Positions 1-64,000 of a stretch of DNA of 64,000 nt are shown here, piece by piece. Under the pieces are notes generated by a model. The model did no database searches. It was not told where the DNA came from and saw only the letters and a program-made list of their open reading frames with translations. Position numbers and translations under genes: made by a program. The stretch comes from an uncultured Bacteroidota bacterium (GTDB taxonomy: Bacteria > Bacteroidota > Rhodothermia > Balneolales > HLUCCA01), in the NCBI GenBank assembly GCA_947085565.1, contig CAMTWZ010000009.1, positions 22,040 through 86,039 on the forward strand. Direction: 5' to 3'. Within the stretch, counting starts at the first letter, position 1, and every line of letters starts with the position of its first letter.

Positions 1-48
1 CAAATCATGTAAGAACTTTGCATTTGCCTCCTCTATGATGATATCACC

Positions 49-438
49 ATGCAAGGAGACCGAATGCCAAGTCGCAATATTGAAACACTTGAGATTTATT
101 CATTATCTAAACGACTCAATATAGAGTCTTACCCACTGATACGTTCGATGAGTGATTTTTCGTATCGGGATCAGATGACAAGAAGCTGCTTATCTGTGGC
201 TTCAAATATCGCGGAGGGATATGGAAGGCGTAATCCAAATGCCTTTCGACTCTTTCTGGATTACGCCTTGGGATCTTTATTGGAGTTCCAAACTCAATTG
301 GAACTGGCTGTGGCCAATCGATTGATAAGAATCGAATCAGCCACTCCCTTATTCTTACTTGTCGACGAATTGATTCCCAAAATCATCAATTTCAGGAAAT
401 CTCTACCCAACAAACAACAAACCACCAACAACAAATGA
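49..438 (+). CDS. four-helix-bundle protein (23S rRNA intervening-sequence protein / S23p-like family)
   Basis: 129-aa ORF with an ATG start. The segment SVASNIAEGYGRRNPNAFRLFLDYALGSLLEFQTQLELA is the family signature as I remember it. The gene looks more AT-rich than its neighbours. Confidence 0.8.
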   Translation: MQGDRMPSRNIETLEIYSLSKRLNIESYPLIRSMSDFSYRDQMTRSCLSVASNIAEGYGRRNPNAFRLFLDYALGSLLEFQTQLELAVANRLIRIESATPLFLLVDELIPKIINFRKSLPNKQQTTNNK

Positions 439-1506
439 TTATGCGATGGTGATGGTCGGATCGAGATACACATCCTGAATCAGGTTCAGAATCTCAACGC
501 CTTCTTTCATCGGACGCTGGAAGGCTTTCCGCCCTGAGATCAGACCCATGCCACCTGCGCGTTTGTTGATGACCGCGGTTTTGGCCGCATCCGCGAAGTC
601 GTTGTCGCCGGAAGCGCCGCCCGAGTTGATTAAGCCTTGGCGACCCATGTAGCAGTTCGCCACTTGGTAACGGGTAAGGTCGATCGGGTGGTCGGAACTC
701 AGTTTGGTGTACATCCGCTCATCGAGTTTGCCGTACGAGGAACTGCCCGAGTTGATGGCTTTGTAGCCGCCGTTGTTTTCAGGGAGCTTCTGTTTGATGA
801 TATCGGCTTGGATGGTGACTCCCAAGTGGTTGGCTTGGCCGGTCAAGTCGGCAGACACGTGGTAATCCACTCCGCCCTGCTTGAACGCGTTGTTACGGGT
901 GTAGCACCATAGGATGGTCGCCATTCCCAGTTCGTGAGCGCGAGCGAAGGCATTGGCCACTTCGATGATCTGGCGGGTTGCGCCATCCGATCCGAAATAG
1001 ATGGTGGCTCCGATCGCGGCAGCACCCATGTTATAGGCGTCTTCGATGGTTCCGAACATGATCTGCTCGGCTTTGTTCGGGTAGGTCAGAAGTTCGTTAT
1101 GATTCACTTTCACGATGAAAGGAATCTTGTGAGCGTATTTGCGCGATACCGAGCCCAGCACGCCGAACGTGGAAGCCACACCATTGCAACCCGATTCAAG
1201 CGCCAATTTCACAATGTTTTCACTGTCGAAATAGATCGGGTTTTTTGCGAAGGAAGCTCCGGCGGAGTGTTCGATGCCTTGGTCAACCGGCAGAATGGAG
1301 AGATAACCGGTTCCGGCAAGGCGTCCGGATTGGAACAACCATTCCAGATTGTTCAATACCCGCTGATTGCGGTTGGATGTGCTGAAAATGCGATCCACAA
1401 AATCATTCCCAGGAAGATGGATGGATTCTTTCGGGATGGTGGTGCAGGTGTGGTCAAGCAGGTGCGACGCTTCCGCGCCTAATAGGGCTTCGATCGATTG
1501 GGACAT
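439..1506 (-). CDS. fbaB: class I fructose-bisphosphate aldolase (FbaB/DhnA type)
   Basis: Colinear with E. coli FbaB along its whole length ([57 protein letters not shown]). The track start at 1527 is a TTG. The ATG at 1506 ([10 protein letters not shown]) matches homolog N-termini. Confidence 0.93.
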
Positions 1507-1620
1507 ATACTTCCTCTGGTGTTTCAATGAATGTAGACCGTCGCATGAATATAATCAAATTCCTTCAAACCGTTGTTTTTTATCGGTATGGAAGCGTTTC
1601 CACGTAGTAAAATCAAGAAC

Positions 1621-1707
1621 GTAGGTCGTTACCGTAGGTCGTAGACAGTAGACAGTAGACAGTAGGTCGTGAAGATTCGGTCTACGGTCTACCATCTACG
1701 ATCTACG
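1621..1707. repeat. tandem heptanucleotide array: GTAGGTC/GTAGACA units followed by inverted GGTCTAC/CATCTAC/GATCTAC units
   Basis: Read directly: gtaggtc gttacc gtaggtc gtagaca gtagaca gtagaca gtaggtc gtgaaga ttc ggtctac ggtctac catctac gatctac. The two halves are inverted, so they can form a long imperfect hairpin. It lies in the divergent fbaB/dusB promoter region. Confidence 0.85.
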
Positions 1708-1718
1708 TATCTTTGCAT

Positions 1719-2693
1719 ATGAACATCGGCCCTATCCAACTCGGTGAAAAACCTGTCGTGCTCGCTCCCATGGAGGATGTGAGCGATTCCCCCTTCCGCC
1801 AGATGTGTAAAAAATTCGGCGCGGACGTGGTCTATACCGAATTCATTTCTTCGGAAGCGATGATCCGCGATGCTCCAAAATCGCTCTTCAAAATGGAATT
1901 CGAGGAGATGGAGCGTCCGTTCGGCATCCAGATCTTCGGCGGACGCGAAGAAGCCATGGCCGGAGCCGCACAGATCGCGGAAGCCAACAACCCGGACCTG
2001 GTCGACATCAATTTCGGATGTCCCGTCTACAAAGTGGTGAATAAAATGGCCGGTTCTGCCTGCCTTCGCGACCTCGGCATGATGGAGCGTATGGCCGGAA
2101 CGGTAGTGGATGCGGTCAAAACCAAACCTGTGACCGTCAAAACCCGCCTCGGTTGGGATGAGGCCACCATCAAGATCGATGAAGTGGCGCTGATGTTGCA
2201 ATCGGTGGGAATAAAAGCGTTGACCGTTCACGCGCGGACCCGTGCCCAAGGATATCAGGGATCAGCCCGATGGGAATATTTCAAAGTGTTGAAGAACACG
2301 AAAGGCTTGCATATCCCCATCATCGCCAACGGCGACATCACCACACCGGAGCATGTGAAAGACCTGTTCGACAATTATGGTGTGGATGGGGTCATGATCG
2401 GTCGTGCGGCGATCGGAAATCCTTGGATCTTCCGTGAAATCAAGCATTATCTGGCCACAGGCGAGCACCTCCCGCCTCCGTCAACAGAAGAGCGGTTTGA
2501 ACTGTGCGCCGAACATCTGCGCGCTTCCGTTGAACATCATGGCCAACGCAAAGGCGTGATCATGATGAAGAAGCAGTACGGCAATTATCTGAAGAACCTG
2601 CCCGGCGGCAAACAGCTCCGAATCGAGCTCATGCAGTACGATGAGAGCGGACCGATCTTGGAACGGTTGCTGAATGGGGTACCTCAAGTCTAA
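1719..2693 (+). CDS. dusB: tRNA-dihydrouridine synthase
   Basis: Dus family N-terminus (VVLAPMEDVSDSPFRQMC), an FMN-binding TIM-barrel pattern (INFGCP, VKTRLGWD, ANGDI) and a C-terminal helical domain. The track start at 1713 is a TTG, and the ATG at 1719 is more likely. Confidence 0.88.
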   Translation: MNIGPIQLGEKPVVLAPMEDVSDSPFRQMCKKFGADVVYTEFISSEAMIRDAPKSLFKMEFEEMERPFGIQIFGGREEAMAGAAQIAEANNPDLVDINFGCPVYKVVNKMAGSACLRDLGMMERMAGTVVDAVKTKPVTVKTRLGWDEATIKIDEVALMLQSVGIKALTVHARTRAQGYQGSARWEYFKVLKNTKGLHIPIIANGDITTPEHVKDLFDNYGVDGVMIGRAAIGNPWIFREIKHYLATGEHLPPPSTEERFELCAEHLRASVEHHGQRKGVIMMKKQYGNYLKNLPGGKQLRIELMQYDESGPILERLLNGVPQV

Positions 2694-2861
2694 ATGTTGA
2701 AGTTTGTACAGGACTGAAGGATGCGATCACCTTAGTCCTGTTCATGGTCTTCACCTTCCTCTTTTTCAAGAATGAGGCATTTAAAGTCAATCATCTGATC
2801 GGATTCGGGTTCCTGGTGCTGGCGGTGTACTTTATATTCAAGTAGTAGGAAGATCGCCGTG

Positions 2862-2903
2862 CCTTCCCCCTTCCTACTTCCTACTTACATCTTATTCCCT
2901 TCC
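2862..2903. repeat. tandem heptanucleotide array, six units near NCTTCCT
   Basis: ccttccc ccttcct acttcct acttaca tcttatt cccttcc, ending 2 nt before the dps ATG. An inverted gtaggaag lies upstream at about 2844-2851. Confidence 0.55.
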
Positions 2904-2905
2904 CC

Positions 2906-3373
2906 ATGAAATCCCACATCGCTCTCGACTCCGCTCAATCCGAAGCGCTCGCCAACAAACTCAATCATCTGTTGGCCGATTACCACCTGTTCTACATGAA
3001 CGTGCGCGGCTATCACTGGAACATCAAGGGACCCAAATTCTTCGAGCTGCATCTCAAGTTCGAGGAACTGTATACCGATCTCACGGTGAAGATCGATGAG
3101 GTGGCCGAACGCATCCTCACGCTGGGGTTCACTCCGTTGCATTCCTATTCCGACTTCATCAAAACCGCCGACATCATCGAGAAGAAAGACATCTCCGATG
3201 GGATGCTGGCGGTGAACGAAATCCTCGCCTCGTTCAAGATCCTGCTCGAAAAACAACGCGAAATCCTCAAACTTTCGGCAGAATCGGATGATGAAGGCAC
3301 CAATTCGCTGATGAGCGATTACATCACCGCGCAGGAGAAACTGGTGTGGATGTACCGCTCCTTCGCCGACTGA
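2906..3373 (+). CDS. dps: Dps family DNA-protection/ferritin-like protein
   Basis: 155 aa. LNHLLADYHLFYMNVRGYHWNIKGPKFFELHLKFEELY is the classic Dps ferroxidase-site region. Confidence 0.9.
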   Translation: MKSHIALDSAQSEALANKLNHLLADYHLFYMNVRGYHWNIKGPKFFELHLKFEELYTDLTVKIDEVAERILTLGFTPLHSYSDFIKTADIIEKKDISDGMLAVNEILASFKILLEKQREILKLSAESDDEGTNSLMSDYITAQEKLVWMYRSFAD

Positions 3374-3459
3374 GGGTCCGTAATCATACGTATTGACCTT
3401 CGTTTGATTTTTTCGCAACGTGTTGGCTTGCAATCACCTATCACTCAATCGGAGGTCTT

Positions 3460-3861
3460 ATGGAAAGCATCAACTATCTTGCTGTCTTAGTTTCAGCGGT
3501 CGCGGTATTCGGACTCGGTTCACTGTGGTACACCCCGATCCTGTTCGGGAATGTCTGGTTGAAGGAAGTGGGAATCACTCCGGATGAGGCCGAAAAAAGC
3601 AACATGGCGAAAACCTTCGGACTCGGATTCCTGTGCATCCTGCTCATGTGCCTGACCATGGCCATGTTCCTGCGCGATTCCGGTTACTCGGTCACGGAAG
3701 GCGCACGTTGGGGCACTTATGCCGGTTTCGGCTTGATGGGAGCCACAGTCGCACTTAACGCGGTTTATGAGAGCAAATCATTCTTGTATATCGCCATCAA
3801 CGCCGGGTACGTCACCATCGGAATGGCGATGGCCGGGGCGATACTGAGGGCGTGGGTTTAG
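3460..3861 (+). CDS. DUF1761 family membrane protein
   Basis: 133 aa with about 4 hydrophobic helices. The N-terminus INYLAVLVSAVAVFGLGSLWYTPILFGNVW resembles DUF1761. A GGAGG lies 5 nt upstream of the ATG. Confidence 0.6.
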   Translation: MESINYLAVLVSAVAVFGLGSLWYTPILFGNVWLKEVGITPDEAEKSNMAKTFGLGFLCILLMCLTMAMFLRDSGYSVTEGARWGTYAGFGLMGATVALNAVYESKSFLYIAINAGYVTIGMAMAGAILRAWV

Positions 3862-3899
3862 GAATTAACCTTGTTTCTTAACAGGGCAAATGCAGTTCT

Positions 3900-3991
3900 A
3901 ACAGGGAGCAACGGAGAAAGGGAGTTTTTTTCGGCGGGTACTGGCCAAGGCCTCCAAGAAACAATACTCCTTTTCTCCGTTGCTCCCTGTT
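3900..3991. repeat. palindromic intergenic element, copy A (25-bp stem, 42-nt loop)
   Basis: Left arm aacagggagcaacggagaaagggag (3900-3924). Right arm ctccttttctccgttgctccctgtt (3967-3991). They are complementary except for one G.T pair. It lies between the convergent DUF1761 gene and serS. A second copy is at 7776-7869. Confidence 0.85.
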
Positions 3992-4012
3992 AATTTTCTT
4001 ACTCCCTGTAAA

Positions 4013-5275
4013 TCACAGATACTCAGCCCCTAAGTACCCCTTCAGAACCTCAGGCACAAGGATGCGTCCGCTGGGCTCCTGGTACGTTTCCAGAATGGCC
4101 GACATCACGCGCGGTAGCGCGAGTCCGGAACCGTTCAAGGTGTGAACCAGTTGCGGCTTACCGTTCTCATCACGGTATCGGATCTTCATCCGCCGTGCCT
4201 GAAACGCTTCGAAATTGGAGCAGGAACTCACTTCCAACCAGCGTTTCTGTCCCGGGCTCCACACCTCGAGATCATACTTTTTCGTCTGTGTGAATCCCAT
4301 GTCGCCGGTGCACATGAACAGGGTGCGGTAATGCAAGCCGAGCGATTCCAACAATCCTTCCGCATCGCGGCGCAGCGATTCAAGCTCGTCATAACTCGTA
4401 TCCGGGTGAACGAGCTTCACCAATTCCACTTTGTCGAATTGGTGCAAGCGGTTCAAGCCGCGCACATCCTTGCCATAACTTCCCGCTTCACGACGCCAGC
4501 AGGGCGTGTAGGCGCAGTATTTCACGGGCAAAGAGCCTAAAATCTCATCGCGATGGAAGTTCGTGACCGGCACTTCCGCGGTCGGAATGGCGAAGAAGCC
4601 GTCACGGGGGACCGTGTACATCTGGTCTTCTTTATCGGGAATTTGTCCGGTGCCGCGCGCCGAATCCTCGTTCACGAAATACGGCGCCTGCAACTCCTGG
4701 TAGCCGTTTTTTGCGCCCTGATCCAGGAAATAATTGATGAGCGCACGTTGCAGCCGCGCGGCCGGACCCACATAAAAGGGAAAGCCGGCGCCCGTCACTT
4801 TCACGCCACGTTCGAAATCGATCCAGCCTAATTCCGACACCACATCCCAGTGCGGTTTGCGCCAGTTGTCGGTCAGCGCCTCGCCCCAAATGTGGACGGT
4901 CACATTATCATCGGGTGTGGACCCGACCGGAACCGATGTATGCGGGATGTTCGGAATGCGAAGCAACAGCTCGTTGCGCTCGAGTTCGGTGGCATCCACA
5001 GCCGCATCCAGCTCTTTGATCTTGTCTTTGGCGGCGGCGGTTTCGGCGATGATAACCTGCGCTTCTTCTTTTTTGCCCTGCGACATGAGCTGGCCAACGG
5101 ACTTCGCCCGGGCGTTGCTCTCATTGCGAAGCTGATCGGCATCGCTTTTCAGCTTGCGCCAGGTTTCGTCGATACCGAGCACCTGATCCACGATCGCGGT
5201 CTCTTTTTCGCCTTTGTTCAGCATGCCTTGCTTAACCAAGGCGGTATTCTCACGGATGAAATGGATGTCGAGCAT
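4013..5275 (-). CDS. serS: seryl-tRNA synthetase
   Basis: 420 aa. N-terminal coiled-coil arm ([14 protein letters not shown]) and a class II core (FRREAGSYGKDVRGLNRLHQFDKVE, TLNGSGLALPR). Confidence 0.95.
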   Translation of the reverse strand: MLDIHFIRENTALVKQGMLNKGEKETAIVDQVLGIDETWRKLKSDADQLRNESNARAKSVGQLMSQGKKEEAQVIIAETAAAKDKIKELDAAVDATELERNELLLRIPNIPHTSVPVGSTPDDNVTVHIWGEALTDNWRKPHWDVVSELGWIDFERGVKVTGAGFPFYVGPAARLQRALINYFLDQGAKNGYQELQAPYFVNEDSARGTGQIPDKEDQMYTVPRDGFFAIPTAEVPVTNFHRDEILGSLPVKYCAYTPCWRREAGSYGKDVRGLNRLHQFDKVELVKLVHPDTSYDELESLRRDAEGLLESLGLHYRTLFMCTGDMGFTQTKKYDLEVWSPGQKRWLEVSSCSNFEAFQARRMKIRYRDENGKPQLVHTLNGSGLALPRVMSAILETYQEPSGRILVPEVLKGYLGAEYL

Positions 5276-7710
5276 TAGTTGACTACGATATTGATGATGC
5301 GTTTGGGCACGAAAATCTCTTTGACGATAGTGCCGGTCTCCAGATAGCGTCGCGCGCCGGGCTCGGCCTTGGCCAGCTCCATCACGAAGGCTTTGTCTTC
5401 GGCTCTATCGGCCGGTACAGTGAGTTCGGCTCTGACCTTACCGTTGATTTGCACCGCATAGGTGAACGTGTCTGACACGAGGAACGACGCGTCCCAACTC
5501 GGCCATGCATGGTAGGCGAGTGTATCGGAATGGCCGAGGCGATGCCACAGTTCCTCCGCCATATGCGGGGCGAACGGACTCAGCAACAGCACGAAGGTCT
5601 CCATCATGCTGCGTGGACGCACATCCCACTTCATCGCCTCATTATTGAAAATCATGAGTTGGGAGATGGCGGTGTTGTACCGGCCGTTCTCGATATCCTC
5701 GGTCACTTTTTTGATGGTTTCATGAAGCACCTTGAGTTGATCGCGGGTAGGTTCGATATCCCTCAACTCATCCGCCAAACGGTCTTCGAATTCGTGATGG
5801 AATACGCGCCAGGTGCGTTTCAAGAAGCGGAATACGCCCTCCACCCCGTTCATGCTCCATGGCTTGACCTGCTCCAACGGACCCATGAACATCTCATACA
5901 AACGCAACGAATCGGCGCCGTACTGCTTCACCACATCGTCCGGATTGATGACGTTGCCGCGCGACTTGGACATCTTCTGATTGTCCTCACCAAGAATCAT
6001 CCCTTGGTTCACGAGCTTCTGGAAGGGCTCCTTGGTGCTCACCACGCCGATGTCGTACAGCACTTTGTGCCAAAAACGGGCATACAAGAGGTGAAGCACT
6101 GCGTGCTCGGCACCTCCGACATACATATCGACCGGCATCCAGAACTTCTCGCGGGCCGGGTCGACCGGACCCAGTTCGTAATCCGGGCTGATGTACCGCA
6201 GATAATACCAGCACGAGCCGGCCCATTGCGGCATCGTGTTCGTTTCGCGGAGCGCGGGTTTTCCTGTTTTCGGATCGGTCGTGTTCACCCAATCGGTGAT
6301 GACGGCCAAAGGCGAATCGCCGGTTCCGCTCGGCTCATATTTCTCTACCTCGGGTAACAGCAGAGGAAGCTCGGACTCATCCAAGGGCTGCACCACCCCG
6401 TCCACATGCAGTAGAGGAATGGGCTCGCCCCAGTAACGCTGGCGAGAGAACAGCCAATCGCGCAGCTTGTAATTGACGGTTCCGTTGCCCTTGCCTTGCT
6501 CTTCTAGCCAGGAAATCATCGCCGTCTTAGCCTCTTTCACACTCATTCCGTTCAGGAATCCGGAATTCACGGCCACTCCTTTTTCGGAATCGGTGAACGC
6601 TTCCTTCTGGACATCTCCGCCGGAGACGACTTCCACAATCGGAAGTCCGAATTGCTTGGCGAATTCCCAGTCGCGCACGTCGTGACCCGGAACCGACATG
6701 ATCGCGCCGGTTCCATAAGAAATCAGCACATAATCAGCGATCCAGACCGGGACTTCCTCCCCGTTCGCCGGATTGATCGCATAACCGCCAGTAAAAACAC
6801 CGGTTTTTTCTTTCACATCTCCGGTGCGATCCAGATCCGATTTGCGCGCGGCTTCATCGACATAGGCATCCACCGCGGCTTTCTGTGCCGGAGTGGTGAT
6901 GAGATTCACGAGCGGATGTTCCGGCGCCAGAACCATGTAGGTGGCACCGAACAGAGTATCTGGACGTGTGGAAAACACCGTGACCGACGCATCCACCCCT
7001 TTGAGCTGAAACACGATGTCGGCACCGATCGACTTCCCGATCCAATTTCGCTGCATCTCTTTGACGGATTCGGGCCAGTCCAATCCGTCCAAATCTTCCA
7101 ATAAGCGCTCTGCGAAAAGCGTAATACGCAGCATCCATTGGCGCATCGGGCGGCGGATCACCGGGAATCCGCCTACTTCCGACTTCCCGTCGATCACTTC
7201 CTCGTTGGCCAGAACGGTTCCCAATTCAGGGCACCAGTTCACCGCCACATGCGATTCGTACGCCAAACCTTGTTTGTAAAGCTGAAGGAAGATCCACTGA
7301 GTCCAGCGGAAATACGCCGGATCGGTGGTGTCGACTTCCCGATCCCAATCGTAACTGAAACCGAGCATCTGCAACTGCTCGCGGAAGGTCTTGATGTTGG
7401 CTTGCGTGGTCGCGGCCGGATGGGTTCCGGTTTTGACGGCATGCTGCTCGGCAGGAAGTCCGAATGCGTCCCACCCGATCGGATGCAACACGTTGAAACC
7501 CTTCATGCGCTTGTACCGGGCTACGATATCAGTCGCGGTGTAGCCTTCGGGGTGACCCACATGCAAACCCGATCCGCTCGGATACGGAAACATGTCCAAC
7601 ACGTAGAATTTAGGACGTGACGTGTCGGTGTCGTTGGTTTTGAAAATCTTGTTCGAAACCCAGAAGTTCTGCCACTTGGGCTCGATCTGGGACGGTTTGT
7701 AATCGCTCAT
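5275..7710 (-). CDS. leuS: leucyl-tRNA synthetase
   Basis: Class I motifs HVGHPEGY (HIGH) and KMSKSRGN (KMSKS), plus a CP1 editing domain. The track start at 7749 is a GTG. The ATG at 7710 ([14 protein letters not shown]) fits LeuRS N-termini. The stop overlaps the serS ATG by 1 nt. Confidence 0.95.
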
Positions 7711-7775
7711 GGTCTGGAAAAGGAGTAATCCGGAAGTTACGGATTTCACAGGGAGTGTATTACAGGAGTGTTTTC

Positions 7776-7869
7776 ACAGGGAGCAACGGAGCAAAGGAGT
7801 TTTGTTATTTGGGGAAACCTTGGCCAGTGCCCGCCAAGAACACATCTCCTTTTCTCCTTTGCTCCCTGT
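7776..7869. repeat. palindromic intergenic element, copy B
   Basis: Left arm acagggagcaacggagcaaaggag (7776-7799). Right arm ctccttttctcctttgctccctgt (7846-7869), 22/24 complementary. The loop shares ttggcca..gcc..ccaagaa.ca with copy A. It lies between the LuxC-like stop and the leuS start. Confidence 0.8.
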
Positions 7870-7877
7870 TAGAATGC

Positions 7878-8810
7878 TTAATCCCTGTTCGCTCCTTGTA
7901 ATAGCCACTCAATCACATCCACCCCATCAGGTTTCCAATCCACGCCCGGGGTTTGCGCCTGCGAGAGCGGCTCCCATCGCTCCCCATCGATGATTTCCGT
8001 TGTGAAATACAGTTGCTGCAAGCCATCGCCGAGTTCTTCGGCATGTTGCAGCATCATATTTCTGTCCGCTTGTTTCCATACCACGGCGTCATCGTCGTCC
8101 CAAAGCGGATCGGTGTCCGACACCAGCAATTTGCCGACTTGCAAGAAATCATGTCCGATGCTCTTCAGGTAGGCGGACCGGTACACATTCCTTGGAAACA
8201 ACTCCCTGTCTGCAAAACCGGTGGATGCGGACTTCAACGCCTCTTTCGCATCGCCGAATGAGTACGGCGAATAGACATAGCGCACGGAACGGCATCCTTG
8301 TCCGTCGTAACGGGCGATGCCTTCGGCCAAGTCCGACATCGTCTTCGAATCCAGTGAATCGACCCAAGCCATCGAGGTATGCGCCGTGCGGATGAGATAG
8401 CGCGTGTGTTCGTGTACGGCGCCAAGGTCTTTCAAGCGCTCCATCACGACGGGCACACTGTCGGATGACCCCGAAAAAAGCACGGCATCTGCGCGGAGAT
8501 CTCGGAAATCGTCGAGGGAGGTGGACATGAGTGGCGTATGCATGGGCGCATCACTGATGCGCCCATGCATGCGCCCCTCGATCCATTCCCTCAAATACGG
8601 ATCCTTCTTCGACAACTTTCCCGCGTAGCGGTGCCCCGCCCGAGCCACCGACACCACATCGTGCCAGCCCACAAGGGGGAGATTTCCGGCGTGGAGGCAT
8701 AAGACCGTTTTAGGTGCGAAGTGAGAGGTGATAAGCGGAATGTCCGCTCTGGGTGACTTGCTTCTCACATCGCTCATCGCACGTTTCACGTCTTCAGGAT
8801 GAAACCCCAT
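7878..8810 (-). CDS. LuxC-like acyl-CoA reductase family protein
   Basis: LHAGNLPLVGWHDVVSVARAGHRYAGKLSKKDPYL and DGQGCRS resemble Bacteroidota LuxC-family (PF05893-like) proteins. The preferred ATG at 8810 overlaps the upstream stop (ATGA). The track start at 8930 adds an Arg/Pro-rich extension. Confidence 0.65.
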   Translation of the reverse strand: MGFHPEDVKRAMSDVRSKSPRADIPLITSHFAPKTVLCLHAGNLPLVGWHDVVSVARAGHRYAGKLSKKDPYLREWIEGRMHGRISDAPMHTPLMSTSLDDFRDLRADAVLFSGSSDSVPVVMERLKDLGAVHEHTRYLIRTAHTSMAWVDSLDSKTMSDLAEGIARYDGQGCRSVRYVYSPYSFGDAKEALKSASTGFADRELFPRNVYRSAYLKSIGHDFLQVGKLLVSDTDPLWDDDDAVVWKQADRNMMLQHAEELGDGLQQLYFTTEIIDGERWEPLSQAQTPGVDWKPDGVDVIEWLLQGANRD

Positions 8811-9730
8811 CACTCTTCCTCCATGATGAAATTGCAACCGCGGAGCTGCGTGGGGTTGTAGCGGCCCAGAACGTCGAATGAGCCGTCGGGATGGAGACGG
8901 CCTTTGTCGCCGGTAAGCAGAAAGGGACAAGAATGGAGATTATTCTCATCGATCAGGCCGATGAGCCCCTCATCTCCGACCGGGAGTTCACGCAACGGAT
9001 CTTTCGGATCGCGAATGCTCACATGCAGCCAAGGCGGAGTTCGGAAGCCGCCAAGGCCTGCGGCGTAGGCTTGGCTGAGGAGCTCGGTCATGCCGTATTC
9101 GGAATGGATCTGGCCAAGAGGCAGGGAGAACGCCTCGGCCAGGATCCGATGCATGTCGTGCCGGGAAATCTCGCGGCGGTAGGTTTTCATGCCGCCGGTC
9201 TCCATGATGATCGCGGACTCGGGCAACGCGACGGGATGTTTTTCGGCAAGGTCGAGCAGGCCGAACGCCGCACCGAAGAGCATCAGGGTTTTTCCGGAGG
9301 CGCGGACGTGGTCCAACCAAGCCGGGTCGATGGGTAGGCCAGGGATTAGAAAGCGGCTGAGGGGATGGGAGTTCTCCACGAGGTCACGGAGCATCCACAT
9401 CAGCGAGGAATGCGGATTCTGATCATACCCCGGGGCGTAGGCTGCGAAAATCATCGCATCCACATCATAAAAATAGGCCATACCCTCTCTGAGCGATCTC
9501 CTGTACACCTCCGCATACGCCACATGATGCACAGATCGACGCATCTCCGTGGTGCCGCTGCTTCGGAATTCAAGCTCCGGCGGATGATCACCGGCGGCAT
9601 AGATCTTTGTTTCTCGAAACGCCTCAACCGGAAGCAACGGAATGGAATCAATCATCCCGAATGCCTCATAGAAGCTTCTGTACACAGGATTGTGTTCCAA
9701 TTGATGCTCAAGGAGTTCCGTGAATGCCAT
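8810..9730 (-). CDS. LuxE-like acyl-protein synthetase / acyl-adenylate-forming enzyme
   Basis: NPVYRSFYEAFG, FRSSGTT and ETGGMKTYRREISR match my memory of the LuxE/PaaK-type family. The ATG at 9730 is preferred over the track TTG at 9736. Confidence 0.65.
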   Translation of the reverse strand: MAFTELLEHQLEHNPVYRSFYEAFGMIDSIPLLPVEAFRETKIYAAGDHPPELEFRSSGTTEMRRSVHHVAYAEVYRRSLREGMAYFYDVDAMIFAAYAPGYDQNPHSSLMWMLRDLVENSHPLSRFLIPGLPIDPAWLDHVRASGKTLMLFGAAFGLLDLAEKHPVALPESAIIMETGGMKTYRREISRHDMHRILAEAFSLPLGQIHSEYGMTELLSQAYAAGLGGFRTPPWLHVSIRDPKDPLRELPVGDEGLIGLIDENNLHSCPFLLTGDKGRLHPDGSFDVLGRYNPTQLRGCNFIMEEE

Positions 9731-9771
9731 TTCCAAAGGTACGACGCAGGGTGTATCTTTGTCGCTATTCC

Positions 9772-10740
9772 ATGGAACACCCGCATCTTCACATTTCCGG
9801 CGTCAGCAAGAGGTATGAGTCTCTCAATGTCTTGAATGAGGTGTCGCTGGACATCCGGAAAGGCGAATTCTTCTTTCTTCTGGGTCCGAGCGGATGCGGT
9901 AAGACCACTCTTTTACGGATCCTCGCCGGCTTGCTCGACCCCGACGAAGGCTCCATACATCTCGACGGCTCCGATATCACGCACATCAAGCCGCATTTGC
10001 GCGATGTGAAGACCGTTTTCCAGCATTACGCCCTCTTTCCGCACATGACCGTCTTCGACAATGTGGCGTTCGGTTTGCGGATGAAAAAAACTGCCGAATC
10101 CGAGGTCCGACCCAAAGTCGTCGAAGCCTTGCGGATGGTGGCCATGGAAGGCTTCGAGAACCGGAAACCCTTCCAACTCAGCGGCGGACAGTCGCAGCGC
10201 GTTGCCCTTGCCCGTGCTTTGGTCAATGAACCGAAAGTCCTGTTACTGGATGAGCCTCTTGGCGCGCTCGATGTCCAGCTCCGCCAGCAGATGCAGCTCG
10301 AGCTCAAGCAATTGCAACGCCGACTGAACACCACGTTCGTGTGCGTGACGCACGACCAAGAGGAAGCGCTTAGCCTTGGCGACCGCATCGCGGTGATGAA
10401 CCTCGGCGTGGTGCAACAGATCGGCACGCCCGATGAGGTCTATCATCGCCCATCCAACCGCTTCGTCTGCGAATTCCTCGGCGCCAGCAACATCATGAGC
10501 ATAGAGGGACGTGAGTACGGACTTCGCCCTGAACGCATCCGCATCGATAGCGGGTCCATCCAAGATGAGGTCGAAATCACCGATTGCTTGTTCAACGGCC
10601 ACTTCCGACAGGTTCTCGCCCGACGAGGAAATGGCGAGATCATGCGAATCCATATTTCGAATCGCCCCGACGAGCAGGCAGTGAGCATCGGAGCTCGGAT
10701 CCGAGTCGGCTGGAACCACACCGATCTCATGCCGCTATGA
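9772..10740 (+). CDS. potA: spermidine/putrescine ABC transporter ATP-binding protein
   Basis: Walker A GPSGCGKTT, signature LSGGQSQR, Walker B LLLDEP, and a C-terminal TOBE-like domain. The ATG at 9772 (MEHPHLHISGVSKRY) is preferred over 9724. Confidence 0.88.
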   Translation: MEHPHLHISGVSKRYESLNVLNEVSLDIRKGEFFFLLGPSGCGKTTLLRILAGLLDPDEGSIHLDGSDITHIKPHLRDVKTVFQHYALFPHMTVFDNVAFGLRMKKTAESEVRPKVVEALRMVAMEGFENRKPFQLSGGQSQRVALARALVNEPKVLLLDEPLGALDVQLRQQMQLELKQLQRRLNTTFVCVTHDQEEALSLGDRIAVMNLGVVQQIGTPDEVYHRPSNRFVCEFLGASNIMSIEGREYGLRPERIRIDSGSIQDEVEITDCLFNGHFRQVLARRGNGEIMRIHISNRPDEQAVSIGARIRVGWNHTDLMPL

Positions 10741-11561
10741 GAAAGTCGCTGCTTCTGGCTCCTGCGGCTTGGTTGGCGGTCTTGTTCATCACACCGTTGG
10801 CGGTGGTTTTCGCATACAGTTTTTTCGAGCGCGGCGCCTATGGAGAGATCATTCCGACATTCCAGTTCGATAATTACCTCCGCGCCATCGATCCGCTGTA
10901 CGCATCCACCCTTTGGCGCTCCATCCGGCTTTCTTTGATCGCAACGGGAATCAGCCTCGTTTTCGGATATCCCTTGGCATGGTACATCGCCTCGCGTAGC
11001 GACCGAACAAAGAAATTGCTGCTGGTTCTGCTGCTGGTCCCTTTCTGGACCAACTTCCTCGTCCGCACCTACTCATGGATCTTCATTCTGCGCACCGAAG
11101 GACTCATGAACTCCGTGCTTCTGAATCTCGGCCTCATCCGAACTCCCATCGAAATCCTGTTCACGGAAACCGCGGTCATCATCGGCTTGGTGTACACCTA
11201 CCTTCCGTTCATGGTGCTGCCGATCTATGTGTCGGTGGAAAAGCTGGACGGGCGTTTGCTGGATGCGGCCCGCGACCTTGGCGCCACCTCGATTCAACTG
11301 TTCAGGAAAGTGATCCTTCCGCTTACGCGTCCGGGAGTGATTTCAGGATGCATCCTGGTGTTCGTGCCCTGCCTCGGCGCGTACATCACCCCGGATCTGC
11401 TTGGCGGTGCGAAAAGCCTGATGATGGGGAATCTCATCCAGATGCAGTTCCTATCGGCCCGTGACTGGCCCTTCGGCGCAGCGCTGTCTTTTCTGGTGAT
11501 GGGAATCGTGCTGGTTCTGCTGTATGTCTCGGCGAAAGCACAACAACAGGAATCCCGATGA
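10737..11561 (+). CDS. potB: spermidine/putrescine ABC transporter permease
   Basis: Six-TM BPD-transport permease with an EAA-like loop (LDAARDLGATSIQLFRKVILPLTRPG). The ATG at 10737 overlaps the potA stop (ATGA). The track start at 10584 lies inside potA. Confidence 0.85.
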   Translation: MRKSLLLAPAAWLAVLFITPLAVVFAYSFFERGAYGEIIPTFQFDNYLRAIDPLYASTLWRSIRLSLIATGISLVFGYPLAWYIASRSDRTKKLLLVLLLVPFWTNFLVRTYSWIFILRTEGLMNSVLLNLGLIRTPIEILFTETAVIIGLVYTYLPFMVLPIYVSVEKLDGRLLDAARDLGATSIQLFRKVILPLTRPGVISGCILVFVPCLGAYITPDLLGGAKSLMMGNLIQMQFLSARDWPFGAALSFLVMGIVLVLLYVSAKAQQQESR

Positions 11562-12349
11562 GATCGCGCATCGCATTGCATCTGAACGCTTGGCTCGTGT
11601 ATGGATTCATCTACGCACCCATCCTCATCCTGATCGTGTTTTCCTTCAATCAGGAACGGATCAACGCGGTATGGACCGGCTTCACCGTCGATTGGTATCT
11701 GAAACTCTTTTCTGATGGGGAAATCTTGTCGGCGCTGATGAACAGCCTGATCATCGGTATTCCCAGCACGCTGATCGCCACGGTATTGGGCACGATGGCG
11801 GCCTTAGGTATGCATCGGACCCGCTTCCGCGGGAAACAGCTCTTCGAATCGATCTTGTATCTGCCCATCGTCATTCCAGAGATCGTGATGGCGGTATCCC
11901 TGCTCACGTTTTATGTCTGGGTGCAGCTTCAACTGGGATCGGTGTCCGTAATTCTGGCCCATGTCACCTTCAACATCAGCTTCGTGTTCGTGATCGTGGC
12001 CGCCCGCCTGGCCGATATGGACGACCGACTCGAAGACGCCGCGCGAGACCTGGGCGCCACGGGCTGGCAGACCTTCCGTCATGTCACCTTTCCGCTCATC
12101 TCGCCAGGAATCATCGCCGGGGCGCTGCTCGCGTTCACCATTTCCTGGGACGACTTCCTCATCGCGTTCTTCACTGCGGGTGTGGGTTCAACCACCCTTC
12201 CGATGAAAGTCTATTCCATGATCAAATTCGGGGTCTCGCCCGAAATCAACGCCGTATCGACCATCATGATCCTGTTCACCATGATCCTGATGCTGCTCGC
12301 GCTTCGGTTCGAAGGAATCACCAAAACAGCCAAAACCTTAGGAAGCTGA
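11558..12349 (+). CDS. potC: spermidine/putrescine ABC transporter permease
   Basis: Permease with loop LEDAARDLGATGWQTFRHVTFPLISPG. ATGA overlap with potB. Confidence 0.85.
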   Translation: MRSRIALHLNAWLVYGFIYAPILILIVFSFNQERINAVWTGFTVDWYLKLFSDGEILSALMNSLIIGIPSTLIATVLGTMAALGMHRTRFRGKQLFESILYLPIVIPEIVMAVSLLTFYVWVQLQLGSVSVILAHVTFNISFVFVIVAARLADMDDRLEDAARDLGATGWQTFRHVTFPLISPGIIAGALLAFTISWDDFLIAFFTAGVGSTTLPMKVYSMIKFGVSPEINAVSTIMILFTMILMLLALRFEGITKTAKTLGS

Positions 12350-12350
12350 C

Positions 12351-13376
12351 ATGAAAAACATCTGGATCATTGCAGGGATCCTGGCCGTCTCCGCTTGCGG
12401 TGGCGACACCCGTCCCACACTGAGTTTCTACAACTGGGGATATTACATCGCCGACACCACCATCCCCGATTTCGAGTCCGAATTCGGCGTGAAGGTGATT
12501 TACGACAACTTTTCGAGCAACGACGAGCTTTACGCCAAACTGCGGACCGGCGCCAGCGGGTACGATGTGACCATGCCCAGCGATTACATGGTCGAAATCA
12601 TGACCAAGCAAGGCATGTTGGAGGAATTGGATTTTGCGAACATCCCGAACATCGAAAACATCGACCCACGCTTCAGAAATCTGCCGTTCGATCCCGAAGG
12701 CCGCTATTCCATCCCTTATCAATGGGGAACCACGGGAATCGGAGTGAACACGAAATACATCAAAGAGAACATCGACAGTTGGACAGCGCTCTGGGATCCC
12801 AAGTACAAAGGGCGTATCAGCGTGATCGACAACATGCGCAGCGGCTTGGTGCCGGCCTTACGCCTTCTCGGACACTCCGTGAATGAAACCGATCCAAAGA
12901 AACTGGAAGCCGCTCGCGACATGATGATCGCACAGAAAGAATTCGTACGCACCTACTCCAGCGACACCTATATCGACCTGCTCAAATCGGGAGATGTCTG
13001 GTTGGCGATGGGATGGAGCGGCGACATCTACCAAGTCATGAAAGAGAATCCGGATGTGATTTTCATCATCCCGAAAGAAGGAAGTTACGTCTGGGTCGAC
13101 AACCTTGTGATTCCCAAGGGATCAAAAAACAAAGATTTGGCCGAATCTTTTCTGAATTATCTGTTGCGTCCGCAAGTAGGAGCCGATATCTCCAATTACA
13201 CAGGCTATTCCACCCCGAACATGGCCTCCCATCCTCTCGTGCTCGATTCGCTACGCAACGATACGTCGCTGTACCCGCCTCAGAGCGTCCTTGATCGACT
13301 CGAATTCCTCAAAGACGTCGGTAGTGAAGCCACCGCGGTGTACAGCCGCATCTGGAACGAAATCAAATCGAAATGA
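12351..13376 (+). CDS. potD: spermidine/putrescine-binding periplasmic lipoprotein
   Basis: Lipobox (ILAVSAC) and a PotD/PotF-type SBP pattern (LSFYNWGYYI, YDVTMPSDYMV, IPYQWGTTGI). Confidence 0.85.
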   Translation: MKNIWIIAGILAVSACGGDTRPTLSFYNWGYYIADTTIPDFESEFGVKVIYDNFSSNDELYAKLRTGASGYDVTMPSDYMVEIMTKQGMLEELDFANIPNIENIDPRFRNLPFDPEGRYSIPYQWGTTGIGVNTKYIKENIDSWTALWDPKYKGRISVIDNMRSGLVPALRLLGHSVNETDPKKLEAARDMMIAQKEFVRTYSSDTYIDLLKSGDVWLAMGWSGDIYQVMKENPDVIFIIPKEGSYVWVDNLVIPKGSKNKDLAESFLNYLLRPQVGADISNYTGYSTPNMASHPLVLDSLRNDTSLYPPQSVLDRLEFLKDVGSEATAVYSRIWNEIKSK

Positions 13377-14008
13377 GCGAACCTCTCATGAACACCCTTT
13401 CCGAGCCGTGCGACGCGGTATGGCGCGACCGCGGTTCCAAATTCCTCGCCTATGCGAGGCGGGTGGGTCAGGAGACGGAAATCGCTGCGTTCGCCAAAGA
13501 GATTCGATTGCGGTGGCCCGATGCCACGCATCATTGCCTTGGCGCGCGATGGAATCCCGACAGCATCATGGAAATAGGTCAGGACGATGGAGAGCCATCG
13601 GGTACCGCAGGCTTACCCATCCTGAACCAACTGCGTTCCCGAAAACTGGTGAACGTGGCCTGCATCGTGGTCAGATATTTCGGTGGCACGAAACTCGGGA
13701 AGCCAGGCCTAATCCAAGCCTATGGCACCGCGGCCGCCGCATGCCTGGATGAGGCTTCGCTGCTGCCGATCGAAAAGAAGAATCTGTTCAGGATTACCAC
13801 CTCCTTCACCGAAATCAAATGGATCGAGTATCAGGTGAGGAAATCCGGTGCAAAAATCCTATCCACATCGTTCACAGACATCATCCGGTATGAATTGGGT
13901 GTTCCCGACGGCTCCACCGCCGAATTCCTGTCACAAATGCAGATCCACGGCATGCAGCGCGTGAAAATCGAACCCCTCGGCACCACCTGGGATCATAAAA
14001 GCGCTTAA
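13373..14008 (+). CDS. yigZ: YigZ/IMPACT family protein
   Basis: RGSKFLAY, ATHHCLGARW and DDGEPSGTAGLPIL are the UPF0029/IMPACT signature. ATGA overlap with potD. Confidence 0.85.
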   Translation: MSEPLMNTLSEPCDAVWRDRGSKFLAYARRVGQETEIAAFAKEIRLRWPDATHHCLGARWNPDSIMEIGQDDGEPSGTAGLPILNQLRSRKLVNVACIVVRYFGGTKLGKPGLIQAYGTAAAACLDEASLLPIEKKNLFRITTSFTEIKWIEYQVRKSGAKILSTSFTDIIRYELGVPDGSTAEFLSQMQIHGMQRVKIEPLGTTWDHKSA

Positions 14009-14580
14009 CTGGACGATTTTTTCTTGTAACAGGAATGGAGTTTGGCCAATAAGCGGCTTTTTCTGACCCGCACCAAAACCGGACTGATCTTGAACAGCTT
14101 GCTCACAGTCAGATACGACGCTTCGGGTTCATCCATATAGAATTGGATGAATGCGCGATTGGGTTCATCCAGAAGTTCCATGCATTTGCGGAGGATATCC
14201 TCCCTCTCCTGATCCACCAGTCTCTTGTATTGCTCGGCGGGATCCGTCATGTATTGCTCTTCCAGGACCATTCCCCCCTCCCGCATCTCTTTCTTCACCG
14301 TCTTGAAGAATTCATTGCGCGCGGAAATCATCAGATAGCCAATCACGTTCACAGACGTATCGTAATGGCCTGACTTCACCCTGTCGATCATCGAAAAAAG
14401 CGCCTGCTGGGCGCATTCTTCAGCGAGATAGGCGTTGGAACGTACGGTGATGCTCAGATACTCCCTGATCTGAGGTAAGATGATCCGCGTAAACGCATCC
14501 ATCACAGGATGATCATCCTGCACAATGGCTTGGAGAATCTCTTCCGACGAAAATTGAGGGGCACTTGGTTTCGTTGACAC
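14005..14580 (-). CDS. RNA polymerase sigma factor, ECF-like (sigma-70 family)
   Basis: 191 aa. The N-terminus SSEEILQAIVQDDHPVMDAFTRII follows the usual ECF pattern. Region-2-like YLMISARNEFFKTVKK and region-4 HTH-like SYLTVSKLFKISPVLVRVRKSRLLAKL. GTG start. The stop overlaps the yigZ stop (convergent). Confidence 0.6.
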   Translation of the reverse strand: MSTKPSAPQFSSEEILQAIVQDDHPVMDAFTRIILPQIREYLSITVRSNAYLAEECAQQALFSMIDRVKSGHYDTSVNVIGYLMISARNEFFKTVKKEMREGGMVLEEQYMTDPAEQYKRLVDQEREDILRKCMELLDEPNRAFIQFYMDEPEASYLTVSKLFKISPVLVRVRKSRLLAKLHSCYKKKSSS

Positions 14581-14714
14581 GGGTCAAGTTACAAAATGCG
14601 AAGTGAAGCGCCACGCCATTTCAAAAGGATTTTTTTTGAAAATATTTTTTTAATTAGAGCTTCTTAATTATACTAAGTCATTAAAAATCAATGACTAAAA
14701 ATTTTTATTAGAGT

Positions 14715-14745
14715 GCTGTAACATTTGGCACCTCTCGGAATCATA
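14715..14745 (+). promoter_or_regulatory. promoter-like motif GCTGTAACA-N10-CTC-N-G-N-ATCATA upstream of the lipoprotein/CHAT unit
   Basis: GCTGTAACATTTGGCACCTCTCGGAATCATA. 21 of 31 positions are identical to the minus-strand motif at 19730-19760 upstream of the receiver gene. Confidence 0.4.
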
Positions 14746-14868
14746 TATATGAATAGATAAATGATCATAATCGGATAGAGTGGACATTCACTTTAAACTT
14801 AGTGAGTTTATCTTAATGGACTTATGCCTTATATCAACAAAACCATCATACCCAAGATACATAATACC

Positions 14869-15102
14869 ATGAATACGAAATCCACCCTCTTCGCTGTAGC
14901 CGCTGCCGCTATCCTCTTGACTGGCTGCGCCAACTCCACTGACGCCCTCCGCAATGTTGGCGGTCACAGGGAAGGCATCATCGTCAACAAACCCCCAACC
15001 CGCGCGCCAAGCACCAATGCGGATGCCACCGACCGCGATACAGACGCGATCTTCAACGTCGGCGGGCATAAAGAAGGTATTATCGTCAACAAGCCGGAAT
15101 AA
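14869..15102 (+). CDS. small lipoprotein made of two 19-aa repeats (NVGGHxEGIIVNKP core)
   Basis: Signal plus lipobox MNTKSTLFAVAAAAILLTGC. Repeats DALRNVGGHREGIIVNKPP (14941-14997) and DAIFNVGGHKEGIIVNKPE (15043-15099) differ mostly at synonymous sites. The track start at 14824 adds 15 aa before the signal peptide. Confidence 0.65.
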   Translation: MNTKSTLFAVAAAAILLTGCANSTDALRNVGGHREGIIVNKPPTRAPSTNADATDRDTDAIFNVGGHKEGIIVNKPE

Positions 15103-15156
15103 TCTTCGAGATCGCCGTGCTGTGGGTATATTAGCGACCGAACGCTACCCACAGAC

Positions 15157-18100
15157 ATGCTTCGAAACGTATTCATAGTGATGTTGATTTTCGTCTCTGA
15201 GGTTGCTTTTGGGCAACCTCAGAGATTCATTCAGCAGCAACAAGCCGATCAGCTCCTCCAGAGGATTGTTCAGCGCGAGTATGTGGCTATGCATGTTTGG
15301 GGTTTGTCTCAACTCACAGCCCAAGACACAGAGTTGCACAAGTATGTGCGAACCAGGGCGGGCACGTTCCAACCCAGGACATCCGCTGTTGATTGTTATC
15401 TGAACGCCATCACAGCCGTCGGTCATTCCGCCGTGATGAAAGCCGCATGGGACTGCGAGCGGCTACCCGATCTGGGCGTCCTGTATCTGTACAGTTTGGA
15501 ACCGACCGAGAGGGCTGCCGCCTACCGATCGAACCTGACCCATTTCCGCTATTCCTCTTCCGATCCCGTGATAGATGCATATCTGAAAAGGGCGTTGAAT
15601 CCGGATGCGGATGTGGCTGGCATTGCAGGAAAACGCGCTTTCCGAGCCGCAGACGTGCTATTGATTCCGCCAGGTTACGGGTATTCGGACGGGAATGCGG
15701 TTCATTACCTGTCGCTTCTCGACCATTGGTCTATTGGGCTTCAACCCACACGCAGAAGTCTCTCATTCGCAGACACCTATCAAGTCTTTCTGCTGATCGA
15801 CTCCTACCATGTTCGAAGCCAATACGAAAGGGTCTATCCGTTCATGGAGACGATTTCGGGGTCAAGTATTTTCCCGGATATCGATATCAAGCTCCGCACG
15901 TACCGGCGGCTGGCGTTCGCCGCATACTATCTGGCGTATTACCAATCGGCATTGGATTTCTACAGACGCGATTTGCTGCCTACTGTCAGAAGGATGTCCG
16001 ATGGAAATCCCAATTATGTCGAAGCGCGACTTCGAGTTGAAACCGATTTTGGGAGCATTCTTTTCCTTCTTGGGGATATTCAGAGTGCTAGAGACATCTA
16101 TGCGAAGATTTTTCATCGCCGAGCGGAGCTGACCGATCTTCGCGCCCGATCCACGCTTCTCAACAACCTCGCCGTCGCTTATTTGAACACTGGGATGGTG
16201 GGCGATTATCTATCGCTGCAGTTTCAAGCCTTGTCGGATGCGCGACTTTCCAGAGACAATCAAAACCAACTGCAGATTCTGAATAATCTGTACGTGTTCC
16301 ATTGGCGTCGGGGCGATTGGGAAAACGGAATCCGATACTTGAACAAGGCTTACGAAGTCGCACTTGAGTCGAATGCGAAAGAGGAATTAGGCAACATCCT
16401 GTCGTTGTATGGCACCTATCATCGTGAATTTCTAAAAAACCCTGCGAAAGCCCTCGAGTTCAACGACCGAGCCATCAGCCTCTTGCAGAGCACGGGGTCG
16501 AAAATCACGCTTCGGCTTGTTCAATTCGAAAAAGCACTCACTTTGGAGAGCTTGGGAAGATATGATGACGCGATTGCCTTGTACACTGAGATCGAGTCGG
16601 ATGCGGCACTGCGGAATGATCTAGTTTCAGCTACGGTGACACGTATTCAACGCATCCATCTGTTGCAGACATTGGGACGTCACGGGCAAACCAGCGAGTT
16701 GGTCACCTCTCTGAAAAACAAGGACCTACGCAACACCCTTGATTTCGAGAAATTCATTGAGGCCGTGAATGTGGTTGCGACTGACGACATCCACCAAAAC
16801 CAACCACGCAAAGCATTGGCGCTTCTCGAACCTGTGGTGACGGAGATTTTCACACGTATCGAGAACAGTGCGGATTCCCAGACCGGTTTCATCCGCTTCA
16901 AACCGGAATTCGCTGTTTCCATCCGGATCCTTGTGGATTTGCACCTTTCGTTGAATCAGCTCGAAAAGGCCGCTGAATTGCTTGATGCGGTAAAGACCGT
17001 GAATCAATCTTCCCTGAACAACAGCAATCTCATAAGATCATCCCTGTTCAGCGAATCTGAGCGTCTGGAAGATTTCAAATTGATGCAAGACATCGAGCAG
17101 ACACGCGGAAAGTTGATGGATGCCAGCGAAACCCAGAAACTGGAATTGAACAACCGACTGCTGCAGTTGCAGCGCAAGCGACTTCCAGGTATCAACTTCA
17201 AAGACCGCTCCATCCATGAAGCGCAGCAGTTCTTGGGCAAAGGACATGCGATTGTTTCCATCACTGTTGTAGACCACAAGGTCTATCGCACAACGGTGAC
17301 CAGAACATCGATCCGAGTCAACGCCTTGGCTGGAAGCAAAGGTATGTTGGAAGAATGGTCGCAGATCGGGACCAAGCTGCAATCCGGAACCACTCCGCTC
17401 AATGATCTGCACAAATTGTATCAGCGGTTGCTGGGTGATGTCATGAAATCGAAACCCAGTCATCTGATTTTCATTCCAGACGGTCCGCTTCATCGAATTC
17501 CGGTGGAAATCCTACCCACCACTGCGCCCGCTTCCGAGACATCCTTCGGCAGCGTTCGATTTTTGATTGAGGACCTGCCTGTCACCTATTCCACATCCAT
17601 CAGAGAGCACCATTCCACTGACCGTACGCGCCCGGATTACACCTCCGATTTTCTCGGGGTGGGAATCTCCCGGTTGCGTTCTTTCCCGTTGATGAATCCC
17701 CTTCCGTTCGCCGAGCAGGAAGTGAACCGGATCAGCAACACACTGTCCAAATTGGGCAATCAACGCATCCTAACGGGTGCGGAGGCAACGGAAGCGGCCA
17801 TCCGACAAAATGCGGCGGGAAGCAGGATTTTGCACATCGCTTCCCACAGCGAAGTGAACATGTCCGACCCGCTGTTTTCAGTGATTTATCTGGAAGCAAA
17901 TGAAACCGACGATGGAGCCTTGTATGCCTATGAACTCTTCGGCATGAATCTGGACATGGAGCTCATCATGTTGAGCAGTTGCGAATCGGGCAGCGGCAGC
18001 TTCATCCAAGGAAGCGGCATGGTGGGTTTGGGCCGTGCGTTGCGATCTGCGGGAGCGCGAAGCCTGGTGATGAACATGTGGTCGATCCAGGACCAGACCG

Positions 18101-18351
18101 CCGCAGACATTTCCACTTGGTTTTATGAACATCTGAATCAGGGGTTCGCCAAAGACGAGGCCTTGCGCGCTGCGAAAATCCGATATCTGACCACTCGGAG
18201 CAGCAATCCCCATGTTTGGGGGTCATTCATTCTGATCGGTGAAAACGACCCTCTTATAAATAAAATCAGCATCAGGGATCTCTTCGTCGGGGGTATCCTG
18301 ATGCTGATTTTGGGTGGGGCCCTGTTGCTTGTTTTTTATCGACGGAGCTGA
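15157..18351 (+). CDS. exported TPR-repeat CHAT-domain (caspase-fold) protein with a C-terminal membrane anchor
   Basis: 1064 aa. Signal-like MLRNVFIVMLIFVSEVAFGQ. TPR-like helical repeats at roughly aa 300-560. The CHAT region starts about LIFIPDGPLHRIPVEIL (nt 17461) and has His in ILHIASHSEV (17845-17847) and Cys in IMLSSCESGSG (17980-17982). Terminal helix LFVGGILMLILGGALLLVFYRRS. Confidence 0.8.
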   Translation: MLRNVFIVMLIFVSEVAFGQPQRFIQQQQADQLLQRIVQREYVAMHVWGLSQLTAQDTELHKYVRTRAGTFQPRTSAVDCYLNAITAVGHSAVMKAAWDCERLPDLGVLYLYSLEPTERAAAYRSNLTHFRYSSSDPVIDAYLKRALNPDADVAGIAGKRAFRAADVLLIPPGYGYSDGNAVHYLSLLDHWSIGLQPTRRSLSFADTYQVFLLIDSYHVRSQYERVYPFMETISGSSIFPDIDIKLRTYRRLAFAAYYLAYYQSALDFYRRDLLPTVRRMSDGNPNYVEARLRVETDFGSILFLLGDIQSARDIYAKIFHRRAELTDLRARSTLLNNLAVAYLNTGMVGDYLSLQFQALSDARLSRDNQNQLQILNNLYVFHWRRGDWENGIRYLNKAYEVALESNAKEELGNILSLYGTYHREFLKNPAKALEFNDRAISLLQSTGSKITLRLVQFEKALTLESLGRYDDAIALYTEIESDAALRNDLVSATVTRIQRIHLLQTLGRHGQTSELVTSLKNKDLRNTLDFEKFIEAVNVVATDDIHQNQPRKALALLEPVVTEIFTRIENSADSQTGFIRFKPEFAVSIRILVDLHLSLNQLEKAAELLDAVKTVNQSSLNNSNLIRSSLFSESERLEDFKLMQDIEQTRGKLMDASETQKLELNNRLLQLQRKRLPGINFKDRSIHEAQQFLGKGHAIVSITVVDHKVYRTTVTRTSIRVNALAGSKGMLEEWSQIGTKLQSGTTPLNDLHKLYQRLLGDVMKSKPSHLIFIPDGPLHRIPVEILPTTAPASETSFGSVRFLIEDLPVTYSTSIREHHSTDRTRPDYTSDFLGVGISRLRSFPLMNPLPFAEQEVNRISNTLSKLGNQRILTGAEATEAAIRQNAAGSRILHIASHSEVNMSDPLFSVIYLEANETDDGALYAYELFGMNLDMELIMLSSCESGSGSFIQGSGMVGLGRALRSAGARSLVMNMWSIQDQTAADISTWFYEHLNQGFAKDEALRAAKIRYLTTRSSNPHVWGSFILIGENDPLINKISIRDLFVGGILMLILGGALLLVFYRRS

Positions 18352-19064
18352 TCTTTGGCGTTGATCGCAGCTCGCTTGAATTCGCCATCCATCTGTATGA
18401 CCTGATCCAGATACAGATCGGCTTCTTTGAGTCTGTTTTGGTGAATCAGGGCATTGGCCGCATACCAAGTCGATTTTTCACGGATGGATGGATCAGTGCC
18501 TGGCGTATCGATGATGACGGCGAACAACGCGATCGCATCAGCGTAGTTTTTTGAATTGTAATTCAACGCCGCCAGACTCAGCTGGGTTCGGGAACGTTGA
18601 TCGAGGGTCAATTCCGATTCCAACAACGAATTGAGCCTGGACTCCGCCGAGGCCGTGTTTCCATCCAAGGCAAGTACGGTGACATCCCTCAAGGAGGCTT
18701 CGAACTCGTCTGAACTGACTTCCGCCGACCGCATCAAGCTGTATTCGACAGTGGCCAACGGGCGGAATTCAGCGGCGGAATCCGATCCGGTGAGGAAATA
18801 CATCGATGTTCCGACCCCGATGATCACCGCCGCAGCCGCTGCAGTCGCAGCCATTCTGATGCGTTCTCGGTTCATCAACGGAATCGGGGTCACATTCCGC
18901 CCCACGGAGAGTTTCCTCAAGGTGGCTGCGGTTTTCATGTAATCGAGATAGTCGTGCTGGATGACATCCACCCATAGGTGGTCTATCTGTTTCTGGGTCA
19001 GTACACCCTTCACATATAGATCAATCCTATCTTCCAGGTCAAGGAGTTTGGATCGGGTTTTCAC
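18336..19064 (-). CDS. single-pass membrane protein, putative anti-sigma factor with a TPR-like outer domain
   Basis: 242 aa, GTG start. The N-terminal roughly 75 aa are cytoplasmic and follow the usual anti-sigma pattern (IDLYVKGVLTQKQIDHLWVDVIQHDYLDYMK). One TM segment (MAATAAAAAVIIGVGTSMYFL). The C-terminal helical repeats look like TPR (YADAIALFAVII, WYAANALIHQNRLKEADLYLDQVI). No family signature recognised. Confidence 0.45.
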   Translation of the reverse strand: MKTRSKLLDLEDRIDLYVKGVLTQKQIDHLWVDVIQHDYLDYMKTAATLRKLSVGRNVTPIPLMNRERIRMAATAAAAAVIIGVGTSMYFLTGSDSAAEFRPLATVEYSLMRSAEVSSDEFEASLRDVTVLALDGNTASAESRLNSLLESELTLDQRSRTQLSLAALNYNSKNYADAIALFAVIIDTPGTDPSIREKSTWYAANALIHQNRLKEADLYLDQVIQMDGEFKRAAINAKDQLRR

Positions 19065-19125
19065 AAGGATTCTTCATGGTTTGATTCTCATAGTAAATCA
19101 AGGCTGTAACAAAAGACCGAGGAAC

Positions 19126-19710
19126 TCAGAACGTGGGTTGTTCGCCACGTTTCTGCATCACAAGACGGATGGTGTTCAGAAGGTCTTCTTTTTGAAACGG
19201 TTTGGGCAAAAACGCATCCATACCGGCTTCCAGGCAGTGCTCGCGGATATTGGTGGTGAGATTCGCAGTGACTGCGATGATGGGAACATCCTTGTATTGC
19301 TCGATCCGACGCAATTGGCGGGTGGTTTCAATGCCATCCATCCCTTCGCCCAGGTTCACATCCATGATGATGACATCATAGTGTTCGTCTTTGGCAAGCT
19401 GGAGAGCTTCGGCGCCGTTTTCCGCGGCGTCAACTTGAAATCGCTTCTTACGTAGGAAATACTTCACGATCGAACGGACTTCCGCGTTGTCTTCCACATG
19501 GAGAGTTCGCAGTGATACCGATTCGATGGTGTCTGTTGCCGTTTCAGACACGGCTTCAATCCTTTCCGACTGTTCATCCCAAACATACCTCCTGACCGAA
19601 TCCTTCGCACTGCGCTCAGTTAAGACAATGGATGGTACGAACATAAGTGTATCGGCAGAGGTCGTCTGCCTTAGGTTTGATTGGACGAAGTTGTGAAGTA
19701 CTCGAAACAT
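19126..19710 (-). CDS. stand-alone response-regulator receiver protein with a roughly 70-aa N-terminal extension
   Basis: REC motifs: LHVEDN, phospho-acceptor context DVIIMDVNLGEGMDG, IIAVTAN, KPF. No output domain. AAGGAGG lies 7 nt upstream of the ATG. Confidence 0.8.
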   Translation of the reverse strand: MFRVLHNFVQSNLRQTTSADTLMFVPSIVLTERSAKDSVRRYVWDEQSERIEAVSETATDTIESVSLRTLHVEDNAEVRSIVKYFLRKKRFQVDAAENGAEALQLAKDEHYDVIIMDVNLGEGMDGIETTRQLRRIEQYKDVPIIAVTANLTTNIREHCLEAGMDAFLPKPFQKEDLLNTIRLVMQKRGEQPTF

Positions 19711-19729
19711 GGATGTTCCTCCTTATCTC

Positions 19730-19760
19730 TATGATCCTGAGGAACCCGATTTGTTACAGC
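19730..19760 (-). promoter_or_regulatory. promoter-like motif, minus-strand copy, upstream of the receiver/anti-sigma-like unit
   Basis: The minus strand reads GCTGTAACAAATCGGGTTCCTCAGGATCATA, then GAGATAAGGAGGAACATCC ATG. It matches the motif at 14715-14745. Confidence 0.4.
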
Positions 19761-19832
19761 CACCAGAAGATTATTTTTTTCTTATGGTACCGATGGCTCA
19801 AATGTATCTAAATATGCACTTCTTAATGATTT

Positions 19833-19898
19833 AAGATTTTCTAACGCTTCCCCGTACTGCCCAACGATGTGCGAATACGGAGAATGTTAGAAAATCCT
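19833..19898 (-). terminator. inverted repeat downstream of the S9 peptidase gene (possible terminator or structured RNA)
   Basis: aagattttctaac (19833-19845) pairs with gttagaaaatcct (19886-19898), 12/13 complementary. There is an inner ccgta/tacgg pair. It starts 15 nt after the peptidase stop on the minus strand. No clear U-tract follows. Confidence 0.35.
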
Positions 19899-19912
19899 AA
19901 CCCTTTCTGGAG

Positions 19913-22615
19913 TCAATTTCCGGAGTAAGCCTCTCCTTTTCTGATCCATTCGGCGGCCGGAGCCCCTTTCAGATAGTGGTCGAAGTACTCTTTCATCCGG
20001 ATGGTGTAGTCCATTTTGTTCGCATAACGCTGAGGATGGTGAGGTTCGCCATGATATTGAAGGAAGATGACGTCCTTATTGAGCCGTCGCATCGCCAGGT
20101 ACAATTCGATGCCTTGATACCAGGGCACCGCGTCGTCTTCATCGCCGAACATGATCAGAGTCGGCGTTTTGATGCGGTCGGCGAAGAACACGGGTGAATT
20201 CTCGATGTACAGATCTCTGGCTTCCCACATCGTCTTCCCGATCCGGCTTTGTTGCTGTTCGTATTGGAACTGACGGGCCAGGCCTGTGCCCCAACGGATG
20301 CCGTTATAGGCGCTGGTCATGTTAGATACTGGAGCCCCGACGATTGCCGCCGCGAACAGATTCGTCTGCGTGATGATGTGAGCCGCTTGGTATCCGCTCC
20401 ATGAATGGCCGTGGATTCCGATCCGAGCCGGATCAGCGATCCCCAGATCGATCAGCTTCTGCACTCCGGGAACGATGTATTTGGTGGACGAATAACCCGG
20501 CTGACCCAAATCATACCTAACGTCCGGCAAGAATATGGCATATCCGTTGCTGGCGTAATATGGAAATGAGGGGCGATGATTCACCGCCAAAGCATTGTAT
20601 TCGTGCAATCGCTGGGAGAACAGCTCATAGAAATACACGATTACGGGTAGTTTGGTACCCGGTTTCCATCCACCCGGCGTGATCAGCACCCCTTGAACCG
20701 GAATTCCATCCATGCTCGACCATTCCACCAGTTGGGATTGTCCCCAAGCAAGCTCTTTCATGATCGGATTGACATCAGTGCGTTTCACTTTGGTCTTGAA
20801 CTTGGAATCGGAGCTCCATAAATCAGGAAACTCGTTGTAGGATTCGCGTGTGTACAGAACCACGTCCGCATTTTTGGCTTTGGCTATGAAGTTGAGTTTC
20901 TTGGATTCATCCAGAAGCAAGGTGAGGCTTGGACGTTCAAATCGAAGCTCATAAAACCCGGTGGTTTTTTTCAAGTCGTGATAACCGGTGAGCAACAAGG
21001 GTTGGCTCACGGAAATGGTGGGCTTGTCGGTGGTGATTCTCACACGGTATTGGAGTTTGTCTCTTCGGCCGGTCCGGGTGAGATTCGCCGATGTTCCCGA
21101 ACTCGGATCGAACGCCCAGATATCGAATTTGTCGTAAATGAGGACCCGGGCCTCATTGTCCAACCATCCTGCGATTCCATACCCTGAAGCGCTGCCAGGT
21201 GTGTCGTGGTCTTCGTTGGCGAAGGAAGTCGATATGGATTGCGTCAGATTGCGGCTCACACCGGTCGCGGAATTCGTGGCATGCCAATGTCCGTCGCGGA
21301 AATAGACCACCCAGACACCGGTTGGCGACAATTGCGCGGAACCGCTGTGACGTGTGAGTATTCTCCGGCGCGACCCGCTTTGCAGATCCACGACGGAAAT
21401 ATCGGATTGGTTACCGAACCACGAAATCTCCCGCTGATAATCGCTGTTGGATGTTCCAAGCGCGAAACGCGTGTTTTTAGGCACAGATACCGATGCCAAG
21501 CTCGAATCGGCCAAGGCTACCGTCCGATTTCCGGCCCTATGCCAAACGCTCATAAACGTCCGGTTTCTGCGTTGGGTAGCCGTTTTGATCTCATGAGGTT
21601 TGATGAGCGGATCTTCGCCATGCCACACATCCAGACCCCGATCGGCGCGGATGAATTCGGTGTCTGTGAAATTCGTCGTGCTCCATTCATCGCGCTTGGG
21701 TTTCATCACGGGTTTTTCCGCTTCCGGCTTCACTCCGAAAAAGAGAAGTTCGCCACGGTCCGACCAGCTCAAGGTGTTTCTGAACGGGACATATCGGCCC
21801 GAAAAAGCAGGTTCGATTTCACTCAGGGTGTTGGAAAAAACAAATAACTGGGATTCTTCCACTGCCTGATCCGCATCTTCCTGTGCGGAAAGAAACGCCA
21901 GACTGGAGGTCGATTCATTCCAAGTAAGCCTGTCGTATCGAGCGAACGGTGCGGCATGGAGGGTGTCGACGGTGCCATCCGCGATCTTGTAACGGATCAG
22001 TGCGTTGCCTTTTCCGGAACTGTCGGCGAGCGCCAGGAAGACGACGCTGCCGAGCGAATCGGCCTGAAATGCGGACACGAATGGAATCGTGCGGATGGAT
22101 TCCGAACCCAAACTGCGAATTTCGAGCGTGGAGCCGATAGTTTTGCGCCATCCGCTTCCCGCTTTGCCTGCATTGTACCAGACCAGGATATATTTTGAAT
22201 TCCCTGTGAACTGAAACGATTTCACATCCGCCAAGGTGGTCATCACTCCGGTGGATGTCGGGAAATACACCATTCCCGCTTTGGGGCGGTCGGCCGGTTT
22301 GGATGCGTTTTCCACGGCGATCACATCGGGTCGGACGGTGACTCCCGCAAAAGCCGCATCTGTTGAGAACACCGGTTTTTCACCGTTCGGGATGGTGTAT
22401 GAACGCCGGCCTGCGATTTCCTTGACCACAGCCTCTCCATTGCCGCGATCGGGCCAGGTATCGTATCCCATCCAAACCCCGTTGTCGGAAATCGACGCAT
22501 TGCGAAGGGTTCGCATCGACATCAGGTCGTTCAGGGTCATCGGTCGGTTTTGAGCGAAAGAGTGATCGGAGAACGCGAAAAGCGTGAGGACGAAGACGAA
22601 CAGGAATTTGCGCAT
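19913..22615 (-). CDS. S9 family serine peptidase (prolyl oligopeptidase/dipeptidyl aminopeptidase type) with an N-terminal beta-propeller
   Basis: C-terminal alpha/beta hydrolase with nucleophile elbow GIHGHSWSGYQ, then FGDEDDAV and GEPHH. Signal peptide MRKFLFVFVLTLFAFSDHSFAQ from the ATG at 22615. The track start at 22684 is a TTG. Confidence 0.85.
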   Translation of the reverse strand: MRKFLFVFVLTLFAFSDHSFAQNRPMTLNDLMSMRTLRNASISDNGVWMGYDTWPDRGNGEAVVKEIAGRRSYTIPNGEKPVFSTDAAFAGVTVRPDVIAVENASKPADRPKAGMVYFPTSTGVMTTLADVKSFQFTGNSKYILVWYNAGKAGSGWRKTIGSTLEIRSLGSESIRTIPFVSAFQADSLGSVVFLALADSSGKGNALIRYKIADGTVDTLHAAPFARYDRLTWNESTSSLAFLSAQEDADQAVEESQLFVFSNTLSEIEPAFSGRYVPFRNTLSWSDRGELLFFGVKPEAEKPVMKPKRDEWSTTNFTDTEFIRADRGLDVWHGEDPLIKPHEIKTATQRRNRTFMSVWHRAGNRTVALADSSLASVSVPKNTRFALGTSNSDYQREISWFGNQSDISVVDLQSGSRRRILTRHSGSAQLSPTGVWVVYFRDGHWHATNSATGVSRNLTQSISTSFANEDHDTPGSASGYGIAGWLDNEARVLIYDKFDIWAFDPSSGTSANLTRTGRRDKLQYRVRITTDKPTISVSQPLLLTGYHDLKKTTGFYELRFERPSLTLLLDESKKLNFIAKAKNADVVLYTRESYNEFPDLWSSDSKFKTKVKRTDVNPIMKELAWGQSQLVEWSSMDGIPVQGVLITPGGWKPGTKLPVIVYFYELFSQRLHEYNALAVNHRPSFPYYASNGYAIFLPDVRYDLGQPGYSSTKYIVPGVQKLIDLGIADPARIGIHGHSWSGYQAAHIITQTNLFAAAIVGAPVSNMTSAYNGIRWGTGLARQFQYEQQQSRIGKTMWEARDLYIENSPVFFADRIKTPTLIMFGDEDDAVPWYQGIELYLAMRRLNKDVIFLQYHGEPHHPQRYANKMDYTIRMKEYFDHYLKGAPAAEWIRKGEAYSGN

Positions 22616-22708
22616 GGAGACCGTGGGTTGGTGAACGTTGAAAATCGAAAACCTACGCTTGGTATGCAATTTTCGTAACTTCAATTAACAAGAACAGCCG
22701 GGACCGAT

Positions 22709-24052
22709 TTGAAAGTGATCATTATCGGGGCGGGCGAGGTCGGGTACGACCTCGGATCCATGCTCTCGCAGGAAAAACACGATGTCGTCATTCTCGATCG
22801 AGACAAAGAGGCGCTTCGCATCTGTGGTGAAAGCGATGTGATGACCATCGAGGGTAATGCGACATCGGCTCAGGATTTGCAACGTGCCGGTGTGGCGGAT
22901 GCCGATCTGGTGGTCGCGGCCACGAACTTGGACGAAGTGAACATGGTCGCGGCATTGCTCAGCAAGCGTCTGGGTGCGGCCAAAGTGATCGCCCGCATCC
23001 GCAATGACGAGTTTTCAAGACCGAACGCTCTGGTGCGCCCGGCCGATATGGGCATCGATGTGATGATCCATCCCGAACAGAGCGTGGCGCGCGAAATCGT
23101 TCTTTTGGTGAAGCGTGCCGCCGCATCGGATGTGGTGAGTCTGGCGGAAGGAAAAATGCAATTGGTGGGCATCCGATTGGACAAAGCCTCCCCAATCGTC
23201 GGCAAGAAACTGATCGAAGTGGCTCCTCTGGCTCCTGAGACTCCGTTCCGTGTGGTAGCCATCTACCGTGGCGGCTTCACCCTCATTCCGTTCGGAAACG
23301 ACCGCCTGCAAGCCAATGACCATATTTTCGTGCTGGCCAGAACCGAGGATGTCAGCGCGATGTTGAGCATCACGGGACATGAGAACCGCAAGATCCGCAA
23401 CATCATGATCACCGGCGGAACCACGGTCGGCGCCATGATCGCCCGGATGCTCAGTCAGGACGAAACCGACTGGAAGATAAAGCTCATCGAACCTGACTAT
23501 GAGACATCCTATGAGTTGGCCACGGAATTGAGGGATGTGTTGGTGCTGCATGGCAATCCCACCGATCCGAACCTGTTGGTGACCGAGGGTATCACCGAAA
23601 CCGATGTGTTCATCGCCGTCACGGAAGACGAAGAGTCGAACATCATTTCCTGCCTGATGGCCAAGCACCTGAAAGTGCCGAAAGTGATCGCGATGGTGTC
23701 GAAACCCGATTACATTCCGTTGAGTCAGACCATAGGCCTGGATGCGGCGGTGAATAAGAAACTGGCCGCATCGAACGAAATCCATCGGCTGGTACGAAAA
23801 GGATCCGTACTCTCGGTGGCCGCGTTGCATGGTATCAAAGCCGAAGTCTTGGAATTCGAAGCCCAGCCCACCTCCAAAATCACCGGACATACCATCGCGA
23901 AACTCGTGTTTCCGAAGGGATGTGTGGTCGGTGGTGTGATTCGAGGCGGAAAAGCGGAAGTCGCCACCGGAAACACCGTGGTCGTGGCCGGCGATCGGGT
24001 GATCGTGTTCTGTCTGCCTGAGTCTATCGATAAAATCTCATCCTATTTCTGA
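22709..24052 (+). CDS. trkA: Trk potassium uptake system NAD-binding subunit
   Basis: Two Rossmann-type TrkA_N modules (IIIGAGEVG, IMITGGTTVG), each followed by an RCK_C-like domain. TTG start. Confidence 0.9.
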   Translation: MKVIIIGAGEVGYDLGSMLSQEKHDVVILDRDKEALRICGESDVMTIEGNATSAQDLQRAGVADADLVVAATNLDEVNMVAALLSKRLGAAKVIARIRNDEFSRPNALVRPADMGIDVMIHPEQSVAREIVLLVKRAAASDVVSLAEGKMQLVGIRLDKASPIVGKKLIEVAPLAPETPFRVVAIYRGGFTLIPFGNDRLQANDHIFVLARTEDVSAMLSITGHENRKIRNIMITGGTTVGAMIARMLSQDETDWKIKLIEPDYETSYELATELRDVLVLHGNPTDPNLLVTEGITETDVFIAVTEDEESNIISCLMAKHLKVPKVIAMVSKPDYIPLSQTIGLDAAVNKKLAASNEIHRLVRKGSVLSVAALHGIKAEVLEFEAQPTSKITGHTIAKLVFPKGCVVGGVIRGGKAEVATGNTVVVAGDRVIVFCLPESIDKISSYF

Positions 24053-25566
24053 TGCTGTTCGGAAACCTCAACCGAAGCCGTAGCAAGATCGATGTCAAAG
24101 TGGTGGCGGGAGTCTCCGGCGCCCTCATTTTTTTCATGGGCTTCGCCCTACTATTGCCACTTCCTCTGTCTTTGTATGACCAGGAAAGCATCTGGTGGGT
24201 GTACGCCTCATCGGCGTTGATCGCATTCATTTTGGGTGGCGGGTTGTTCTGGATATACCGTCCGCAAACCGACCTCCGAGCCCGAGAAGCGTTTCTGGTG
24301 GTTTCCCTGACCTGGATTATACTTTCCGCATTCGGGGCGCTTCCGATGTATCTATCGGGAAGCCTCACCCATTTCACAGATGCTTTCTTTGAAGCGATGA
24401 GCGGCCTGACCACCACCGGAGCCACGGTCTATGGCGGAACCACATCCGACGGAGTCTTTAACGGACTCTTGGTCGATCAACCCCGAAGCATCCTGCTTTG
24501 GCGTTCCCTGATGCATTGGTTCGGCGGAATGGGTTTCGTGGTCTTATCCGTTGCCGTTTTGCCTTTCCTGAGCGTTGGCGGGGGTTCTCAGCTGTTTTCT
24601 GCGGAATCGAGCGCCGGGATGACCGATAAGATCACTCCACGGGTTCAGGAAGCGGCGACATGGCTTTGGGGAGTGTATCTCACCTTCACCCTCGTGAATT
24701 TCATCTTGCTTTGGGTGCATCCCAAAATGGATTGGTTTGACGCTTTGAATCATGCGATGGCCACATTGGCCACGGGAGGCTTCTCCACTAAGGATGCCTC
24801 CTTAGCGTATTACGACTCTGCCTATCTGGACTGGATCACCATCTTTTTCATGTTCTCGGCCGGCATCAGTTTCACTATGCATTTCAGGCTGCTTCGTGGT
24901 GAGTTCCGTGTGTTCGGGAATAACCGTGAGACCCGATTTTACAGTCTCATGGTGCTGATTTCCGTGGTCTTCGTGTCGGCTATCCTTTGGATTACCGGCG
25001 GGTACGACATATTGGATGCCCTGCGCTACGGAGCTTTCCAAGTGGTGTCCATAATCACTACAACAGGTTTCATCACCTACAACTACGAAGTGTGGCCTTC
25101 ACTTGCGGTGCTTTTTCTCTTCCTTCTATTCTTCACCGGAGGTACAGCCGGGTCGACAGCAGGTGGCATCAAATCCTTCCGAATTCTCATCCTTCTGAAA
25201 AACACGATGCGTGAGATTCGACAGACCGTGCATCCCAGGGGCGTACTTCCAGTGCAGATCGGGTCAAAGAACATCGAACCCGCCACCATCATGCGGGTGT
25301 TGAGCTTCGTGATTTCGTATGTGTTCTTTTTCTCGATCGGATCGCTGATCCTTTCCGCACTTGGACTCGATTTCATGTCGGCCATCGGGGCGAGTATTTC
25401 CTGTCTGGGAAACATCGGCCCGGCATTCGGCGAATTCGGTCCGGTCAACAACTACGCGTCCATGCCCATGATGGGCAAATGGACGATGTCGTTGCTGATG
25501 ATGATCGGACGCCTTGAAGTCTTCACCGTGCTGGTGCTGTTCTCCAAGGCGTACTGGCGCGAATAA
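24052..25566 (+). CDS. trkH: Trk potassium transporter membrane subunit
   Basis: 504-aa multi-pass protein with TrkH motifs (MSGLTTTGATV, ATGGFSTKDAS, GGTAGSTAGGIKSFR, CLGNIGPAFG). The start overlaps the trkA stop. Confidence 0.9.
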   Translation: MLFGNLNRSRSKIDVKVVAGVSGALIFFMGFALLLPLPLSLYDQESIWWVYASSALIAFILGGGLFWIYRPQTDLRAREAFLVVSLTWIILSAFGALPMYLSGSLTHFTDAFFEAMSGLTTTGATVYGGTTSDGVFNGLLVDQPRSILLWRSLMHWFGGMGFVVLSVAVLPFLSVGGGSQLFSAESSAGMTDKITPRVQEAATWLWGVYLTFTLVNFILLWVHPKMDWFDALNHAMATLATGGFSTKDASLAYYDSAYLDWITIFFMFSAGISFTMHFRLLRGEFRVFGNNRETRFYSLMVLISVVFVSAILWITGGYDILDALRYGAFQVVSIITTTGFITYNYEVWPSLAVLFLFLLFFTGGTAGSTAGGIKSFRILILLKNTMREIRQTVHPRGVLPVQIGSKNIEPATIMRVLSFVISYVFFFSIGSLILSALGLDFMSAIGASISCLGNIGPAFGEFGPVNNYASMPMMGKWTMSLLMMIGRLEVFTVLVLFSKAYWRE

Positions 25567-25570
25567 AGGC

Positions 25571-26764
25571 TTATTTCTCGGTCAGGCAGTCGATACCCGG
25601 CAAGGATTTACCTTCCAGATATTCCAGCGATGCGCCGCCGCCTGTGGAGACGTGCGTCACTTCCGAGTCCAATCCGGCTTTCTTGATTGCCGCGGCCGAG
25701 TCTCCCCCACCGATGATGGTGATGGCGCCTTTTTTCGTGGCATCGGCCAAGGCTTGGGCCACGGAGAAGGTTCCGTTGGCGAAGTTATCCATTTCAAAGA
25801 CACCCATAGGACCGTTCCAGACCACAGTACCCGCCGCGCGGATGGTTTCCCCGTAGAGGGCGACGGTTTTCGGACCGATGTCGAGCGCCATCCAGCCGTC
25901 TTCAATGCCGTCTTTGTCCACGGTTTTGAAAGGCGCGTCGTTGTTGAACTCCTGCGAGACGGTGGAATCCACCGGAAGAAGGAAATTCACACCCTTGGCT
26001 TTCGCTTTATCCATGATTTCGCTGGCCAAATCCACCTTGTCGGCTTCCAGCAATGATTTTCCGATCGGAAGGCCGAGCGCCTTATAGAACGTATAGGTCA
26101 TACCGCCACCCACGATGATGGTGTCGACTTTGTCGATGAGGTTCTCAATCACGGGTATCTTATCGGAGACTTTCGCCCCGCCCAGGATGGCCACGAACGG
26201 ACGTTTCGGATTGTGGATGGAATCGCTCAGATAGCGGATCTCTTTATCGAGCAGGAATCCGGCCGCAGCGGGTTGCAGGAAGTCGGTGATGCCGGCCACA
26301 GAGCTATGGGCGCGGTGCGACGATCCGAACGCGTCGTTCACGAACAAATCGCCCAATTCGGCGAGTTTCTTAGAAAATTCGGGGTTGTTTTTGGTCTCTT
26401 CCGGATAGAAGCGGACATTCTCCATCACCACGATCTCGCCTGGTTTGGCTGCGTCGATAGCGGCTTTGGCCACATCACCTACGCAATCGGTGGCGAAGTG
26501 CACTTTCGCGGACACTTTCGTGGCGAGATAATCGGCCACAGGCTTGAGCGAGTATTCGATATCGGCGGCGGTTTTCGGCCGCCCGAAATGACTCAGCAGA
26601 ATGAGAGTTCCGCCATTCTCGAGAACATAGTTGATGCTTGGGAGAGCTTCGGTGATGCGGTTGTCGTCTGTGATGATTCCGTTCTCCATGGGAACGTTGA
26701 AATCGACGCGCATGACCACGCGTTTGCCGCTGAGATCCAGATCGGTGATGGTGAGTTTAGCCAT
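25571..26764 (-). CDS. pgk: phosphoglycerate kinase
   Basis: RVDFNVP, SHFGRPK, AILGGAKVSDKI, GGGDSAAA, GGGASLEYLEGK. The ATG at 26764 (MAKLTITDLDL) is preferred over the track start at 26854. Confidence 0.95.
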   Translation of the reverse strand: MAKLTITDLDLSGKRVVMRVDFNVPMENGIITDDNRITEALPSINYVLENGGTLILLSHFGRPKTAADIEYSLKPVADYLATKVSAKVHFATDCVGDVAKAAIDAAKPGEIVVMENVRFYPEETKNNPEFSKKLAELGDLFVNDAFGSSHRAHSSVAGITDFLQPAAAGFLLDKEIRYLSDSIHNPKRPFVAILGGAKVSDKIPVIENLIDKVDTIIVGGGMTYTFYKALGLPIGKSLLEADKVDLASEIMDKAKAKGVNFLLPVDSTVSQEFNNDAPFKTVDKDGIEDGWMALDIGPKTVALYGETIRAAGTVVWNGPMGVFEMDNFANGTFSVAQALADATKKGAITIIGGGDSAAAIKKAGLDSEVTHVSTGGGASLEYLEGKSLPGIDCLTEK

Positions 26765-26846
26765 AGGTACCCTTAGAATTCTAACATGATGATGTGGAGC
26801 GTAAGATACCAAATGATGGAATCCCAAAATGCCCTTACATTCAGCG

Positions 26847-28010
26847 ATGCACACCGTTTATCTTGACAATGCCGCGACAACGCCTCTTGATCCTCGGGTC
26901 TTGGAGGCGATGCGGCCTTACCTGACCGACTTTTTCGGCAATGCCGCGTCCATCCATTCCATGGGACGCCAGTCCAATGTGGCCGTGGAAGAAAGCCGCG
27001 AGAAAATCGCCCACATCTTAGGCGCCCAGCCCGCCGAAATCATCTTCACCAGCGGTGGAACCGAAAGCGACAACGCCGTGATCAAAGGCGTGATCAAAGC
27101 CACAGGTAAATCGCATGTGGTCACCTCCAAAGTGGAACATCATGCCGTTCTGCATCCGCTTCAATACGGACGAAAAGACGGAATCAAAGCCACGTTTCTG
27201 GATGTGAAGCCGCTCGGACATGTGACCGCCGAAAAAGTGGAAGCCGCCATCACCGAAGACACCGCCTTGGTGACCCTGATGCACGCCAACAACGAAATCG
27301 GTTCGATCAACCCGCTCAAAGAGATCTCGGAAGTCTGCCGTCGGAAAGGCGTCCCCCTGCATTCCGACACGGTGCAAAGCGCCGGAAAATTGCCGATCCA
27401 TGTTGATGAACTCGGACTCGATTTCCTTTCCATCTCCGCACACAAGATTTATGGTCCGAAGGGCGTCGGCTTGCTCTACGCCCGCGCTGGAGCGCCGTTT
27501 TCAGCATGGATGGAAGGCGGATCGCAGGAACGCCGACGTCGTGGCGGCACATTGAACGTAGCTGGAATCGTAGGCATGGCGAAAGCCTTGGAACTCGCCG
27601 ATGCGGAAATGGAAGCCAACAAAGCGCATATTTCCGCTCTCAAAGCCAGATTGCTAGCCGGCTTGCGCGATAAATTCGCCGGGCTCATCACCTTCAACGG
27701 CGATGTCGACAACGGCATCTACAACATCGTGAACTGCTCCTTCCCTCTCGATGAAGAGGAATCTCTGGATGGGGAAATGCTGCTGTTGAATCTGGACATC
27801 GAGGGCATCTGCTGCAGCAACGGATCGGCCTGCAGCTCAGGCGCCGTGGAGCCCTCTCACGTGCTTTTGGCATTGGGGATGGTGACGCCGACGGCGAAAT
27901 CCAGCCTGCGATTCAGCATCGGCAAATCCAATACTCTTGAAGAGATCGATTACACCATCGAAAAACTCGACATGGTGGTTCATCGCATGTTGAAAACCCA
28001 CAAGGCATGA
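26847..28010 (+). CDS. cysteine desulfurase (NifS/IscS family, PLP-dependent)
   Basis: YLDNAATTP, SGGTESDN, PLP lysine context SISAHKIYGPKG, catalytic loop SNGSACSSG. Alternative ATG at 26829. Confidence 0.88.
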   Translation: MHTVYLDNAATTPLDPRVLEAMRPYLTDFFGNAASIHSMGRQSNVAVEESREKIAHILGAQPAEIIFTSGGTESDNAVIKGVIKATGKSHVVTSKVEHHAVLHPLQYGRKDGIKATFLDVKPLGHVTAEKVEAAITEDTALVTLMHANNEIGSINPLKEISEVCRRKGVPLHSDTVQSAGKLPIHVDELGLDFLSISAHKIYGPKGVGLLYARAGAPFSAWMEGGSQERRRRGGTLNVAGIVGMAKALELADAEMEANKAHISALKARLLAGLRDKFAGLITFNGDVDNGIYNIVNCSFPLDEEESLDGEMLLLNLDIEGICCSNGSACSSGAVEPSHVLLALGMVTPTAKSSLRFSIGKSNTLEEIDYTIEKLDMVVHRMLKTHKA

Positions 28011-28564
28011 AGCGGATTTGCGTGTTTTGCGGCTCTGCCGAAGGGAACGACCCAGCCATATTGGATGAAGCGCGCACCCTGGGTCGATTGTTGGCGGAAA
28101 ACCAGATTGGACTCGTGTACGGCGGCGCCGGAATCGGCGTGATGGGAGCCTTGGCCAACGCCTGTCTTGATGCCGGCGGAGACGTCACCGGCGTGATTCC
28201 GAGAACGCTGATGCGCAAAGAAGTGGCCCATCGCGGACTCACCAAACTGCTCGTCGTCGAAGACATGCATCAGCGCAAAGCCCTCATGGCTGATCTGAGT
28301 AATGCCTTCATCGCCCTTCCGGGCGGGTTCGGCACGTTCGAGGAAATCTTCGAAATGGTGACCTGGCGCCAGATCCGCATCCATGAAAAACCTCTGATGC
28401 TCGTGAACACGAACGGTTTTTATGACGGATTGGATGCCTTCATCCGTCATTCCGTCGCCAAGGGGTTCATCCGCGATCCCAATCTCGAGCTCTTGCCGAT
28501 GACGGATGATTCGCGACAGGCATTGACGTTGCTTGGCTCAGGGTCTTCACATTTAAAATTTTAA
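28007..28564 (+). CDS. LOG family protein (TIGR00730, nucleotide 5'-monophosphate nucleosidase)
   Basis: ICVFCGS, GLVYGGAGIGVMG, PGGFGTFEEIFE. Confidence 0.88.
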   Translation: MKRICVFCGSAEGNDPAILDEARTLGRLLAENQIGLVYGGAGIGVMGALANACLDAGGDVTGVIPRTLMRKEVAHRGLTKLLVVEDMHQRKALMADLSNAFIALPGGFGTFEEIFEMVTWRQIRIHEKPLMLVNTNGFYDGLDAFIRHSVAKGFIRDPNLELLPMTDDSRQALTLLGSGSSHLKF

Positions 28565-28577
28565 ATTTAAAATCTAA

Positions 28578-29039
28578 ATGAAGACCATATTGCGAAGGTT
28601 CCAATCCAGGCCACTTGTCTCTTGTCTCTTAATCCTATTTCTGCTAAGCTGTGGCAAAGGGAGCGAGATCATGAACCATTTGCCTGCAAATCCATTGCCT
28701 GAATGTGAATCCGCGGGAAATTGCGCCCGAATGAGCGTGGCATTGAATGTCGGAGCGCATGAGGCCGCCCAGATGATATCGGATGTGGTCAGAGACATGC
28801 GAGGAGAACTTCGCAGCGCGGATTCGATGAGCGGTGAAGCCGTGTTCCGCATCCCTGTTTTCGGATGGAGGGATGATGTGCGTTTTCTTACCGAGCCCCT
28901 GCCGGATGGAGGTTCCGTTCTGCATCTGAGAAGCGAATCGCGCAAGGGTCGGTTCGACATCGGAGTGAACCGGCACAGGTTGAAGCGGATGGTTCGGTTA
29001 TTGGGATATCAGATCAAGGAGTCGAATGCCACTTCTTGA
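28578..29039 (+). CDS. DUF1499-like lipoprotein
   Basis: Lipobox LLSCG, ECESAGNCA, FGWRDDVRF, SESRKGRFDIGVNRHRLKRM. This resembles DUF1499. Confidence 0.55.
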   Translation: MKTILRRFQSRPLVSCLLILFLLSCGKGSEIMNHLPANPLPECESAGNCARMSVALNVGAHEAAQMISDVVRDMRGELRSADSMSGEAVFRIPVFGWRDDVRFLTEPLPDGGSVLHLRSESRKGRFDIGVNRHRLKRMVRLLGYQIKESNATS

Positions 29040-29739
29040 CGTATTGGCGATTGCGGCGCATCCGGATGATGTGGAATTATGCGCCGGCGGCACTCTCATC
29101 GCATTGGCTAAAAAAGGTCTCAAAACCGGAATCTTCGACCTTACGCGCGGAGAAAAAGGAACCCGTGGCGACGCCGAAACCCGGTTGGCCGAAGCATGCA
29201 CCGCTGCCGAGATCATGGGACTCACGTGGCGTGGGAATGCGGGATTGCCGGATAACGGCCTGACCAACACCCCCGAGCATCGCGATGCGATCATCCGCGT
29301 GGTGCGTGAAACGCGTCCCAAGATCATTTTCATCAATGCTCCCTCCGACCGGCATCCTGATCACGGCAACGCCGCGGTGCTGACACTCGACGCACTTTTC
29401 TACAGTGGACTGGCCAAAGTGGAAACGGGTCAGGAACCCTGGCGCCCCAAACACATCTTCCATTACATGCAAGACCGTCCGGTGTTCGAACCCACTGTGG
29501 TGATGGACATCAGCGACGTGGTGGAGCTCAAGAAAAAAGCGATTCTGGCGTACAAGACGCAATTCATGGCTGAAGAGGGTGATGGCCCGCAGACGCACAT
29601 CTCCACGGCCAGATTCTACAAATTCATCGAAGGGCGCTCACGCCACTACGGACACATGATCGGCGTCGAATTCGGCGAACCGTTTCTGCATGTGGGCGGT
29701 CCACTGCCGATGGAGTGCAGCCTATTTCATCAGCAGTAG
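29026..29739 (+). CDS. bshB1: PIG-L/LmbE family deacetylase, bacillithiol biosynthesis BshB1-like
   Basis: VLAIAAHPDDVELCAGGT, FDLTRGEKGTRG, HPDH. Overlaps the upstream gene by 14 nt. Confidence 0.75.
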   Translation: MPLLDVLAIAAHPDDVELCAGGTLIALAKKGLKTGIFDLTRGEKGTRGDAETRLAEACTAAEIMGLTWRGNAGLPDNGLTNTPEHRDAIIRVVRETRPKIIFINAPSDRHPDHGNAAVLTLDALFYSGLAKVETGQEPWRPKHIFHYMQDRPVFEPTVVMDISDVVELKKKAILAYKTQFMAEEGDGPQTHISTARFYKFIEGRSRHYGHMIGVEFGEPFLHVGGPLPMECSLFHQQ

Positions 29740-30387
29740 TTTTCTGCTGATTCGTTGTCCGCCGGTCTCCAGTACATACATGTAGATCCCGCTCGGGAGT
29801 GCGGAGGCCTCGAAGGTGACGCTGTGCTCCCCTGCCGGGCGCATCCCATCCAAAAGAACCGCGACTTCACGGCCTGTCATGTCGACCACGGTCAAACGGA
29901 CCTGTAGGGACGCAAAATCTTGCGTCCCTACGTTGAACCGGATCACCGTATTTGGATTGAATGGATTCGGGAAATTCTGATCTAACCGCATCGTCAACGG
30001 ACGATCCGGCCGATCGATGCTGGTCGGGGTTTCGTGCGCGCCCTCGTTGATCCACGCCCGAATGAGGTCGATTTGTTGTGTGGTGAGCGAGCCTCCTTGC
30101 GGCATCCGTGAGCCGAATTGCGGATTGGCCAACAACTTGTCAAACAAAGGACTTGCCGCCGCATTGCCCGGGGTCACGATCTTCTTGCCGTACAGATCGC
30201 CTACGCTAGCCATGGTGGCTGAATACGAATTCAAGTTCACACCGGAGATGCCTCCATGGCAACTGGTGCACCGTGAATTGAAAATCGGCTGGATTTGCGT
30301 GGAATACGCGATTTGGGCGTTCGCCAAGGTTGGCAGACAAACGATCATGGATAGAACAATCCATCGTAGCTGAGTTTTCATGATCAC
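29722..30387 (-). CDS. secreted PSCyt1-like (CxxCH) protein with a T9SS C-terminal sorting domain
   Basis: Signal peptide, IQPIFNSRCTSCHGG haem-binding-type motif, and a C-terminal Por-secretion tail (LDQNFPNPFNPNTVIRFNV ... SGIYMYVLETGGQRISRKLLLMK). Confidence 0.7.
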   Translation of the reverse strand: MIMKTQLRWIVLSMIVCLPTLANAQIAYSTQIQPIFNSRCTSCHGGISGVNLNSYSATMASVGDLYGKKIVTPGNAAASPLFDKLLANPQFGSRMPQGGSLTTQQIDLIRAWINEGAHETPTSIDRPDRPLTMRLDQNFPNPFNPNTVIRFNVGTQDFASLQVRLTVVDMTGREVAVLLDGMRPAGEHSVTFEASALPSGIYMYVLETGGQRISRKLLLMK

Positions 30388-31496
30388 ACCTTCAAAATGA
30401 TATTCTTCTTATACATCCAGTTCAGAATCAGGTACCAGACGAACACCCACACCACGCTGTAAGCCAGCGAGGCGTCGATGGTGGGCAACCACGATTCGAA
30501 GCCGTTCACAAAGATCCAGCGCTGAAGGCTGATGTCTCCGATCTTGATGAATCCGAAGGTTTTGGCGATGATGCCGCTCATGAAAAACACGGTGATCGCA
30601 TTCACTCCGTACACCACGAAGGGCTTGGTCCAGCCGGATTTCCCCTTCACATCGATGAACCAGTAGCACAGTCCGAGGGCGAGCATGGCCTGGCCGCCGG
30701 TGAACACGGCATAAGAGCTGGTCCACAATGATTTGTTCAGAGGGAACATCCAGCTCCAAAGATATCCGATGCTGAGCAGGATGAAGCCGGTGACCATCAT
30801 TTCCGCGGTTTTGCGCTCTTCGGTGGCATCCTGTCGCAGGATGCGCGCCGCCCACACTCCCATCAGCGTGGTGGAAATGGCGGGGATGGTGCTGAAAAGT
30901 CCTTCCGGATCCCACTGCCGACCGGCGCCGGCCCACAGATGCGTTCCGAACACCGCGCGGTCGATGATCGCGGCAAGGTTGTCGATCTTGTCGTCGAAGT
31001 TTCCATACCAGGCCATGGCTCCCCAATAGCCCAGCAACAAGCTCCACATCACGATCATCTGCGTTCTGGGCTTGGTGTACAGAAACAGCAGCGTCACTGC
31101 GAAATAACAGATGGCGATGCGTTGCAACACGCCCATGATGCGCAAATTGTAGATTCCGTTGCGGATCCATGCGAATTCGGGATCCCACTGGATGATGGGA
31201 TACGCGGCCATGAACAACCCCAAGCCGAACAGGGTCAGCGCCCGTTTGCTGGATTTCCACACCAGCGGACCCCGATCCACCCCGTTCGCCACCGCGCTGC
31301 TGAAGGCGTAGGCGATGGCCACCCCCACGATGAACAGGAAGAACGGGAAGATGAGGTCGGTGGGCGTCCATCCATGCCAAGCGGCATGCTTGAAGGGGCC
31401 GTACATCGCACCCCAAGTGCCAGGATTGTTGACCAGGATCATCCCGACGATGGTGATCCCGCGAAAGGTGTCTAAGGAAATCAGTCGCTTGTTCAT
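30384..31496 (-). CDS. DUF5009/DUF1624 membrane acyltransferase (heparan-alpha-glucosaminide N-acetyltransferase-like)
   Basis: RLISLDTFRGITIVGMILVNNPGTW, TPTDLIFPFFLFIVG. About 10 TM helices. Confidence 0.75.
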   Translation of the reverse strand: MNKRLISLDTFRGITIVGMILVNNPGTWGAMYGPFKHAAWHGWTPTDLIFPFFLFIVGVAIAYAFSSAVANGVDRGPLVWKSSKRALTLFGLGLFMAAYPIIQWDPEFAWIRNGIYNLRIMGVLQRIAICYFAVTLLFLYTKPRTQMIVMWSLLLGYWGAMAWYGNFDDKIDNLAAIIDRAVFGTHLWAGAGRQWDPEGLFSTIPAISTTLMGVWAARILRQDATEERKTAEMMVTGFILLSIGYLWSWMFPLNKSLWTSSYAVFTGGQAMLALGLCYWFIDVKGKSGWTKPFVVYGVNAITVFFMSGIIAKTFGFIKIGDISLQRWIFVNGFESWLPTIDASLAYSVVWVFVWYLILNWMYKKNIILKV

Positions 31497-31516
31497 GGCA
31501 TTACTTCATCTTTTCA

Positions 31517-33199
31517 TCAAGGCTCAAAAACCGGATACGTCCACGGATTCCCGAGCATGCCCGGGCTCGCGGCCTGATACACGCCAGGTATGGCGACATT
31601 GACTCTGAATCTCTGACTTCTGGGTTTGGGGAGCAGAATCGATCCATCGGTTTGCTTGGCAAATACGGGTTCATCCGTCACCCAAAAGGTATGGAAGAAG
31701 GAGCTTAAACGGGCAAGTCGGATATCGGAGATGCCACGGCTCGAAAACTCGGTCAAAGCGAGATGCCCTTGGCGGATATTGCCTGTTTTCAGGTCGATCT
31801 CGTAGATGCGGTCGAAGGTGGTGAGCCATCGTTCACGAGGGCGTTCCGTGTCGGTGATGACCAAAGTGAGCATCGATGCATTCGCATTTCGGGACAACGA
31901 ATACCGGAAACGAAGGGAATCGCCCCTGGCTTCCAAACTCCATGTGCCTTGCGGAAATTTCACGATTTCGCCAGATTTGACCGTCACTTTGGTGATCGGT
32001 GAACCTCGAAGTTCCATCCAATCTTTCCGGTTCTTCTCCCAATACGGCTTGAGGTCGCGGATGAAGGCCCTTTCGAAATCATTCGTCCCTACTGGAAGCT
32101 CACCGAGTTTTGCGAACGCCGAATCGACCGCGGCGCTATCCATGGCCGCGCCTGGGGCGTAGATTCCCGAAAAAAGATGGTCTTCCCACCCTGCCGCCGC
32201 ATAGAGTTCGATGAAGGGACGGATACTGAGCGCGGTTTCCGGGGTGAACAACGAGTGGATCGCATGTTCCAAGGCCACGGTAGGATTGTACGACTTGGGC
32301 GAATTCGCATATTCGGCCACCGTATGCAGCGGAATCATGCTCAGATAAACCGATTCCATCGGATTCGCGAAGAATCCGGATACGATTTTCGGCAATTCGG
32401 GAGCACGACCCTGCAATGAGCCGATCAGCGGACGCCAGGTCTCGAAATCATTCACCGGAAAATTATCCCATAAGTACAACTCCCCTTTCAGCTTCAATCG
32501 CTTGATCCTGGCTTCGGAGACGCGGATGCTGGATGGGGCCACATCCCGACCTGTCCAAAACAACGGAATCTCCGGACCGATGCCACGGCTGAGAGTTTCG
32601 ACATACTCCTGATCGCCCCAGGCATCGGTGTAGGTCGTGGGACACACCATCAGATCGACGCCATCTCGGATGGAGTTCACCAGATGGATGTGCGCTTCGG
32701 CAAGTGAGGAAAAAGCGGCGATGTCGGCCGGATGACTCAATTGCTCGGGCACGTCGTCCAGAAACAGAGCCACTTCATCAAAGCCGATGGACATCATGGT
32801 GCTGAGTTTGTCGCGCAGGATCTCCACATCGGTGGAATCGCTGTATCGGATGTTCAACCCGGGGCTGATCGCGAAAACCAGTTTGATTCCGGCCTCATCC
32901 GCAACCGATACCAATTCTTTGAACTGTTGGCGCATCGCGTAGGGGTAGCGTTCGCGCCAGCGGGATCGGTGATACGGGTCGTCTTTCGGGGCATAGACAT
33001 AATGGGTGTACCCGGATTGACCCATGAACCGGATCATGTCGAGGCGGGCTTCGTGGGTCCAGGGTTTGCCATAGAACCCTTCCAGCACTCCGATTTTCTT
33101 GAAGGCAGGGTCTGGTGCCGAGCATGATGCCGTAAGCATCATGAGGGCGAGGAGGATCAGGCCTCCAATCGATCCGGATGGACGTCTTCGATCACACAT
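31517..33199 (-). CDS. GH84 family beta-N-acetylglucosaminidase (O-GlcNAcase/NagJ-like) lipoprotein
   Basis: GVLEGFYGKPWTHEARLDMIRFMGQSGYTHYVYAPKDDPYHR, FAISPG, ALFLDDVP, YLWDNFPVND. Lipoprotein signal MCDRRRPSGSIGGLILLALMMLTASC. The start overlaps the 3' end of the IMPase gene by 43 nt. Confidence 0.8.
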   Translation of the reverse strand: MCDRRRPSGSIGGLILLALMMLTASCSAPDPAFKKIGVLEGFYGKPWTHEARLDMIRFMGQSGYTHYVYAPKDDPYHRSRWRERYPYAMRQQFKELVSVADEAGIKLVFAISPGLNIRYSDSTDVEILRDKLSTMMSIGFDEVALFLDDVPEQLSHPADIAAFSSLAEAHIHLVNSIRDGVDLMVCPTTYTDAWGDQEYVETLSRGIGPEIPLFWTGRDVAPSSIRVSEARIKRLKLKGELYLWDNFPVNDFETWRPLIGSLQGRAPELPKIVSGFFANPMESVYLSMIPLHTVAEYANSPKSYNPTVALEHAIHSLFTPETALSIRPFIELYAAAGWEDHLFSGIYAPGAAMDSAAVDSAFAKLGELPVGTNDFERAFIRDLKPYWEKNRKDWMELRGSPITKVTVKSGEIVKFPQGTWSLEARGDSLRFRYSLSRNANASMLTLVITDTERPRERWLTTFDRIYEIDLKTGNIRQGHLALTEFSSRGISDIRLARLSSFFHTFWVTDEPVFAKQTDGSILLPKPRSQRFRVNVAIPGVYQAASPGMLGNPWTYPVFEP

Positions 33200-33978
33200 T
33201 TGCTAAGATACTCGTGAATGGAGGAATTCGCGGCAATGATGCGTTTTCCATGTAACCAATTCTCTCCTGAGGTCCAGTCTGTCACTGTTCCTCCCGCTTC
33301 TCTGACGATCAGCCCGCCAGCGGCCACATCCCATGGGGCAAGTCCGTATTCGAAAAATCCATCGTAACGCCCGGCGGCTACATAACACAGATCCAGACTG
33401 GCGCTTCCGGGTCGGCGAACGCCTTGGGTTTCTCGCATGAACCGTCGGAAAAGCAGCATGTAATCTTCGAGCAAGCCAAGATCCCGATACGGGAATCCGG
33501 TTCCCAACAGCGCCATTTCTGGTTCACGGATCGTGGAAACACGGATCGGATTGCCGTTGAGCCAGGCGCCTTCGCCAGAAACCGCGGTGAACGTCTCGCC
33601 CAAAGCGGGAGCGTGAACCACCGCCACTTGGGGCTGATGGTTTTCCCAAAGGGCGATGGAAATGGCATAAAAAGGCACCCCATGGGCGAAATTGGTGGTT
33701 CCGTCGATGGGATCGATGATCCAGGTACGTGGACCGTGGGTCGTAGACCGTAGGTCGTGTGAGTCAGAAACGCCTTCTTCACCCAGAATCTGATCATCAG
33801 GGAAGGCGGCGCGGAGCACAGCGACAATGGCGGATTCGGAAGCGGTGTCGGCCCGGGTCACCAGATCATGCAATCCTTTGTGGCGGATCTGCAGCCCATC
33901 GCCATCAGAAAGAATCGAGGCGATGGTGGTAGCGCCAGCTTCCGCGGCGTTCAAGGCGATGGTCAGGTCGGGATGCAA
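33157..33978 (-). CDS. inositol monophosphatase family protein (SuhB-like)
   Basis: WIIDPIDGTTNFAHG, GSASLDLCYVAAGRYDGFFE, WDVAAG. Contains a heptanucleotide array at 33729-33763. Confidence 0.88.
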   Translation of the reverse strand: MHPDLTIALNAAEAGATTIASILSDGDGLQIRHKGLHDLVTRADTASESAIVAVLRAAFPDDQILGEEGVSDSHDLRSTTHGPRTWIIDPIDGTTNFAHGVPFYAISIALWENHQPQVAVVHAPALGETFTAVSGEGAWLNGNPIRVSTIREPEMALLGTGFPYRDLGLLEDYMLLFRRFMRETQGVRRPGSASLDLCYVAAGRYDGFFEYGLAPWDVAAGGLIVREAGGTVTDWTSGENWLHGKRIIAANSSIHEYLSKCVIEDVHPDRLEA

Positions 33979-34153
33979 AATGGAGCGATGTGCGTGGTGC
34001 GTTGCGAGTAGCGCGAGGTGAAGACCCCTTAAAATAGGAAATCCTTTCCTATCAACGTTCTACGGTCATCGATCCGCTTCCGCGCTCTTGCTTCTTGTTT
34101 CGATAAATGCTTAATTCACTGAGTCTTGCTACCAAACCTATAATAATCTTCCT

Positions 34154-34519
34154 ATGAGCACCGTATTGACGTATACACACCCAGAAAAAGGCACCCTGAC
34201 CATTCCGGCGGGAGTCGCCTATGTCCCCTTCGCACTTCAAACCTTCGGTTTAGGCTTTCTTTGGCTCGCATATAAACGAGTGTGGGATCTCGCCGGTCTT
34301 TATCTGTTCATCACTCTCACCTTGAACGCCACCATCCTGTTCACCATCAATGGAATCAGCTTGGATTGGTTTCAGTTGAGCAAAGGGTTCGTTTTGGGAT
34401 CGACCTTCCTGAATACGATCCAACTCGGTCTGCTTCTGTATTCGTGGCTAACCATCGGTTTCCAAGGCAACCGTTGGGTGGAAAGCCGTCTCAAAGCAGA
34501 AGGCTACAACAAGCAATAA
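34154..34519 (+). CDS. DUF2628-like small membrane protein
   Basis: 121 aa, 3 hydrophobic helices. GLGFLWLAYKRVW and the C-terminal GNRWVESRLKAEGY resemble DUF2628. Confidence 0.5.
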   Translation: MSTVLTYTHPEKGTLTIPAGVAYVPFALQTFGLGFLWLAYKRVWDLAGLYLFITLTLNATILFTINGISLDWFQLSKGFVLGSTFLNTIQLGLLLYSWLTIGFQGNRWVESRLKAEGYNKQ

Positions 34520-34520
34520 G

Positions 34521-36434
34521 TCAGAAAAGGTGATCGGCTGGGGTTTTTTCGAGCCTCAGCCGTTCTTTTGCCACATCCATTAGCAGTTTGGAACAGGATT
34601 CGCGGTCGGCCGGATCCGTGGCTTGGTCGAAGCGCTCTTTGAAGCGCACTTTCAGTCGGTCGAGATAGCGCATCTTCAGCGCTTTGAGCTCGCCTTTCAC
34701 CGTGCGGAGGGCATCCCCATCCCGAGTGAGCTTTTTCCCGAGTTTCTCTTCATGCCGAACGCTGGGCGTGTGACGCTCCATCACCATGTCGCTCACCGCT
34801 GATTTCCAGCGCTCATCGGACAGATACACATCCACTGAAATCGGTTGATGCGCCGAGTACCTGGTGATCAAGTCGTCGAAGAGCTCTCTCATCGCCACAT
34901 TCTCGAAATGATCGGCATTGACATGGCTACCCACGAATTCGATGATCGGATAGCCGTGGGTGATCATCAGCCTGATGAGCTCTTTTTCATAGCTCGGGGC
35001 TTTGGTCGGCGTTGGTGCCGGCCGCGCCGTGAAGCCATATCCCGGATCGTCCTGATATGGGATTTCGGGCGCAGGTGCCGTCTCTCTTCGCTCGGGCTCT
35101 TTGCGGGGTTTGAACGGACGCTCGGCCGCCGCCACCTTCTTGAGCTCCGCCAATAATTCGCGGTCACCGATCTTGGACACTTCGCTCAATTTCTGGATGT
35201 AAGTCTGCTGGGTGATGGAGTCGCGGATCTGGGAAATGCTTTTCAGGATGCGGGAAATCGTGGCGCGTCGCACTTGCGGCTCATCCCATTTACCTTCCTC
35301 TTTGGCGCGGTCGAGCAGGAATTGCATGAAATCGCGCGCGCCTTCTTTGACGATGGCGCGGAACGATTCGGCGCCGAACTGCTTGACAAAACTGTCGGGA
35401 TCCTCCTTGTCAGGAAGATGAAGCAGGCGTACGCTAAGTCCTTCGGCCAGAGCGAGATCCAATCCACGATCCATGGCATTCTGTCCGGCATCGTCGGCGT
35501 CGTAGATCATCAGCAATTTGTCGCCATACCGATGCATGAGGCGAAGCTGATCGGCGGTGAGCGCGGTTCCCGAAGTAGCGATGACGTTCAGGATTCCGGC
35601 CTGATGCAGTTGTAGCACATCGGTGTATCCCTCCACCAAAATCACCTCCCTCGCCTTGCGTATCTCCGACTTCGCCACGTGGATCCCATACAAGGCTTCG
35701 CTTTTGTTATAGACCCGGGTCTGCGGCGAATTGATGTACTTGGGTGCTTTCTTATCGTCGGTGAGAATGCGTCCGCCGAAACCGGTCACTTTGCCCGCCG
35801 GATTGAAAATCGGAAACAGCAACCTTCCCCGGAACGTGTCCCACATCTTCGTTCCATTCTCATCCTGCTTCACCAGACCGGCTTCGATCAGATACTCTTC
35901 CGAGATGCCTTTTTCTTTCGCGGCCTCAATGAGCGCATCGAATCGGTCGGGCGCGTAGCCCAAGCCGTACTTCTTGATGGTGTCTCCGCTGAAGCCGCGC
36001 TTTTTCAGATACGTTCGCGCTTTCTCTGCCTCGGGCGCATCCACAAGCGTCTTGTAATAGAACAATCCGGCGAATTTGAGCGCGATGTACGCCCCTTCGG
36101 TGAGGATCGCTTCCTGAGATTGCACGCCGTCATCGACCTGAGTGCGTTCTGGAATGGTGATGTGGTAGCGGTCGGCAAGCACTTTCATGGCTTCCGGGAA
36201 CGTGAGACCGTCGATGTTCATCAGAAATGAGAACACATCCCCGCTCTCGCCGCATCCGAAACACTTGTAAATGCCCAACGACGGATTCACATTGAAACTG
36301 GGCGATTTTTCATTGTGAAACGGACATAACCCTTGCCAGTTCGATCCCGCACGACGCAATTTCACATAACCTGACACCACATCGACGATATCCGCCGCGG
36401 CTTTGATGTCTTCCTTGATGTGGTCGTTGAGCAT
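34521..36434 (-). CDS. dnaG: DNA primase
   Basis: Zinc finger CPFHNEKSPSFNV...CFGCGESGD, RNA-polymerase core, TOPRIM (VEGYTDV, DADDAGQNA). The ATG at 36434 (MLNDHIKEDIK) is preferred. The track extension translates a repeat array. Confidence 0.93.
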   Translation of the reverse strand: MLNDHIKEDIKAAADIVDVVSGYVKLRRAGSNWQGLCPFHNEKSPSFNVNPSLGIYKCFGCGESGDVFSFLMNIDGLTFPEAMKVLADRYHITIPERTQVDDGVQSQEAILTEGAYIALKFAGLFYYKTLVDAPEAEKARTYLKKRGFSGDTIKKYGLGYAPDRFDALIEAAKEKGISEEYLIEAGLVKQDENGTKMWDTFRGRLLFPIFNPAGKVTGFGGRILTDDKKAPKYINSPQTRVYNKSEALYGIHVAKSEIRKAREVILVEGYTDVLQLHQAGILNVIATSGTALTADQLRLMHRYGDKLLMIYDADDAGQNAMDRGLDLALAEGLSVRLLHLPDKEDPDSFVKQFGAESFRAIVKEGARDFMQFLLDRAKEEGKWDEPQVRRATISRILKSISQIRDSITQQTYIQKLSEVSKIGDRELLAELKKVAAAERPFKPRKEPERRETAPAPEIPYQDDPGYGFTARPAPTPTKAPSYEKELIRLMITHGYPIIEFVGSHVNADHFENVAMRELFDDLITRYSAHQPISVDVYLSDERWKSAVSDMVMERHTPSVRHEEKLGKKLTRDGDALRTVKGELKALKMRYLDRLKVRFKERFDQATDPADRESCSKLLMDVAKERLRLEKTPADHLF

Positions 36435-36446
36435 GGGGGAAGATAC

Positions 36447-36516
36447 GTAGACCGTGGGACGTAGACCGTAGACCGTGGGACGTTTCAACATTCAACCTTC
36501 AACATTCAACATTGTC
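36447..36516. repeat. tandem heptanucleotide array: GTAGACC/GTGGGAC units running into CATTCAA units
   Basis: gtagacc gtgggac gtagacc gtagacc gtgggac gtttcaa cattcaa ccttcaa cattcaa cattgtc. Ten consecutive 7-nt units in the divergent dnaG/sucD promoter region. Confidence 0.85.
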
Positions 36517-36552
36517 ACCGTATCTTTAGCGCTTAATCTAATCTTCGTACAT

Positions 36553-37425
36553 ATGAGCGTTCTCGTTGGCAAACACACACGATTGATCGTGCAAGGATTC
36601 ACAGGCAAGGAAGGCAGCTTCCATGCGTCACAAATGATCGAATACGGAACTCCGCTGGTCGGCGGAATCACACCGGGCAAAGGCGGAACGATCCATCTGG
36701 GTCGGCCGGTGTTCGATACGGTGAACGATTCGGTCGTGAAAGAAGGCGCCAATACCTCCATCATTTTTGTTCCTCCCGCCTTCGCCGGTGATGCGATCGT
36801 TGAAGCCGCTCAGGCCGGCATCAAGGTCATCATCTGCATCACGGAAGGGATTCCGGTTCGCGACATGATCATCGCCAAAGAAGTCGTGAAACGCCACGGC
36901 GCGACGCTCATCGGTCCGAACTGCCCCGGCGTGATCACTCCGGGTGAAGCGAAAGTCGGCATCATGCCAGGTCACATTTTCACTCGCGGCCCGATCGGAC
37001 TCATCTCCCGTTCCGGCACCTTGACCTACGAAGCGGTGGATCAGCTCACCAAAGCCGGATTGGGTCAGACCACGGCCATCGGTATTGGCGGCGACCCGGT
37101 GATCGGAACCAACCACACCGACGCTGTGAAGTTGCTCAACGAAGATCCTGAAACCGAAGCCATCGTGTTGATTGGCGAAATCGGCGGATCGGCCGAAGAA
37201 GATGCAGCAGCCTACATCAAAGCGCATGTGAAAAAGCCTGTTGTGGCCTTCATCGCAGGTGTGACCGCACCTCCAGGACGCCGCATGGGTCATGCCGGCG
37301 CCATCATCTCCGGCGGCAAAGGTACCGCCCAAGACAAGCAAGCCGCTCTGAAAGAAGCCGGCATCACCGTGGTCGAAAGCCCGGCGGTGATCGGCGAGAC
37401 GATGAGACGTCTGCTGCGCGGTTAA
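36553..37425 (+). CDS. sucD: succinyl-CoA synthetase alpha subunit
   Basis: [49 protein letters not shown] at 36553. No sucC in the window. Confidence 0.93.
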
Positions 37426-39182
37426 ACCACCTCATCCGGACCCGGCTTCCGCGGCAACGGTCCACGGTAGCCGAACAGACGCTGCACCCAAGCGATGAGC
37501 GCGGGCGATTGCGCCTGGATGTACCACTGGTCTGCGGCACGCCGAGCACCGAGTCCGTACGTCGGGTACGGGAAGATCGTATCGGCGATGTTGCGCATCG
37601 ATAGCCCGTTTTTCATGGCCATGGCATAATAGCCGATCATCTCACCGGCGCGCTCGCCAAGGATGTCAGCGCCGTAGATCTTTCCATTGCTCTTTTTGGC
37701 GTAAATCCGGATTTCGCCCAACGTGGCCTCTTCGGTGATGGCCCGATCGATTTTGGAATACGGGAAGCGGTACGTGAAATAGTCCACACCTTTTTGCTTC
37801 AATTCGGATTCTGTCGCGCCCACATGCGCCAACTCGGGCGAGGTGTAGGTGACCCATGGCGTGAGTCCGGGCGTGGTTTTCATTGGGAATTTGAGCAATG
37901 CCGTGAGCGTCGCCACTTTCGCGGTGTGCTCGCTCATGTGTGTGAAAGCGAACACACCGGTCACATCCCCGATTGCGAAAATGTGCTTGATGTTGGTCCG
38001 GCACGAGGCGTCGATCGTGATTCCTTTGTTCGTGGTTGTCACTCCCGCGGCATCCAGATTCAGCGATTCGATGTTAGGCCGGCGACCCGTGGCGATAAGC
38101 AGATGCGAGCCGGAGATCTCGGTGCCGTCTTTGAGGCGAATTAACGGGCCGTTGGACGGGCCGACCCGCGTTTCGGCCCATTCGATGCCCGCGCCGAGAT
38201 AGAACCGGATCCCCTGCCCTTCCAGATGCGCCAGCAACTGCGCTGTGAGCGCTTCATTGTCGCGAGGCATGATACGTGTCGACATGTCGATGACGCTGAC
38301 CTCCGCGCCCAGATTCCGGAAGGCTTGCGCCATTTCGATGCCGATGGGTCCGGCGCCGATGATCACGAGATGCTTCGGCGTTTCGGTCAGCTCGAACAAG
38401 GTCTCGTTGGTGAGATAAGTCATGGAATCAAGCCCGGGAATCGGCGGAACCGCGGCCCGTCCACCCGTTGCAAGAATGATCTTCTTGCCTGTGATGATCC
38501 TCTCGCCTTCCTCAGATGCGATCTTCACCGTATGCTTGTCGATGAAACTCGCTTTGCCGAAGGCGACCTCCACCCCCATCCGCTCAAAGATCTCTGGCCG
38601 ATCGGCGTCGTGATAGACCTCATCACGGATCGCGCGCATGCGCTCAAAAGGGCCGACCAATGTGTCGGCCCGATCCCGGCCGACCCGTGTGTCGGCCCGA
38701 GAAGACAAATGCAACAACGCCTTGCTTGGAATGCATCCCGTCCAGGTGCAATCTCCGCCGAGGCGATGCGCTTCGATCATGATGGTCTTCGCGCCGAGGG
38801 AGGCGCCGATGCCTGAGGAGGTGAGTCCGGCCGCGCCACCGCCGATTACGATCAGGTCATACTCGAGCAAGTCGTTGCGTTTGGAGCGGATGTTCAGGGC
38901 CAAGGCCACCATCCCGTACACGATCAACGCCGCGATCACCACATAGACCCAGATTGGGACGGAGTTCCCCACTGCGATCACATACAGATAAGAGCTGATG
39001 GTTACCAACCCGGTGAATAGAACCGGAAATGTGATGGAGAGACTCTTGCGCAAGTTACTGACAATCCACGCCACACCGAGCCAGAAAACCGGTATCGCAC
39101 CGATGTAAATGCTTGCGAAAACGATGAGATTCACGCCGTAGCCGGCGGCGAGTTCGGAAATGGAAGCAAGCCAGTCGCTCAT
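37422..39182 (-). CDS. membrane-anchored FAD-dependent pyridine nucleotide-disulfide oxidoreductase (dihydrolipoyl dehydrogenase/mercuric reductase-like)
   Basis: N-terminal roughly 110 aa with 3-4 TM helices. Then IVIGGGAAG, redox-active [13 protein letters not shown], a second Rossmann [10 protein letters not shown], and a dimerisation domain (FPYPTYG). Confidence 0.75.
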
Positions 39183-39832
39183 CCGATTTCAACGAGGATC
39201 TGAACGGCCAAACCGACGGGTATCAGCATGCGGGTTGAATCGAGTTCCACCCGGATGGCATCCTCGCTGGTTTCGATCACTTTGAATGTGGCGCCGATCA
39301 CCAATCCGAGTTTCGCAAGCAGTGTGAGCGCGTCGCTGTCTTGGGTTCGAACCCGGCGGATCACCACGTCTTGACCCGGAGTGAGTTTCATCGCGGAGAT
39401 GAGTTTGGGGCCGTCAGGGAATGTGAGATCGGCATTGGGAATGGGGTCGCCGTGCGGATCGTGAGTGGGATGACCCAATTTTTCCGCGATCCGCGCTTCG
39501 AACTTCTCACTGATGTGATGCTCGAGTTTCTCGGCTTCGTCATGGATCTCATCCCAAGTATATCCGAGAACTTCTGACAGGTAAAGCTCCAATAAGCGAT
39601 GGTGGCGAAGGACTTCCACCGCAACCCGCGTTCCCGCTTCAGTAAGGGTGACCCCATAGTAAGGCTTATGTTTGATCAAGTGGAGATCCGCCAGTTTCTT
39701 GATCATGCCGGTTACCGAAGCAGGTTTCACACGCAGATGATCTGCAATGAGCTGCGTGGTGACCGTACCGAACCGTTCTCCTAAAAGGAAAATCTGTTTG
39801 AGATAGTCTTCTTGGGATTCGGAGAGTTTCAT
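39179..39832 (-). CDS. DtxR/MntR family metal-dependent transcriptional regulator with a FeoA-like C-terminal domain
   Basis: SESQEDYLKQIF, VKPASVTGMIKKL, RHHRLLELYL, EKLEHHIS. Confidence 0.85.
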   Translation of the reverse strand: MKLSESQEDYLKQIFLLGERFGTVTTQLIADHLRVKPASVTGMIKKLADLHLIKHKPYYGVTLTEAGTRVAVEVLRHHRLLELYLSEVLGYTWDEIHDEAEKLEHHISEKFEARIAEKLGHPTHDPHGDPIPNADLTFPDGPKLISAMKLTPGQDVVIRRVRTQDSDALTLLAKLGLVIGATFKVIETSEDAIRVELDSTRMLIPVGLAVQILVEIG

Positions 39833-41478
39833 TTCGGAACACGGATCATTTCAACCATTTCCTGGATCTCTTTCTCCGGAGCGGGGGTTCTGGAAGATAC
39901 CAGGATGGAAACCGTCACATTCACCAACATCCCAACGGTTCCAATGCCTTCTGGCGAAATGCCGAACCACCATCCGTCCGGGTTGTTCGTCTCTGGCGAC
40001 AGGTACGTAAACCAGGCGATGTAGCCGGCGGTGAAAACCACCCCGGCGATCATTCCCGAAATCGCACCTTCCGCGTTCATGCGTTTTGAGAAAATACCCA
40101 TCACGATGGCCGGGAAGAAGCTCGCCGCGGCCAATCCGAAGGCGAAGGCGACGGTCTGGGCGACAAATCCCGGCGGATTCACTCCGAAATACCCCGCCAG
40201 GATTACCGCGCCTCCAGCGGCGATTCGGGCGATCTGAAGCTCTTTCTTATCGCTGATTTTCGGATTGAGCACGCCTTTGACCAAGTCATGGGATACGGAT
40301 GTGGATATGACCAGAAGCAGGCCTGCGGCGGTGGAAAGCGCGGCGGCGAGTCCTCCTGCGGCGATGAGTCCGACCACCCAGGCCGGAAGATTCGCGATTT
40401 CAGGATTCGCCAAGACCATGATGTCTCGGTCGATGCTCAGTTCGTTGGTCTCATTGGATCCGGTGTATTGAACCACGCCATCGGCGTTTTTGTCATCGAA
40501 TTTGATCAAACCGGTGGTTTCCCAATTCGTGAACCAACCCGGCGCTTCGCTGTAGGTCATTCCGCTCACCGTCTGGATGAGGTTCGTTCTTGCGAAAGCG
40601 GCCACGGCTGGCGCGGTGGTGTACAGCACGGCGATGAAAAGGAGTGCGTAGCCGGCCGACATCCGCGCATCCCTCACTTTCGGAACTGTGAAAAAGCGGA
40701 CGATGACATGCGGGAGCCCGGCGGTTCCCACCATGAGCGCGGCGGTGATGCAAAACACATCGATCCAGGCTTTCTGTCCGACGGTATATGCGGCGAATCC
40801 GAGCTCGGTGGAGAGTCCGTCGAGTTTATCGAGTAATCCGGCGGAACCGAATCCGATCTGGGGCACCACTTGATCTGTAAGCATGATGGAGATGAAGATC
40901 GCCGGCACCATGTAGGCGAAGATCAGCACGCAGTATTGCGCCACCTGGGTGTAGGTGATGCCTTTCATCCCTCCCATCACGGCATACAGGAAGACGATGA
41001 TCATCCCGACAATGACGCCTGTTTCGATGTCCACACCCAAAAAGCGGGAGAAGACGATTCCTACGCCGCGCATCTGTCCGGCGACATAGGTGAAGCTGAT
41101 AAACAGAGCGCACACCACGGCGACCATCCGTGCCGTGTGCGAGTAGTATCGGTCGCCGACGAACGCGGGAACGGTGAACTTCCCGAATTTGCGCAAATAC
41201 GGCGCCAGCAAGAGGGCAAGCAGCACATAACCGCCTGTCCACCCCATCAGATAGACGGCGCCGTCTCGACCCATGAATGAGATGAGTCCGGCCATGGAGA
41301 TGAACGATGCGGCCGACATCCAGTCCGCCGCGGTGGCCATTCCGTTGGCCAAGGGCGAAACCCCGCCTCCGGCCACATAGAATTCATGGGTGCTTCCGGC
41401 ACGCGACCAGATCGCGATACCGATATACAGGGCGAAGCTGAGCCCAACGATGAGAAATGTCCATGCTTGGATATCCAT
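39829..41478 (-). CDS. sodium:solute symporter, large subunit (ActP/VC_2705-like)
   Basis: 549-aa SSS family protein (FYVAGGGVSPLANGMATAADWMSAASFISMAG). Paired with a DUF4212 small subunit immediately upstream. Confidence 0.85.
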   Translation of the reverse strand: MDIQAWTFLIVGLSFALYIGIAIWSRAGSTHEFYVAGGGVSPLANGMATAADWMSAASFISMAGLISFMGRDGAVYLMGWTGGYVLLALLLAPYLRKFGKFTVPAFVGDRYYSHTARMVAVVCALFISFTYVAGQMRGVGIVFSRFLGVDIETGVIVGMIIVFLYAVMGGMKGITYTQVAQYCVLIFAYMVPAIFISIMLTDQVVPQIGFGSAGLLDKLDGLSTELGFAAYTVGQKAWIDVFCITAALMVGTAGLPHVIVRFFTVPKVRDARMSAGYALLFIAVLYTTAPAVAAFARTNLIQTVSGMTYSEAPGWFTNWETTGLIKFDDKNADGVVQYTGSNETNELSIDRDIMVLANPEIANLPAWVVGLIAAGGLAAALSTAAGLLLVISTSVSHDLVKGVLNPKISDKKELQIARIAAGGAVILAGYFGVNPPGFVAQTVAFAFGLAAASFFPAIVMGIFSKRMNAEGAISGMIAGVVFTAGYIAWFTYLSPETNNPDGWWFGISPEGIGTVGMLVNVTVSILVSSRTPAPEKEIQEMVEMIRVPK

Positions 41479-41481
41479 GGT

Positions 41482-41745
41482 TTACTCCTCCCGCAGGTCG
41501 AATTCGCGGTCGAGGCGGTTCATCAGCCCCACATACACGAAAATGAGGATGACGAAGGCGTAGATGGAGCCTTGCTGGGCGAACCAGAATCCGAGTTTGA
41601 AACCGAAGAATTGGTATTGGTCGAGCCAATCAACGAAAAGGATGCCCGCTCCGAAAGAGACGAGAAACCAGATCCCCAAAAGTATCGACAAGTAGAGGAG
41701 ATTTTTCCTCCAATAGGCCGTGGCCTGCACTTGTTTTTCTTGCAT
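41482..41745 (-). CDS. DUF4212 sodium:solute symporter small subunit
   Basis: 87 aa, 2 TM. YWRKNLLY...FFGFKLGFWFAQQGSIYAFVILIFVY is the typical pattern. Confidence 0.8.
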   Translation of the reverse strand: MQEKQVQATAYWRKNLLYLSILLGIWFLVSFGAGILFVDWLDQYQFFGFKLGFWFAQQGSIYAFVILIFVYVGLMNRLDREFDLREE

Positions 41746-41750
41746 TTGCG

Positions 41751-42731
41751 CTATTCAACAGAGTTGTAGTGGATAACTTCATCAACATTTTTGGGCGATC
41801 CGATGAAGATGGGGGTTGTCTGATGAATATGCAAGGGCTGAATGTCAAGAATCCGCCGGGTGCCGTCGGTGGCCTTCCCTCCTGCTTTTTCAACGATGAG
41901 GGCGAGAGGATTGCATTTGTACATGAGATGCAGTTTGCCTCTGGGAAATCCCTGATCGGCAGGATAGGCGAAGACTCCGCCTTCCATGAGGATCCGATGG
42001 ATGTCAGACACCATCGAACCACCATATCGGAACGTGTACTGGCTTTTCGTGGCGTGTTCCAAATAGGCTTTCATGCCGTTGTTCCAGAACGAGACGCGTC
42101 CGGTGTTCATGCTGAACGCCTTCTTATGCTCGGGGATGGTCACACTTTCATTGGCCAGAAAAAATTCTCCTATGCCGGGATCCATCGTGAAGAAGTTCAC
42201 TCCCATTCCTTCGGCCGTGAAGACCAGCATGGTGCTGGTGCCGTAAAGCACATAGCCACCCACTACCTGTTTATATCCTGGCTGAAGCGCTTCGTGCGCA
42301 ACAGGTTGCGTATCTTGTGGTGACATTCTTCGAAATACGGAGAACGTCGTGGATACCGAGGCGTTGAAGGCGATGTTGGGAGTTCCGTCGAGCGGATCGA
42401 TCACCACGATATACCTGCCGTCGCTGCTGGAGAGTCGCTGCGCTTGGTCGGCGGTGGCGTCGGTGATCATCAGGCAGGTGGTCGAACTCCGCCCCAACGC
42501 ATAGCTCATCTGCTCCGTCGCATAGGTCTCCAACCGCTGCATTTTCTTTTCGGGCGTCTCTTTCACCCTTCTCACATCATGCAGATCTTTGATCGCGCTC
42601 TGATTGATCTCCCTGGAAATGAACTTGCATGCCAGTGTGATATCGAGCAACAATTGCGTGAGCTCGCCCGTGGCTTGCGGAAACCGCGATTGGGAACGGA
42701 TGATATGTTCTTCAAGGGTAATCAAAATCAA
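41751..42731 (-). CDS. fbp: fructose-1,6-bisphosphatase class I
   Basis: ATGELTQLL, VIDPLDGTPNI, YGGSMVSDIHRIL, GGVFAYPAD. The track start is a TTG and the exact start is uncertain. Confidence 0.92.
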   Translation of the reverse strand: MILITLEEHIIRSQSRFPQATGELTQLLLDITLACKFISREINQSAIKDLHDVRRVKETPEKKMQRLETYATEQMSYALGRSSTTCLMITDATADQAQRLSSSDGRYIVVIDPLDGTPNIAFNASVSTTFSVFRRMSPQDTQPVAHEALQPGYKQVVGGYVLYGTSTMLVFTAEGMGVNFFTMDPGIGEFFLANESVTIPEHKKAFSMNTGRVSFWNNGMKAYLEHATKSQYTFRYGGSMVSDIHRILMEGGVFAYPADQGFPRGKLHLMYKCNPLALIVEKAGGKATDGTRRILDIQPLHIHQTTPIFIGSPKNVDEVIHYNSVE

Positions 42732-43501
42732 GCCGCCGAAATGAGATTACGGATTCGGAGTTCGTGAAGAACACGCTCGGTCATATCGCTGCGGAATTGC
42801 GCCTCCATGCGGATATCCAATACATAGGCTTTCACTCGGAATTTAAGCAGATTCTGCGCCCCCACCGGCTGACTCTCCACATGCACCGCGATCGGTTTCT
42901 TCATGAAAACATAGCGTGAGGTATATGCGGCGCGCTTTCCGATCTCGATCACCACTTGGGGATCGATGCTCAGCGGAAGCAGCAGTTCCGCCACAACCTG
43001 GCAATCCAGCGCGCTTGAGTTCGAGTTCGACACCGCGCGGTTCATCAGTTCTCCGTTGGGTATGGAAACCACGGAATCGTCGTCGGTCACCATCCGGGTG
43101 GATCTCAACCCGATTTCGATCACTTCACCGTAATCGTCGCCCACTTCGATCTTATCGCCCACTTGGAACGGTTTGTCGAGGATGATCATCACCCCGCCGA
43201 AGATGTTCTTCAGGATGTCTTGGGATGCGAAACCCACAGCGATACCGATGGATGCGGAAACCGTGATGATGGTTTCGATGGGCGGATTGAAAATCCCGGC
43301 GATGATCACATACAGTCCGATCGCCCAACCGAGCACTTTGACGACAGGAATCAGGCGCTTGATCAGCAATCTTCTGCGGTTGAACCGTTCGGCAAGGCTG
43401 TTGAGCAACCCGGTGGTGAATCTTAGCCCGAACCAGATGGCGGCAAGGGCGACCATCGCCATGAACAGGTTCGAGCCGGTAAGGATTTCCGTGAGTGACA
43501 T
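42728..43501 (-). CDS. small-conductance mechanosensitive channel (MscS family)
   Basis: 3 TM helices, then GFASQDILKNIFGGVMIILDKPFQVGDKIEV and a beta-domain. Confidence 0.85.
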   Translation of the reverse strand: MSLTEILTGSNLFMAMVALAAIWFGLRFTTGLLNSLAERFNRRRLLIKRLIPVVKVLGWAIGLYVIIAGIFNPPIETIITVSASIGIAVGFASQDILKNIFGGVMIILDKPFQVGDKIEVGDDYGEVIEIGLRSTRMVTDDDSVVSIPNGELMNRAVSNSNSSALDCQVVAELLLPLSIDPQVVIEIGKRAAYTSRYVFMKKPIAVHVESQPVGAQNLLKFRVKAYVLDIRMEAQFRSDMTERVLHELRIRNLISAA

Positions 43502-43502
43502 G

Positions 43503-45887
43503 TCAGTGCAGGATGTTTTTCTGTTGCAGGCGCAATGTGAGCGGACGTAGCAGGATCGAATTCAGCGAATACCTCCCTTCCGATTCGTTCAATATCCGAC
43601 GGGCATGCAGCCGGGTGAGCGTCATGCGGCAATCATGCTCTGATCGGTTCTGATTCAACGCCAATTCATGGATGGTGACATCCTGATGCTGCAGGATGGC
43701 GGTGATCGCGAACAGATCGTCGAGAGTGAACGCATCCCCGATTTCGATCAGATCGCCGGTCACCGGTTGGATAGTCAACGCCTCATTGGTGACATCACGT
43801 ATCGTGCGCAACCAGAACAGCATGGCGATAGTGATGTTCCCCCTGCTCCATTTCGCCAAATCGTCGAAATACGCCTTTTCCAAGAACTCCTGGCGGGCTT
43901 CTTCATCGTCCATCAGTTTCTTATATGCTCGTGAGCGTTTCGAGCTGTCAGATGGCGTGAAAACCGCCCGATATCCGCTCACCCGATGCCGCGACATGAT
44001 CGCAGACCGGATTTCCGCGGCGCCAAGGGTATCTGTGACGATCTCATCGGTGAATGTGGATGAGACCTGTATCGCATCTTCAAGGTAATTCCACGCAAAG
44101 CGAGTGCAAGTAACCACCCAGAAGACATCATTCGCGGATTCCGTGATGAAAAGCAGGAACCGCTCTAAAGCTTCGAATCCGTTCATATGCCGCAGATACA
44201 GATTCTGCATCCCTTCCAGAACCACGCGCTGACGTCCGTGAGCGCGGATGGCCGCCATCAACTCCTCAAAATCCTCAGCGTGTGGAACATCGAATCCTGC
44301 TTTGAGGATGTCCAGCAGCTCACCTCGGGTGGTGACGGTGCGCTCCACATGGATCCGACGAACAGGGAGGTCTTTGAGTGTGGTGGATAAGAACTCATTC
44401 AGTATGGAGGTTTTTCCGCTTCCCCGTTCCCCGACGATCGCCAAAGATGTGAAATAGCCTTCCATCCATCTCTTATGGTCTTTATCCATGGTTTCCAACT
44501 GCCGTGCGCGGCCTTTCAGGTAACGAACATCTTTCACGGGCTCGAAACTGAACAGGGACCTGTAAATGAGCGGAAGCTGCGCCAAGCGGCGTTCGGTTTC
44601 CTTCAGATAATCCGAAGCGCGGCTTCGGGCTTGAGGCGCGGCGGCATCCTCATCCGCATAACCCAAAAACCGGCGGACCGGTAGCGTCACTTCATCCACT
44701 TTTTCAAGGGCGAAACGATATCTGACAATAAAGGCTTCCACACTTCGCGACCATAAGGCCACGGATCGGTTCCAAACGTCTCTGGCCTGCACCTTCCTTT
44801 GAAGAGAGACATGGACCGATTCCAGCTCGCTGAAGTCCTCACGTGCGAAACAGCGGCGTATGAGTTCCAATTCCGCGTCGATAGAAGAGCGGGCTTTGTT
44901 GGTGACCGACTCCAGATTCTCACGGTATTTGCTGGAAAGTTCCTGAATCCGTTGTGCGGCACGCTCGAGTCCTTCTCTGAACAAGGTCTCCTGTTCTTGC
45001 GCATCTGCGGCTTCCGCCAATCCCAGATTCACCTCCACCACATCGCGGATCTCATTGGCTTTGAGAAGCAACGATTCGTAATGTCGGTTCATGTCCTCCG
45101 ACAATTGCCGAAGCATCGGATACAAGCGATAAGAGAACACGCCATCCGTGTGGATTCGAACGTCGAATATGCCGCGAGAAAACGGTGGGGCGGCCGCATC
45201 TGATGTGCGCTGAAACACTTCGGAGGGAAGTTGTTGGACGGCTTGGGTGTATTCCGAAATCAGTCGCTGAATCCCATGCTGTTCGAGGAACACGTTGCGG
45301 CGCTCTTGCAACGAATCCACCAATTCAGTGGTCAAACGTTCGTTCAGCGATACGGCCAGCGTTCTTAGGTTCTGCGGAAGCGGACTTTCCGCGATCTTCG
45401 AGACCGATTTGTACAGTTCGAGCACCGGTTTGCGAAATTTCTGCTCCCAAGACTTCCACTCCGCTTCCATCTTTTCAAATTCGCGCACCATGGCATCTGC
45501 CACTTGCTCGAAAGCCATGGCTGAATGGCTCATCTCAGAGGAATACGCATTCTCGGCGAGCCACTGCAGACGGGTCCATTCATAATTGGCGTACGCTTTG
45601 TCGCGTTGCCTGCGAGCACCGATCAGATAGTATTTGACATCCCGGTTCGCCCAGGTGGTTTCGATCGCCTCATCGAGCAATCGGGGCAATTGTGTTCGGT
45701 CTTGATAGGATTTCGCGCAGGCTTCCACACAAGCCAACTCCATCTGATGAGCCAAGGTCACTTCTTTGGCGGAGTACTCCGGTCGGTGGATCGAATCGCG
45801 ACATTCCCGAATCTTCTGAATGTCGCCTTCCAAGGATCGGAATTTATCGAGCACTCGGCTCACTGGGTCAGTATCGCTCGGTTTCAT
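43503..45887 (-). CDS. uncharacterised 794-aa protein: N-terminal helical/coiled-coil half, AAA+/STAND-like P-loop NTPase, C-terminal winged-helix-like domain
   Basis: Walker A GERGSGKTS (44406-44432), Walker-B-like RQRVVLEGMQN, C-terminal HTH-like TIHELALNQNRSEHDCRMTLTRLHARRIL. I recognise no family for the first roughly 450 aa. Confidence 0.6.
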   Translation of the reverse strand: MKPSDTDPVSRVLDKFRSLEGDIQKIRECRDSIHRPEYSAKEVTLAHQMELACVEACAKSYQDRTQLPRLLDEAIETTWANRDVKYYLIGARRQRDKAYANYEWTRLQWLAENAYSSEMSHSAMAFEQVADAMVREFEKMEAEWKSWEQKFRKPVLELYKSVSKIAESPLPQNLRTLAVSLNERLTTELVDSLQERRNVFLEQHGIQRLISEYTQAVQQLPSEVFQRTSDAAAPPFSRGIFDVRIHTDGVFSYRLYPMLRQLSEDMNRHYESLLLKANEIRDVVEVNLGLAEAADAQEQETLFREGLERAAQRIQELSSKYRENLESVTNKARSSIDAELELIRRCFAREDFSELESVHVSLQRKVQARDVWNRSVALWSRSVEAFIVRYRFALEKVDEVTLPVRRFLGYADEDAAAPQARSRASDYLKETERRLAQLPLIYRSLFSFEPVKDVRYLKGRARQLETMDKDHKRWMEGYFTSLAIVGERGSGKTSILNEFLSTTLKDLPVRRIHVERTVTTRGELLDILKAGFDVPHAEDFEELMAAIRAHGRQRVVLEGMQNLYLRHMNGFEALERFLLFITESANDVFWVVTCTRFAWNYLEDAIQVSSTFTDEIVTDTLGAAEIRSAIMSRHRVSGYRAVFTPSDSSKRSRAYKKLMDDEEARQEFLEKAYFDDLAKWSRGNITIAMLFWLRTIRDVTNEALTIQPVTGDLIEIGDAFTLDDLFAITAILQHQDVTIHELALNQNRSEHDCRMTLTRLHARRILNESEGRYSLNSILLRPLTLRLQQKNILH

Positions 45888-45903
45888 GACTGCAATATAA
45901 CCG

Positions 45904-47235
45904 ATGTGGCCACACTTTTCGTATCTTGAAAACCGTTACGGAAGCACCACGTCTAACGGCTCGCCTTTCTTGAAATCCCGTCTCTTTACACTATTATTTC
46001 TGCTGCTGCTCGGGTGCTTCGCCTCGGGACATGCGCAACCGTCTGCGCTTCCCAACATCAGCGTTGCCACGCGTTCGGACGGACTCGGCTACGTTGTCCG
46101 CCTCCATCTTTCCACTCCTGCCGATTCTTTCCGCTTGATTCAGCCCTCTGCCGATCTCATCCAGATCGCGGTGTACAAGAACGGCATTGCCGCAGCGTCG
46201 GTTCGCTTACCCCAAATCCGCGATCCGTTCGCCGGTTTCCGGTTGCATGCCATCAACCGAGGGGTGGGTTTGGATATCCGCCTGCAGAAGAACCAGTTTT
46301 ACATCGCCAGGGCGTATCCGGATGCGAACGGCCGACATCTGCTGATCGCACTCACACGCTCCACAGAACGCGAACTCTCTATACTGACCTCCGGCTTGAC
46401 CGAAGTGAACTGGACCCCGGCCGAACAGACCGTTCCTCCAATCCAGACTCGCCCAATGCCTGAACCCGAGAAAAAACCCGGAACCGACTCCACTCCCCCA
46501 GCTACCCAGCCAAGTGCGATCCCGCTTCCCGCCAATAATTTCGACCGGAAGCTGAATACCATCGTCATTGATGCAGGACATGGCGGGCACGATCCCGGAG
46601 CCATCGGTCCCAGAGGAACCCGAGAGAAGGATGTCGTCTTGAAAATCTCCTTGCGTTTGGGCGAACTCATCAAAGAGCAGATGCCCGATGTGAACGTGGT
46701 GTACACACGAAGCGACGACCGATTCATCAACCTTTACGAACGCGGACGCATGGCCAACCGTGCTAAAGGCGACTTGTTCATCTCGATCCATGCCAACTCA
46801 CACCGGAATTCACAGGCTTTTGGCGCCGAAGTGTACTTTTTGGGTTTGCATAAATCTGAAGACGCATTCGAAGTGATGAAGAAAGAGAACAGTGTGATCG
46901 CCTTGGAAGATCCCGCCACACGAACCCGTGAGCTGACCGACGAAGAAATCATCCTGTACGAACTCACCAACACCGCTTATATCGCCAACAGCCAGTATTT
47001 CTCCGCTCTTATCGATGAGCAATTCAAATCGAATGCCCAGCGCAAATCCAGAGGCGTGAAACAGGCCGGCTTCCTTGTGCTTTACCATGCTTCCATGCCT
47101 GCGGTTCTGGTGGAAGTGGGATTCATCTCCAATCCGAGCGAAGAACAATTCCTTCGAAGCGAGAACGGTCAGTGGTTACTCGCCGAATCCATCTTCAAAG
47201 GCATCAGGGAATACAGAACCAGAGTGGAACGATGA
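45904..47235 (+). CDS. N-acetylmuramoyl-L-alanine amidase (Amidase_3, AmiC-like)
   Basis: IVIDAGHGGHDPGA, FISIHANS, GFLVLYHASMPAVLVEVGFISN. An in-frame TTG at 45970 would start directly at the signal peptide (KSRLFTLLFLLLLGCFASGHA). Confidence 0.88.
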   Translation: MWPHFSYLENRYGSTTSNGSPFLKSRLFTLLFLLLLGCFASGHAQPSALPNISVATRSDGLGYVVRLHLSTPADSFRLIQPSADLIQIAVYKNGIAAASVRLPQIRDPFAGFRLHAINRGVGLDIRLQKNQFYIARAYPDANGRHLLIALTRSTERELSILTSGLTEVNWTPAEQTVPPIQTRPMPEPEKKPGTDSTPPATQPSAIPLPANNFDRKLNTIVIDAGHGGHDPGAIGPRGTREKDVVLKISLRLGELIKEQMPDVNVVYTRSDDRFINLYERGRMANRAKGDLFISIHANSHRNSQAFGAEVYFLGLHKSEDAFEVMKKENSVIALEDPATRTRELTDEEIILYELTNTAYIANSQYFSALIDEQFKSNAQRKSRGVKQAGFLVLYHASMPAVLVEVGFISNPSEEQFLRSENGQWLLAESIFKGIREYRTRVER

Positions 47236-47852
47236 GCAAGCCCTTCGTGATCGGTGTGGCTGGTGGAAGCGGATCCGGTAAGACCACGGTCGTACGGCAC
47301 ATCATCGAACGGGTAGGACCTGTGAATCTGTCGCTCATCCAGCACGATTCCTATTACCGCGACATGAAACACCTGCCGTTTGATGAGCGGGTGAAGCAGA
47401 ATTTCGATCACCCGGCATCGTTGGAAACCGAGCTCATGGTCAAGCATGTGAAAGCCTTGCTCGCGGGAATCTCCGTGGAAATTCCGGTGTATGATTTCGC
47501 GGAGCATGTGCGCTCCGACAGCGTGATCAAAGCCTCTCCCCGACCCGTGATTCTTGTCGATGGGATCCTGATCCTTTTTGAAAAAGAGCTTCGCGATCTG
47601 ATGGACATGCGCATTTTCGTGGATACCGATTCGGATGTTCGCCTGCTACGCCGACTCAAGCGCGATCTGATCGAGCGCGGCAGAAGCATCGAGAGTGTTC
47701 TGAACCAGTATGAGTCGTTCGTTCGACCCATGCATCTCGAATTCGTGGAACCGACCAAGCGCTATGCCGACATCATCATTCCGCATGGCGGAGAAAACAT
47801 CGCCGCGTTGGACATGCTCGACGCGCTGATCACGAAGAAAGTCAGCGGCTGA
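47232..47852 (+). CDS. udk: uridine kinase
   Basis: IGVAGGSGSGKTT, DSYY, DHPASLE, RRLKRD. The ATG at 47232 overlaps the amidase stop (ATGA). Confidence 0.92.
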   Translation: MSKPFVIGVAGGSGSGKTTVVRHIIERVGPVNLSLIQHDSYYRDMKHLPFDERVKQNFDHPASLETELMVKHVKALLAGISVEIPVYDFAEHVRSDSVIKASPRPVILVDGILILFEKELRDLMDMRIFVDTDSDVRLLRRLKRDLIERGRSIESVLNQYESFVRPMHLEFVEPTKRYADIIIPHGGENIAALDMLDALITKKVSG

Positions 47853-48507
47853 GCGATCGCAATCCGTCGAACAATACAAAGGGTCGCACCTCGCCCAATG
47901 TTTGAATCACCGATGCGTCAGCTCCAGTGACCACCACCTGCGCCTCCGGCGAAAACGCATGCAGTTGACGGATATGATGGATGATTCCCGCCGTCCAGGA
48001 TTCGACCAGACCTGCTTTCAGGGCATCAACCGTACTCTTCGGCGGGTATGTGGATGAAAGTTCTCTGGGAACCGATGGCAACGCGGGAGCCTGGGTGTGC
48101 AGCGCGTTCTCGATCAATCCCAAACCCGGCATGATCACGCCCCCTTGGAACACTCCTTCGGCATCCATCAGGTCGATGGTGGCCGCCGTTCCGGCATCAA
48201 CGACGATCACCGCCGTACCGAGTTCTTGCCAAGCGCCGTGACAAGCCACGAATCGGTCGATTCCGAGCGTCTGCGGAGTGAGGTAGTCTAACCGGTGGGT
48301 GGGCAGGTCGGTGCGACGAAGCCAGCGCACCGTCGGAAGCGTATCCATTATGGCGTCCACCACCGAACAGCCGCTGGCGGGTTCCAATTCCAGCGATTCG
48401 ATCAACCCTTCCAACGCATCATGACGATACCGGCTCACGATCTCCCATCCATCGGTGGTGGGCCGAGCGACTTTCACGTGCGTATTTCCGGCATCCAGAT
48501 AGAGCAT
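47842..48507 (-). CDS. coaX: type III pantothenate kinase
   Basis: MLYLDAGNTHVKVA, GIDRF, VVDAGTAATID. ATG at 48507. Confidence 0.85.
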   Translation of the reverse strand: MLYLDAGNTHVKVARPTTDGWEIVSRYRHDALEGLIESLELEPASGCSVVDAIMDTLPTVRWLRRTDLPTHRLDYLTPQTLGIDRFVACHGAWQELGTAVIVVDAGTAATIDLMDAEGVFQGGVIMPGLGLIENALHTQAPALPSVPRELSSTYPPKSTVDALKAGLVESWTAGIIHHIRQLHAFSPEAQVVVTGADASVIQTLGEVRPFVLFDGLRSLSR

Positions 48508-48551
48508 AGGTTGGGCGAAATGGCTAATTTGACACAAAATACCACCCTCGC

Positions 48552-49256
48552 ATGAACCTATCCAACAAAAGAGCGATCGTCACCGGAGCCAGCTCCGGCC
48601 TGGGAGCCGAATTCAGCAGAGCGCTGATCCGCCGTGGTGCCTCGGTGTACGCCCTCGCCCGACGTGAAGACCGTCTCCTGAGCCTGCGGGTCTCACTTGG
48701 GCCCAAGTTCATCCCTGTCGTGATGGATGTGACCGATCGCAGCGCTCTCAGCGCTTGGATCGATTCCACATTCAACCCTGCGTGCCGCCCCGACATCCTC
48801 ATCAATAATGCGGGGTTGGGACATTTCGCGGGTGTGGACGCCCAAAAGCCCGAAGATTGGGACCAGATGCTCGCCGTGAACCTCACCGGAGTGTTCAATC
48901 TCACCCATCTGCTGGTTCCTCATTTGAAATCGAACCCGGAAGTCACCCATATCGTGAATATCGCTTCCGTGGCCGGACTCATCGCCAATCCGAATCTTTC
49001 CGGGTACAATGCGACCAAGTTCGGGTTGCGCGGCTTCAGCGAAGCCTTGATGAAAGAATTGCGTGAATTCGGCATCAAAGTCACCTGCATGTTTCCCGGA
49101 TCGGTGGATACCGAGTTTTCGGCAACGAGTCATCCCAACATGATGCAAGCCGAGGATGTGGCCACTGTCGCCATCAATGTGCTTGAAATGCCGGATAATT
49201 TCCTGATTGATGAGGTCGTGATGCGTCCCTTGAATCCGAAACCGCCAGCAAAATGA
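48552..49256 (+). CDS. SDR family oxidoreductase
   Basis: TGASSGLG, NNAG, catalytic YNATK. Confidence 0.85.
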   Translation: MNLSNKRAIVTGASSGLGAEFSRALIRRGASVYALARREDRLLSLRVSLGPKFIPVVMDVTDRSALSAWIDSTFNPACRPDILINNAGLGHFAGVDAQKPEDWDQMLAVNLTGVFNLTHLLVPHLKSNPEVTHIVNIASVAGLIANPNLSGYNATKFGLRGFSEALMKELREFGIKVTCMFPGSVDTEFSATSHPNMMQAEDVATVAINVLEMPDNFLIDEVVMRPLNPKPPAK

Positions 49257-49570
49257 AGAGCTTCCTACTCATTCCGATGTTCATCGTGATTCTGATGGGT
49301 TGTGAAAAGGAAGGGCCGCCGATCGACGAAGCGACCTATGTGAAGCTGCTCACCGAAGCGGCCATCATCCAATCGGCCTACAATGTGAAATACGACACAC
49401 TGATTACCTCGTCGATGTTCGAGGAAGTGCTTCTGTCTTATGCGATCGACCGGAACGAGTTCCTGTACAGCCATCTGGTCTATCAGCAAGACCTTCAGGG
49501 ACAGGAACGCCGTTGGAAAATCGTTCTCGACAGCCTTACGGAGCAGTCAAGCCAGCTTATGAAACCCTGA
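49253..49570 (+). CDS. DUF4296-like lipoprotein
   Basis: Lipobox ILMGC, then IDEATYVKLLTEAAIIQSAY. Confidence 0.6.
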   Translation: MKSFLLIPMFIVILMGCEKEGPPIDEATYVKLLTEAAIIQSAYNVKYDTLITSSMFEEVLLSYAIDRNEFLYSHLVYQQDLQGQERRWKIVLDSLTEQSSQLMKP

Positions 49571-51457
49571 GCTGTCGGCTCTCACTTTCCCTTCCCTTTG
49601 CAAAAGGGTGAGCACTTGCCGGACCACCTTGCGACTTAGGCCGAGGCTTTGCTCGAGTTCTTCCAGTGTGCGGGATGTGCTCAGCGCGGCCAATACGGCG
49701 GCCACACGTTTCGCATCCACTCCATCCATTTCCGAGGCGTTCAGACATCGGTCGCAGAACCCGCAGTGTTCGGGTACGCTCAGTTCTCCGAAATACCTGC
49801 GGATGTAGGCGGTACGGCAGCCGCGGGTGGTCACATACCCATCCATGAAGCGAAGTTTTTCGATGAGCCGGTCTCGGTGTCTCTCCACATCCTCAGGGGT
49901 AAGAGGAAGTTGCCTCATTCTCGGATTCACCAGACGGATGCTCCACAAGCCTTCGCTGCGGTCGAACCGCAGAATTCCGTCCATTTCAAGAACTCGCAGC
50001 GCTTTCACCAAGGCATTATGGCTTATGGCGGTTTTTTCAAGCACCCAATCTTCGTCCAGCCAATGCAAGTCTTCGAGACATTCGGGACCGAAGATCCGGA
50101 ACAGCGAGTCTACGAAGTCTTTTTTCCGACCGTTGGCCTGTTCGTCGAGCCAACTGCGCAATCCGTTCAGGCCGAGCAGGATGTGGACGCCGACGCGCGG
50201 TTTGTCGGGTTGCTCGGCTTCGATGAGTCCGAACTGGCGGAGGGAATTCCAGCAGAGTCCGACCGTGCGCATCGACAATCCGCTGCGTTTCGACACCGCG
50301 TCCAAGGCCACATAACCGGCGTCTTCCTGTTCGGAGCCGATCGCCAAATGGAGCGTATCCGCGGTCACATCATACACGGTCTGAAGTTCCTGTTTTGACG
50401 GATACCCTTGCTTGATGCGCGTTTTCGCCTGACTGGCGTCTGACCGCTTCACCAAAAGAGTGGGATAACTGATGGCGCCGTCGCGTCCGGCTCTACCCGC
50501 TTCCTGATAATAGGCTTCCAAGCTTCCGGGCATTTCGTGATGGATCACCCATCGGCAATCGGGTTTGTCAATTCCCATTCCGAAAGCATTCGTGGCCACA
50601 ACAACAGGCAATTTCCCGCTCACCCAATCGCGCTGGATACGTTTGCGCTCGTCGGAGGTGAGTCCGGCATGGTAAGGCTCGCAAGCGATGCCCAGAGTTC
50701 GGATTTCAGCGGCGATTTCGGTGCATCCGCGGCGTGTACCGGCGTAGACGAGTCCGGACCCTGTGGCTTTTCGGACCATGAGTTTGAGGCGGTCCATTTT
50801 CTGTTCGGTCTCATCGACCCACCATTTCAGATTAGGGCGGCCGAAGCCTTTGGCGATGACCACCGGATCGGTGAAGCCCAGCACCTTCAGGATGTCGTCT
50901 TTGACCAAAGGTGTGGCGGTGGCGGTGAGCGCCATCCACCGGGCGTCGGGAAGAAGGGGTTGGAGGTTTGGACGGATGCGTCGGTAGGGCGGGCGGAACT
51001 CGTGGCCCCATTCCGAAATGCAATGCGCTTCGTCGATGGCCACCAGGGAGATGTTGAGGGCTGGAGCGTTGCGGATGAAGAGCGGGGTTTCCAGTCGCTC
51101 GGGCGCGCAGTACAGCAGTTTGTACATGCCGTTGCGGGCGTTGATCAGCCTTTGCTCCACCTCGCGCTGCGAAATGGTGGAATTGATGAAGGTGGCGGGT
51201 ATTCCCATGCGGATGAGAGCGTCAACTTGATCCTGCATCAGCGCGACCAGCGGGGAAATGACGAGTGTGAGTCCGGGAAGCACCGTAGCCGGTACTTGGA
51301 AACATAGCGACTTCCCACCTCCGGTCGGAAACAGAACAAGCACTTCCTTCCCTTCCAACACCGCTCTGACGACTTCATCCTGACCCGGCCTGAAGGCGTC
51401 GTAGCCCCAGTGCCGTTTCAGGGAGTCGAGTGCGGGGGAAAGGTCGATTCCGGACAT
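49547..51457 (-). CDS. recQ: RecQ family ATP-dependent DNA helicase
   Basis: FRPGQ, PTGGGKS, DEAHCISEWGHEFRP, TATAT, and an RQC-type zinc-binding Cys cluster. ATG at 51457 (MSGIDLSPALDSLK). Confidence 0.9.
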   Translation of the reverse strand: MSGIDLSPALDSLKRHWGYDAFRPGQDEVVRAVLEGKEVLVLFPTGGGKSLCFQVPATVLPGLTLVISPLVALMQDQVDALIRMGIPATFINSTISQREVEQRLINARNGMYKLLYCAPERLETPLFIRNAPALNISLVAIDEAHCISEWGHEFRPPYRRIRPNLQPLLPDARWMALTATATPLVKDDILKVLGFTDPVVIAKGFGRPNLKWWVDETEQKMDRLKLMVRKATGSGLVYAGTRRGCTEIAAEIRTLGIACEPYHAGLTSDERKRIQRDWVSGKLPVVVATNAFGMGIDKPDCRWVIHHEMPGSLEAYYQEAGRAGRDGAISYPTLLVKRSDASQAKTRIKQGYPSKQELQTVYDVTADTLHLAIGSEQEDAGYVALDAVSKRSGLSMRTVGLCWNSLRQFGLIEAEQPDKPRVGVHILLGLNGLRSWLDEQANGRKKDFVDSLFRIFGPECLEDLHWLDEDWVLEKTAISHNALVKALRVLEMDGILRFDRSEGLWSIRLVNPRMRQLPLTPEDVERHRDRLIEKLRFMDGYVTTRGCRTAYIRRYFGELSVPEHCGFCDRCLNASEMDGVDAKRVAAVLAALSTSRTLEELEQSLGLSRKVVRQVLTLLQREGKVRADSSGFHKLA

Positions 51458-51467
51458 TGTGTCCTCG

Positions 51468-52214
51468 TCAGAGGACCGCTTTGATGTACTCGCGCCGCAT
51501 TTCAGCGATCGCTTGGATGGAAATCTCTTTCGGGCAAACGGCTTCGCATTCTCCATGGTTGGAGCAATCGCCGAAGCCTTCTTTCTCCATCTGTTCCACC
51601 ATGCGGATCACGCGACGTTCGCGTTCCGGTGCTCCTTGCGGCAGATGGGCGAACTGGGCGATTTTGGCCGCGGTGAACAATGAAGCCGAAGCGTTCGGGC
51701 ATGCGGCTACGCACGCGCCGCAACCGATGCACGATGCGTAATCGAACGCCATGTCGGCATGTTCTTTCTGAATAAGGATGGCGTTGGCATCGGGCGATGC
51801 GTTGGTGTTCACCGAAATGTACCCGCCGGCGGCTTGGATGCGGTCGAACGCGCTGCGATCCACCACAAGGTCTTTGATGATCGGGAACGCCGTTGCGCGC
51901 CAAGGCTCGACCACAATCGTATCGCCGTCATTGTACTTGCGCATGTGGAGTTGACAGGTCGCTGTTCCTTTTTCAGGACCATGCGCCATTCCATCGATCA
52001 CCATATTGCAAGAACCGCAGATGCCTTCCCGGCAATCATGATCGAATTCGATGGGCTCCTCCCCTTTTTTCATGAGTTTCTCATTGAGATGGTCGAACAT
52101 CTCCAGAAACGACATGTGGTCGCTCACCCCGTCCACCGTGTAATCGACGATGGCTCCGGGCGTTGAGGCGTTTTTTTGACGCCAGACTTTCAAATGGATG
52201 GTCATGTTTTCCAT
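51468..52214 (-). CDS. sdhB: succinate dehydrogenase/fumarate reductase iron-sulfur subunit
   Basis: [33 protein letters not shown]. Confidence 0.93.
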
Positions 52215-52223
52215 AAAACGCTC

Positions 52224-54176
52224 TTACTTATAGCTCCGTTGGGTGAGACCGACTTCGGCGAAATCGAGGGCTTCCTTGTGCAAGGCTTCGGGTTTGTCGT
52301 CGCCTTTGAATTCCCACGCCGCCACGTAGGCGTATTTGTCGTCGTTGCGGAGGGCTTCGCCTTCCGGGGTTTGATACTCTTCGCGGAAATGTCCACCACA
52401 GGATTCCTCACGGTCGAGGGCGTCTTGCGCCATCAACTCGCCAAGCTCGAAGAAATCGGCGATACGGCCGGCATATTCCAGATATTTGTTGTAAGTGGAA
52501 GGCTCACCTGGCACAAACACATTGTTCCAGAAATCTTCTTTGAGCGTGCGGATCTGCTCAATCGCGCTTTTCAGTCCCTTTTCACTTCTGGCCATTCCCA
52601 CTTCATCCCACATGATCTTGCCAAGTGCGCGATGATAATCCAACACGGTCTTGTTTCCTTTGACCGACAACAGCTTGTTGATGCGGCTCACCGCTTCATG
52701 CTCGGCGGCTTTGAACGCTTCATGATTGGTATCGACTTTGGCAGGAGGGTTGTTCACCAGATAATCGCCCAAGGTGTAGGGGATGATGAAGTAACCGTCG
52801 GCCAAACCTTGCATCAACGCGCTTGCTCCGAGACGGTTCGCACCGTGATCGGAGAAATTGGCCTCGCCAAGCACAAACAGGCCCGGAACCGTGCTCATGA
52901 GATTATAATCGACCCAAAGTCCGCCCATGGTGTAATGCACCGCGGGATAGATCATCATCGGGGTCTGATACGGATTGTCGGCCGTGATTTTCTCGTACAT
53001 GTCGAACAGGTTGCCATACCGCTCACGGATCTTGGCTTCGCTGTCTCGCTTGATGGCATCACGGAAGTCCAGGTACACGGCCAATCCGGTAGGACCTACG
53101 CCCTGTCCCGCATCGCAAACCTGTTTCGCATTGCGCGAGGCCACATCGCGTGGCACTAAGTTTCCGAAGCTCGGATAGCGCTCTTCGAGAAAGTAGAAGC
53201 GTTCCGATTCTGGAATATCGTTCGCGGCGCGTTTGTCGCCTTTGACGCGCGGGACCCATACCCGTCCGTCGTTCCGAAGCGATTCCGACATCAACGTCAG
53301 TTTGGATTGATAATCGCCGGAAACCGGAATACAGGTCGGATGAATCTGTGTGAAACAGGGATTTGCGAAAAAGGCACCGCGTTTGTGCGCACGCCAGGCG
53401 GCGGTCACATTCGAGTTCTTGGCGTTCGTAGACAGATAGAACACGTTTCCGTATCCGCCGGTGGCCAGAAGCACAGCATCTGCGGCATGGCGTTCGATTT
53501 CGCCGGTAACCAGGTTACGAGCGATGATTCCTCGTGCGACGCCATCCACCACCACGAGATCGAGCATTTCATGGCGGGCGAGCATTTCGACTTTGCCCGC
53601 ATCCACCATTTTCATCATGGCGGAATACGCTCCCAAGAGCAACTGCTGACCGGTTTGTCCGCGGGCGTAGAAGGTTCTGGACAACTGAGCCCCGCCGAAA
53701 GAGCGGTTATCGAGCAATCCGCCGTATTCGCGGGCGAAAGGCACGCCTTGAGCCACGCATTGGTCGATGATCAGGTTGCTCACTTCAGCCAGACGGTACA
53801 CATTGGCTTCGCGTGCGCGGTAATCGCCACCTTTGATGGTGTCGTAAAACAAGCGGTACACGCTGTCGCCGTCGTTCTTATAGTTTTTAGCGGCGTTGAT
53901 TCCACCTTGCGCGGCGATCGAATGCGCGCGACGTGCGGAATCCTGGATGCACATCGCTTTCACATTATAACCGAGCTCTGCCAATGCCGCAGCCGCGGAA
54001 GCACCCGCCAAACCCGTACCCACCACGATGACGGTGAATTTGCGCTTGTTATTGGGGTTCACCAGATTGATGTGGTCTTTGTGAAACGACCACTTCTGTT
54101 GCACAGGTCCGGGAGGAACTTTGCTATTGAGCTTCGGAGAGGAGCCTTCGTTCGGAGTTGTTTTTGACGTTGCCAT
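52224..54176 (-). CDS. sdhA: succinate dehydrogenase/fumarate reductase flavoprotein subunit
   Basis: [22 protein letters not shown] (FAD histidine), HYTMGG, RLGASAL. Confidence 0.95.
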
Positions 54177-54182
54177 AATTCC

Positions 54183-54899
54183 TCAATAGACGATGTAAAT
54201 CCAGATGGGTAGGACGAAAAAGCCGAGAGCAATCGCCACGCCGATGATGCCCGCGACCGTGTACAGAACCGGCGCCATTTTCTTGTTCATAGCTCCGAGC
54301 GATTGCAAGGCGCTCCATACGCCATGGCGCAGGTGGAATGCCAGCATGAGCATGACACCGCTGTAAATGACCACTTTCAGAAGGTTGTCTTTGAAAATCT
54401 CAACCACCAACTTCGATACGTCGCGCATCTGTTTGCCGCCTTCAATCGTGGTATAATAAGCGACATCGGCCGTATCCCATCCGGGACCGAATTTCATGGT
54501 TTTCAAGTGCATGAACATGAACAGGAAGAGAATCGTGCCGCTGATGATCATGGTGCGGGAACTGAAGCTCTGGCGGCTTGGATTTCCGCGGCTTGCGGTA
54601 ACCTCATACGCTTCGGGACGCGCTTTGCGCTTACCCAGCCAGATCGCGACACCGATGTAGGCGTGGATCAGAAAGATGGCCGCCAGACCGAACTCGATGA
54701 TGTACAGCAGAAATCCCAGATCGTGCAGGAAAAGCGCATATCGGTTGAACACATTGTCTGGTACCGCCGGATCGATCACGAATAGGGTGAGATTGGCTGA
54801 CAGGTGGCCGATGAGAAACAGGACCAATGCGATGCCTGTGACTCCAGTTAATAGTTTGCGTCCAACCGAATTTTGGAACGCGGTCAATAGGGTAAGCAT
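54183..54899 (-). CDS. sdhC: succinate dehydrogenase cytochrome b subunit (b558 family)
   Basis: 238 aa, 5 TM helices with conserved His residues. Sits directly upstream of sdhA/sdhB. Confidence 0.85.
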   Translation of the reverse strand: MLTLLTAFQNSVGRKLLTGVTGIALVLFLIGHLSANLTLFVIDPAVPDNVFNRYALFLHDLGFLLYIIEFGLAAIFLIHAYIGVAIWLGKRKARPEAYEVTASRGNPSRQSFSSRTMIISGTILFLFMFMHLKTMKFGPGWDTADVAYYTTIEGGKQMRDVSKLVVEIFKDNLLKVVIYSGVMLMLAFHLRHGVWSALQSLGAMNKKMAPVLYTVAGIIGVAIALGFFVLPIWIYIVY

Positions 54900-54970
54900 G
54901 CTGGCAGGATGACCTATGGTTTGCGGTTTTTATTGTAAGGAATATAACGGTTTCAGACTCTTAAAAGAAC

Positions 54971-56128
54971 TCAAAGGAACATGGTTCCGTTCTCCAGACA
55001 GGCCGCCAGCGCACGAAATGAGGCTTTTTTGTCGGAATGGCGAAGCAGTCGTTCCGAAAGCGTTCCATGCTTCAAAATGACATTCATGGCCGCCTCCGAA
55101 TCGTTGTTTGGCAAGGCTCCTCCCTCTTTGTGACACGAAACCCAGAAATCGAGAACAGTGCCGAATGTCCCGTATTCAGGCAGGGTGTCTAAAGAGGCTT
55201 TTCCGCCATGGAGGATGGTGGTGGAGAGCAACTCCGCGAGCCGATCGGTGGAGGTCTCCCGTACGGTCTCAAACTGATCCATGAACCGATTCACAGCGCG
55301 GTCAATCATCATCAGAACGGCGATATCGGCCGCGGGACATTCCTGGATGTCGGTCACACGAATCTCGATGGCGTTCCGGTCGAACCGGGCGATGGCTCCG
55401 CGCGCGTTGAGCCATTCCTCCTGCAAGATTCCATCAGGATCCAGCGGAGCGATATCCTCATACATGGGCTTGAGAATGGTGTCGAGATACTCCTGTTCCG
55501 AAAACACGGGTTCGGGAATCACGTTTCCGGTGACGGATGGAATGCGCGCCGCGTTTGACCGATACACCGCAAGCCGACCATCCAACTCAGCAGCGACAAC
55601 ATTATCGCGAAATGGACTGGATGCGGCAATGGCAGGAATCAGGGGAAGAACCATCCGAATGGCGGCATGAAGCTGGGCGAATTCCTCATCTCCGTCGAAA
55701 GGCAGGTTCAGATGAGTGCTTTGCAGATTGGCCCACCCGTGTCCGCGGCAGTCGAAAATGCGGTCGAACGCGGCGTAAATCTCGTTATAACCGTGTGGCC
55801 ACAGCACCATTTCCTTGTAGGGATCCATCCAAGGATGCATCGCGCTGGGCATGAGCATGGCGTGATGCGGCTCTAAAAGCCGGTTGATGGTCCTTACGTG
55901 GCTCTGAAACACATCCGCCAATCCTGCGAGCGACCTCACAGGCTCGGTCACTTTCAGCTCGATCACATGGGCCACGAGTTCATTCACCCAAGTGATGTCA
56001 TCATGTTCCACTTCACCTTGAACGCCTAAGACGGACTCCGCGATGGGTTTCACATCCAAGCTCGCCCGGTCCACGATCATGTACTCGAGTTCGACACCGT
56101 ACACCGATCCGAGCTTGTGCGTTGCCAT
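54971..56128 (-). CDS. carboxylate-amine ligase, glutamate-cysteine ligase family 2 (GCS2/YbdK-like)
   Basis: YGVELEYMIVD at the N-terminus and a glutamine-synthetase-fold-like pattern. The start shares 1 nt with the upstream stop (TGATG). Confidence 0.7.
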   Translation of the reverse strand: MATHKLGSVYGVELEYMIVDRASLDVKPIAESVLGVQGEVEHDDITWVNELVAHVIELKVTEPVRSLAGLADVFQSHVRTINRLLEPHHAMLMPSAMHPWMDPYKEMVLWPHGYNEIYAAFDRIFDCRGHGWANLQSTHLNLPFDGDEEFAQLHAAIRMVLPLIPAIAASSPFRDNVVAAELDGRLAVYRSNAARIPSVTGNVIPEPVFSEQEYLDTILKPMYEDIAPLDPDGILQEEWLNARGAIARFDRNAIEIRVTDIQECPAADIAVLMMIDRAVNRFMDQFETVRETSTDRLAELLSTTILHGGKASLDTLPEYGTFGTVLDFWVSCHKEGGALPNNDSEAAMNVILKHGTLSERLLRHSDKKASFRALAACLENGTMFL

Positions 56129-57600
56129 CAGTAGGCGCTCCTTTCGCGCTTGCGCTCTTCGATGCGCTTGAGAAAGACCTGCATCACAGTCAGGTACAGA
56201 TTGTCTTTGAGCAGGGTGTCTTCCACGCCCGAATCGATATTCGGATTGTCATTGATTTCAACCACGTAGGCCTTATCGCCGATTTGTTTCATGTCCACGC
56301 CGTACAGACCATCGCCGATGAGGTTGGCCACCGCCATGGCTCCTTTCATGACCGAACGAGGAACCAGTTCCACAGGGATGGTTTCCTGTCCGCCGAAACT
56401 GCGTTTTCCTTTCTCATCGCGCTTGATGATCTGCCAATGGCGCCGCGCCATGTAGTATTTGCAGGCGAAGATCGGGCGGCGGTCGATGATGCCGATCCGC
56501 CAATCGAACTCTGTGGGCATGAATTGCTGGGCGATGATCAGATCCGACTTATCCAGCATTTTGGTGGCGAATTCCAGCAATTCCTCGGGTGTGGAGGCTT
56601 TAACCACGCCTTGGGAAAACGCGCTGTCTGGCTGCTTGAGAATGACCGGAAGTCCCAACATTGGCACCACTTTGTCCACATTGTCCTTATGGACGATCAG
56701 TGTTTCGGGATGCGGGATTTCATGGTGATGCAACAGCTCGGCCAGATAGACTTTGTTGGAGCATTTGAGGATGGAGTCGGGGTCGTCCATCACCACCAGG
56801 CCTTCGGCGGCGGCGCGTCGAGCAAAACGAAAGGTGTGATGGTTCACATTCGTGGTTTCGCGAATGAACAGGGCGTCGAACTCTGCCAATCTGGAATAAT
56901 CCTCTTTGGTGATCAGCTCCGCGCCGATTCCCAATGATTCCGCCGCTTTGATGAACTTCTGCAAGGCTTTGGGATCGGAGGGCGAATCCACTTCCTTCGG
57001 ATTGTGCAGGATGGCCATATCGAACCGTGGTACGAACGGACGAGGTGAGCGCGCTTTTTTTCCTGAGAAATAGGCTTTGGTCACCTCCAGCACGAAGGGT
57101 TTGTGGTCTTCGGGCAACTCGCTCGCGGCAATGGGACTCATCGACGTGAATTGCCATTTCTTGCCCGTGTTCTCGAAATTCGCGCGGATGAACGGTGCTT
57201 GGAACAATCCGAAAAGCTGCTGTGCCAACCTATCGTAGCGCTTGGCCAGATTCCGACCGAAATAGATGCTTAGCACGAATTCGTGCGCTTTGATATGTCC
57301 CAGACTTTCCTGGATGAGCTCATCCAGATCATCACTCACAAACCGGATGATGGTCTGCGATTTCATGTCTTGGATGGTGGCGACATTGGGGATGGGCCGG
57401 TGTCCGCGCGCGGCGGCCAACAGCGACACATAATACCCGTTCGCTTGGTACCGGTAACTACGGCACAGGTTGAACACCTTCACTTTCTCGAGTTCGGAAA
57501 AGGATGGATCGGTCAGGTAACTCCGCGCCGAGACGACTTGGATTCCAGGCACATCGAGCTGCCAGTCGTTCGGATTGTTTACAACTACGATATTGTTCAT
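56128..57600 (-). CDS. RimK-like ATP-grasp ligase with an N-terminal RLAN-type domain
   Basis: N-terminal roughly 190 aa (YRYQANGYYVSLLAAARGHRPIPNVATIQD). Then a RimK-type ATP-grasp (PVILKQPDSAFSQGV, IAQQFMPTEFDWRIGII, YGVDMKQIGDKAYVVEINDNPNID). Confidence 0.75.
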   Translation of the reverse strand: MNNIVVVNNPNDWQLDVPGIQVVSARSYLTDPSFSELEKVKVFNLCRSYRYQANGYYVSLLAAARGHRPIPNVATIQDMKSQTIIRFVSDDLDELIQESLGHIKAHEFVLSIYFGRNLAKRYDRLAQQLFGLFQAPFIRANFENTGKKWQFTSMSPIAASELPEDHKPFVLEVTKAYFSGKKARSPRPFVPRFDMAILHNPKEVDSPSDPKALQKFIKAAESLGIGAELITKEDYSRLAEFDALFIRETTNVNHHTFRFARRAAAEGLVVMDDPDSILKCSNKVYLAELLHHHEIPHPETLIVHKDNVDKVVPMLGLPVILKQPDSAFSQGVVKASTPEELLEFATKMLDKSDLIIAQQFMPTEFDWRIGIIDRRPIFACKYYMARRHWQIIKRDEKGKRSFGGQETIPVELVPRSVMKGAMAVANLIGDGLYGVDMKQIGDKAYVVEINDNPNIDSGVEDTLLKDNLYLTVMQVFLKRIEERKRERSAY

Positions 57601-58298
57601 GTGGGTTCTAAGACAAGCATGTTGGCATCATAAGTGAGGATTCCGAGCAAGATCGCATTGATCAAGCGGTCCATCCTCACGTGGTAATAGGATCCGGAAA
57701 AACCTGGGTTGTGTTGAAGAGGGTCTGCCACTCGAACGGTTTTTTCCGCCTCATCGTATCCTGACAGAACCACGAAATGTCCCGTGGCGAACCCGCGCAA
57801 GTCGTCATAATCGCTATTGGGACCATATTCCCGCTCACATTGGTACAAATAGGTGGCGCTGAGTCCGGTAAGTACAGGAGTCTCTTTCTTGAGCAGGGAT
57901 CTGATCAGTGTCGGATTGAGGTCTCTGAATTGGATCGTTCCGCCGAGATCCAGGAATTCCATGTAGGCTTGGGCCGCTTTCTGAAATTTCCGCCCGGTCT
58001 TGTGCTCGTTCTGCTGGCGAAGTTTCTCTTTGAGCTCGCGCGAATCCAACCCTGCCCATGTGGGGTCGAACACGTGCAGATTGTAGGTGAACAGTGTGGC
58101 GTCATATCCCCGTTTGAGCGCATGGATGGCAAGAAGTACGGCCAAGGTCCCTCCTTCTTCGAGGGTCTGCACTTCTTGGATCACCTGGTTCAGATCCAAG
58201 GTTTCGCCGAAATAGCTGTAAACGGCGTGAAGGCAGGTGGGTCCGCAGGTGGTGTCGTCGGGTTGGGGAAGAATTTGAAGATGAAGCGGACTTCGCAT
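57597..58298 (-). CDS. papain-fold cysteine peptidase, C39-like
   Basis: LPQPDDTTCGPTCLHAVYSYFG (catalytic Cys context) and TGHFVVLSGYD (His context). ATGA overlap with the ATP-grasp gene. Confidence 0.6.
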   Translation of the reverse strand: MRSPLHLQILPQPDDTTCGPTCLHAVYSYFGETLDLNQVIQEVQTLEEGGTLAVLLAIHALKRGYDATLFTYNLHVFDPTWAGLDSRELKEKLRQQNEHKTGRKFQKAAQAYMEFLDLGGTIQFRDLNPTLIRSLLKKETPVLTGLSATYLYQCEREYGPNSDYDDLRGFATGHFVVLSGYDEAEKTVRVADPLQHNPGFSGSYYHVRMDRLINAILLGILTYDANMLVLEPT

Positions 58299-58301
58299 CC
58301 C

Positions 58302-59048
58302 CTAATGTAGCGTCTTTTCAGCGAGTCTGTGAGGAAAAAGTAACCAGAGCCGCCCTTGCCGAAGGGCGATATCGACAACCGGTTCATCGAATTCATGAAC
58401 GGATACGGTTTTGAAAGCGCCATCCATAATGAAGACGGATTTCCCTGCGCTTACGGCCAGGCCGTCGGCACTTCCGGCCACTCGGCGGATGGTTTCCGGA
58501 AAGGTTCGAAAACCGATTTCCAGGCCGAATCGGTTCAGAATGAACAGGGTTTTCCCTTGTGCGATGAGCACATGGTCGCCGGATACGGCCACATCCGCCA
58601 CGCTTTCATTCCGAAACGAGGGCGGGGAGAACGCTGCATCGATTTCTCCATTGGGTCGGAATTTCCTGATCGCCCGCTGCTGGGTGTCCAAGGCGAATAG
58701 TTCGCGGTAACGGTTCAGCGCGATCCGGTCGAACCGATCGTTGCGGGAGTGGATTTCACTGACGAACTGAAGATGCCGGTCGAGCAGAACGATTCGCCGG
58801 GTTCCGGGATCGGCCACATACACGGTGAGTTCGTGGGTGGCGTCCAGGTCGGTGGGATCGTTGTAGGCATTGAATCGGGATCCGCGTCCGCCGCTGGTGC
58901 GGATACCGGCTTCGCCGAGGGCAAGCAAGGTGAACGAACCCGAATCCATCACAAAAGTTTCTCCGGATGCGGAAACCGATATGGAAACCGCGTTGTCGAA
59001 TCTGAGCGAATCGGTTGCGAGAAAATTAAGGACGAGAAGAAGCCACAC
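58302..59048 (-). CDS. hypothetical protein, NHL-repeat-like beta-propeller fragments
   Basis: 248 aa, GTG start. Blades resembling NHL repeats (TVYVADPGTRRIVLLD). The stop is 3 nt from the C39-like ATG. The start overlaps the purD 3' end by 23 nt. Confidence 0.4.
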   Translation of the reverse strand: MWLLLVLNFLATDSLRFDNAVSISVSASGETFVMDSGSFTLLALGEAGIRTSGGRGSRFNAYNDPTDLDATHELTVYVADPGTRRIVLLDRHLQFVSEIHSRNDRFDRIALNRYRELFALDTQQRAIRKFRPNGEIDAAFSPPSFRNESVADVAVSGDHVLIAQGKTLFILNRFGLEIGFRTFPETIRRVAGSADGLAVSAGKSVFIMDGAFKTVSVHEFDEPVVDIALRQGRLWLLFPHRLAEKTLH

Positions 59049-60327
59049 GGCGGAGTCCCTTCTGTCCGATGTCTATGCGGTAGGTGGCGCCTTCGAACTG
59101 GATCCGCTCCACCGACGCGTACGCCTTATCAATGGCTTCCTGCAGTGTCATGCCATGGCCGACCACGTTCAATACCCGGCCGCCATGGGTCACGATCTGT
59201 CCGTCGATTTCGGCCGTACCGCTATGGAAGACGGTCACATCCTCATCCACCAATCCCAATCCTTGGATGGGAAAACCCTTCATGTAAGCTCCTGGATACC
59301 CCTTCGACGCCATCACCACGGAGCAGAAATATCCGGGCTTGCTACTGAAGGAGGCGTATTCGAGTCGGCCGCTTACCGTCATGAGCATCATTTCGAGTAG
59401 GTCCTGTTCCAACGACGGAACGATGACCTGGCACTCCGGATCGCCGAAACGGCAATTGTATTCGACCACTTTCGGACCCTCCGAAGTCATCATCAAACCG
59501 GTGTACAGAACGCCTTTGTACGGAGTGGCTTCCATGGCCATCGCGTCGATCGTGGGTTGCACGATGGTGTTGAAGATATGCTCCAGAGCGGCTTGGTCGA
59601 GCAATGGCGCCGGGGCGTAAGCACCCATGCCACCGGTGTTCAAGCCGGTATCGTTATCGCCGATGCGCTTGTGATCTTGCGCATATCCGATGAGTTTGGC
59701 GGTTTGCCCATCCGAAAGGGCGAAAACCGAGACTTCCTCGCCTTGCATGAATTCTTCGACGACGAAGAAATCGGCGGCGGCACTCAGGTTCACGTCATTG
59801 AGGATGGTATCGAGCACATCGCTGGCTTCTTCGGCGCTGGAGCAGATGAACACGCCTTTTCCGGCGGCCAGGCCATCGGCTTTCAATACCACGGGAAACA
59901 CGTCCATATTGGAGATGTATTCGCGGATCTGCGAGACTTCATGCCGTTCGAAGACATGGTAAGCGGCGGTCGGAATCCCGTATTTCTGCATGATCGATTT
60001 GGAGTAGCTTTTGCTTCCCTCCAATCTGGCTGCGGCTTTCGACGGACCGAACACCTTGTGCCCATAATCTTCCAGATAATCGGTGAGACCATCGACGAGC
60101 GGTTTTTCAGGTCCGATCACAACGAAAGTGATGCCGTTGGCTTCGATGAATTCCAACACCGCTTCGAAATCATCCACATCCAGAGACACATTGGTTCCGA
60201 ACTGTGCGGTACCCGGATTGCCGGGAGCGATAAACAGTGACTCGAGCATTGGAGATTTCGCCAAGCCCCAGGCGAGAGCGTGTTCGCGGCCGCCACTTCC
60301 AATCAGGAGTACCTTATAGGTTTCCAT
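59026..60327 (-). CDS. purD: phosphoribosylamine-glycine ligase
   Basis: VLLIGSGGREHALAW, ATP-grasp core, EYNCRFGDPE. Confidence 0.95.
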   Translation of the reverse strand: METYKVLLIGSGGREHALAWGLAKSPMLESLFIAPGNPGTAQFGTNVSLDVDDFEAVLEFIEANGITFVVIGPEKPLVDGLTDYLEDYGHKVFGPSKAAARLEGSKSYSKSIMQKYGIPTAAYHVFERHEVSQIREYISNMDVFPVVLKADGLAAGKGVFICSSAEEASDVLDTILNDVNLSAAADFFVVEEFMQGEEVSVFALSDGQTAKLIGYAQDHKRIGDNDTGLNTGGMGAYAPAPLLDQAALEHIFNTIVQPTIDAMAMEATPYKGVLYTGLMMTSEGPKVVEYNCRFGDPECQVIVPSLEQDLLEMMLMTVSGRLEYASFSSKPGYFCSVVMASKGYPGAYMKGFPIQGLGLVDEDVTVFHSGTAEIDGQIVTHGGRVLNVVGHGMTLQEAIDKAYASVERIQFEGATYRIDIGQKGLRRVASSRP

Positions 60328-60328
60328 A

Positions 60329-61060
60329 TCAGCGGAGTTTGATTGCGGTTTGCACGACAGACATCAGCCCGTCGGCATTGAGACTCGCGCCCCCGATGAG
60401 TCCGCCGTCGACATCCGGCTGACTCAACAATTCACCCGCGTTATCGGGTTTCATGCTTCCTCCATACAGGATCTTGGTATCGGCGATGAGAAGCGAGCGG
60501 ATGAAAGCGTGCATTTCCTGAGCCTGCTGGGGCGATGCGGTTTCGCCGGTGCCGATGGCCCAAACCGGCTCATAGGCGATCACGACCTTCGCGACTTCGG
60601 CGGCACTGAGTCCGTCCAAAGCGGCCAGAGTCTGGGTTTTCACCACATCAAAATGGATTCCTTTTTTGCGCTCTTCGAGCACTTCTCCGACACAAAGAAC
60701 AGGTGTGATTCCAGATTCCAACGCTTTGCGCACTTTTTTGGCGACGATGGCATCCGTTTCACCGAAATACTGACGGCGTTCGGAATGTCCCACGATCACG
60801 TAAGTCACTCCCATCGCGGCGAGCATGGATCCGGAAATTTCGCCTGTGTACGCGCCATTGTTCTCGAAATGCAGATTCTGAGCGCCGATGGAGGCGTTAC
60901 CGGAACGCACCAGAGCCGACGGTAGCGAGACGAAGGGAACGCAGATGAGCGTTTCCACCTCGGGATGGCGCGGCGCGTTGAACGCTGCGAAAAAGGCTTC
61001 GGTCTCGGCGGGACCATTATTCATTTTCCAGTTGCCGGCGATCAAAAAAGAGCGTTTCAT
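60329..61060 (-). CDS. tpiA: triosephosphate isomerase
   Basis: IAGNWKMN, VGHSERR, AYEPVWAIGTG, LYGGS. Confidence 0.95.
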   Translation of the reverse strand: MKRSFLIAGNWKMNNGPAETEAFFAAFNAPRHPEVETLICVPFVSLPSALVRSGNASIGAQNLHFENNGAYTGEISGSMLAAMGVTYVIVGHSERRQYFGETDAIVAKKVRKALESGITPVLCVGEVLEERKKGIHFDVVKTQTLAALDGLSAAEVAKVVIAYEPVWAIGTGETASPQQAQEMHAFIRSLLIADTKILYGGSMKPDNAGELLSQPDVDGGLIGGASLNADGLMSVVQTAIKLR

Positions 61061-62385
61061 TACAGATTCGGGATGGTGAGAAGTGGGTTGAGGTCGGCTT
61101 CGAATTCAGCGGTGTCGTACACGAAATAACGGCCGATCACTAATCCGTCGGATCCGACCAGATAACGCATCGGAACCCGGTCCACGCGCAGCTGATCTCC
61201 GATCGCAGACCGGTTGAACGCGCCGAACGGGGTGAACGTCCACTGTTTTTTGCGTTCGATGAAGAAACCGTCGATGATTTCGGGATAGGCGTCGAGAGGT
61301 ACCGTGATGAATCGGATGCCTTTCGGCGCGGCTTTGGCATGAAGTCGGGCCAGAGCCGGATACGTGGCGACGTACGGACCACCCGCCAGCGTCACGAACT
61401 CAATCATATACGGCTTGCCCTTCAGGCTTTGCGATGTGATGGAATCGGTTTGGGAAGTGTAAATCGTGAAATCTGGAAGTCGTTTTCCGGGAATCAGATT
61501 CATCAACTCATATTCGAGGCTTTCGGCCCAGTTGTCGTATGCGGTGCCTTTGTGAGTTCGGCGGAACGCATTCACTTCGGCCAATGCCCGGGTTTCATCT
61601 CCCATCACCAACATCAGTTCGATGCGGCGCATATCCGCGGAACTTTTCAACTCCTTGTCTTTCACGGACGCTTTCAGAGCATCGACATAGGCCAATCCGG
61701 CTTCCAAACCGTCTTTTTGCAACGCCAATTCCGCACCTACGGTCAATTTGGTCGCGAAATCGGATTTTGAATTCCCCAATTCCGAAATCCGTGCACTGAG
61801 CTTTTCATTATCGACTCCGAACAACATTTCGATGCTGTTCATACTGCCCTGCTCGGCGGCATAGGTTCCGGGACTGGATTCACGCAGCGACCAATACAGA
61901 TCGCTCCATTGCAGAATGAGTGAACGGACGGAATCGGGTGTGACTACGCCCGAAGTCGCGATCCGCATCAGCCGGTCGTATTGGCGGTTTAAGCGAAGCA
62001 GCGTCTGCCAAGCGTTGTTTTCCCGGGATTCGGCTTGGAACGTCTGCGCAAGTCTGGGAATGGCTCCTGAGATGCGGATCGTATCGCCCGGCGCCAGAAT
62101 CACATCTCCCACATGCAGAATGCGGTTGTTGCGCGAGATGGTGAACGGATACGCACCGGGCTGCGATACAGTGATCACTCCACTGAAATAACCGTCGATA
62201 TCCGTTTCAGCCTTGAAGAGCGTGTCGCCCAACATGGTGATGTCCACAATGATTCCAGTGAGGTCGTTGCTGCCATCTACAGTGATCACACCCGACAGGA
62301 TCGTGGTTTTCGGAACCGGTTCCGTTTTTTGTGCGCAGGCCGCCGACAAGACCCAGAGTCCCGCCATCAACACCAATGCTCTCAT
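61060..62385 (-). CDS. TlpA/thioredoxin-fold protein lacking the CxxC motif, with an N-terminal carboxypeptidase-regulatory-like domain
   Basis: Signal peptide. GVITVDG...GYFSG beta-sandwich pattern. The C-terminal thioredoxin-like fold (GKPYMIEFVTLAGGPYVATYPAL) has LAGGPY where WCGPC is expected. Confidence 0.55.
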   Translation of the reverse strand: MRALVLMAGLWVLSAACAQKTEPVPKTTILSGVITVDGSNDLTGIIVDITMLGDTLFKAETDIDGYFSGVITVSQPGAYPFTISRNNRILHVGDVILAPGDTIRISGAIPRLAQTFQAESRENNAWQTLLRLNRQYDRLMRIATSGVVTPDSVRSLILQWSDLYWSLRESSPGTYAAEQGSMNSIEMLFGVDNEKLSARISELGNSKSDFATKLTVGAELALQKDGLEAGLAYVDALKASVKDKELKSSADMRRIELMLVMGDETRALAEVNAFRRTHKGTAYDNWAESLEYELMNLIPGKRLPDFTIYTSQTDSITSQSLKGKPYMIEFVTLAGGPYVATYPALARLHAKAAPKGIRFITVPLDAYPEIIDGFFIERKKQWTFTPFGAFNRSAIGDQLRVDRVPMRYLVGSDGLVIGRYFVYDTAEFEADLNPLLTIPNL

Positions 62386-63857
62386 GCTTGTTCTTTGAGT
62401 TTCCGAGTGACGATTTCAGACACCATCTGCGGATTCGCCTTTCCTTGCGAAGCCCGCATCACATTTCCGACAAAAAAGCCTAATAAGCCGTCTTTCCCGC
62501 TGTTATAGGCTTTCACTTTGTCCATGTTCGATGCGATCACCTCATCCACCAAGGGTTCGAGGAAGGAGGTGTCAGACACTTGGATCAGACCTTTTTCCTT
62601 GGCGATGGTTTCCGCATCGCGCGAATCGGTGAGCATCAAGGTGATCAGTTCGGTCAGGCCATTGGAGCTGATGAGTCCGTCGATGCGCAATTTCAACGCG
62701 CCACGAAGGGCTTCGGGCGTGATCGGAAACTCACGGATCTCCAATTTGCGCTCATTCAGAATCGTGTTCACGAAGTTGGTGATCAGATTCGAAGCCATTT
62801 TCACGTCGCTGAGCGTGGGCTCGTAGCCGGCCAGATTCTGCATGGTCACGGGCTGACCCGAAACCACCGTATCGAAATAATCGCCTTTGGCTTTGTCTTC
62901 GGTAAGCAGAAACGCATCGAAATCAGGCACACCGATCGAAGCGTAGCGCTGCAGCCGTTGCTCCGGCATTTCGGGAAGTTCGGCTCGGATGTCGGCCAAA
63001 AGAGCTTCGGTCACGATCACAGGTGGAAGATCCGGCTCCGGGAAATAACGGTAATCATGCGCCTGCTCTTTGGAGCGCATTTCACGGGTTTCGAGCTTGT
63101 TCGCATCCCATAAGAGCGTGGTCTGCACCACTTTTCCGCCTTTGTCGAGCACTTTTCCTTGGCGGGCGACCTCGAAATGCAGCGCTCGTTCCACATTGCG
63201 GAACGAGTTCACGTTCTTGATTTCAGTACGCGTGCCGAGCGTGGTTTCTCCTACCGGACGGATACTCACGTTCGCATCGCAACGCAGGCTTCCTTCTTCC
63301 ATGTTTCCATCGCAGATTTCCAAGTATTGGACAATCTGTTTGATCTTGGTGAGGTAAGCGTAAGCTTCAGCCGGGTTAGAGATATCGGGTTCGGTCACGA
63401 TTTCGATCAGCGGCGTGCCGGCGCGGTTCAGATCCACGAGTGTGTTATAAGGATCCTGGTCGTGGATGGATTTACCCGCATCTTCTTCCATATGGATGCG
63501 GTTGATGCGGATGCGCTTGGTGCTGCCGTCTTCAAGTTGGATGTCGACATGCCCGTTGAAACAGATCGGCGTGTCGAATTGCGAGATCTGATAGCCTTTG
63601 GGCAGATCCGGATAGAAATAATTCTTGCGTGCGAAGATGGAACGTGGAGCGATCTGGCAATTCGTGGCCAGGCCCATTTTCACGGTGAACCGCACATGGT
63701 TTTCGTTCAGAACGGGAAGTGTGCCCGGGTGACCCAGGCAAAGTGGTGTCACGTGTGTGTTGGGCGCGCCGCCGAATTCGGTGGTCACTGGCGCGAACGC
63801 TTTGCTTTTCGTCAGCAGTTGGGCATGCACTTCAAGACCGATCACAGTCTCGTACAT
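62382..63857 (-). CDS. gatB: Asp-tRNA(Asn)/Glu-tRNA(Gln) amidotransferase subunit B
   Basis: YETVIGLEVHAQL, RKNYFYPDLPKGYQISQ, and a C-terminal GatB/YqeY domain. The ATG at 63857 is preferred over the track TTG at 63881. Confidence 0.93.
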   Translation of the reverse strand: MYETVIGLEVHAQLLTKSKAFAPVTTEFGGAPNTHVTPLCLGHPGTLPVLNENHVRFTVKMGLATNCQIAPRSIFARKNYFYPDLPKGYQISQFDTPICFNGHVDIQLEDGSTKRIRINRIHMEEDAGKSIHDQDPYNTLVDLNRAGTPLIEIVTEPDISNPAEAYAYLTKIKQIVQYLEICDGNMEEGSLRCDANVSIRPVGETTLGTRTEIKNVNSFRNVERALHFEVARQGKVLDKGGKVVQTTLLWDANKLETREMRSKEQAHDYRYFPEPDLPPVIVTEALLADIRAELPEMPEQRLQRYASIGVPDFDAFLLTEDKAKGDYFDTVVSGQPVTMQNLAGYEPTLSDVKMASNLITNFVNTILNERKLEIREFPITPEALRGALKLRIDGLISSNGLTELITLMLTDSRDAETIAKEKGLIQVSDTSFLEPLVDEVIASNMDKVKAYNSGKDGLLGFFVGNVMRASQGKANPQMVSEIVTRKLKEQA

Positions 63858-63931
63858 GCCGGTTCTAAGTTCCGTATCCAAAGGAAAAACTTACATCCTG
63901 TGTTGGTGAGTGGCGGAATTTACAAAAAGTA

Positions 63932-64000
63932 TCAGAATTCGTACGTGGCTTTGAGGATGGGCAGAGCGATGAATCCGCCCATATCTATCGTGGTGACGGG
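63932..64000 (-). CDS. 3' end of an unidentified CDS running off the window
   Basis: Minus-strand translation ...PVTTIDMGGFIALPILKATYEF then TGA (63932-63934). A C-terminal aromatic residue fits an outer-membrane beta-barrel, but 22 aa is too little to call. Confidence 0.25.
   Translation of the reverse strand, partial: PVTTIDMGGFIALPILKATYEF

Follow-up and report, generated by a model that had tools for sequence, protein, structure and literature searches.

Two characterised systems couple a TPR-CHAT protease to an ECF sigma factor. DdvA of Myxococcus xanthus is a transmembrane anti-sigma factor with a periplasmic TPR-CHAT, and DdvS is its ECF sigma factor; of the systems studied, only this pair has a protease of that kind as the presumed releaser of its sigma factor, and reports of the DdvA type are confined to Myxococcota and one Comamonas (PMC11506125). 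In the type III-E Craspase, the TPR-CHAT protein Csx29 cleaves Csx30, an inhibitor of CASP-sigma/RpoE (PMC10028731, PMC9729208). The preliminary description of the locus considered here, which knew of no characterised system of its composition, has to be amended in the light of these precedents, namely DdvA (PMC11506125) and Craspase-Csx30-CASP-sigma (PMC10028731). The locus lies in a 64,000-nt window (the whole stretch of DNA that was analysed) of an uncultured Bacteroidota bacterium and looks like a so far undescribed split version of DdvA/DdvS, conserved across the Balneolales.

Gene content and conservation of the block

ORF calling of the window recovered five genes at the coordinates and on the strands originally reported (Table 1), including the tail-to-tail overlap of 16 nt (18336-18351) between the CHAT and anti-sigma-like genes. 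The lipoprotein frame spans 14824-15102 (+), and the ATG at 14869 is favoured as its start because the orthologues all open with MKTKS or MNTKS. Comparison of loci bears out the proposal of a functional unit, conserved as a set of five genes: order and orientation are the same in every complete Balneolales-type locus examined (L001, L004-L009, L011, L013 and L031), down to 33% CHAT identity, and the partial loci L012, L014, L015 and L018 agree. The sigma gene is conserved in all loci. Across the order, the block occupies the same core-genome position, between the pot and trk genes; the flanks vary between loci (pot, yigZ, HiPIP, cupredoxin, S9 peptidase), and no full-length copy of the block was found on the plasmids and phages searched. 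As a unit, the block has been passed on vertically.

A Balneola-type arrangement is represented by three loci (L027, L028 and L029). Here, the anti-sigma-like gene lies directly downstream of, and co-directional with, the homologous sigma gene, and the TPR-CHAT gene, encoding a protein without the C-terminal TM, is located 2.5 kb from this pair (Balneola vulgaris and two other loci), two unrelated genes separating it from the sigma/anti-sigma operon. Neither the lipoprotein nor the receiver is encoded nearby in these three loci, and TGTAAC is found upstream of CHAT in only one of the three. Linkage of CHAT to a sigma/anti-sigma pair is common to both arrangements across the whole order. No defence genes lie beside the block in the loci examined, and PADLOC returned only marginal matches on the block (BovA at 5.5e-4 on the CHAT core and receiver-domain noise).

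Table 1. Features of the five-gene block; positions are counted from the first nucleotide of the window, and protein topology and domain boundaries are predicted.
Feature	Position	Strand	Details
Divergent ECF-type sigma factor	14005-14580	-	191 aa; sigma2 and sigma4 only; C133 and C184 invariant
ECF-type promoter candidate, lipoprotein-CHAT unit	14717-14745	+	TGTAACA-N16-ATCATA, 152 nt before ATG 14869
Small lipoprotein	14869-15102	+	77 aa; putative lipobox LLTG-C20
Lipoprotein, 19-20-aa unit, two copies	14938-14994; 15040-15099	+	TDA[LI]xNVGGH[RK]EGIIVNKP; second copy is the C-terminus
TPR-CHAT protease, predicted exported and C-terminally anchored	15157-18351	+	1064 aa
TPR-CHAT protein, signal-like segment	15157-15213	+	residues 1-19; from hydrophobicity
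TPR-CHAT protein, helical N-domain			invariant C80/C100
TPR-CHAT protein, TPR superhelix			residues about 245-620
TPR-CHAT protein, CHAT domain	17239-18246	+	residues about 695-1030
TPR-CHAT protein, TM	18280-18336	+	residues 1042-1060; hydrophobic segment, then YRRS
Anti-sigma-like single-pass membrane protein	18336-19064	-	242 aa
Anti-sigma-like protein, periplasmic three-TPR-like domain	18342-18707	-	residues 120-241
Anti-sigma-like protein, disordered periplasmic linker	R112 at 18729-18731	-	P102; R112 invariant
Anti-sigma-like protein, TM	18792-18848	-	residues 73-91; Arg-rich N-flank, acidic C-flank
Anti-sigma-like protein, three N-terminal cytoplasmic helices	18906-19058	-	residues 3-53
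Orphan single-domain receiver	19126-19710	-	194 aa; ~70-aa N-terminal extension; D117 at 19360-19362
ECF-type promoter candidate, receiver/anti-sigma-like unit	19730-19758	-	TGTAACA-N16-ATCATA, 48 nt before ATG 19710

The TPR-CHAT protein

The 1064-aa protein matches CHAT (PF12770, E=1.7e-52) and TPR_12 (6.6e-13). The His/Cys pair singled out in the preliminary description, His897 (17845-17847) and Cys942 (17980-17982), is invariant in 14 orthologues and aligns, at one constant offset, with the cHgE and gaCEt segments of the Sb TPR-CHAT chain 8d9h_E, that is, with H585 and C627, which constitute the dyad of Sb TPR-CHAT (PMC9729208). Judged by its domain and by the positions of the catalytic His and Cys, the protein is a probable CHAT peptidase of the caspase fold. 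In Foldseek searches, its AF2 model (mean pLDDT 81) matched Csx29/Craspase at 1e-13 to 1e-11 (1.6e-13 for the best Csx29), separase at about 1e-10 and DdvA (8rw5/8rot) at 4e-10 to 7e-10 over about 1030 aligned columns; the protein models as a TPR-CHAT of the separase/Craspase/DdvA type. Export and membrane anchoring are predicted, as had been suggested, and the catalytic dyad is intact; the signal-like N-terminus, the C-terminal TM with its trailing basic residues, and the C80/C100 pair fit a periplasmic location. Identity with Csx29 was considered and rejected: NF041237, with a cutoff of 300 bits, scores 13, and no cas genes are present in any locus examined.

The sigma factor, the anti-sigma-like protein and the shared promoter motif

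The sigma factor scores 43.3 bits against TIGR02937 (sigma-70 ECF; cutoff 42.9) and matches Sigma70_r2 only at E=0.012, the individual Pfam r2 and r4 matches lying under their cutoffs; Sigma70_r2 is also matched weakly by 9 of 10 sigma orthologues. A profile of the 10 orthologues matches solved ECF sigma factors, including 5uxx (2.9e-6), which we take to be an EcfG-type sigma factor, RpoE (2q1z, 5.8e-6), SigK and SigW.

The predicted architecture of the 242-aa protein is that of an anti-sigma factor, as had been proposed, and in the sister arrangement its gene comes straight after the sigma gene. In the AF2 model, helices 3-18, 24-36 and 40-53, of moderate confidence (pLDDT 58-74), are followed by a TM helix (69-92), a low-confidence linker and a TPR domain (120-241) with pLDDT >90. 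This small TPR domain resembles the peptide-binding TPRs of IpgC/SycD, Sti1 and YbgF. Across 51 diverse family members, R112 is invariant and the rest of the linker is variable. No anti-sigma domain was detected in the 242-aa protein by sequence: Pfam and NCBIfam gave weak TPR matches only, the sole zf-HC2 match (E=0.025) was in a single distant homologue, no solved anti-sigma structure was retrieved with an N-terminal-domain profile, and the N-domain is without a Cys/His motif, which in zinc forms reads HxxxCxxC. The protein is not recognisable by sequence as a class I anti-sigma factor (ASD/ZASD).

Both outward-facing units carry the promoter-like motif that had been noticed before, and at the same positions: GCTGTAACA-N13-RGRATCATA occurs at 14715-14745 (+) and 19730-19760 (-), two matches being obtained in 0 of 100 shuffles. 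On the receiver side, AAGGAGG comes after the promoter candidate at 19730-19758 (-). Across loci, the motif reads TGTAAC-N16/17-ATCAT or CTCT, in which the -35 element has the classic AAC and the -10 element is short. TGTAAC precedes the lipoprotein gene in 13 of 13 loci, and the receiver gene likewise (13/13), with an expected background of 0.037 per 220 nt region. The motif is absent upstream of the sigma gene in every locus examined, so that classic autoregulation is lacking; an autoregulated sigma gene is common, though not universal, among ECF sigma factors. In domain content, family-model match and candidate promoter element, the protein conforms to the ECF (group IV) sigma-70 factors; in autoregulation, it does not. 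The sigma factor probably uses these TGTAAC-N16/17-ATCAT/CTCT promoters.

The lipoprotein and the receiver

The lipoprotein orthologues of every locus have a lipobox (..LGC, ..TGC, ..VGC or ..AGC), their assignment to bacterial lipoproteins being a match to the pattern [LVI][ASTVI][GAS]C only, and a C-terminal motif, G-x-[KR]-[EP]-[DGN]-[IV]-[IVD]-[IV]..[KRI]-P-[DE], present in one copy, in two internal copies or on two tandem genes. The receiver matches Response_reg (PF00072, 1.3e-29) and has the residues of a receiver domain, with E73/D74, D117, T148 and K170 invariant in an alignment of 10 orthologues. Its gene always heads the unit that it shares with the anti-sigma-like gene; in L009, it is shortened and the remaining cluster is intact. 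No kinase gene is present in any locus examined.

Comparison with described systems

In the block, as in DdvA/DdvS, a separase-type TPR-CHAT carrying a His-Cys dyad would control an ECF sigma factor from the periplasm. As in DdvA, a small cytoplasmic three-helix sigma-binding part (here predicted) is joined to a single TM helix, and a flexible juxtamembrane linker is the proposed cleavage site ahead of RseP. However, whereas DdvA unites ZASD, TM and TPR-CHAT in a single polypeptide, these parts are distributed here over two, one with the helices, TM and small TPR, and the other with the signal peptide, TPR-CHAT and C-terminal anchor but no N-terminal anti-sigma domain. Furthermore, the N-domain is without a CHCC zinc motif, the block has a conserved lipoprotein and a receiver in addition, it adjoins no defence island, and the phylum is different. 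The block shares with the DdvA type the periplasmic separase/craspase-type fold and the dyad, but not the one-polypeptide layout or sequence homology; the CHAT and sigma profiles matched no DdvA or DdvS chains at E<=1 in the PDB sequence set.

With Craspase, the block would share a TPR-CHAT acting in trans on a separate sigma inhibitor to free an ECF-type sigma factor; Csx29 is the best structural match, and the catalytic dyad aligns. Craspase, however, works in the cytoplasm, guided by RNA and in complex with Cas7-11, whereas for the protein described here export and a membrane anchor are predicted, and it has no associated CRISPR. The eukaryotic separase-securin pair offers the same combination of a TPR-like superhelix with a CHAT/caspase fold, although the biological role and compartment of separase are unrelated. 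Because separase cleaves after Arg and is restrained by a small pseudosubstrate inhibitor, it may serve as a model for the invariant Arg112 and for the lipoprotein; any securin-like role that the analogy suggests for the latter is speculative. Finally, as in DegS-RseA-RseP-sigmaE of E. coli (PMC10028731), a membrane-anchored periplasmic site-1 protease would act in trans on a single-pass anti-sigma factor and might be activated by C-terminal peptides of envelope proteins, and the promoters share the AAC -35 element. In contrast to the CHAT protein, DegS is a PDZ serine protease; the periplasmic domain of RseA is different, and sigmaE autoregulates, whereas the sigma gene here is without the motif.

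Proposed mechanism and alternatives

The reading that we favour, with moderate confidence, takes the block as a module for envelope signalling that centres on an ECF-type sigma factor, a counterpart of DdvA/DdvS that is split, acts in trans and is supplemented with a lipoprotein ligand and a phospho-input. The 242-aa protein would be a membrane-spanning anti-sigma factor that holds the sigma factor through its three cytoplasmic helices, its periplasmic TPR domain serving as a sensor or docking part. The TPR-CHAT protein would be a separase-like cysteine protease in the periplasm, tethered by its C-terminal helix to the outer side of the inner membrane, which acts in trans as a signal-dependent 'site-1' protease and cuts the anti-sigma factor in the disordered juxtamembrane linker, with the invariant Arg112-Ser113 as the leading, though guessed, cleavage site. 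Subsequent intramembrane proteolysis would free the sigma factor, which would transcribe the lipoprotein-CHAT and receiver/anti-sigma-like units; because both units would be under its promoter, protease and inhibitor would be renewed together. The small lipoprotein, with one or two copies of its conserved C-terminal peptide, would most likely be the ligand of a TPR domain, either as a tether or as a securin-like inhibitor setting CHAT activity, and the receiver may contribute a cytoplasmic phospho-input.

As to the direction of control, an output role would be just as possible for the CHAT protein and the lipoprotein. In a scheme of this kind, the sigma/anti-sigma pair would sense an envelope cue via the small TPR and induce a periplasmic protease acting on other envelope proteins, with the lipoprotein as substrate, inhibitor or immunity factor. 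Envelope enzymes are common in ECF regulons, and both the ECF-type promoter ahead of the lipoprotein-CHAT unit and the two genes intervening between CHAT and the sigma/anti-sigma operon in the Balneola-type loci are consistent with this scheme. We consider it credible but doubtful, given that the linkage of CHAT to the pair persists in both arrangements across the order, that an invariant Arg in a disordered anti-sigma linker is what would be expected of a processing site, and that the protease is upstream of the sigma factor in both known TPR-CHAT/ECF couplings. That the lipoprotein is itself the CHAT substrate appears unlikely. A cut at or next to GGH[KR]E[DG]IIV.KP[DE] would then release a peptide or remove a tether, and the anti-sigma TPR would read the cleavage as DegS reads exposed C-terminal OMP peptides. 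The strict conservation of the motif, its C-terminal location and its duplication, internally or by gene duplication, would suit such a role, as would the probable co-transcription of the lipoprotein with CHAT in every five-gene locus and the similarity of the anti-sigma TPR to domains binding peptides, C-terminal ones included; yet some lineages have a single copy of the motif, and the Balneola-type loci have CHAT, sigma and anti-sigma without such a lipoprotein nearby.

Control mainly by phosphorylation, with an unlinked kinase acting on the receiver as a partner-switching factor in a PhyR-NepR-EcfG-like logic, would leave CHAT a separate role in the envelope, and the receiver would target either the sigma factor or the 242-aa protein at its cytoplasmic helices. 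This is distinctly improbable: although all phospho-acceptor residues are invariant, the receiver leads the anti-sigma-like unit and 5uxx is the best solved match of the sigma profile, the receiver lacks a sigma-like domain and has a short, weakly conserved N-terminal extension, it is missing from the Balneola-type loci, and the shortened gene of L009 sits in an otherwise intact cluster. Least probable is an anti-phage or conflict system resembling DdvA/DdvS or Craspase, in which the sensing of a phage protein by periplasmic CHAT would induce defence genes elsewhere. Defence is the role of both characterised TPR-CHAT/ECF couplings, but the constant core-genome position between pot and trk, the lack of adjacent defence genes in the loci examined, the absence of meaningful PADLOC matches and the absence of full-length copies from the phages and plasmids searched all argue against it, and the 'conflict module' envisaged in the preliminary description is not upheld.

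Nucleotide composition

The earlier impression that the block and its upstream spacer are richer in AT than the flanking pot and trk genes holds for the spacers (30% and 40% GC) but only weakly for the genes: GC is 49-53% in the cluster genes, the lipoprotein excepted (57%), versus 52-56% in pot/trk, and GC3 is 57-67% versus 67-75%. The AT-richness is minor, resides mainly in the two spacers and does not point to an island.

Organization and inheritance of the gene cluster

The five genes, encoding a sigma factor, a lipoprotein, a 1064-aa TPR-CHAT protein, a 242-aa anti-sigma-like protein and a receiver, very probably constitute one conserved envelope signalling unit, in which a periplasmic CHAT protease is combined with an ECF-type sigma factor and the membrane partner of the latter. 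The cluster itself is real and cleanly conserved, and mechanistically suggestive. An ORF scan recovered all five reading frames exactly where the preliminary description had placed them, along with the 16-nt tail-to-tail overlap between the TPR-CHAT and anti-sigma-like genes. The lipoprotein start is indicated by the sequence MKTKS or MNTKS, found in every orthologue at the position of the 14869 ATG. On the other side, the sigma gene converges on a yigZ/IMPACT-family gene, with a 4-nt overlap of their 3' ends, so that the plus-strand unit is flanked on both sides by overlapping convergent gene ends.

Features of the cluster and its surroundings, with the gene order of the sister arrangement
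Feature	Position	Strand	Basis or content
yigZ/IMPACT-family gene	13373-14008	+	
Sigma gene	14005-14580	-	ORF scan
Promoter-like motif, first occurrence	14715-14745	+	
Lipoprotein gene	14869-15102	+	ORF scan; mechanical ORF opens at 14824
TPR-CHAT gene, 1064 aa	15157-18351	+	ORF scan
Anti-sigma-like gene, 242 aa	18336-19064	-	ORF scan
Spacer	19065-19125		
Hairpin	19117-19129	-	
Receiver gene	19126-19710	-	ORF scan
Promoter-like motif, second occurrence	19730-19760	-	
S9-family peptidase gene	19913-22684	-	
Balneola-type order (L028; L029; L027)	3544-10443 (L028)		FtsY, TPR-CHAT, M28 peptidase, ScpA, sigma, TM-TPR protein, PPK

Full-length orthologues of the TPR-CHAT protein form a well-delimited family (33-100% identity), represented among species genomes by MAGs only, labelled Balneolales, Balneolaceae, Balneolia, Cyclonatronaceae, Bacteroidetes, Rhodothermaceae or 'uncultured Chitinophagales'. 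The order sigma (minus), lipoprotein (plus), TPR-CHAT (plus), anti-sigma-like (minus), receiver (minus) recurs in every locus with enough flank, whereas the neighbours vary, among them potABCD, yigZ, HiPIP, cupredoxin and MacB-type genes and an S9 peptidase gene that only some loci contain; because these neighbours change around a constant order, the five genes can be considered a conserved unit. Even a protein picked from the anti-sigma-like family list at 31% identity (P0285) is encoded in this five-gene cluster, between identical neighbours. Two distant CHAT homologues (P0017 and P0032, ~70% coverage) were set aside, as they occupy other contexts with no sigma, anti-sigma or receiver neighbours, and no such neighbourhood surrounds a representative of a third sigma subfamily (P0265) in the single short contig seen. 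The overlap between the TPR-CHAT and anti-sigma-like genes is common among the loci, not universal: in one locus (L011) an XRE-type HTH ORF (6720-6959) lies between the two convergent genes, and in another (L015) they are separated by about 950 nt (3319-4272) without a convincing ORF.

The block and its upstream spacer had appeared AT-rich compared to the flanking potABCD and trkAH genes. This impression holds for two spacers, which form strong dips (30% and 40% GC), whereas the coding regions are only mildly lower, at 2-5 GC points under potABCD and trkAH, with GC3 of 57-67% versus 67-75%. Apart from the cluster spacers, the second-lowest stretch is window positions 1-600 (44% GC). The site between potABCD and trkAH is itself widely conserved, which argues for vertical inheritance and against a mobile island. 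In tblastn searches, 72,556 plasmids yielded matches to the CHAT domain only and no full-length match, and 50,697 phage records yielded nothing. Given the retained synteny, the lack of full-length matches in plasmids and phages and the mild GC difference, we rejected the possibility of a horizontally acquired island.

The sigma factor and its candidate membrane partner

The sigma-type identity proposed for the first gene product is borne out by a narrow pass of the TIGR02937 (sigma70-ECF) model (43.3 bits against a cutoff of 42.9) and by a profile of ten orthologues, which matches ECF structures. The ECF assignment is firmer because this profile retrieves solved ECF sigma factors (5uxx, 2.9e-6; Rhodobacter sphaeroides RpoE, 2q1z, 5.8e-6), followed by SigK and SigW. 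Across 39 diverse members of the sigma family (alignments A3 and A10), neither Cys133 nor Cys184 ever varies, and Cys56 is likewise constant in the closer set, which is unusual for an ECF sigma factor. The N-terminal domain of the anti-sigma-like protein is devoid of a Cys/His zinc motif and, thus, any metal or redox site would lie on the sigma side.

The anti-sigma-like protein contains a single TM segment (residues 73-91), preceded by RERIRM and followed by an acidic stretch; no hydrophobic segments are present in the sigma factor or the receiver. Searches against Pfam and NCBIfam detected no anti-sigma family in the 242-aa protein, only weak TPR matches. Pfam searches with N-terminal fragments yielded nothing usable, the fragment of one distant homologue touching zf-HC2 (E=0.025), and a profile of the N-terminal domain compared with PDB sequences produced chance matches and no solved anti-sigma factor. 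The AF2 model consists of three short helices (3-18, 24-36 and 40-53; pLDDT 58-74), a TM helix (69-92), a low-confidence linker (93-119) and a confident helical domain (120-241; pLDDT above 90), the best structural matches of which are peptide-binding three-TPR modules (IpgC/SycD, Sti1, YbgF, BamD and LapB). As modelled, with moderate confidence for the three helices, this resembles the classical anti-sigma layout.

An exhaustive profile search collected 158 clusters of anti-sigma-like proteins at E<=1e-30, nearly all 235-295 aa long and matched end to end, a family far larger than a word-indexed search had suggested. These small TM-TPR proteins make up a large family that is barely annotated, under generic source names only. 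Across 51 sampled members, invariance is limited to four residues: L22 and W31 (N-terminal domain), N170 (TPR domain) and R112, located in the disordered juxtamembrane linker, which is variable elsewhere. A strictly conserved arginine in such a linker would be expected of a processing or docking site.

The strongest support for pairing the sigma factor with the anti-sigma-like protein comes from the genomic layout of a looser sister arrangement in Balneola vulgaris (GCA_000375465.1), a Balneola sp. MAG and one further contig. There, the gene for a 181-aa sigma homologue (E=3e-18) immediately precedes, in the same orientation, a gene for a 264-269-aa homologue of the anti-sigma-like protein, and a TPR-CHAT protein with a signal peptide is encoded 2.5 kb from this pair. 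The latter protein is about 973 aa long and has no C-terminal TM segment. No receiver is encoded near these loci, and the motif-bearing lipoprotein peptide was found neither near them nor elsewhere in the window. Cultured Balneolaceae carrying this arrangement would offer an experimentally accessible host.

The TPR-CHAT protein

Profile searches identified a CHAT domain (E=1.7e-52) and TPR_12 (6.6e-13) in the 1064-aa protein. The histidine and cysteine previously singled out by eye, His897 (17845-17847) and Cys942 (17980-17982), are invariant in 14 full-length orthologues and indeed occupy the CHAT catalytic positions, aligning in phmmer to cHgE and gaCEt of the Sb TPR-CHAT chain 8d9h_E, at an identical offset of 45 to H585 and C627. 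The latter two residues form the catalytic dyad of that protein (PMC9729208). In the AF2 model (mean pLDDT 81), which comprises a helical N-terminal domain, a long TPR superhelix, the CHAT domain and a terminal helix, the dyad residues are found where two strands end (889-895 and 936-939).

Hydrophobic segments are confined to residues 1-19 (MLRNVFIVMLIFVSEVAFG, followed by QPQ) and 1042-1060, followed by YRRS. Both the signal-like start and the C-terminal helix are kept in all orthologues, even at 31-33% identity, and the N-terminal domain contains an invariant Cys80/Cys100 pair, which fits an exported protein. Topology was assigned by the positive-inside rule: judging from the flanking charges, most of the TPR-CHAT protein, like the anti-sigma-like TPR domain, is predicted to face the periplasm.

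When the model was compared with the PDB using Foldseek, it matched Csx29/Craspase of type III-E CRISPR systems (1.6e-13 to 1e-11), human and yeast separase (about 1e-10) and DdvA, a transmembrane anti-sigma factor of Myxococcus (8rw5 and 8rot; 4e-10 to 7e-10), with the DdvA alignments being the longest among bacterial TPR-CHAT matches (1031-1036 columns). This ranking makes the TPR-CHAT fold class secure; a specific kinship to DdvA is not, because sequence profile searches retrieve neither DdvA nor its ECF sigma factor, DdvS.

The lipoprotein and the receiver

A lipoprotein of 64-79 aa with a lipobox is encoded just 5' of the TPR-CHAT gene in every five-gene locus. The repeat described previously is genuine and represents the conserved part of the protein: a C-terminal motif, G-x-[KR]-[EP]-[DGN]-[IV]-[IVD]-[IV]..[KRI]-P-[DE], which ends the protein or stops one residue short and defines a new conserved lipoprotein motif. 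Two units per protein are present in the window and closer relatives (residues 24-42 and 58-77), and a single unit in L001, L004, L013 and L031. Three further loci contain two tandem lipoprotein genes with one unit each (L011, 2531-3018; L014, 3344-3845; L018, 3150-3637). Internal repeat and gene duplication are two routes to the same double dose of the motif. The C-terminal peptide, GGHKEGIIVNKPE, is a candidate TPR ligand.

The receiver (Response_reg, 1.3e-29) is a single-domain response regulator with invariant E73, D74, D117, T148 and K170 and an N-terminal extension of ~70 aa in which only short motifs are kept. Its gene always comes first in the unit shared with the anti-sigma-like gene, and no linked kinase gene is present in any locus examined. 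In L009, where the cluster is otherwise intact, the receiver gene (7905-8258) is shortened to about 117 aa and lacks an internal stretch of the receiver domain, which suggests either an assembly error or that one lineage or more can do without the receiver.

Candidate promoters

The promoter-like motif reported for both outward-facing units was recovered as GCTGTAACA-N13-RGRATCATA, with two occurrences; two matches were obtained in 0/100 shuffles. A general scan for sigma-70 promoters and terminators gave a signal no higher than in shuffles. The TGTAAC element precedes the first lipoprotein gene by 96-202 nt and the receiver gene by 47-99 nt, each in 13/13 loci, against a background of 0.037 occurrences per 220 nt, and is followed at a fixed 16-17 nt by ATCAT, ACTCAT, CTCTT/CTCTA or CTTTG. 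In the window, transcription is predicted to begin some 7 nt past 14745 on the plus strand and, for the minus-strand unit, some 7 nt before 19730. A TGTAAC-type -35 element with an AAC core and a short -10 element is the signature of ECF promoters, as in the consensus for Bacillus subtilis sigmaX/W/M and Escherichia coli sigmaE. We infer that the cluster sigma factor reads these two promoters. In the loci compared, the motif is never found upstream of the sigma gene itself, so that the local regulon would consist of the presumed regulators of the sigma factor. A TGTAAC upstream of the TPR-CHAT gene in the Balneola-type locus L027 was discounted, as it is not common to L028 or L029.

Relation to known systems and possible mechanism

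A full-text literature search on periplasmic TPR-CHAT proteins returned nothing beyond the DdvA/DdvS study. In DdvA, the only studied periplasmic CHAT case, a single chain runs from a zinc-binding anti-sigma domain of three helices in the cytoplasm through one TM helix and a flexible linker to a TPR-CHAT region in the periplasm; relatives were reported only in Myxococcota and one Comamonas (PMC11506125). Ahead of a demonstrated cleavage or a known signal, its authors propose in-trans cutting of the linker by CHAT within a dimer, which would license RseP (PMC11506125). In type III-E CRISPR systems, the TPR-CHAT protein Csx29 does cleave a separate protein, Csx30, an inhibitor of an ECF-type sigma factor (PMC10028731). 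With these precedents, TPR-CHAT/ECF-sigma coupling is established and is now seen in three architectures, cytoplasmic RNA-guided, fused periplasmic and split periplasmic, the window module extending it to a third phylum. The architecture found in Balneolales, with a split, C-terminally anchored periplasmic protease, a small TM-TPR partner, a motif-bearing lipoprotein and a receiver, has not been described. The module bears on the proposed role of periplasmic CHAT proteins as site-1 proteases for anti-sigma factors.

By analogy and from the anatomy of the proteins, a signal would alter contacts between the lipoprotein and the TPRs, CHAT would cut the anti-sigma linker near Arg112, intramembrane proteolysis would then release the sigma factor, and the latter would transcribe both regulator units. 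The chances that this entire chain operates, from signal to transcription, appear evenly balanced. The main rival, which we consider rather unlikely, regards the TPR-CHAT protein and the lipoprotein as outputs of the sigma factor rather than its regulators; a candidate ECF-type promoter does precede their genes. It is more doubtful still that the lipoprotein is the CHAT substrate. Control centred on the receiver, the first gene of its unit in the five-gene loci and absent near the Balneola-type ones, is very unlikely, and a defence role, for which the genomic context provides no support, is the least probable of all.

Within the proteolytic chain, a more specific and decidedly tentative version envisages an envelope 'separase-securin' switch, in which the repeated C-terminal peptide of the lipoprotein, as pseudosubstrate or ligand, would restrain the membrane-tethered periplasmic TPR-CHAT protein; disturbance of the lipoprotein by envelope conditions would lead to a cut after Arg112 of the separate TPR anti-sigma protein and to regulated intramembrane proteolysis freeing the ECF sigma factor, with the orphan receiver gating from the cytoplasm. 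If correct, the module would provide the first example of a CHAT site-1 protease that acts in trans and a tractable test of the unproven DdvA hypothesis. Because protease and presumed substrate are separate proteins, cleavage is directly testable in vitro with wild-type versus C942A enzyme; Arg112 is available as a candidate cut site and the C-terminal peptide of the lipoprotein as a candidate ligand.

Neighbouring features

An S9-family (prolyl oligopeptidase-type) peptidase of 923 aa with a signal-like N-terminus is encoded next to the receiver gene in the window; the gene is also present in L004, L006-L010 and L031 and absent from L001 and L005, and is a frequent neighbour outside the cluster core. 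An Rfam search of positions 13000-23000 gave no match. Following the receiver stop codon, there is a small GC hairpin, conserved in L006-L008. The opposite strand of its T-rich tail reads TGTAACA (19106); this hairpin may be a weak terminator or attenuator setting the ratio of receiver to anti-sigma-like protein.

Follow-up and report, generated by a model that had tools for sequence, protein, structure and literature searches.

Recent work on two systems, Craspase–Csx30–CASP-sigma and DdvA–DdvS, has implicated separase-like CHAT proteases in the control of sigma and anti-sigma factors. In the Craspase of type III-E CRISPR systems, the TPR-CHAT protein Csx29 cleaves Csx30, thereby freeing CASP-sigma (PMC10028731). 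In Myxococcus xanthus, the ECF sigma factor DdvS is partnered by DdvA, a transmembrane anti-sigma factor with a periplasmic TPR-CHAT region (PMC11506125; PDB 8rot, 8rw5). The authors of that study propose a periplasmic protein as the ligand of TPR-CHAT, and CHAT as the enzyme responsible for site-1 cleavage; they describe the DdvA active site as incomplete (PMC11506125). The word ‘lipoprotein’ is absent from the text of the DdvA paper, CHAT goes unmentioned in the main text of the ECF reclassification paper, and our literature search found nothing on any CHAT-associated lipoprotein.

The locus described here lies within a window of 64,000 nucleotides, the whole stretch of DNA that was analysed, and comprises five genes, encoding a divergent ECF sigma factor, a small lipoprotein, a TPR-CHAT protein, a probable TPR anti-sigma factor and a receiver protein. 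By analogy, the module may be a split variant of DdvA/DdvS. Its CHAT protein does not unite, as DdvA does in a single polypeptide, a cytoplasmic zinc anti-sigma domain, a transmembrane (TM) segment and periplasmic TPR-CHAT; rather, TPR-CHAT is a separate protein, predicted to be exported, with a C-terminal TM anchor and no N-terminal anti-sigma domain, while the anti-sigma-like N-terminus, TM helix and a small TPR domain sit on a distinct protein of 242 aa.

Results

The genes of the module

Table 1. Features of the locus, in window positions, with strand and supporting observations
Feature	Positions	Strand	Observations
ECF-type sigma factor, 191 aa	14005..14580	-	divergent; conserved in module
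Promoter-like motif P1 (TGTAACATTT-N-TCTCGGAATCAT)	14717..14744	+	~125 nt 5' of lipoprotein ATG
Prolipoprotein gene, 77 aa	14869..15102, stop included	+	translation; 77-aa homologues begin at same Met
Lipoprotein signal peptide (predicted)	14869..14928	+	MNTK n-region, hydrophobic core, lipobox L-T-G-C; from sequence
Repeat 1 (DALRNVGGHREGIIVNKPP)	14941..14997	+	13-residue core motif 14959–14997; pooled pN/pS 0.14
Variable linker, P/T/S/D-rich	14998..15042	+	pooled pN/pS 0.64; length differs among homologues
Repeat 2 (DAIFNVGGHKEGIIVNKPE), protein end	15043..15099	+	core motif 15061–15099; pooled pN/pS 0.13
Intercistronic stem-loop around conserved GGTATATT	15118..15157	+	ends at CHAT start codon
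TPR-CHAT protease, 1064 aa	15157..18351	+	Pfam CHAT PF12770 E = 1.7e-52; AF2 pLDDT 84
Probable anti-sigma factor, 242 aa	18336..19064	-	~60-aa helical N-terminus, single TM, periplasmic TPR domain (predicted)
Stand-alone receiver-domain protein	19126..19710	-	Pfam Response_reg E = 1.3e-29; ~65-aa N-terminal extension
Promoter-like motif P2 (TGTAACAAAT-N-CCTCAGGATCAT)	19731..19758	-	upstream of receiver/anti-sigma operon

The sigma factor matches TIGR02937 over model positions 5–163 of 165, with a score of 43.3 bits (cut-off 42.9), and a profile search matched it to the ECF sigma factors of PDB entries 5uxx and 2q1z. The CHAT protein consists of a signal peptide (…VAFG/QP), a helical TPR region, a CHAT domain with His897 and Cys942, and a C-terminal TM helix. 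These two residues, which form the dyad of CHAT and clan CD proteases, are invariant across 36 homologues, and the protease is likely to be active. Signal peptide and C-terminal TM helix were found in each of the 11 orthologues for which the termini were read; they point to a periplasmic location for CHAT, which is also that predicted for the lipoprotein. In a Foldseek search with the CHAT model, the best PDB matches among those listed were Csx29, DdvA and separase, separase–securin complexes included.

When the 242-aa protein was compared with the PDB by profile search, TPR matches were obtained over residues 112–240, corresponding to roughly three repeats. Its N-terminal 96 aa have no Pfam match even at E ≤ 10, and the protein is without a CHCC motif. 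Architecture and context nevertheless make it a probable anti-sigma factor, and the gene is kept in 10 of the 11 loci that reach far enough downstream. The receiver gene, which shares a strand with the anti-sigma gene and lies upstream of it, was found in all loci long enough to include its position.

A small gene encoding a probable lipoprotein

The open reading frame of the small gene translates as MNTKSTLFAVAAAAILLTG-CANST-DALRNVGGHREGIIVNKPP-TRAPSTNADATDRDT-DAIFNVGGHKEGIIVNKPE followed by a stop codon, which places the two 19-aa repeats at 14941–14997 and 15043–15099, as the earlier note had it. The segment MNTK-STLFAVAAAAILL-TG-C combines a positively charged n-region with the lipobox pattern [LVI][ASTVI][GAS]-C, and cleavage is predicted at LTG/C, before Cys20 (codon 14926–14928), leaving a mature chain of ∼57 aa. 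Gly19 and Cys20 are invariant in 19 of 19 family members, whose lipoboxes read L/F/V/A/I-T/L/V-G-C. The product is therefore probably lipidated and tethered to a membrane, as judged from these sequence features. In the AF2 model it is helical at residues 3–18 only; beyond them pLDDT falls to ∼50 with no secondary structure, and the mature chain is predicted to be disordered.

Shortly 5' of the start, in-frame stops occur in 7 of 11 orthologous loci, so that the public 92-aa call beginning at 14824 (P0001) is over-extended and 14869 is the conserved start. Loss of the frame among homologues had been named beforehand as an observation that would count against the gene; the frame is kept in every one of them, and frame, start codon and lipobox persist across orthologues whose CHAT proteins are only 31–34% identical. 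Among orthologues, dN/dS for the lipoprotein gene is 0.13–0.28. We conclude that this is a real gene under purifying selection, which is concentrated on the repeated motif.

The lipoprotein belongs to no Pfam family at E ≤ 0.01 and matches no NCBIfam model, with sub-threshold NCBIfam matches at the level of the signal peptide only. Two members carry the label ‘LpoB’ at JGI; LpoB is likewise a small lipoprotein with a long disordered region, but the label is unsupported, as neither an LpoB model nor any other from Pfam or NCBIfam matches.

The two repeats evolve in concert

The repeats are identical at 41 of 57 nt and 15 of 19 aa, a similarity far above chance, and an independent repeat search recovered the same pair (56 nt, 75% identity). 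Their codons show nine synonymous and four non-synonymous differences (L/I, R/F, R/K and P/E); eight third-position differences had been listed previously, all of which we found, together with a ninth, gcc/gcg. When the copies of the 13-codon motif were compared within each of six genomes, 27 differences were synonymous and none was non-synonymous.

Seven distinct 13-mer variants occur in the family, yet in 12 of 15 two-repeat proteins both copies carry the same one, and at motif positions 10–11, which read NK, AK, PR, DR or IR, the copies match in all 15. In a permutation test, no shuffle out of 100,000 gave copies as alike within proteins as those observed. In one orthologous locus (L009), pN between repeats 1 and 2 is 0.08 at a pS of 0.75, as compared with a pN of 0.13–0.25 at similar pS in orthologous comparisons. 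The copies thus evolve in concert, remaining matched within a protein while the motif drifts between species. Part of this pattern could have arisen by old gene conversion followed by synonymous drift.

A small ORF that has no family annotation and is rare in databases might be spurious, or the repeat might be a recent tandem DNA duplication without function. This explanation is extremely improbable. Conservation of frame, start and lipobox in distant orthologues, a dN/dS far below 1 and the presence of synonymous differences alone between copies in six genomes all speak against it, and dN/dS, concerted evolution and the synonymous-only differences together rule it out. The earlier proposal that selection acts on the peptide is upheld by dN/dS, by the regional pN/pS values (Table 1) and by the 27:0 count.

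Distribution and form of the motif

The family is rare, with ∼20 clusters among 5.8 billion proteins, and all members come from a single narrow clade of uncultured Balneolales-like bacteria. A profile search of 1.84 billion representatives added one genuine cluster; an HYR-repeat protein returned by the same search was spurious, with 14 weak stretches. Scanning JGI metagenomes with back-translated motifs yielded no family member, and six matches to the degenerate DNA pattern GGH[KR]E[DG]I[IV]V were chance occurrences in unrelated ORFs. Peptide versions of the repeat motif are GGHKEGIIVNKPE and GGHREGIIVNKPP.

Across the family the core motif is [KR]-E-[DG]-I-[IV]-V-x-x-P-[DE], with the second x usually [KR]; one member (…VIVIIPD) lacks the basic residue before the proline. 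The core had been given as NVGGHxEGIIVNKP. Its NVGGH part, including the histidine, does not belong to the conserved core; homologues carry GGV, YDV or WGA at this place. An ATCUN or other metal-binding role for GGH was dropped because the histidine is replaced in orthologues. As to the number of repeats, a second, internal copy is present in the clade of the window, but distant members have a single clear copy, [KR]-E-D-I-I-V-x-x-P-[DE], at the extreme C-terminus. The two-repeat form is therefore clade-specific, whereas every member has the C-terminal copy. In 18 of 19 members P-[DE] ends the protein; P0142 has four additional residues beyond the motif. The internal copy is conserved as strongly as the C-terminal one, making it unlikely that recognition occurs solely via a free C-terminal carboxylate.

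Identical copies of a motif on either side of a relaxed linker resemble the design of multi-core precursors or substrates. A RiPP multi-core precursor was rejected: modifying enzymes are absent from the neighbours scanned (sigma factor, CHAT, TPR protein, receiver, ABC importer and Impact_N), and the protein begins with a lipoprotein signal peptide. The lipopeptide might, however, be a true substrate of CHAT, in which cleavage at [KR]/E-D-I-I-V… would free one or two identical peptides or remove the tether, either as a signalling step or as a decoy that titrates the protease. Clan CD relatives such as separase, metacaspases and gingipains cleave after basic residues, and the [KR] ahead of E-[DG] is invariant in all members; the intact His/Cys dyad also fits such a role. 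The module, on the other hand, contains no evident receptor for a released peptide, and members with one copy indicate that multiplicity is not essential. We regard the substrate explanation as rather unlikely.

Linkage of the lipoprotein and CHAT genes

The lipoprotein stop codon ends at 15102 and the CHAT ATG begins at 15157, which agrees with the 54-nt gap reported earlier. In 13 of 13 distinct contexts a family member lies immediately 5' of an orthologous TPR-CHAT gene, separated from it by 46–125 nt, and this adjacency persists down to 31–34% CHAT identity. The 13 include P0142, a weak match through the motif only (E = 0.048), which lies directly upstream of a TPR-CHAT gene of 1091 aa and has a different gene downstream of TPR-CHAT. 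The suggestion that motif matches be checked for CHAT neighbours is thereby answered, as every readable context adjoins an orthologous TPR-CHAT gene. The postulated link between the two genes is further supported by the 54-nt spacer, in which no terminator was found, and by a conserved promoter-like motif 5' of the small gene; the two are probably co-transcribed.

Outside the five-gene core the flanks vary, with MacB and a cupredoxin in L017, HiPIP in L018 and L024, and GCHY-1 in L023; the lipoprotein–CHAT pair is intact despite this. Since the family comes from one narrow clade with extensive synteny, the conserved adjacency is only partly independent evidence. A CHAT paralogue of 25% identity (P0025) lies in a context from which both the lipoprotein and the sigma factor are missing, and the partnership is accordingly not generalizable beyond the orthologous clade.

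These observations bear on the possibility that the protein is a plain envelope-stress lipoprotein of the sigma regulon, with a function of its own in metal or ligand binding or in structure, that adjoins CHAT by inheritance in a narrow clade. ECF regulons often contain small envelope proteins, and with extensive clade synteny adjacency alone is a weak argument. Nevertheless, the pair stays intact while the flanks beyond the five-gene core differ, the putative metal-binding GGH is replaced in homologues by the tripeptides listed above, and a disordered chain bearing identical linear motifs suggests a protein partner. We consider this possibility improbable.

Promoter-like motifs and an intercistronic hairpin

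The geometry of P1 resembles the sigmaE-type pattern GGAACTT-N16-TCAAA, and 8 of the 9 orthologous loci that were aligned conserve the motif in a spacer that otherwise diverges. Six loci contain exactly two occurrences of the pattern each, one before the lipoprotein gene and one before the receiver/anti-sigma operon. P1 is a candidate ECF promoter, and the two operons appear to be co-regulated. A scan for sigma-70 promoters and terminators gave nothing over shuffle expectation, and Rfam had no match in 14400–15400.

The intercistronic stem-loop folds with a dG of -17.7 kcal/mol (z = -4.7) in the window. Orthologous hairpins are present in L016 (-23.2, z = -5.4) and L019 (-20.1, z = -3.5), weaker in L001 (-15.4, z = -2.4), non-significant in L009 (z = -1.1) and not detectable in L017 and L018. 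The inner stem sequences vary between clades and fail to align, as a consequence of which RNAalifold found only a weak 5-bp consensus in the spacer; the single-sequence folds are more informative.

The apparent co-regulation of the two operons would also suit a model in which the motif binds not CHAT but the TPR domain of the 242-aa anti-sigma factor, with the lipopeptide in the role of a co-sensor or of a protector against proteolysis of the anti-sigma factor, much as RseB shields RseA. The TPR domain of the candidate anti-sigma factor is compact, with roughly three repeats; domains of this type bind short, often C-terminal acidic peptides (Hop–EEVD, PEX5–PTS1), and in 18 of 19 members the motif makes the C-terminus acidic. 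The tightest linkage is nevertheless with CHAT, on the same strand and at 46–125 nt, and an internal copy has no free carboxylate. In L023, moreover, a short contig, the lipoprotein–CHAT pair is kept but the gene after CHAT does not encode the anti-sigma factor. In our view this model is doubtful.

Discussion

The reading that we tentatively favour, as quite possible, is that the lipoprotein serves the CHAT protease as a tethered linear-motif ligand, a pseudo-substrate or a tether, and gates proteolysis of the anti-sigma factor. It gives a sharper form to the suggestion in the earlier note of a substrate, bait or ligand module for the neighbouring protease, in that both proteins are predicted to be periplasmic and the CHAT protein resembles separase, DdvA and Csx29. 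The motif would be a docking element for periplasmic TPR-CHAT, itself anchored in the inner membrane by its C-terminal TM helix, and two identical copies could engage two equivalent sites, for example on both protomers of a DdvA-like dimer. Much as securin does with separase, the bound lipopeptide would hold or position the protease, serving as a pseudo-substrate inhibitor or a membrane tether. Were the lipopeptide displaced or destroyed by an envelope signal, CHAT would become free for site-1 cleavage of the anti-sigma factor, within the periplasmic TPR domain, leading to release of the ECF sigma factor and transcription of both operons. Such transcription would feed back by re-supplying lipopeptide, protease and anti-sigma factor. 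As to the direction of its effect, the lipopeptide may be an inhibitor, an activator, a tether or a substrate.

A more specific form of this tethered-ligand reading is speculative, and we think it unlikely as a whole. The locus would encode a periplasmic ‘securin–separase’ switch, in which a lipid-anchored disordered peptide, bearing one or two identical docking or pseudo-substrate motifs, clamps a dimeric TPR-CHAT protease anchored in the inner membrane. Loss of the clamp, for example through disturbed envelope geometry or lipoprotein trafficking, would lead to site-1 cleavage of the anti-sigma factor and to active ECF sigma. If true, a securin-like switch would fill a gap in DdvA-type CHAT anti-sigma systems, where a genetically encoded ligand is still missing.

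Concerted evolution without homogenization of the DNA, with synonymous differences only, makes the gene a clean case of selection matching two linear motifs to one partner. The lipopeptide is also a concrete, synthesizable candidate for a ligand or pseudo-substrate, and the module offers a small genetic system for periplasmic CHAT gating. What is said here about the function of the lipopeptide–CHAT module we infer throughout, for a family limited to a narrow Balneolales-like group.

Comparison with known systems

The module shares with DdvA/DdvS the pairing of an ECF sigma factor with a TPR-CHAT protein of separase/craspase-type fold, for which a periplasmic location and an inner-membrane anchor are predicted here. 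Among the PDB matches listed, DdvA gives the highest query-normalized TM-scores (8rot_A/8rw5, TMq 0.45/0.42 over ∼1040 columns); a PDB sequence search found no sequence-level match to DdvA. Whereas the active site of DdvA is described as incomplete, the CHAT protein here has an intact, invariant His/Cys dyad; the module includes a small lipoprotein gene of its own as well as a receiver gene, and has no CBASS or CRISPR regulon nearby.

As in Craspase, a TPR-CHAT protease would cleave the inhibitor of an ECF-like sigma factor and so turn transcription on, and Csx29 is the top Foldseek match to the CHAT model (8eey_B, E = 3.6e-14). Craspase, however, is cytoplasmic, is activated by RNA-guided Cas7-11 and lacks a signal peptide, a TM helix and a lipoprotein; neither Csx30 nor Csx31 is related to the small partner described here.

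The comparison with separase concerns architecture, both proteases joining helical repeats to a CHAT-like domain. Securin is intrinsically disordered, binds along separase and fills its active site as a pseudo-substrate. The lipopeptide is likewise predicted to be disordered, and the structural matches include separase–securin complexes (PDB 5u1t, 7nj1, 5mz6). No relationship exists at the sequence level, and the lipopeptide differs from securin in being, as predicted, lipid-anchored, periplasmic and motif-repeating.

Control by an envelope peptide or lipoprotein is a familiar principle, cited also in PMC10028731: in DegS/RseA/RseB, with its OMP C-terminal peptides, and in RcsF and NlpE, such a component controls site-1 cleavage or a sensor, freeing an ECF sigma factor or triggering a stress response. 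DegS is a serine protease of the HtrA type with a PDZ domain, whereas the protease here is a cysteine protease that combines CHAT with TPR; and the peptide that would control it is a dedicated, co-encoded product rather than a by-product of misfolding.

Results

The lipoprotein gene and its start

The open reading frame upstream of the TPR-CHAT protease gene translates as MNTKSTLFAVAAAAILLTG|CANSTDALRNVGGHREGIIVNKPPTRAPSTNADATDRDTDAIFNVGGHKEGIIVNKPE. With its basic n-region, hydrophobic core and L-T-G-C lipobox, the N-terminus is by its sequence a textbook lipoprotein signal peptide. Everything described in the earlier note, namely two 19-aa repeats, a lipobox and a gap of 54 nt between the lipoprotein stop and the CHAT ATG, was recovered by translation, alignment and an independent repeat search of the DNA, with the repeat coordinates unchanged. 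The two repeats are identical at 15 of 19 residues and 41 of 57 nt, with nine synonymous and four non-synonymous codon differences. In the public annotation the gene (P0001, 92 aa) begins at an upstream ATG and is 45 nt too long at this end (14824–14868); all orthologues begin MNTKS or MKTKS. Because in-frame stops lie upstream of this start in 7 of 11 orthologous loci, and all homologues found are 64–80 aa long, the start at 14869 is the conserved one.

Features of the lipoprotein–CHAT module in the window
Feature	Position	Strand	Remarks
Divergent ECF sigma factor, 191 aa	14005–14580	−	TIGR02937 and PDB profile search
Inverted repeat AGTCATT-N7-AATGACT	14676–14696	+	7-bp arms around a conserved AATAAAATCAA core, sigma/lipoprotein intergenic region
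Promoter-like motif TGTAACATTT-N-TCTCGGAATCAT	14717–14744	+	Conserved in an otherwise divergent sigma–lipoprotein spacer
Lipoprotein, 77 codons	14869–15102	+	
19-aa repeat 1	14941–14997	+	
19-aa repeat 2	15043–15099	+	
Intercistronic hairpin	15118–15157	+	Around conserved GGTATATT, abuts the CHAT ATG; ΔG −17.7 kcal/mol, z = −4.7
TPR-CHAT protease, 1064 aa	15157–18351	+	
Probable anti-sigma factor, 242 aa	18336–19064	−	Converges on the CHAT gene; assigned by architecture
Stand-alone receiver protein	19126–19710	−	Upstream of the 242-aa ORF
Second promoter-like site CTGTAACAAAT…CCTCAGGATCAT	19758–19731	−	Just upstream of the receiver/anti-sigma operon
S9 prolyl-oligopeptidase-family protein, 923 aa	19913–22684	−	Adjoins the module

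The two repeats are held alike by selection

Among colinear orthologues from four genomes the lipoprotein shows dN/dS of 0.13–0.28 at dS 0.4–1.3. Pooled pN/pS is 0.29 in the signal peptide, 0.14 in repeat 1, 0.64 in the linker and 0.13 in repeat 2; the constraint therefore sits on the repeats. These rates bear out the suggestion, made from the window alone, that the peptide is selected, and they show a gene under selection; an artefactual ORF is extremely improbable.

The 13-residue core of the repeat occurs in seven sequence variants among 15 two-repeat proteins (for example …IIVNKPE, …IVVAKPE, …IIVPRPE, …IIVDRPD and …IIVIRPE, preceded by GGH, GGV, YDV or SGV). Within a protein the 13-mers agree fully in 12 of the 15, and positions 10–11 (NK, AK, PR, DR or IR) agree in all 15; the window protein is one of the three exceptions, with 11 of 13 residues identical (R/K, P/E). 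The observed identity within proteins was reached in none of 100,000 shuffles of second copies among proteins. Shared ancestry inflates this test, yet both copies underwent no fewer than eight separate state changes in parallel. In six genomes with identical 13-mers the copies nevertheless differ at 3–7 of 13 codons, with 27 synonymous and no non-synonymous differences in total, while in orthologous locus L009 pS between the repeats (0.75) reaches roughly the level seen between orthologues, and pN is 0.08 as compared with 0.13–0.25 for orthologous comparisons. This synonymous divergence shows that the copies were not recently homogenized, and the claim that the repeats do not reflect a recent DNA duplication is upheld. 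Selection holds the two peptide copies alike, whatever share old gene conversion had; the simplest reading is that both must fit one binding site on one partner.

In an AlphaFold2 model built from a shallow alignment of 19 sequences, only residues 3–18 form a helix, beyond which pLDDT is ∼50 without secondary structure. The P/T/S/D-rich linker and short conserved hydrophobic-acidic motifs probably make up a disordered tether carrying linear motifs.

An undescribed family that accompanies CHAT genes

A word-indexed search of 5.8 billion proteins found six lipoprotein clusters, and an exhaustive profile search of 1.84 billion representatives added one real cluster and one spurious HYR-repeat match. 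Two metagenome scans yielded no member; a GTDB genome scan found two MAGs, one with a Balneolales label and the other with ‘Chitinophagales’. CHAT orthologues of full length were found down to 33% BLASTP identity. The earlier note had proposed looking for homologues beside CHAT genes and counting their repeats. A small lipoprotein ORF does lie directly upstream of five more distant CHAT orthologues (L016, L017, L018, L019 and L021); in a sixth, L020, the contig is cut just upstream of the CHAT gene. The L020 contig (1–24) opens with …VIIGVPP*, in frame upstream of this 33%-identity orthologue, and may preserve the end of another divergent version of the motif.

With the distant members added to the query alignment, a third search enlarged the family to ∼20 clusters. 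The core proposed as preserved, NVGGHxEGIIVNKP, stands only in its second part: [KR]-E-[DG]-I-[IV]-V-x-x-P-[DE] is constant, but NVGGH, including the His, is variable, with GGV, YDV, SGV or WGA in homologues. Nor is the number of repeats fixed, since members adjoining the most distant CHAT orthologues (P0135–P0140, in L017, L018 and L024) carry a single clear copy. The motif forms the C-terminal end in 18 of 19 aligned members, these included. With no matching family in Pfam or NCBIfam, and no paper found in literature searches, we conclude that the family is undescribed. The name ‘LpoB’ given to two JGI entries has no support. The members are confined to a narrow set of uncultured Balneolales-like genomes, which leaves the comparative evidence with little phylogenetic depth.

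The TPR-CHAT neighbour

The CHAT protein combines TPR repeats with a CHAT domain (Pfam PF12770, E = 1.7e-52), and a cleavable-looking signal peptide (…VAFG|QP) and C-terminal TM helix are present in all 11 orthologues with termini printed. All 36 homologues compared keep His897 and Cys942. That the lipopeptide is a true substrate of this protease we consider unlikely. The AlphaFold2 model (pLDDT 84) places a helical TPR solenoid up to about residue 690, the CHAT domain at 697–1030 and the TM helix at 1039–1063. In the PDB it best matches Csx29 of Craspase, the TPR-CHAT part, periplasmic, of the anti-sigma factor DdvA, and separase, including separase–securin complexes; DdvA has the highest query-normalized TM-scores among the matches listed (TMq 0.45, 0.42).

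P0142, which matches the family weakly and through its REDIIVPRP motif only (E = 0.048), is encoded directly upstream of a 1091-aa TPR-CHAT gene that is followed by a different gene, and a 25%-identity CHAT paralogue has neither a lipoprotein nor a sigma factor nearby. Lipoprotein and CHAT are thus the tightest and most general pairing, within one orthologous clade.

A five-gene sigma factor module

The lipoprotein and CHAT genes and those for the sigma factor, the probable anti-sigma factor and the receiver protein recur as a set of five wherever a locus extends far enough. The divergent ORF matches TIGR02937 over the full model length (43.3 bits; cut-off 42.9) and ECF sigma structures in the PDB. 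In the 242-aa ORF a helical N-terminal stretch of ∼60 aa is followed by a single TM segment and a TPR domain in the periplasm. This is an anti-sigma factor architecture, and the protein probably acts as one, although its N-terminus matches no Pfam anti-sigma domain. The lipopeptide might instead be a ligand of this TPR domain, which we regard as quite unlikely; its closest genetic companion is CHAT. The receiver protein has no output domain and an N-terminal extension of ∼65 aa (orthologues 168–196 aa), and the module encodes no histidine kinase. As its first ATG is only ∼20 nt from the predicted −10 element, translation may really begin at an internal Met.

The convergent CHAT and probable anti-sigma genes share 16 nt at their 3′ ends (18336–18351), with similar overlaps in most orthologous loci (L001, L009, L016, L017, L018, L019, L020, L021 and L024). 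Flanking genes vary: MacB and cupredoxin in L017, HiPIP in L018 and L024. The S9 gene, also found in L001, L009 and L017 and absent near the module in L016, L018 and L019, apparently lies outside the conserved core. Farther away, upstream of an ABC importer, a gene for a LuxE-like acyl-protein synthetase and an ORF of ∼300–350 aa that has no annotation (7878–9736, − strand) are syntenic in L001, L007, L016 and L017.

The 64-kb window contains just two matches to the relaxed pattern TGTAAC-N16-21-[AT]T[CT]AT, one upstream of the lipoprotein–CHAT operon and one upstream of the receiver/anti-sigma operon. The two sites have in common CTGTAACA[TA][TA]T … TC.C.G.ATCAT, and L001, L009, L016, L019 and L021 have the same arrangement. 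The geometry of the motif resembles that of σE-type promoters (GGAACTT-N16-TCAAA), and both sites are probably promoters for the adjacent ECF sigma factor, driving the two operons. That the lipopeptide is an unrelated member of this regulon we also consider quite improbable. The inverted repeat may serve as an operator or belong to the promoter of the sigma gene itself.

No terminator was found in the 54-nt lipoprotein–CHAT spacer. Its hairpin recurs in L016 (ΔG −23.2 kcal/mol, z = −5.4) and L019 (−20.1 kcal/mol, z = −3.5), is weaker in L001 (−15.4 kcal/mol, z = −2.4), is not significant in L009 (z = −1.1) and is not detectable in L017 and L018, which are the most distant of the loci folded. 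Inner-stem sequence varies from clade to clade. Speculatively, the hairpin may lower CHAT translation relative to that of the lipopeptide, and it may set the lipopeptide:protease expression ratio.

Discussion

The peptide described here bears a lipobox, is under selection, is probably disordered and carries its linear motif once or in two identical copies. Its gene is obligately adjacent to that of an exported, TM-anchored TPR-CHAT protein with an intact dyad and belongs to an ECF sigma module whose operons have promoter-like motifs in common. Our preferred but tentative reading is that the lipopeptide is a ligand, pseudo-substrate or tether of CHAT that controls anti-sigma proteolysis. The motif would dock on the protease, whether as inhibitor, activator or tether, and this interaction would gate site-1 cleavage of the TPR anti-sigma factor by CHAT, with consequent release of the sigma factor. 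The internal motif copy is as conserved as the terminal one, which argues against recognition that needs a free C-terminal carboxylate.

Parallels exist for several of these steps. Securin is a disordered pseudo-substrate that clamps separase. Csx29 cleaves Csx30, thereby freeing CASP-σ (PMC10028731). A pair of identical motifs would match a dimer of two-fold symmetry like that formed by DdvA, which has its active sites at the interface; in the DdvA/DdvS system CHAT has been proposed as the site-1 protease, with the ligand unidentified there (PMC11506125). Fold, compartment and sigma partnership are common to DdvA and the system in the window. The latter, however, lacks the single-polypeptide architecture that defines DdvA and has, in addition, its dedicated lipopeptide and a receiver protein. 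We conclude that CHAT-linked sigma/anti-sigma signalling takes the form of a split variant here.

Follow-up and report, generated by a model that had tools for sequence, protein, structure and literature searches.

A widespread, uncharacterised operon type that couples a C39-like peptidase with an RLAN-RimK ATP-grasp ligase and a GCS2-family ligase

Characterised members of the RimK family (RimK, MptN, CofF, LysX/ArgX and RIMKLA/B) join amines of the glutamate type to carboxylates; in GCS2/GCL enzymes it is the gamma-carboxylate of glutamate that is activated. RimK itself extends ribosomal protein S6, which is encoded elsewhere, with glutamates. MptN and CofF add alpha-Glu to methanopterin and F420, and cysteine-type gamma-glutamyl hydrolases remove the tails of folate. 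Ligases and hydrolases are also combined in cyanophycin metabolism (CphA1, cyanophycinase, isoaspartyl dipeptidase), where two different ATP-dependent ligase activities and dedicated hydrolases operate with no template gene, and in the glutathione/phytochelatin enzymes GshA, GshB and Alr0975, whose fold classes are GCL-superfamily ligase, ATP-grasp ligase and papain-fold Cys enzyme. Finally, gene neighbourhoods that associate ATP-grasp with COOH-NH2 (GCS2/GS-like) amidoligases were reported by Iyer, Abhiman, Burroughs & Aravind 2009 (Mol Biosyst 5:1636), and successive ligations are predicted for them, according to the account in PMC4431377.

The window, i.e. the whole 64-kb stretch of DNA analysed here, resembles these neighbourhoods in that one operon combines two ATP-dependent amide ligases of unrelated families. 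What it holds is a triad devoid of an N-formylglutamate-amidohydrolase-family (FGase) hydrolase gene, the neighbourhoods themselves being, in that account, a prediction without defined product. The features of the triad are the following:

57597..58298, minus strand: C39-like (Peptidase_C39_2) papain-fold cysteine peptidase, 233 aa (Pfam, AF2 model, Foldseek)
57597..57600, minus strand: ATGA start/stop overlap, peptidase / ATP-grasp ligase (minus-strand sequence)
56128..57600, minus strand: RLAN + RimK-type ATP-grasp ligase, 490 aa (ORF list, Pfam)
57088..57528, minus strand: RLAN domain, aa 25-171 of the ligase (Pfam, AF2, Foldseek)
56233..56937, minus strand: RimK-type ATP-grasp catalytic module, aa 222-456 of the 490-aa ligase (Pfam RimK, NCBIfam)
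56126..56130, minus strand: TGATG stop/start overlap, ATP-grasp ligase / GCS2 ligase (minus-strand sequence)
54971..56128, minus strand: GCS2-family carboxylate-amine ligase (glutamate-cysteine-ligase-like, glutamine-synthetase fold), 385 aa (Pfam GCS2)

At the ATGA (57600-57597), the ATG of the ATP-grasp gene overlaps the TGA of the peptidase gene, and at the TGATG (56130-56126) one base is common to the ATP-grasp TGA and the GCS2 ATG. The initial annotation had placed three ORFs at these coordinates, joined by these overlaps, and had quoted the motifs PQPDDTTCGPTCL and GHFVVLSGYD for the peptidase; the overlaps are seen in the minus-strand sequence and both motifs are found in the translation. 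Its domain calls (C39-like peptidase, RLAN/RimK, GCS2) were right by Pfam, all of them above cut-off. The triad is flanked by the housekeeping genes purD, tpiA and sdhCAB, with sdhC coming after GCS2. Counts of sigma-70 promoters and intrinsic terminators were not above shuffled expectation, so that no operon boundary could be called.

The two checks proposed along with the initial annotation, on co-conservation of the genes and on their catalytic residues, were run on relatives of the locus, and neither refuted it. The comparison set consisted of 80 related loci, fetched through the peptidase. The triad order recurred wherever the flank was long enough, and it was kept as peptidase, ATP-grasp, GCS2 in 72 of the 72 loci having all three genes in line; the exceptions in the set are an orphan peptidase (L014), a locus that is rearranged (L070) and another that carries an insertion (L037). 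The in-line loci span at least 13 bacterial phyla, and the host range of the module includes Balneolales, Desulfobulbia, Planctomycetota, Myxococcota and Legionella. A 4-nt overlap is the commonest triad junction in these 72 loci, and the ATP-grasp/GCS2 junction is an overlap of 1-10 nt in 42 of them. Cross-phylum identity is 45-60% for all three proteins, whose pairwise identities co-vary (Pearson 0.80-0.84). Because the same order is found in essentially all 80 loci, in many phyla and with tight junctions, the arrangement is not due to chance. We conclude that the trio is a real, strongly conserved operon-like module, and that the window locus belongs, as an orthologue, to an operon type that is widespread but uncharacterised. 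The peptidase is represented in more than 7,800 sequence clusters, and single-ORF fusions exist, joining a peptidase fragment either to RLAN or to FGase. Public annotation names the three proteins generically 'C39 family peptidase', 'RimK family protein' and 'glutamate-cysteine ligase family protein'.

The three-gene set of the initial annotation thus proved real and conserved, but the fourth gene present in the common form of the module had been missed. An FGase gene lies directly downstream of GCS2 in 39 of the 62 informative relatives, and this tetrad (triad plus FGase) persists at 41% peptidase identity; in Legionella adelaidensis the PGAP annotation displays the same GCS2-FGase arrangement. 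No FGase homologue was found anywhere in the 64-kb window, which therefore holds a minority form of the module, the triad without FGase. Among conserved neighbours of the related loci FGase alone emerged, the next clusters (histidine kinase, ABC ATPase, CBS protein) being present in at most 8 loci each. Across the loci there was no conserved ABC transporter, immunity, thiol/redox or cofactor biosynthesis neighbour. A co-encoded substrate peptide was searched for by clustering ORFs of 15-90 aa from the 80 loci and the window, and no conserved small ORF was obtained: the conserved clusters were all frame shadows inside the triad genes. An Rfam E-value scan of 54000-61500 detected no riboswitch or RNA element, its sole match being a sub-threshold flpD inside GCS2, on the opposite strand. 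As to anti-phage defence, four proteins submitted to PADLOC matched none of its models. ORF4 (58302-59048) was considered as a fourth member and rejected; since it is limited to the two closest relatives and encodes an NHL-type beta-propeller, it belongs to the lineage-specific context.

The C-terminal half of the ATP-grasp ligase is of RimK type (Pfam RimK, 6.9e-8, 32.8 bits against a cut-off of 21), and the Lys, Asp and Glu-x-Asn residues that serve for ATP/Mg in the RimK family (RimK/S6, LysX/ArgX, MptN, CofF) are intact: K283, K322, D436, E448 and N450 are invariant in 73 sequences. Weak PDB matches were to RimK and LysX. The window ligase nevertheless departs from that family: it has an extra module of about 190 aa, RLAN, and its gene, unlike that of RimK, is translationally coupled to those for GCS2 and the peptidase. 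The ligase is also far under the cut-off of the NCBIfam rimK_fam model (55 bits against 143.4, with model positions 22-257 of 276 covered). The MptN model gave 49 bits against 350 and LysX 49 against 276, so that no orthology with the characterised members is indicated. Homologues of the RLAN-RimK protein (34-46% identity) stand alone in Pseudomonas, Azospirillum and Aeromonas, away from GCS2 or peptidase genes, which means that the ATP-grasp enzyme is able to work alone. For the homologue of Pseudomonas aeruginosa PAO1, which from its neighbouring genes we presume to be PA1345, a literature search under that guessed tag gave nothing relevant.

The RLAN family of Pfam, reportedly derived from the 2009 amidoligase survey, is matched strongly N-terminal to the ATP-grasp (PF14401, 1.4e-50, 171 bits against a cut-off of 25). 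An AF2 model of aa 1-190 had a pLDDT of 91, and its top 50 Foldseek matches in the PDB were all ATP-grasp-fold proteins, with TMq up to 0.58. Invariant residues of RLAN are mostly aromatic or polar (motif NLCRSYRYQxxGYYVSLLAxARG), and no D, E or K is invariant in aa 1-190. Since it has no invariant acidic or lysine residue, RLAN is probably not catalytic itself; its modelled fold is ATP-grasp-like and looks degenerate. An internal duplication of the ligase's own ATP-grasp was rejected as its origin (hhalign probability 1%), the likeness being structural only.

The third protein matches GCS2 (PF04107) at 5e-22, with 79 bits against a cut-off of 21, and its E13, E15, H54, E57, H98, R243 and R257 are invariant, metal-binding acidic residues included. 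In the PDB, plant GCL and YbdK structures are matched by its profile alone, and weakly, at E 1e-3 or weaker. The YbdK, GshA and GCL models of NCBIfam gave at best 47.9 bits against cut-offs of 176-427, which speaks against its being an orthologue of YbdK or of a genuine glutamate-cysteine ligase. With NCBIfam scores far under every curated cut-off, substrate specificity is not transferable from characterised relatives.

Membership of the peptidase in the C39/C39-like group of the papain-like clan is supported by profile, catalytic residues and fold. It matches Peptidase_C39_2 (PF13529, C39-like; 3.7e-12, 47.5 bits against 24) and, in its N-terminal part only, Peptidase_C39 (PF03412; 3.6e-7, 30.5 bits against 22). 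Q12 (58263-58265), C18 (58245-58247), H174 (57777-57779) and D192 (57723-57725), the Gln being the oxyanion residue, are invariant in alignments of 81 and 54 sequences; the catalytic-residue check came out positive for peptidase, ATP-grasp and GCS2 alike. The same Q/C/H/D set, the QxxDxxCGP motif and a papain-like fold are found in the C39 domains of ComA and PCAT1 and in the stand-alone 3ERV; in a profile comparison the motif aligns with the ComA peptidase domain, and the leader peptidases ComA and PCAT1 are the closest PDB sequence matches. The window peptidase differs from C39 domains in that about 85 aa are inserted between its Cys helix and His strand, and in being stand-alone and cytoplasmic: it has neither signal peptide nor transporter domain, and the classical C39 partners, an ABC exporter and a substrate with a double-glycine leader, are absent nearby and conserved in none of the 80 loci. 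Foldseek neighbours of its AF2 model (pLDDT 91) were PeiR, 3ERV, the PCAT1 C39 domain, ComA, cathepsins and Alr0975, at TM 0.45-0.55. On this model, the peptidase resembles an isopeptidase (PeiR), C39 domains and the glutathione-cleaving, phytochelatin-synthase-like Alr0975 at the level of fold only. From sequence, the invariant charged residues D14, D15, R156, E157, D165 and D166 are assigned to the surroundings of the nucleophile.

What does the module make? Both ligases come from families that use ATP to activate a carboxylate. Our preferred, if tentative, proposal is that the triad is one cytoplasmic enzymatic module, predicted to build and trim a product that is centred on glutamate, linked by amide bonds and made without the ribosome, on a substrate whose gene lies outside the operon. 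The RimK-type ATP-grasp would form an acyl-phosphate on an acceptor carboxylate, to which L-glutamate, or something closely analogous, would be joined through its alpha-amine, while the RLAN module might hold the acceptor or growing product. GCS2 is then predicted to activate the gamma-carboxylate of the added glutamate and couple a second amine to it. The outcome would be a glutamyl peptide with alpha and gamma linkages or, should the cycle repeat, a branched oligomer. The C39-like peptidase, acting on either the product or its precursor, would cut an amide or isopeptide bond and so serve priming, control of length or turnover; in most other genomes FGase, the enzyme absent from the window, would remove an N-acyl-glutamate-type bond. 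Linked operons of ATP-grasp and COOH-NH2 ligases have been described as catalysing successive ligations (PMC4431377); the order of the two ligations proposed here is a guess, and so is the role of the peptidase in the pathway. The likeliest candidate products are a small peptide, an oligomer with branches, or a tail added to some substrate encoded elsewhere. The initial annotation proposed that a peptide is made or a tail added, with processing by the peptidase, and this is compatible with everything seen. Its statement that the gene set has no defined product still holds: the literature consulted, in which the 2009 survey was covered through PMC4431377, yielded no paper on the triad.

Other readings were weighed against this proposal. 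The triad might tail or tag a protein encoded elsewhere: the peptidase would expose a C-terminus, the RimK-like ligase would add glutamates, and GCS2 would couple a gamma-carboxylate to an amine, for which the action of PafA on Pup is the parallel cited. The RimK family and the LysX/ArgX- and RimK-like fold neighbours, all acting on protein C-termini, argue for it, together with a C39 catalytic architecture closest in sequence to leader-cleaving domains, a cross-phylum conservation that at 55-60% identity is unusually high and would fit a universal protein substrate, and the precedent of RimK, whose substrate is likewise encoded elsewhere. However, the 80 loci yielded no conserved small ORF or candidate tag gene, the frequent FGase partner is of small-molecule amidohydrolase type, and the charged residues assigned near the peptidase nucleophile would be unlike the hydrophobic leader-binding grooves of C39 enzymes; we consider tailing unlikely. 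Maturation of a RiPP or bacteriocin, the C39 peptidase removing a double-glycine leader and the ligases modifying the core, draws on the same Pfam and ComA/PCAT1 matches, but is disfavoured to the point of being barely credible, given that no conserved precursor-like ORF, ABC transporter or immunity gene turned up in or around the 80 loci, and given the stand-alone cytoplasmic peptidase, the housekeeping flanks in the window, and a cross-phylum identity of 55-60%, atypical of RiPP enzymes. In a pathway of the glutathione/phytochelatin kind, GCS2 would make a gamma-glutamyl dipeptide, the ATP-grasp would add a C-terminal residue in the manner of glutathione synthetase, and the papain-fold enzyme would be a gamma-glutamyl transpeptidase or hydrolase comparable to phytochelatin synthase. 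The three fold classes recur in GshA, GshB and phytochelatin synthase, there is a weak match (6e-11) to the glutathione synthetase models of NCBIfam, JGI names the ligase 'glutathione synthase/RimK-type', Foldseek retrieved the Alr0975 glutathione acyl-enzyme structures, and at one locus (L091) a glutaredoxin gene lies divergently upstream. None of the three proteins is orthologous to those enzymes, though: GshA and GshB models score far under cut-off, the Alr0975 match is weak and fold-level (TM about 0.45, rmsd above 9 A), the peptidase does not match the Pfam Phytochelatin family, and no thiol/redox neighbour is conserved across loci, which leaves this pathway quite improbable.

The module might instead remodel the glutamyl tail of a cofactor or metabolite, in the manner of MptN or CofF. 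This would account for MptN (3e-13) and CofF (9e-4) being among the best NCBIfam matches of the ATP-grasp, and ligases with hydrolases fit a cycle of addition and removal; yet the scores are far under cut-offs, the host range tracks no known Glu-tailed specialised cofactor and no cofactor biosynthesis genes are conserved nearby, and we regard it as very improbable. A link to Ngg, an enzyme of the osmolyte NAGGN, was rejected. The ngg gene of Sinorhizobium is plasmid-borne, and tblastn of the ligase against plasmids and chromids gave 11 records, none from Sinorhizobium; at another locus (L089) a distant peptidase paralogue sits beside an Asn-synthase-like gene, an arrangement distinct from the NAGGN trio. 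An unlikely but far-reaching reading is a template-independent glutamate-based polymer or oligomer comparable to cyanophycin, in which RLAN, as a pseudo-ATP-grasp, would hold an alpha-linked Glu backbone for extension by the RimK-like enzyme, GCS2 would decorate gamma-carboxylates with a second amine, and the Cys peptidase (with FGase where it occurs) would depolymerise. CphA1 also has an ATP-grasp backbone extender behind an N-terminal non-catalytic domain. Here, in contrast, the second ligase is GCS2-fold and not Mur-ligase-fold, the enzymes are separate proteins, and the hydrolases are papain-fold and FGase-fold rather than S51; TIGR02068 gave 14.9 bits against 850, with no Mur-ligase or S51 domain, so this is no cyanophycin synthetase. 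If true, this reading would amount to a bacterial biopolymer of a new class, for storage or protection, or equally to a novel tail modification of proteins, spread over more than a dozen phyla.

To return to the module as such, it is compact and highly conserved with merely generic annotation, and the window adds one orthologue of its FGase-less minority form. It is present in cultured bacteria (Natronoflexus pectinivorans DSM 24179, Alkalitalea saponilacus DSM 24412, Legionella adelaidensis), so that what it makes can be tested directly. With two chemically complementary ligases permanently coupled to one or two amidases, and no gene for a template, the module points strongly to a metabolite, polymer or protein modification yet to be discovered.

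ORF calls in the window reproduced exactly the coordinates that the initial annotation had assigned to three genes:

57597-58298, minus strand: C39-like peptidase gene (protein 1), ORF of 233 aa
56128-57600, minus strand: RLAN and RimK ATP-grasp ligase gene (protein 2), ORF of 490 aa
54971-56128, minus strand: GCS2 ligase gene (protein 3), ORF of 385 aa

The overlaps described there were also present in the minus-strand sequence: ATGA at 57600-57597, meaning that the ATG of the ATP-grasp gene overlaps the TGA of the peptidase gene, and TGATG at 56130-56126, where the ATP-grasp TGA and the GCS2 ATG have the A in common. Both motifs quoted for the peptidase, PQPDDTTCGPTCL and GHFVVLSGYD, were found in protein 1. 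Each protein matched Pfam above cut-off.

Pfam matches of the triad proteins
Protein 1: Peptidase_C39_2; E 3.7e-12; 47.5 bits (cut-off 24)
Protein 1: Peptidase_C39; E 3.6e-7; 30.5 bits (cut-off 22)
Protein 2: RLAN, aa 25-171; E 1.4e-50; 171 bits (cut-off 25)
Protein 2: RimK ATP-grasp, aa 281-456; E 6.9e-8; 32.8 bits (cut-off 21)
Protein 3: GCS2; E 5e-22; 79 bits (cut-off 21)

The Pfam RLAN family reportedly originates in the 2009 survey by Iyer and colleagues. Matches to NCBIfam were to generic relatives only and all far under the curated cut-offs (rimK_fam, 55 bits for a cut-off of 143; GCL/YbdK models, at most 48 bits for cut-offs of 176-427), so the triad proteins are superfamily members and not orthologues of any characterised enzyme. 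The locus is not orthologous to RimK, to YbdK/GshA, to cyanophycin synthetase or to the classical C39 transporters. Its base composition is unremarkable relative to the window.

Homologues of the peptidase number more than 7,800 (90% clusters), and most share 55-62% identity with the window protein despite very different phyla; clustering at 50% gave 148 representatives (E ≤1e-30). The family is compact and strongly constrained. For the locus survey one genome per species was scanned, and 80 of the 214 loci returned were retained. They come from Balneolales, Marinilabiliales isolates (Natronoflexus, Alkalitalea), Thermodesulfobacteriota, Nitrospinota, Gammaproteobacteria, Planctomycetota, Gemmatimonadota, Acidobacteriota, Tectomicrobia, KSB1, Hydrogenedentes, Myxococcota, Verrucomicrobiota and Spirochaetota. 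When searched by tblastn with the window proteins, every locus with sufficient downstream sequence showed the order peptidase, RLAN-ATP-grasp, GCS2, except for L014 (where the peptidase is an orphan and a TetR gene comes next), L070 (ligase genes upstream) and L037 (a 3.2-kb insertion). Among the 72 in-line loci, gaps between triad genes were nearly always below 60 nt and a 4-nt overlap was the most frequent junction. The three proteins vary together in their pairwise identities (Pearson 0.80-0.84), and the module is intact in locus L091 though its peptidase is just 41% identical to that of the window. The initial annotation had proposed that the three genes form a unit; they are kept together in the surveyed loci with sufficient sequence, apart from the exceptions above, and with conserved order, tight junctions, co-varying identities and integrity at 41%, a refutation by lack of co-conservation clearly fails.

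The peptidase of L014 (6965-7735, 56% identity) is the sole orphan at orthologue level among the 80 loci. It is flanked by a PLP enzyme of Cys/Met metabolism and a TetR-like regulator, and neither the 7 kb upstream nor the 1.2 kb downstream contains ligase genes. L091 carries a divergent glutaredoxin gene (3681-3923) upstream of its intact tetrad, that is, the triad with an additional hydrolase gene; this is a single case, not kept in other loci.

When the ORFs from all 80 loci were clustered, only one further widely conserved family emerged, a protein of about 240 aa that belongs to the N-formylglutamate amidohydrolase (FGase, PF05013) family and whose gene sits directly 3′ of GCS2. Its profile matched structure 2ODF (Atu2144) at 2e-37. 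FGase was found in 39 of the 62 loci having a complete GCS2 gene and at least 900 nt downstream; the common form of the system is a tetrad. Examples are L017:10407-11108, L058:10399-11082 and L083:2528-3232, besides 36 other related loci, and in Legionella adelaidensis RefSeq annotates a run of 'RimK family protein', 'glutamate-cysteine ligase family protein' and 'N-formylglutamate amidohydrolase'. No FGase homologue was found within the whole 64-kb window, which therefore carries the minority triad form, nor in its closest relative, L001. Two single predicted metagenomic proteins join parts of the module, P0324 (a peptidase fragment and an RLAN domain) and P0348 (a peptidase N-terminal fragment and an FGase domain). 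As they may be true fusions or else frameshift or assembly artefacts, they support the module only weakly.

Relatives were also found outside the module. In Pseudomonas aeruginosa (pZYPA1927, L081, 5902-7491), Azospirillum (A. brasilense Sp7 p1, L082) and Aeromonas (A. caviae, L084), homologues of RLAN-RimK (34-46% identity) stand alone; no gene for the peptidase, GCS2 or FGase lies less than 6 kb away, meaning that the ATP-grasp enzyme is able to function without these partners. The triad represents one specialised use of the RLAN-RimK enzyme. The surroundings of the Pseudomonas gene include ggt and genes of the glutamate/aspartate ABC transporter, as well as a PLP aminotransferase gene in convergent orientation. 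Distant peptidase paralogues (32-38% identity) occupy other contexts. In L089 (273-7971) and L090, a paralogue of 32% identity has a 4-nt overlap with an Asn-synthase-like gene, in an operon that also encodes an unannotated 591-aa protein, an M28-like peptidase, a 346-aa protein and an M20 deacylase; by its gene content this looks like another amide-forming and peptidase cluster.

In the window, the triad is preceded on the same strand by gatB, a thioredoxin-like protein gene, tpiA, purD and one more ORF, and is followed, past a 71-nt gap, by sdhC, sdhA, sdhB and recQ.

58302-59048, minus strand: ORF4, NHL-type beta-propeller, 248 aa, between purD and the peptidase gene

The ORF4 stop is 3 nt ahead of the peptidase ATG and its GTG start overlaps the end of purD; gene callers choose a later start, giving 215 aa. 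The protein has a hydrophobic N-terminus and no Pfam match, and matches NHL-type six-bladed beta-propellers (Pizza, PknD; E ~4e-6). Of the relatives, only the two closest have ORF4 next to the triad: one is a Balneolales MAG, the other is labelled as a Chitinophagales MAG (55-56% identity). It is lineage-specific context, outside the triad system. Between gatB and tpiA, 61060-62385 (minus) encodes a protein of 441 aa whose N-terminus is lipoprotein-like and whose C-terminus forms a thioredoxin-like/AhpC-TSA domain. At the triad locus, simple scans for promoters and terminators did not exceed background and an Rfam scan found no cis-regulatory RNA. A sub-threshold flpD RNA match at 55639-55715 (plus), antisense inside GCS2 (23.4 bits for a gathering score of 40 bits; E 0.084), is most likely due to chance.

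Invariance of catalytic residues was judged on alignments of 66-81 orthologues and on the homologue alignments A1 and A3. Invariant positions are Q12, C18, H174 and D192 in the peptidase, whose Q..DxxCGP motif can be aligned to the peptidase domain of ComA; K283, K322, D436, E448 and N450 in the ATP-grasp protein, an Asp...Glu-x-Asn spacing being typical of ATP-grasp Mg sites; and, among others, E13, E15, H54, E57, H98, R243 and R257 in GCS2. The enzymatic proposal thus stands on this count for all three proteins.

The peptidase was modelled confidently (pLDDT 91, pTM 0.89), and Foldseek against the PDB returned fold-level matches only (TM 0.45-0.55): the pseudomurein endo-isopeptidase PeiR, the stand-alone C39-like protein 3ERV, the C39 domains of PCAT1, LahT and ComA, and the primitive phytochelatin synthase Alr0975, its glutathione acyl-enzyme included. 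Its Cys helix and His strand are separated by an insertion of ~85 aa relative to the transporter C39 domains. For GCS2, the profile found only plant GCL and YbdK structures, weakly. The RLAN region (aa 1-190; window 57031-57600, minus) was likewise modelled confidently with AF2 (pLDDT 91) and gave an unexpected result, as its top 50 PDB matches were all ATP-grasp-fold proteins (among them ArgX, LysX, RimK, PruB, MdnB/C, PsnB, synapsin, Ddl, biotin carboxylase and ITPK1; query-normalised TM 0.5-0.58). No Asp, Glu or Lys is invariant in the RLAN orthologue alignment, and no profile-level similarity to the ATP-grasp half of the same protein was detected (hhalign, 1%). From its fold similarity, RLAN is probably a degenerate, non-catalytic ATP-grasp-like module, possibly a pseudo-enzyme, and would serve in acceptor binding or assembly.

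The system is a conserved, translationally coupled set that combines a Cys peptidase with two ATP-dependent carboxylate-amine ligases, all with intact catalytic residues; it is usually joined by a metallo-amidohydrolase and has no template gene. RimK-family enzymes couple a carboxylate to a glutamate-type amine via an acyl-phosphate, GCS2/GCL enzymes activate the glutamate gamma-carboxylate, FGase cleaves an N-acyl-glutamate amide, and papain-fold relatives among the matches of the peptidase cleave isopeptide or gamma-glutamyl bonds. On this established enzymology we base a tentative model, the most economical one, in which the two ligases would build a glutamyl amide product, the specificity for Glu being presumed. 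The ATP-grasp enzyme would install or extend an alpha-linked Glu, GCS2 would amidate a gamma-carboxylate, and the hydrolases would trim or reverse the bonds made. Candidate products are a small alpha/gamma-glutamyl peptide, a branched, cyanophycin-like oligomer or polymer, and a protein or cofactor tail.

Tagging of a protein is a rather unlikely alternative; synthesis of a glutathione- or phytochelatin-like thiol peptide has a small chance of being correct, and remodelling of a cofactor tail a slim one. RiPP maturation is highly improbable: no conserved ORF of 15-90 aa outside the three genes, and no conserved ABC transporter, immunity gene or regulator, was found across the 80 loci, and no signal peptide or membrane segment was obvious in the three translations. 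These absences count against a RiPP or bacteriocin cassette, and argue for a cytoplasmic pathway whose substrate is encoded, or made, elsewhere. PADLOC gave no match to a defence system.

Public annotations of the triad proteins are generic, and our literature search found no paper on this gene set or on the combination of FGase with ATP-grasp. According to the summary in PMC4431377, Iyer et al. 2009 described a class of linked ATP-grasp and COOH-NH2-ligase operons. We conclude that the locus is a further case, without FGase, of a known predicted system lacking biochemical characterisation. The window itself contributes little more than one extra orthologue; the family as a whole poses a well-defined question, open to testing.
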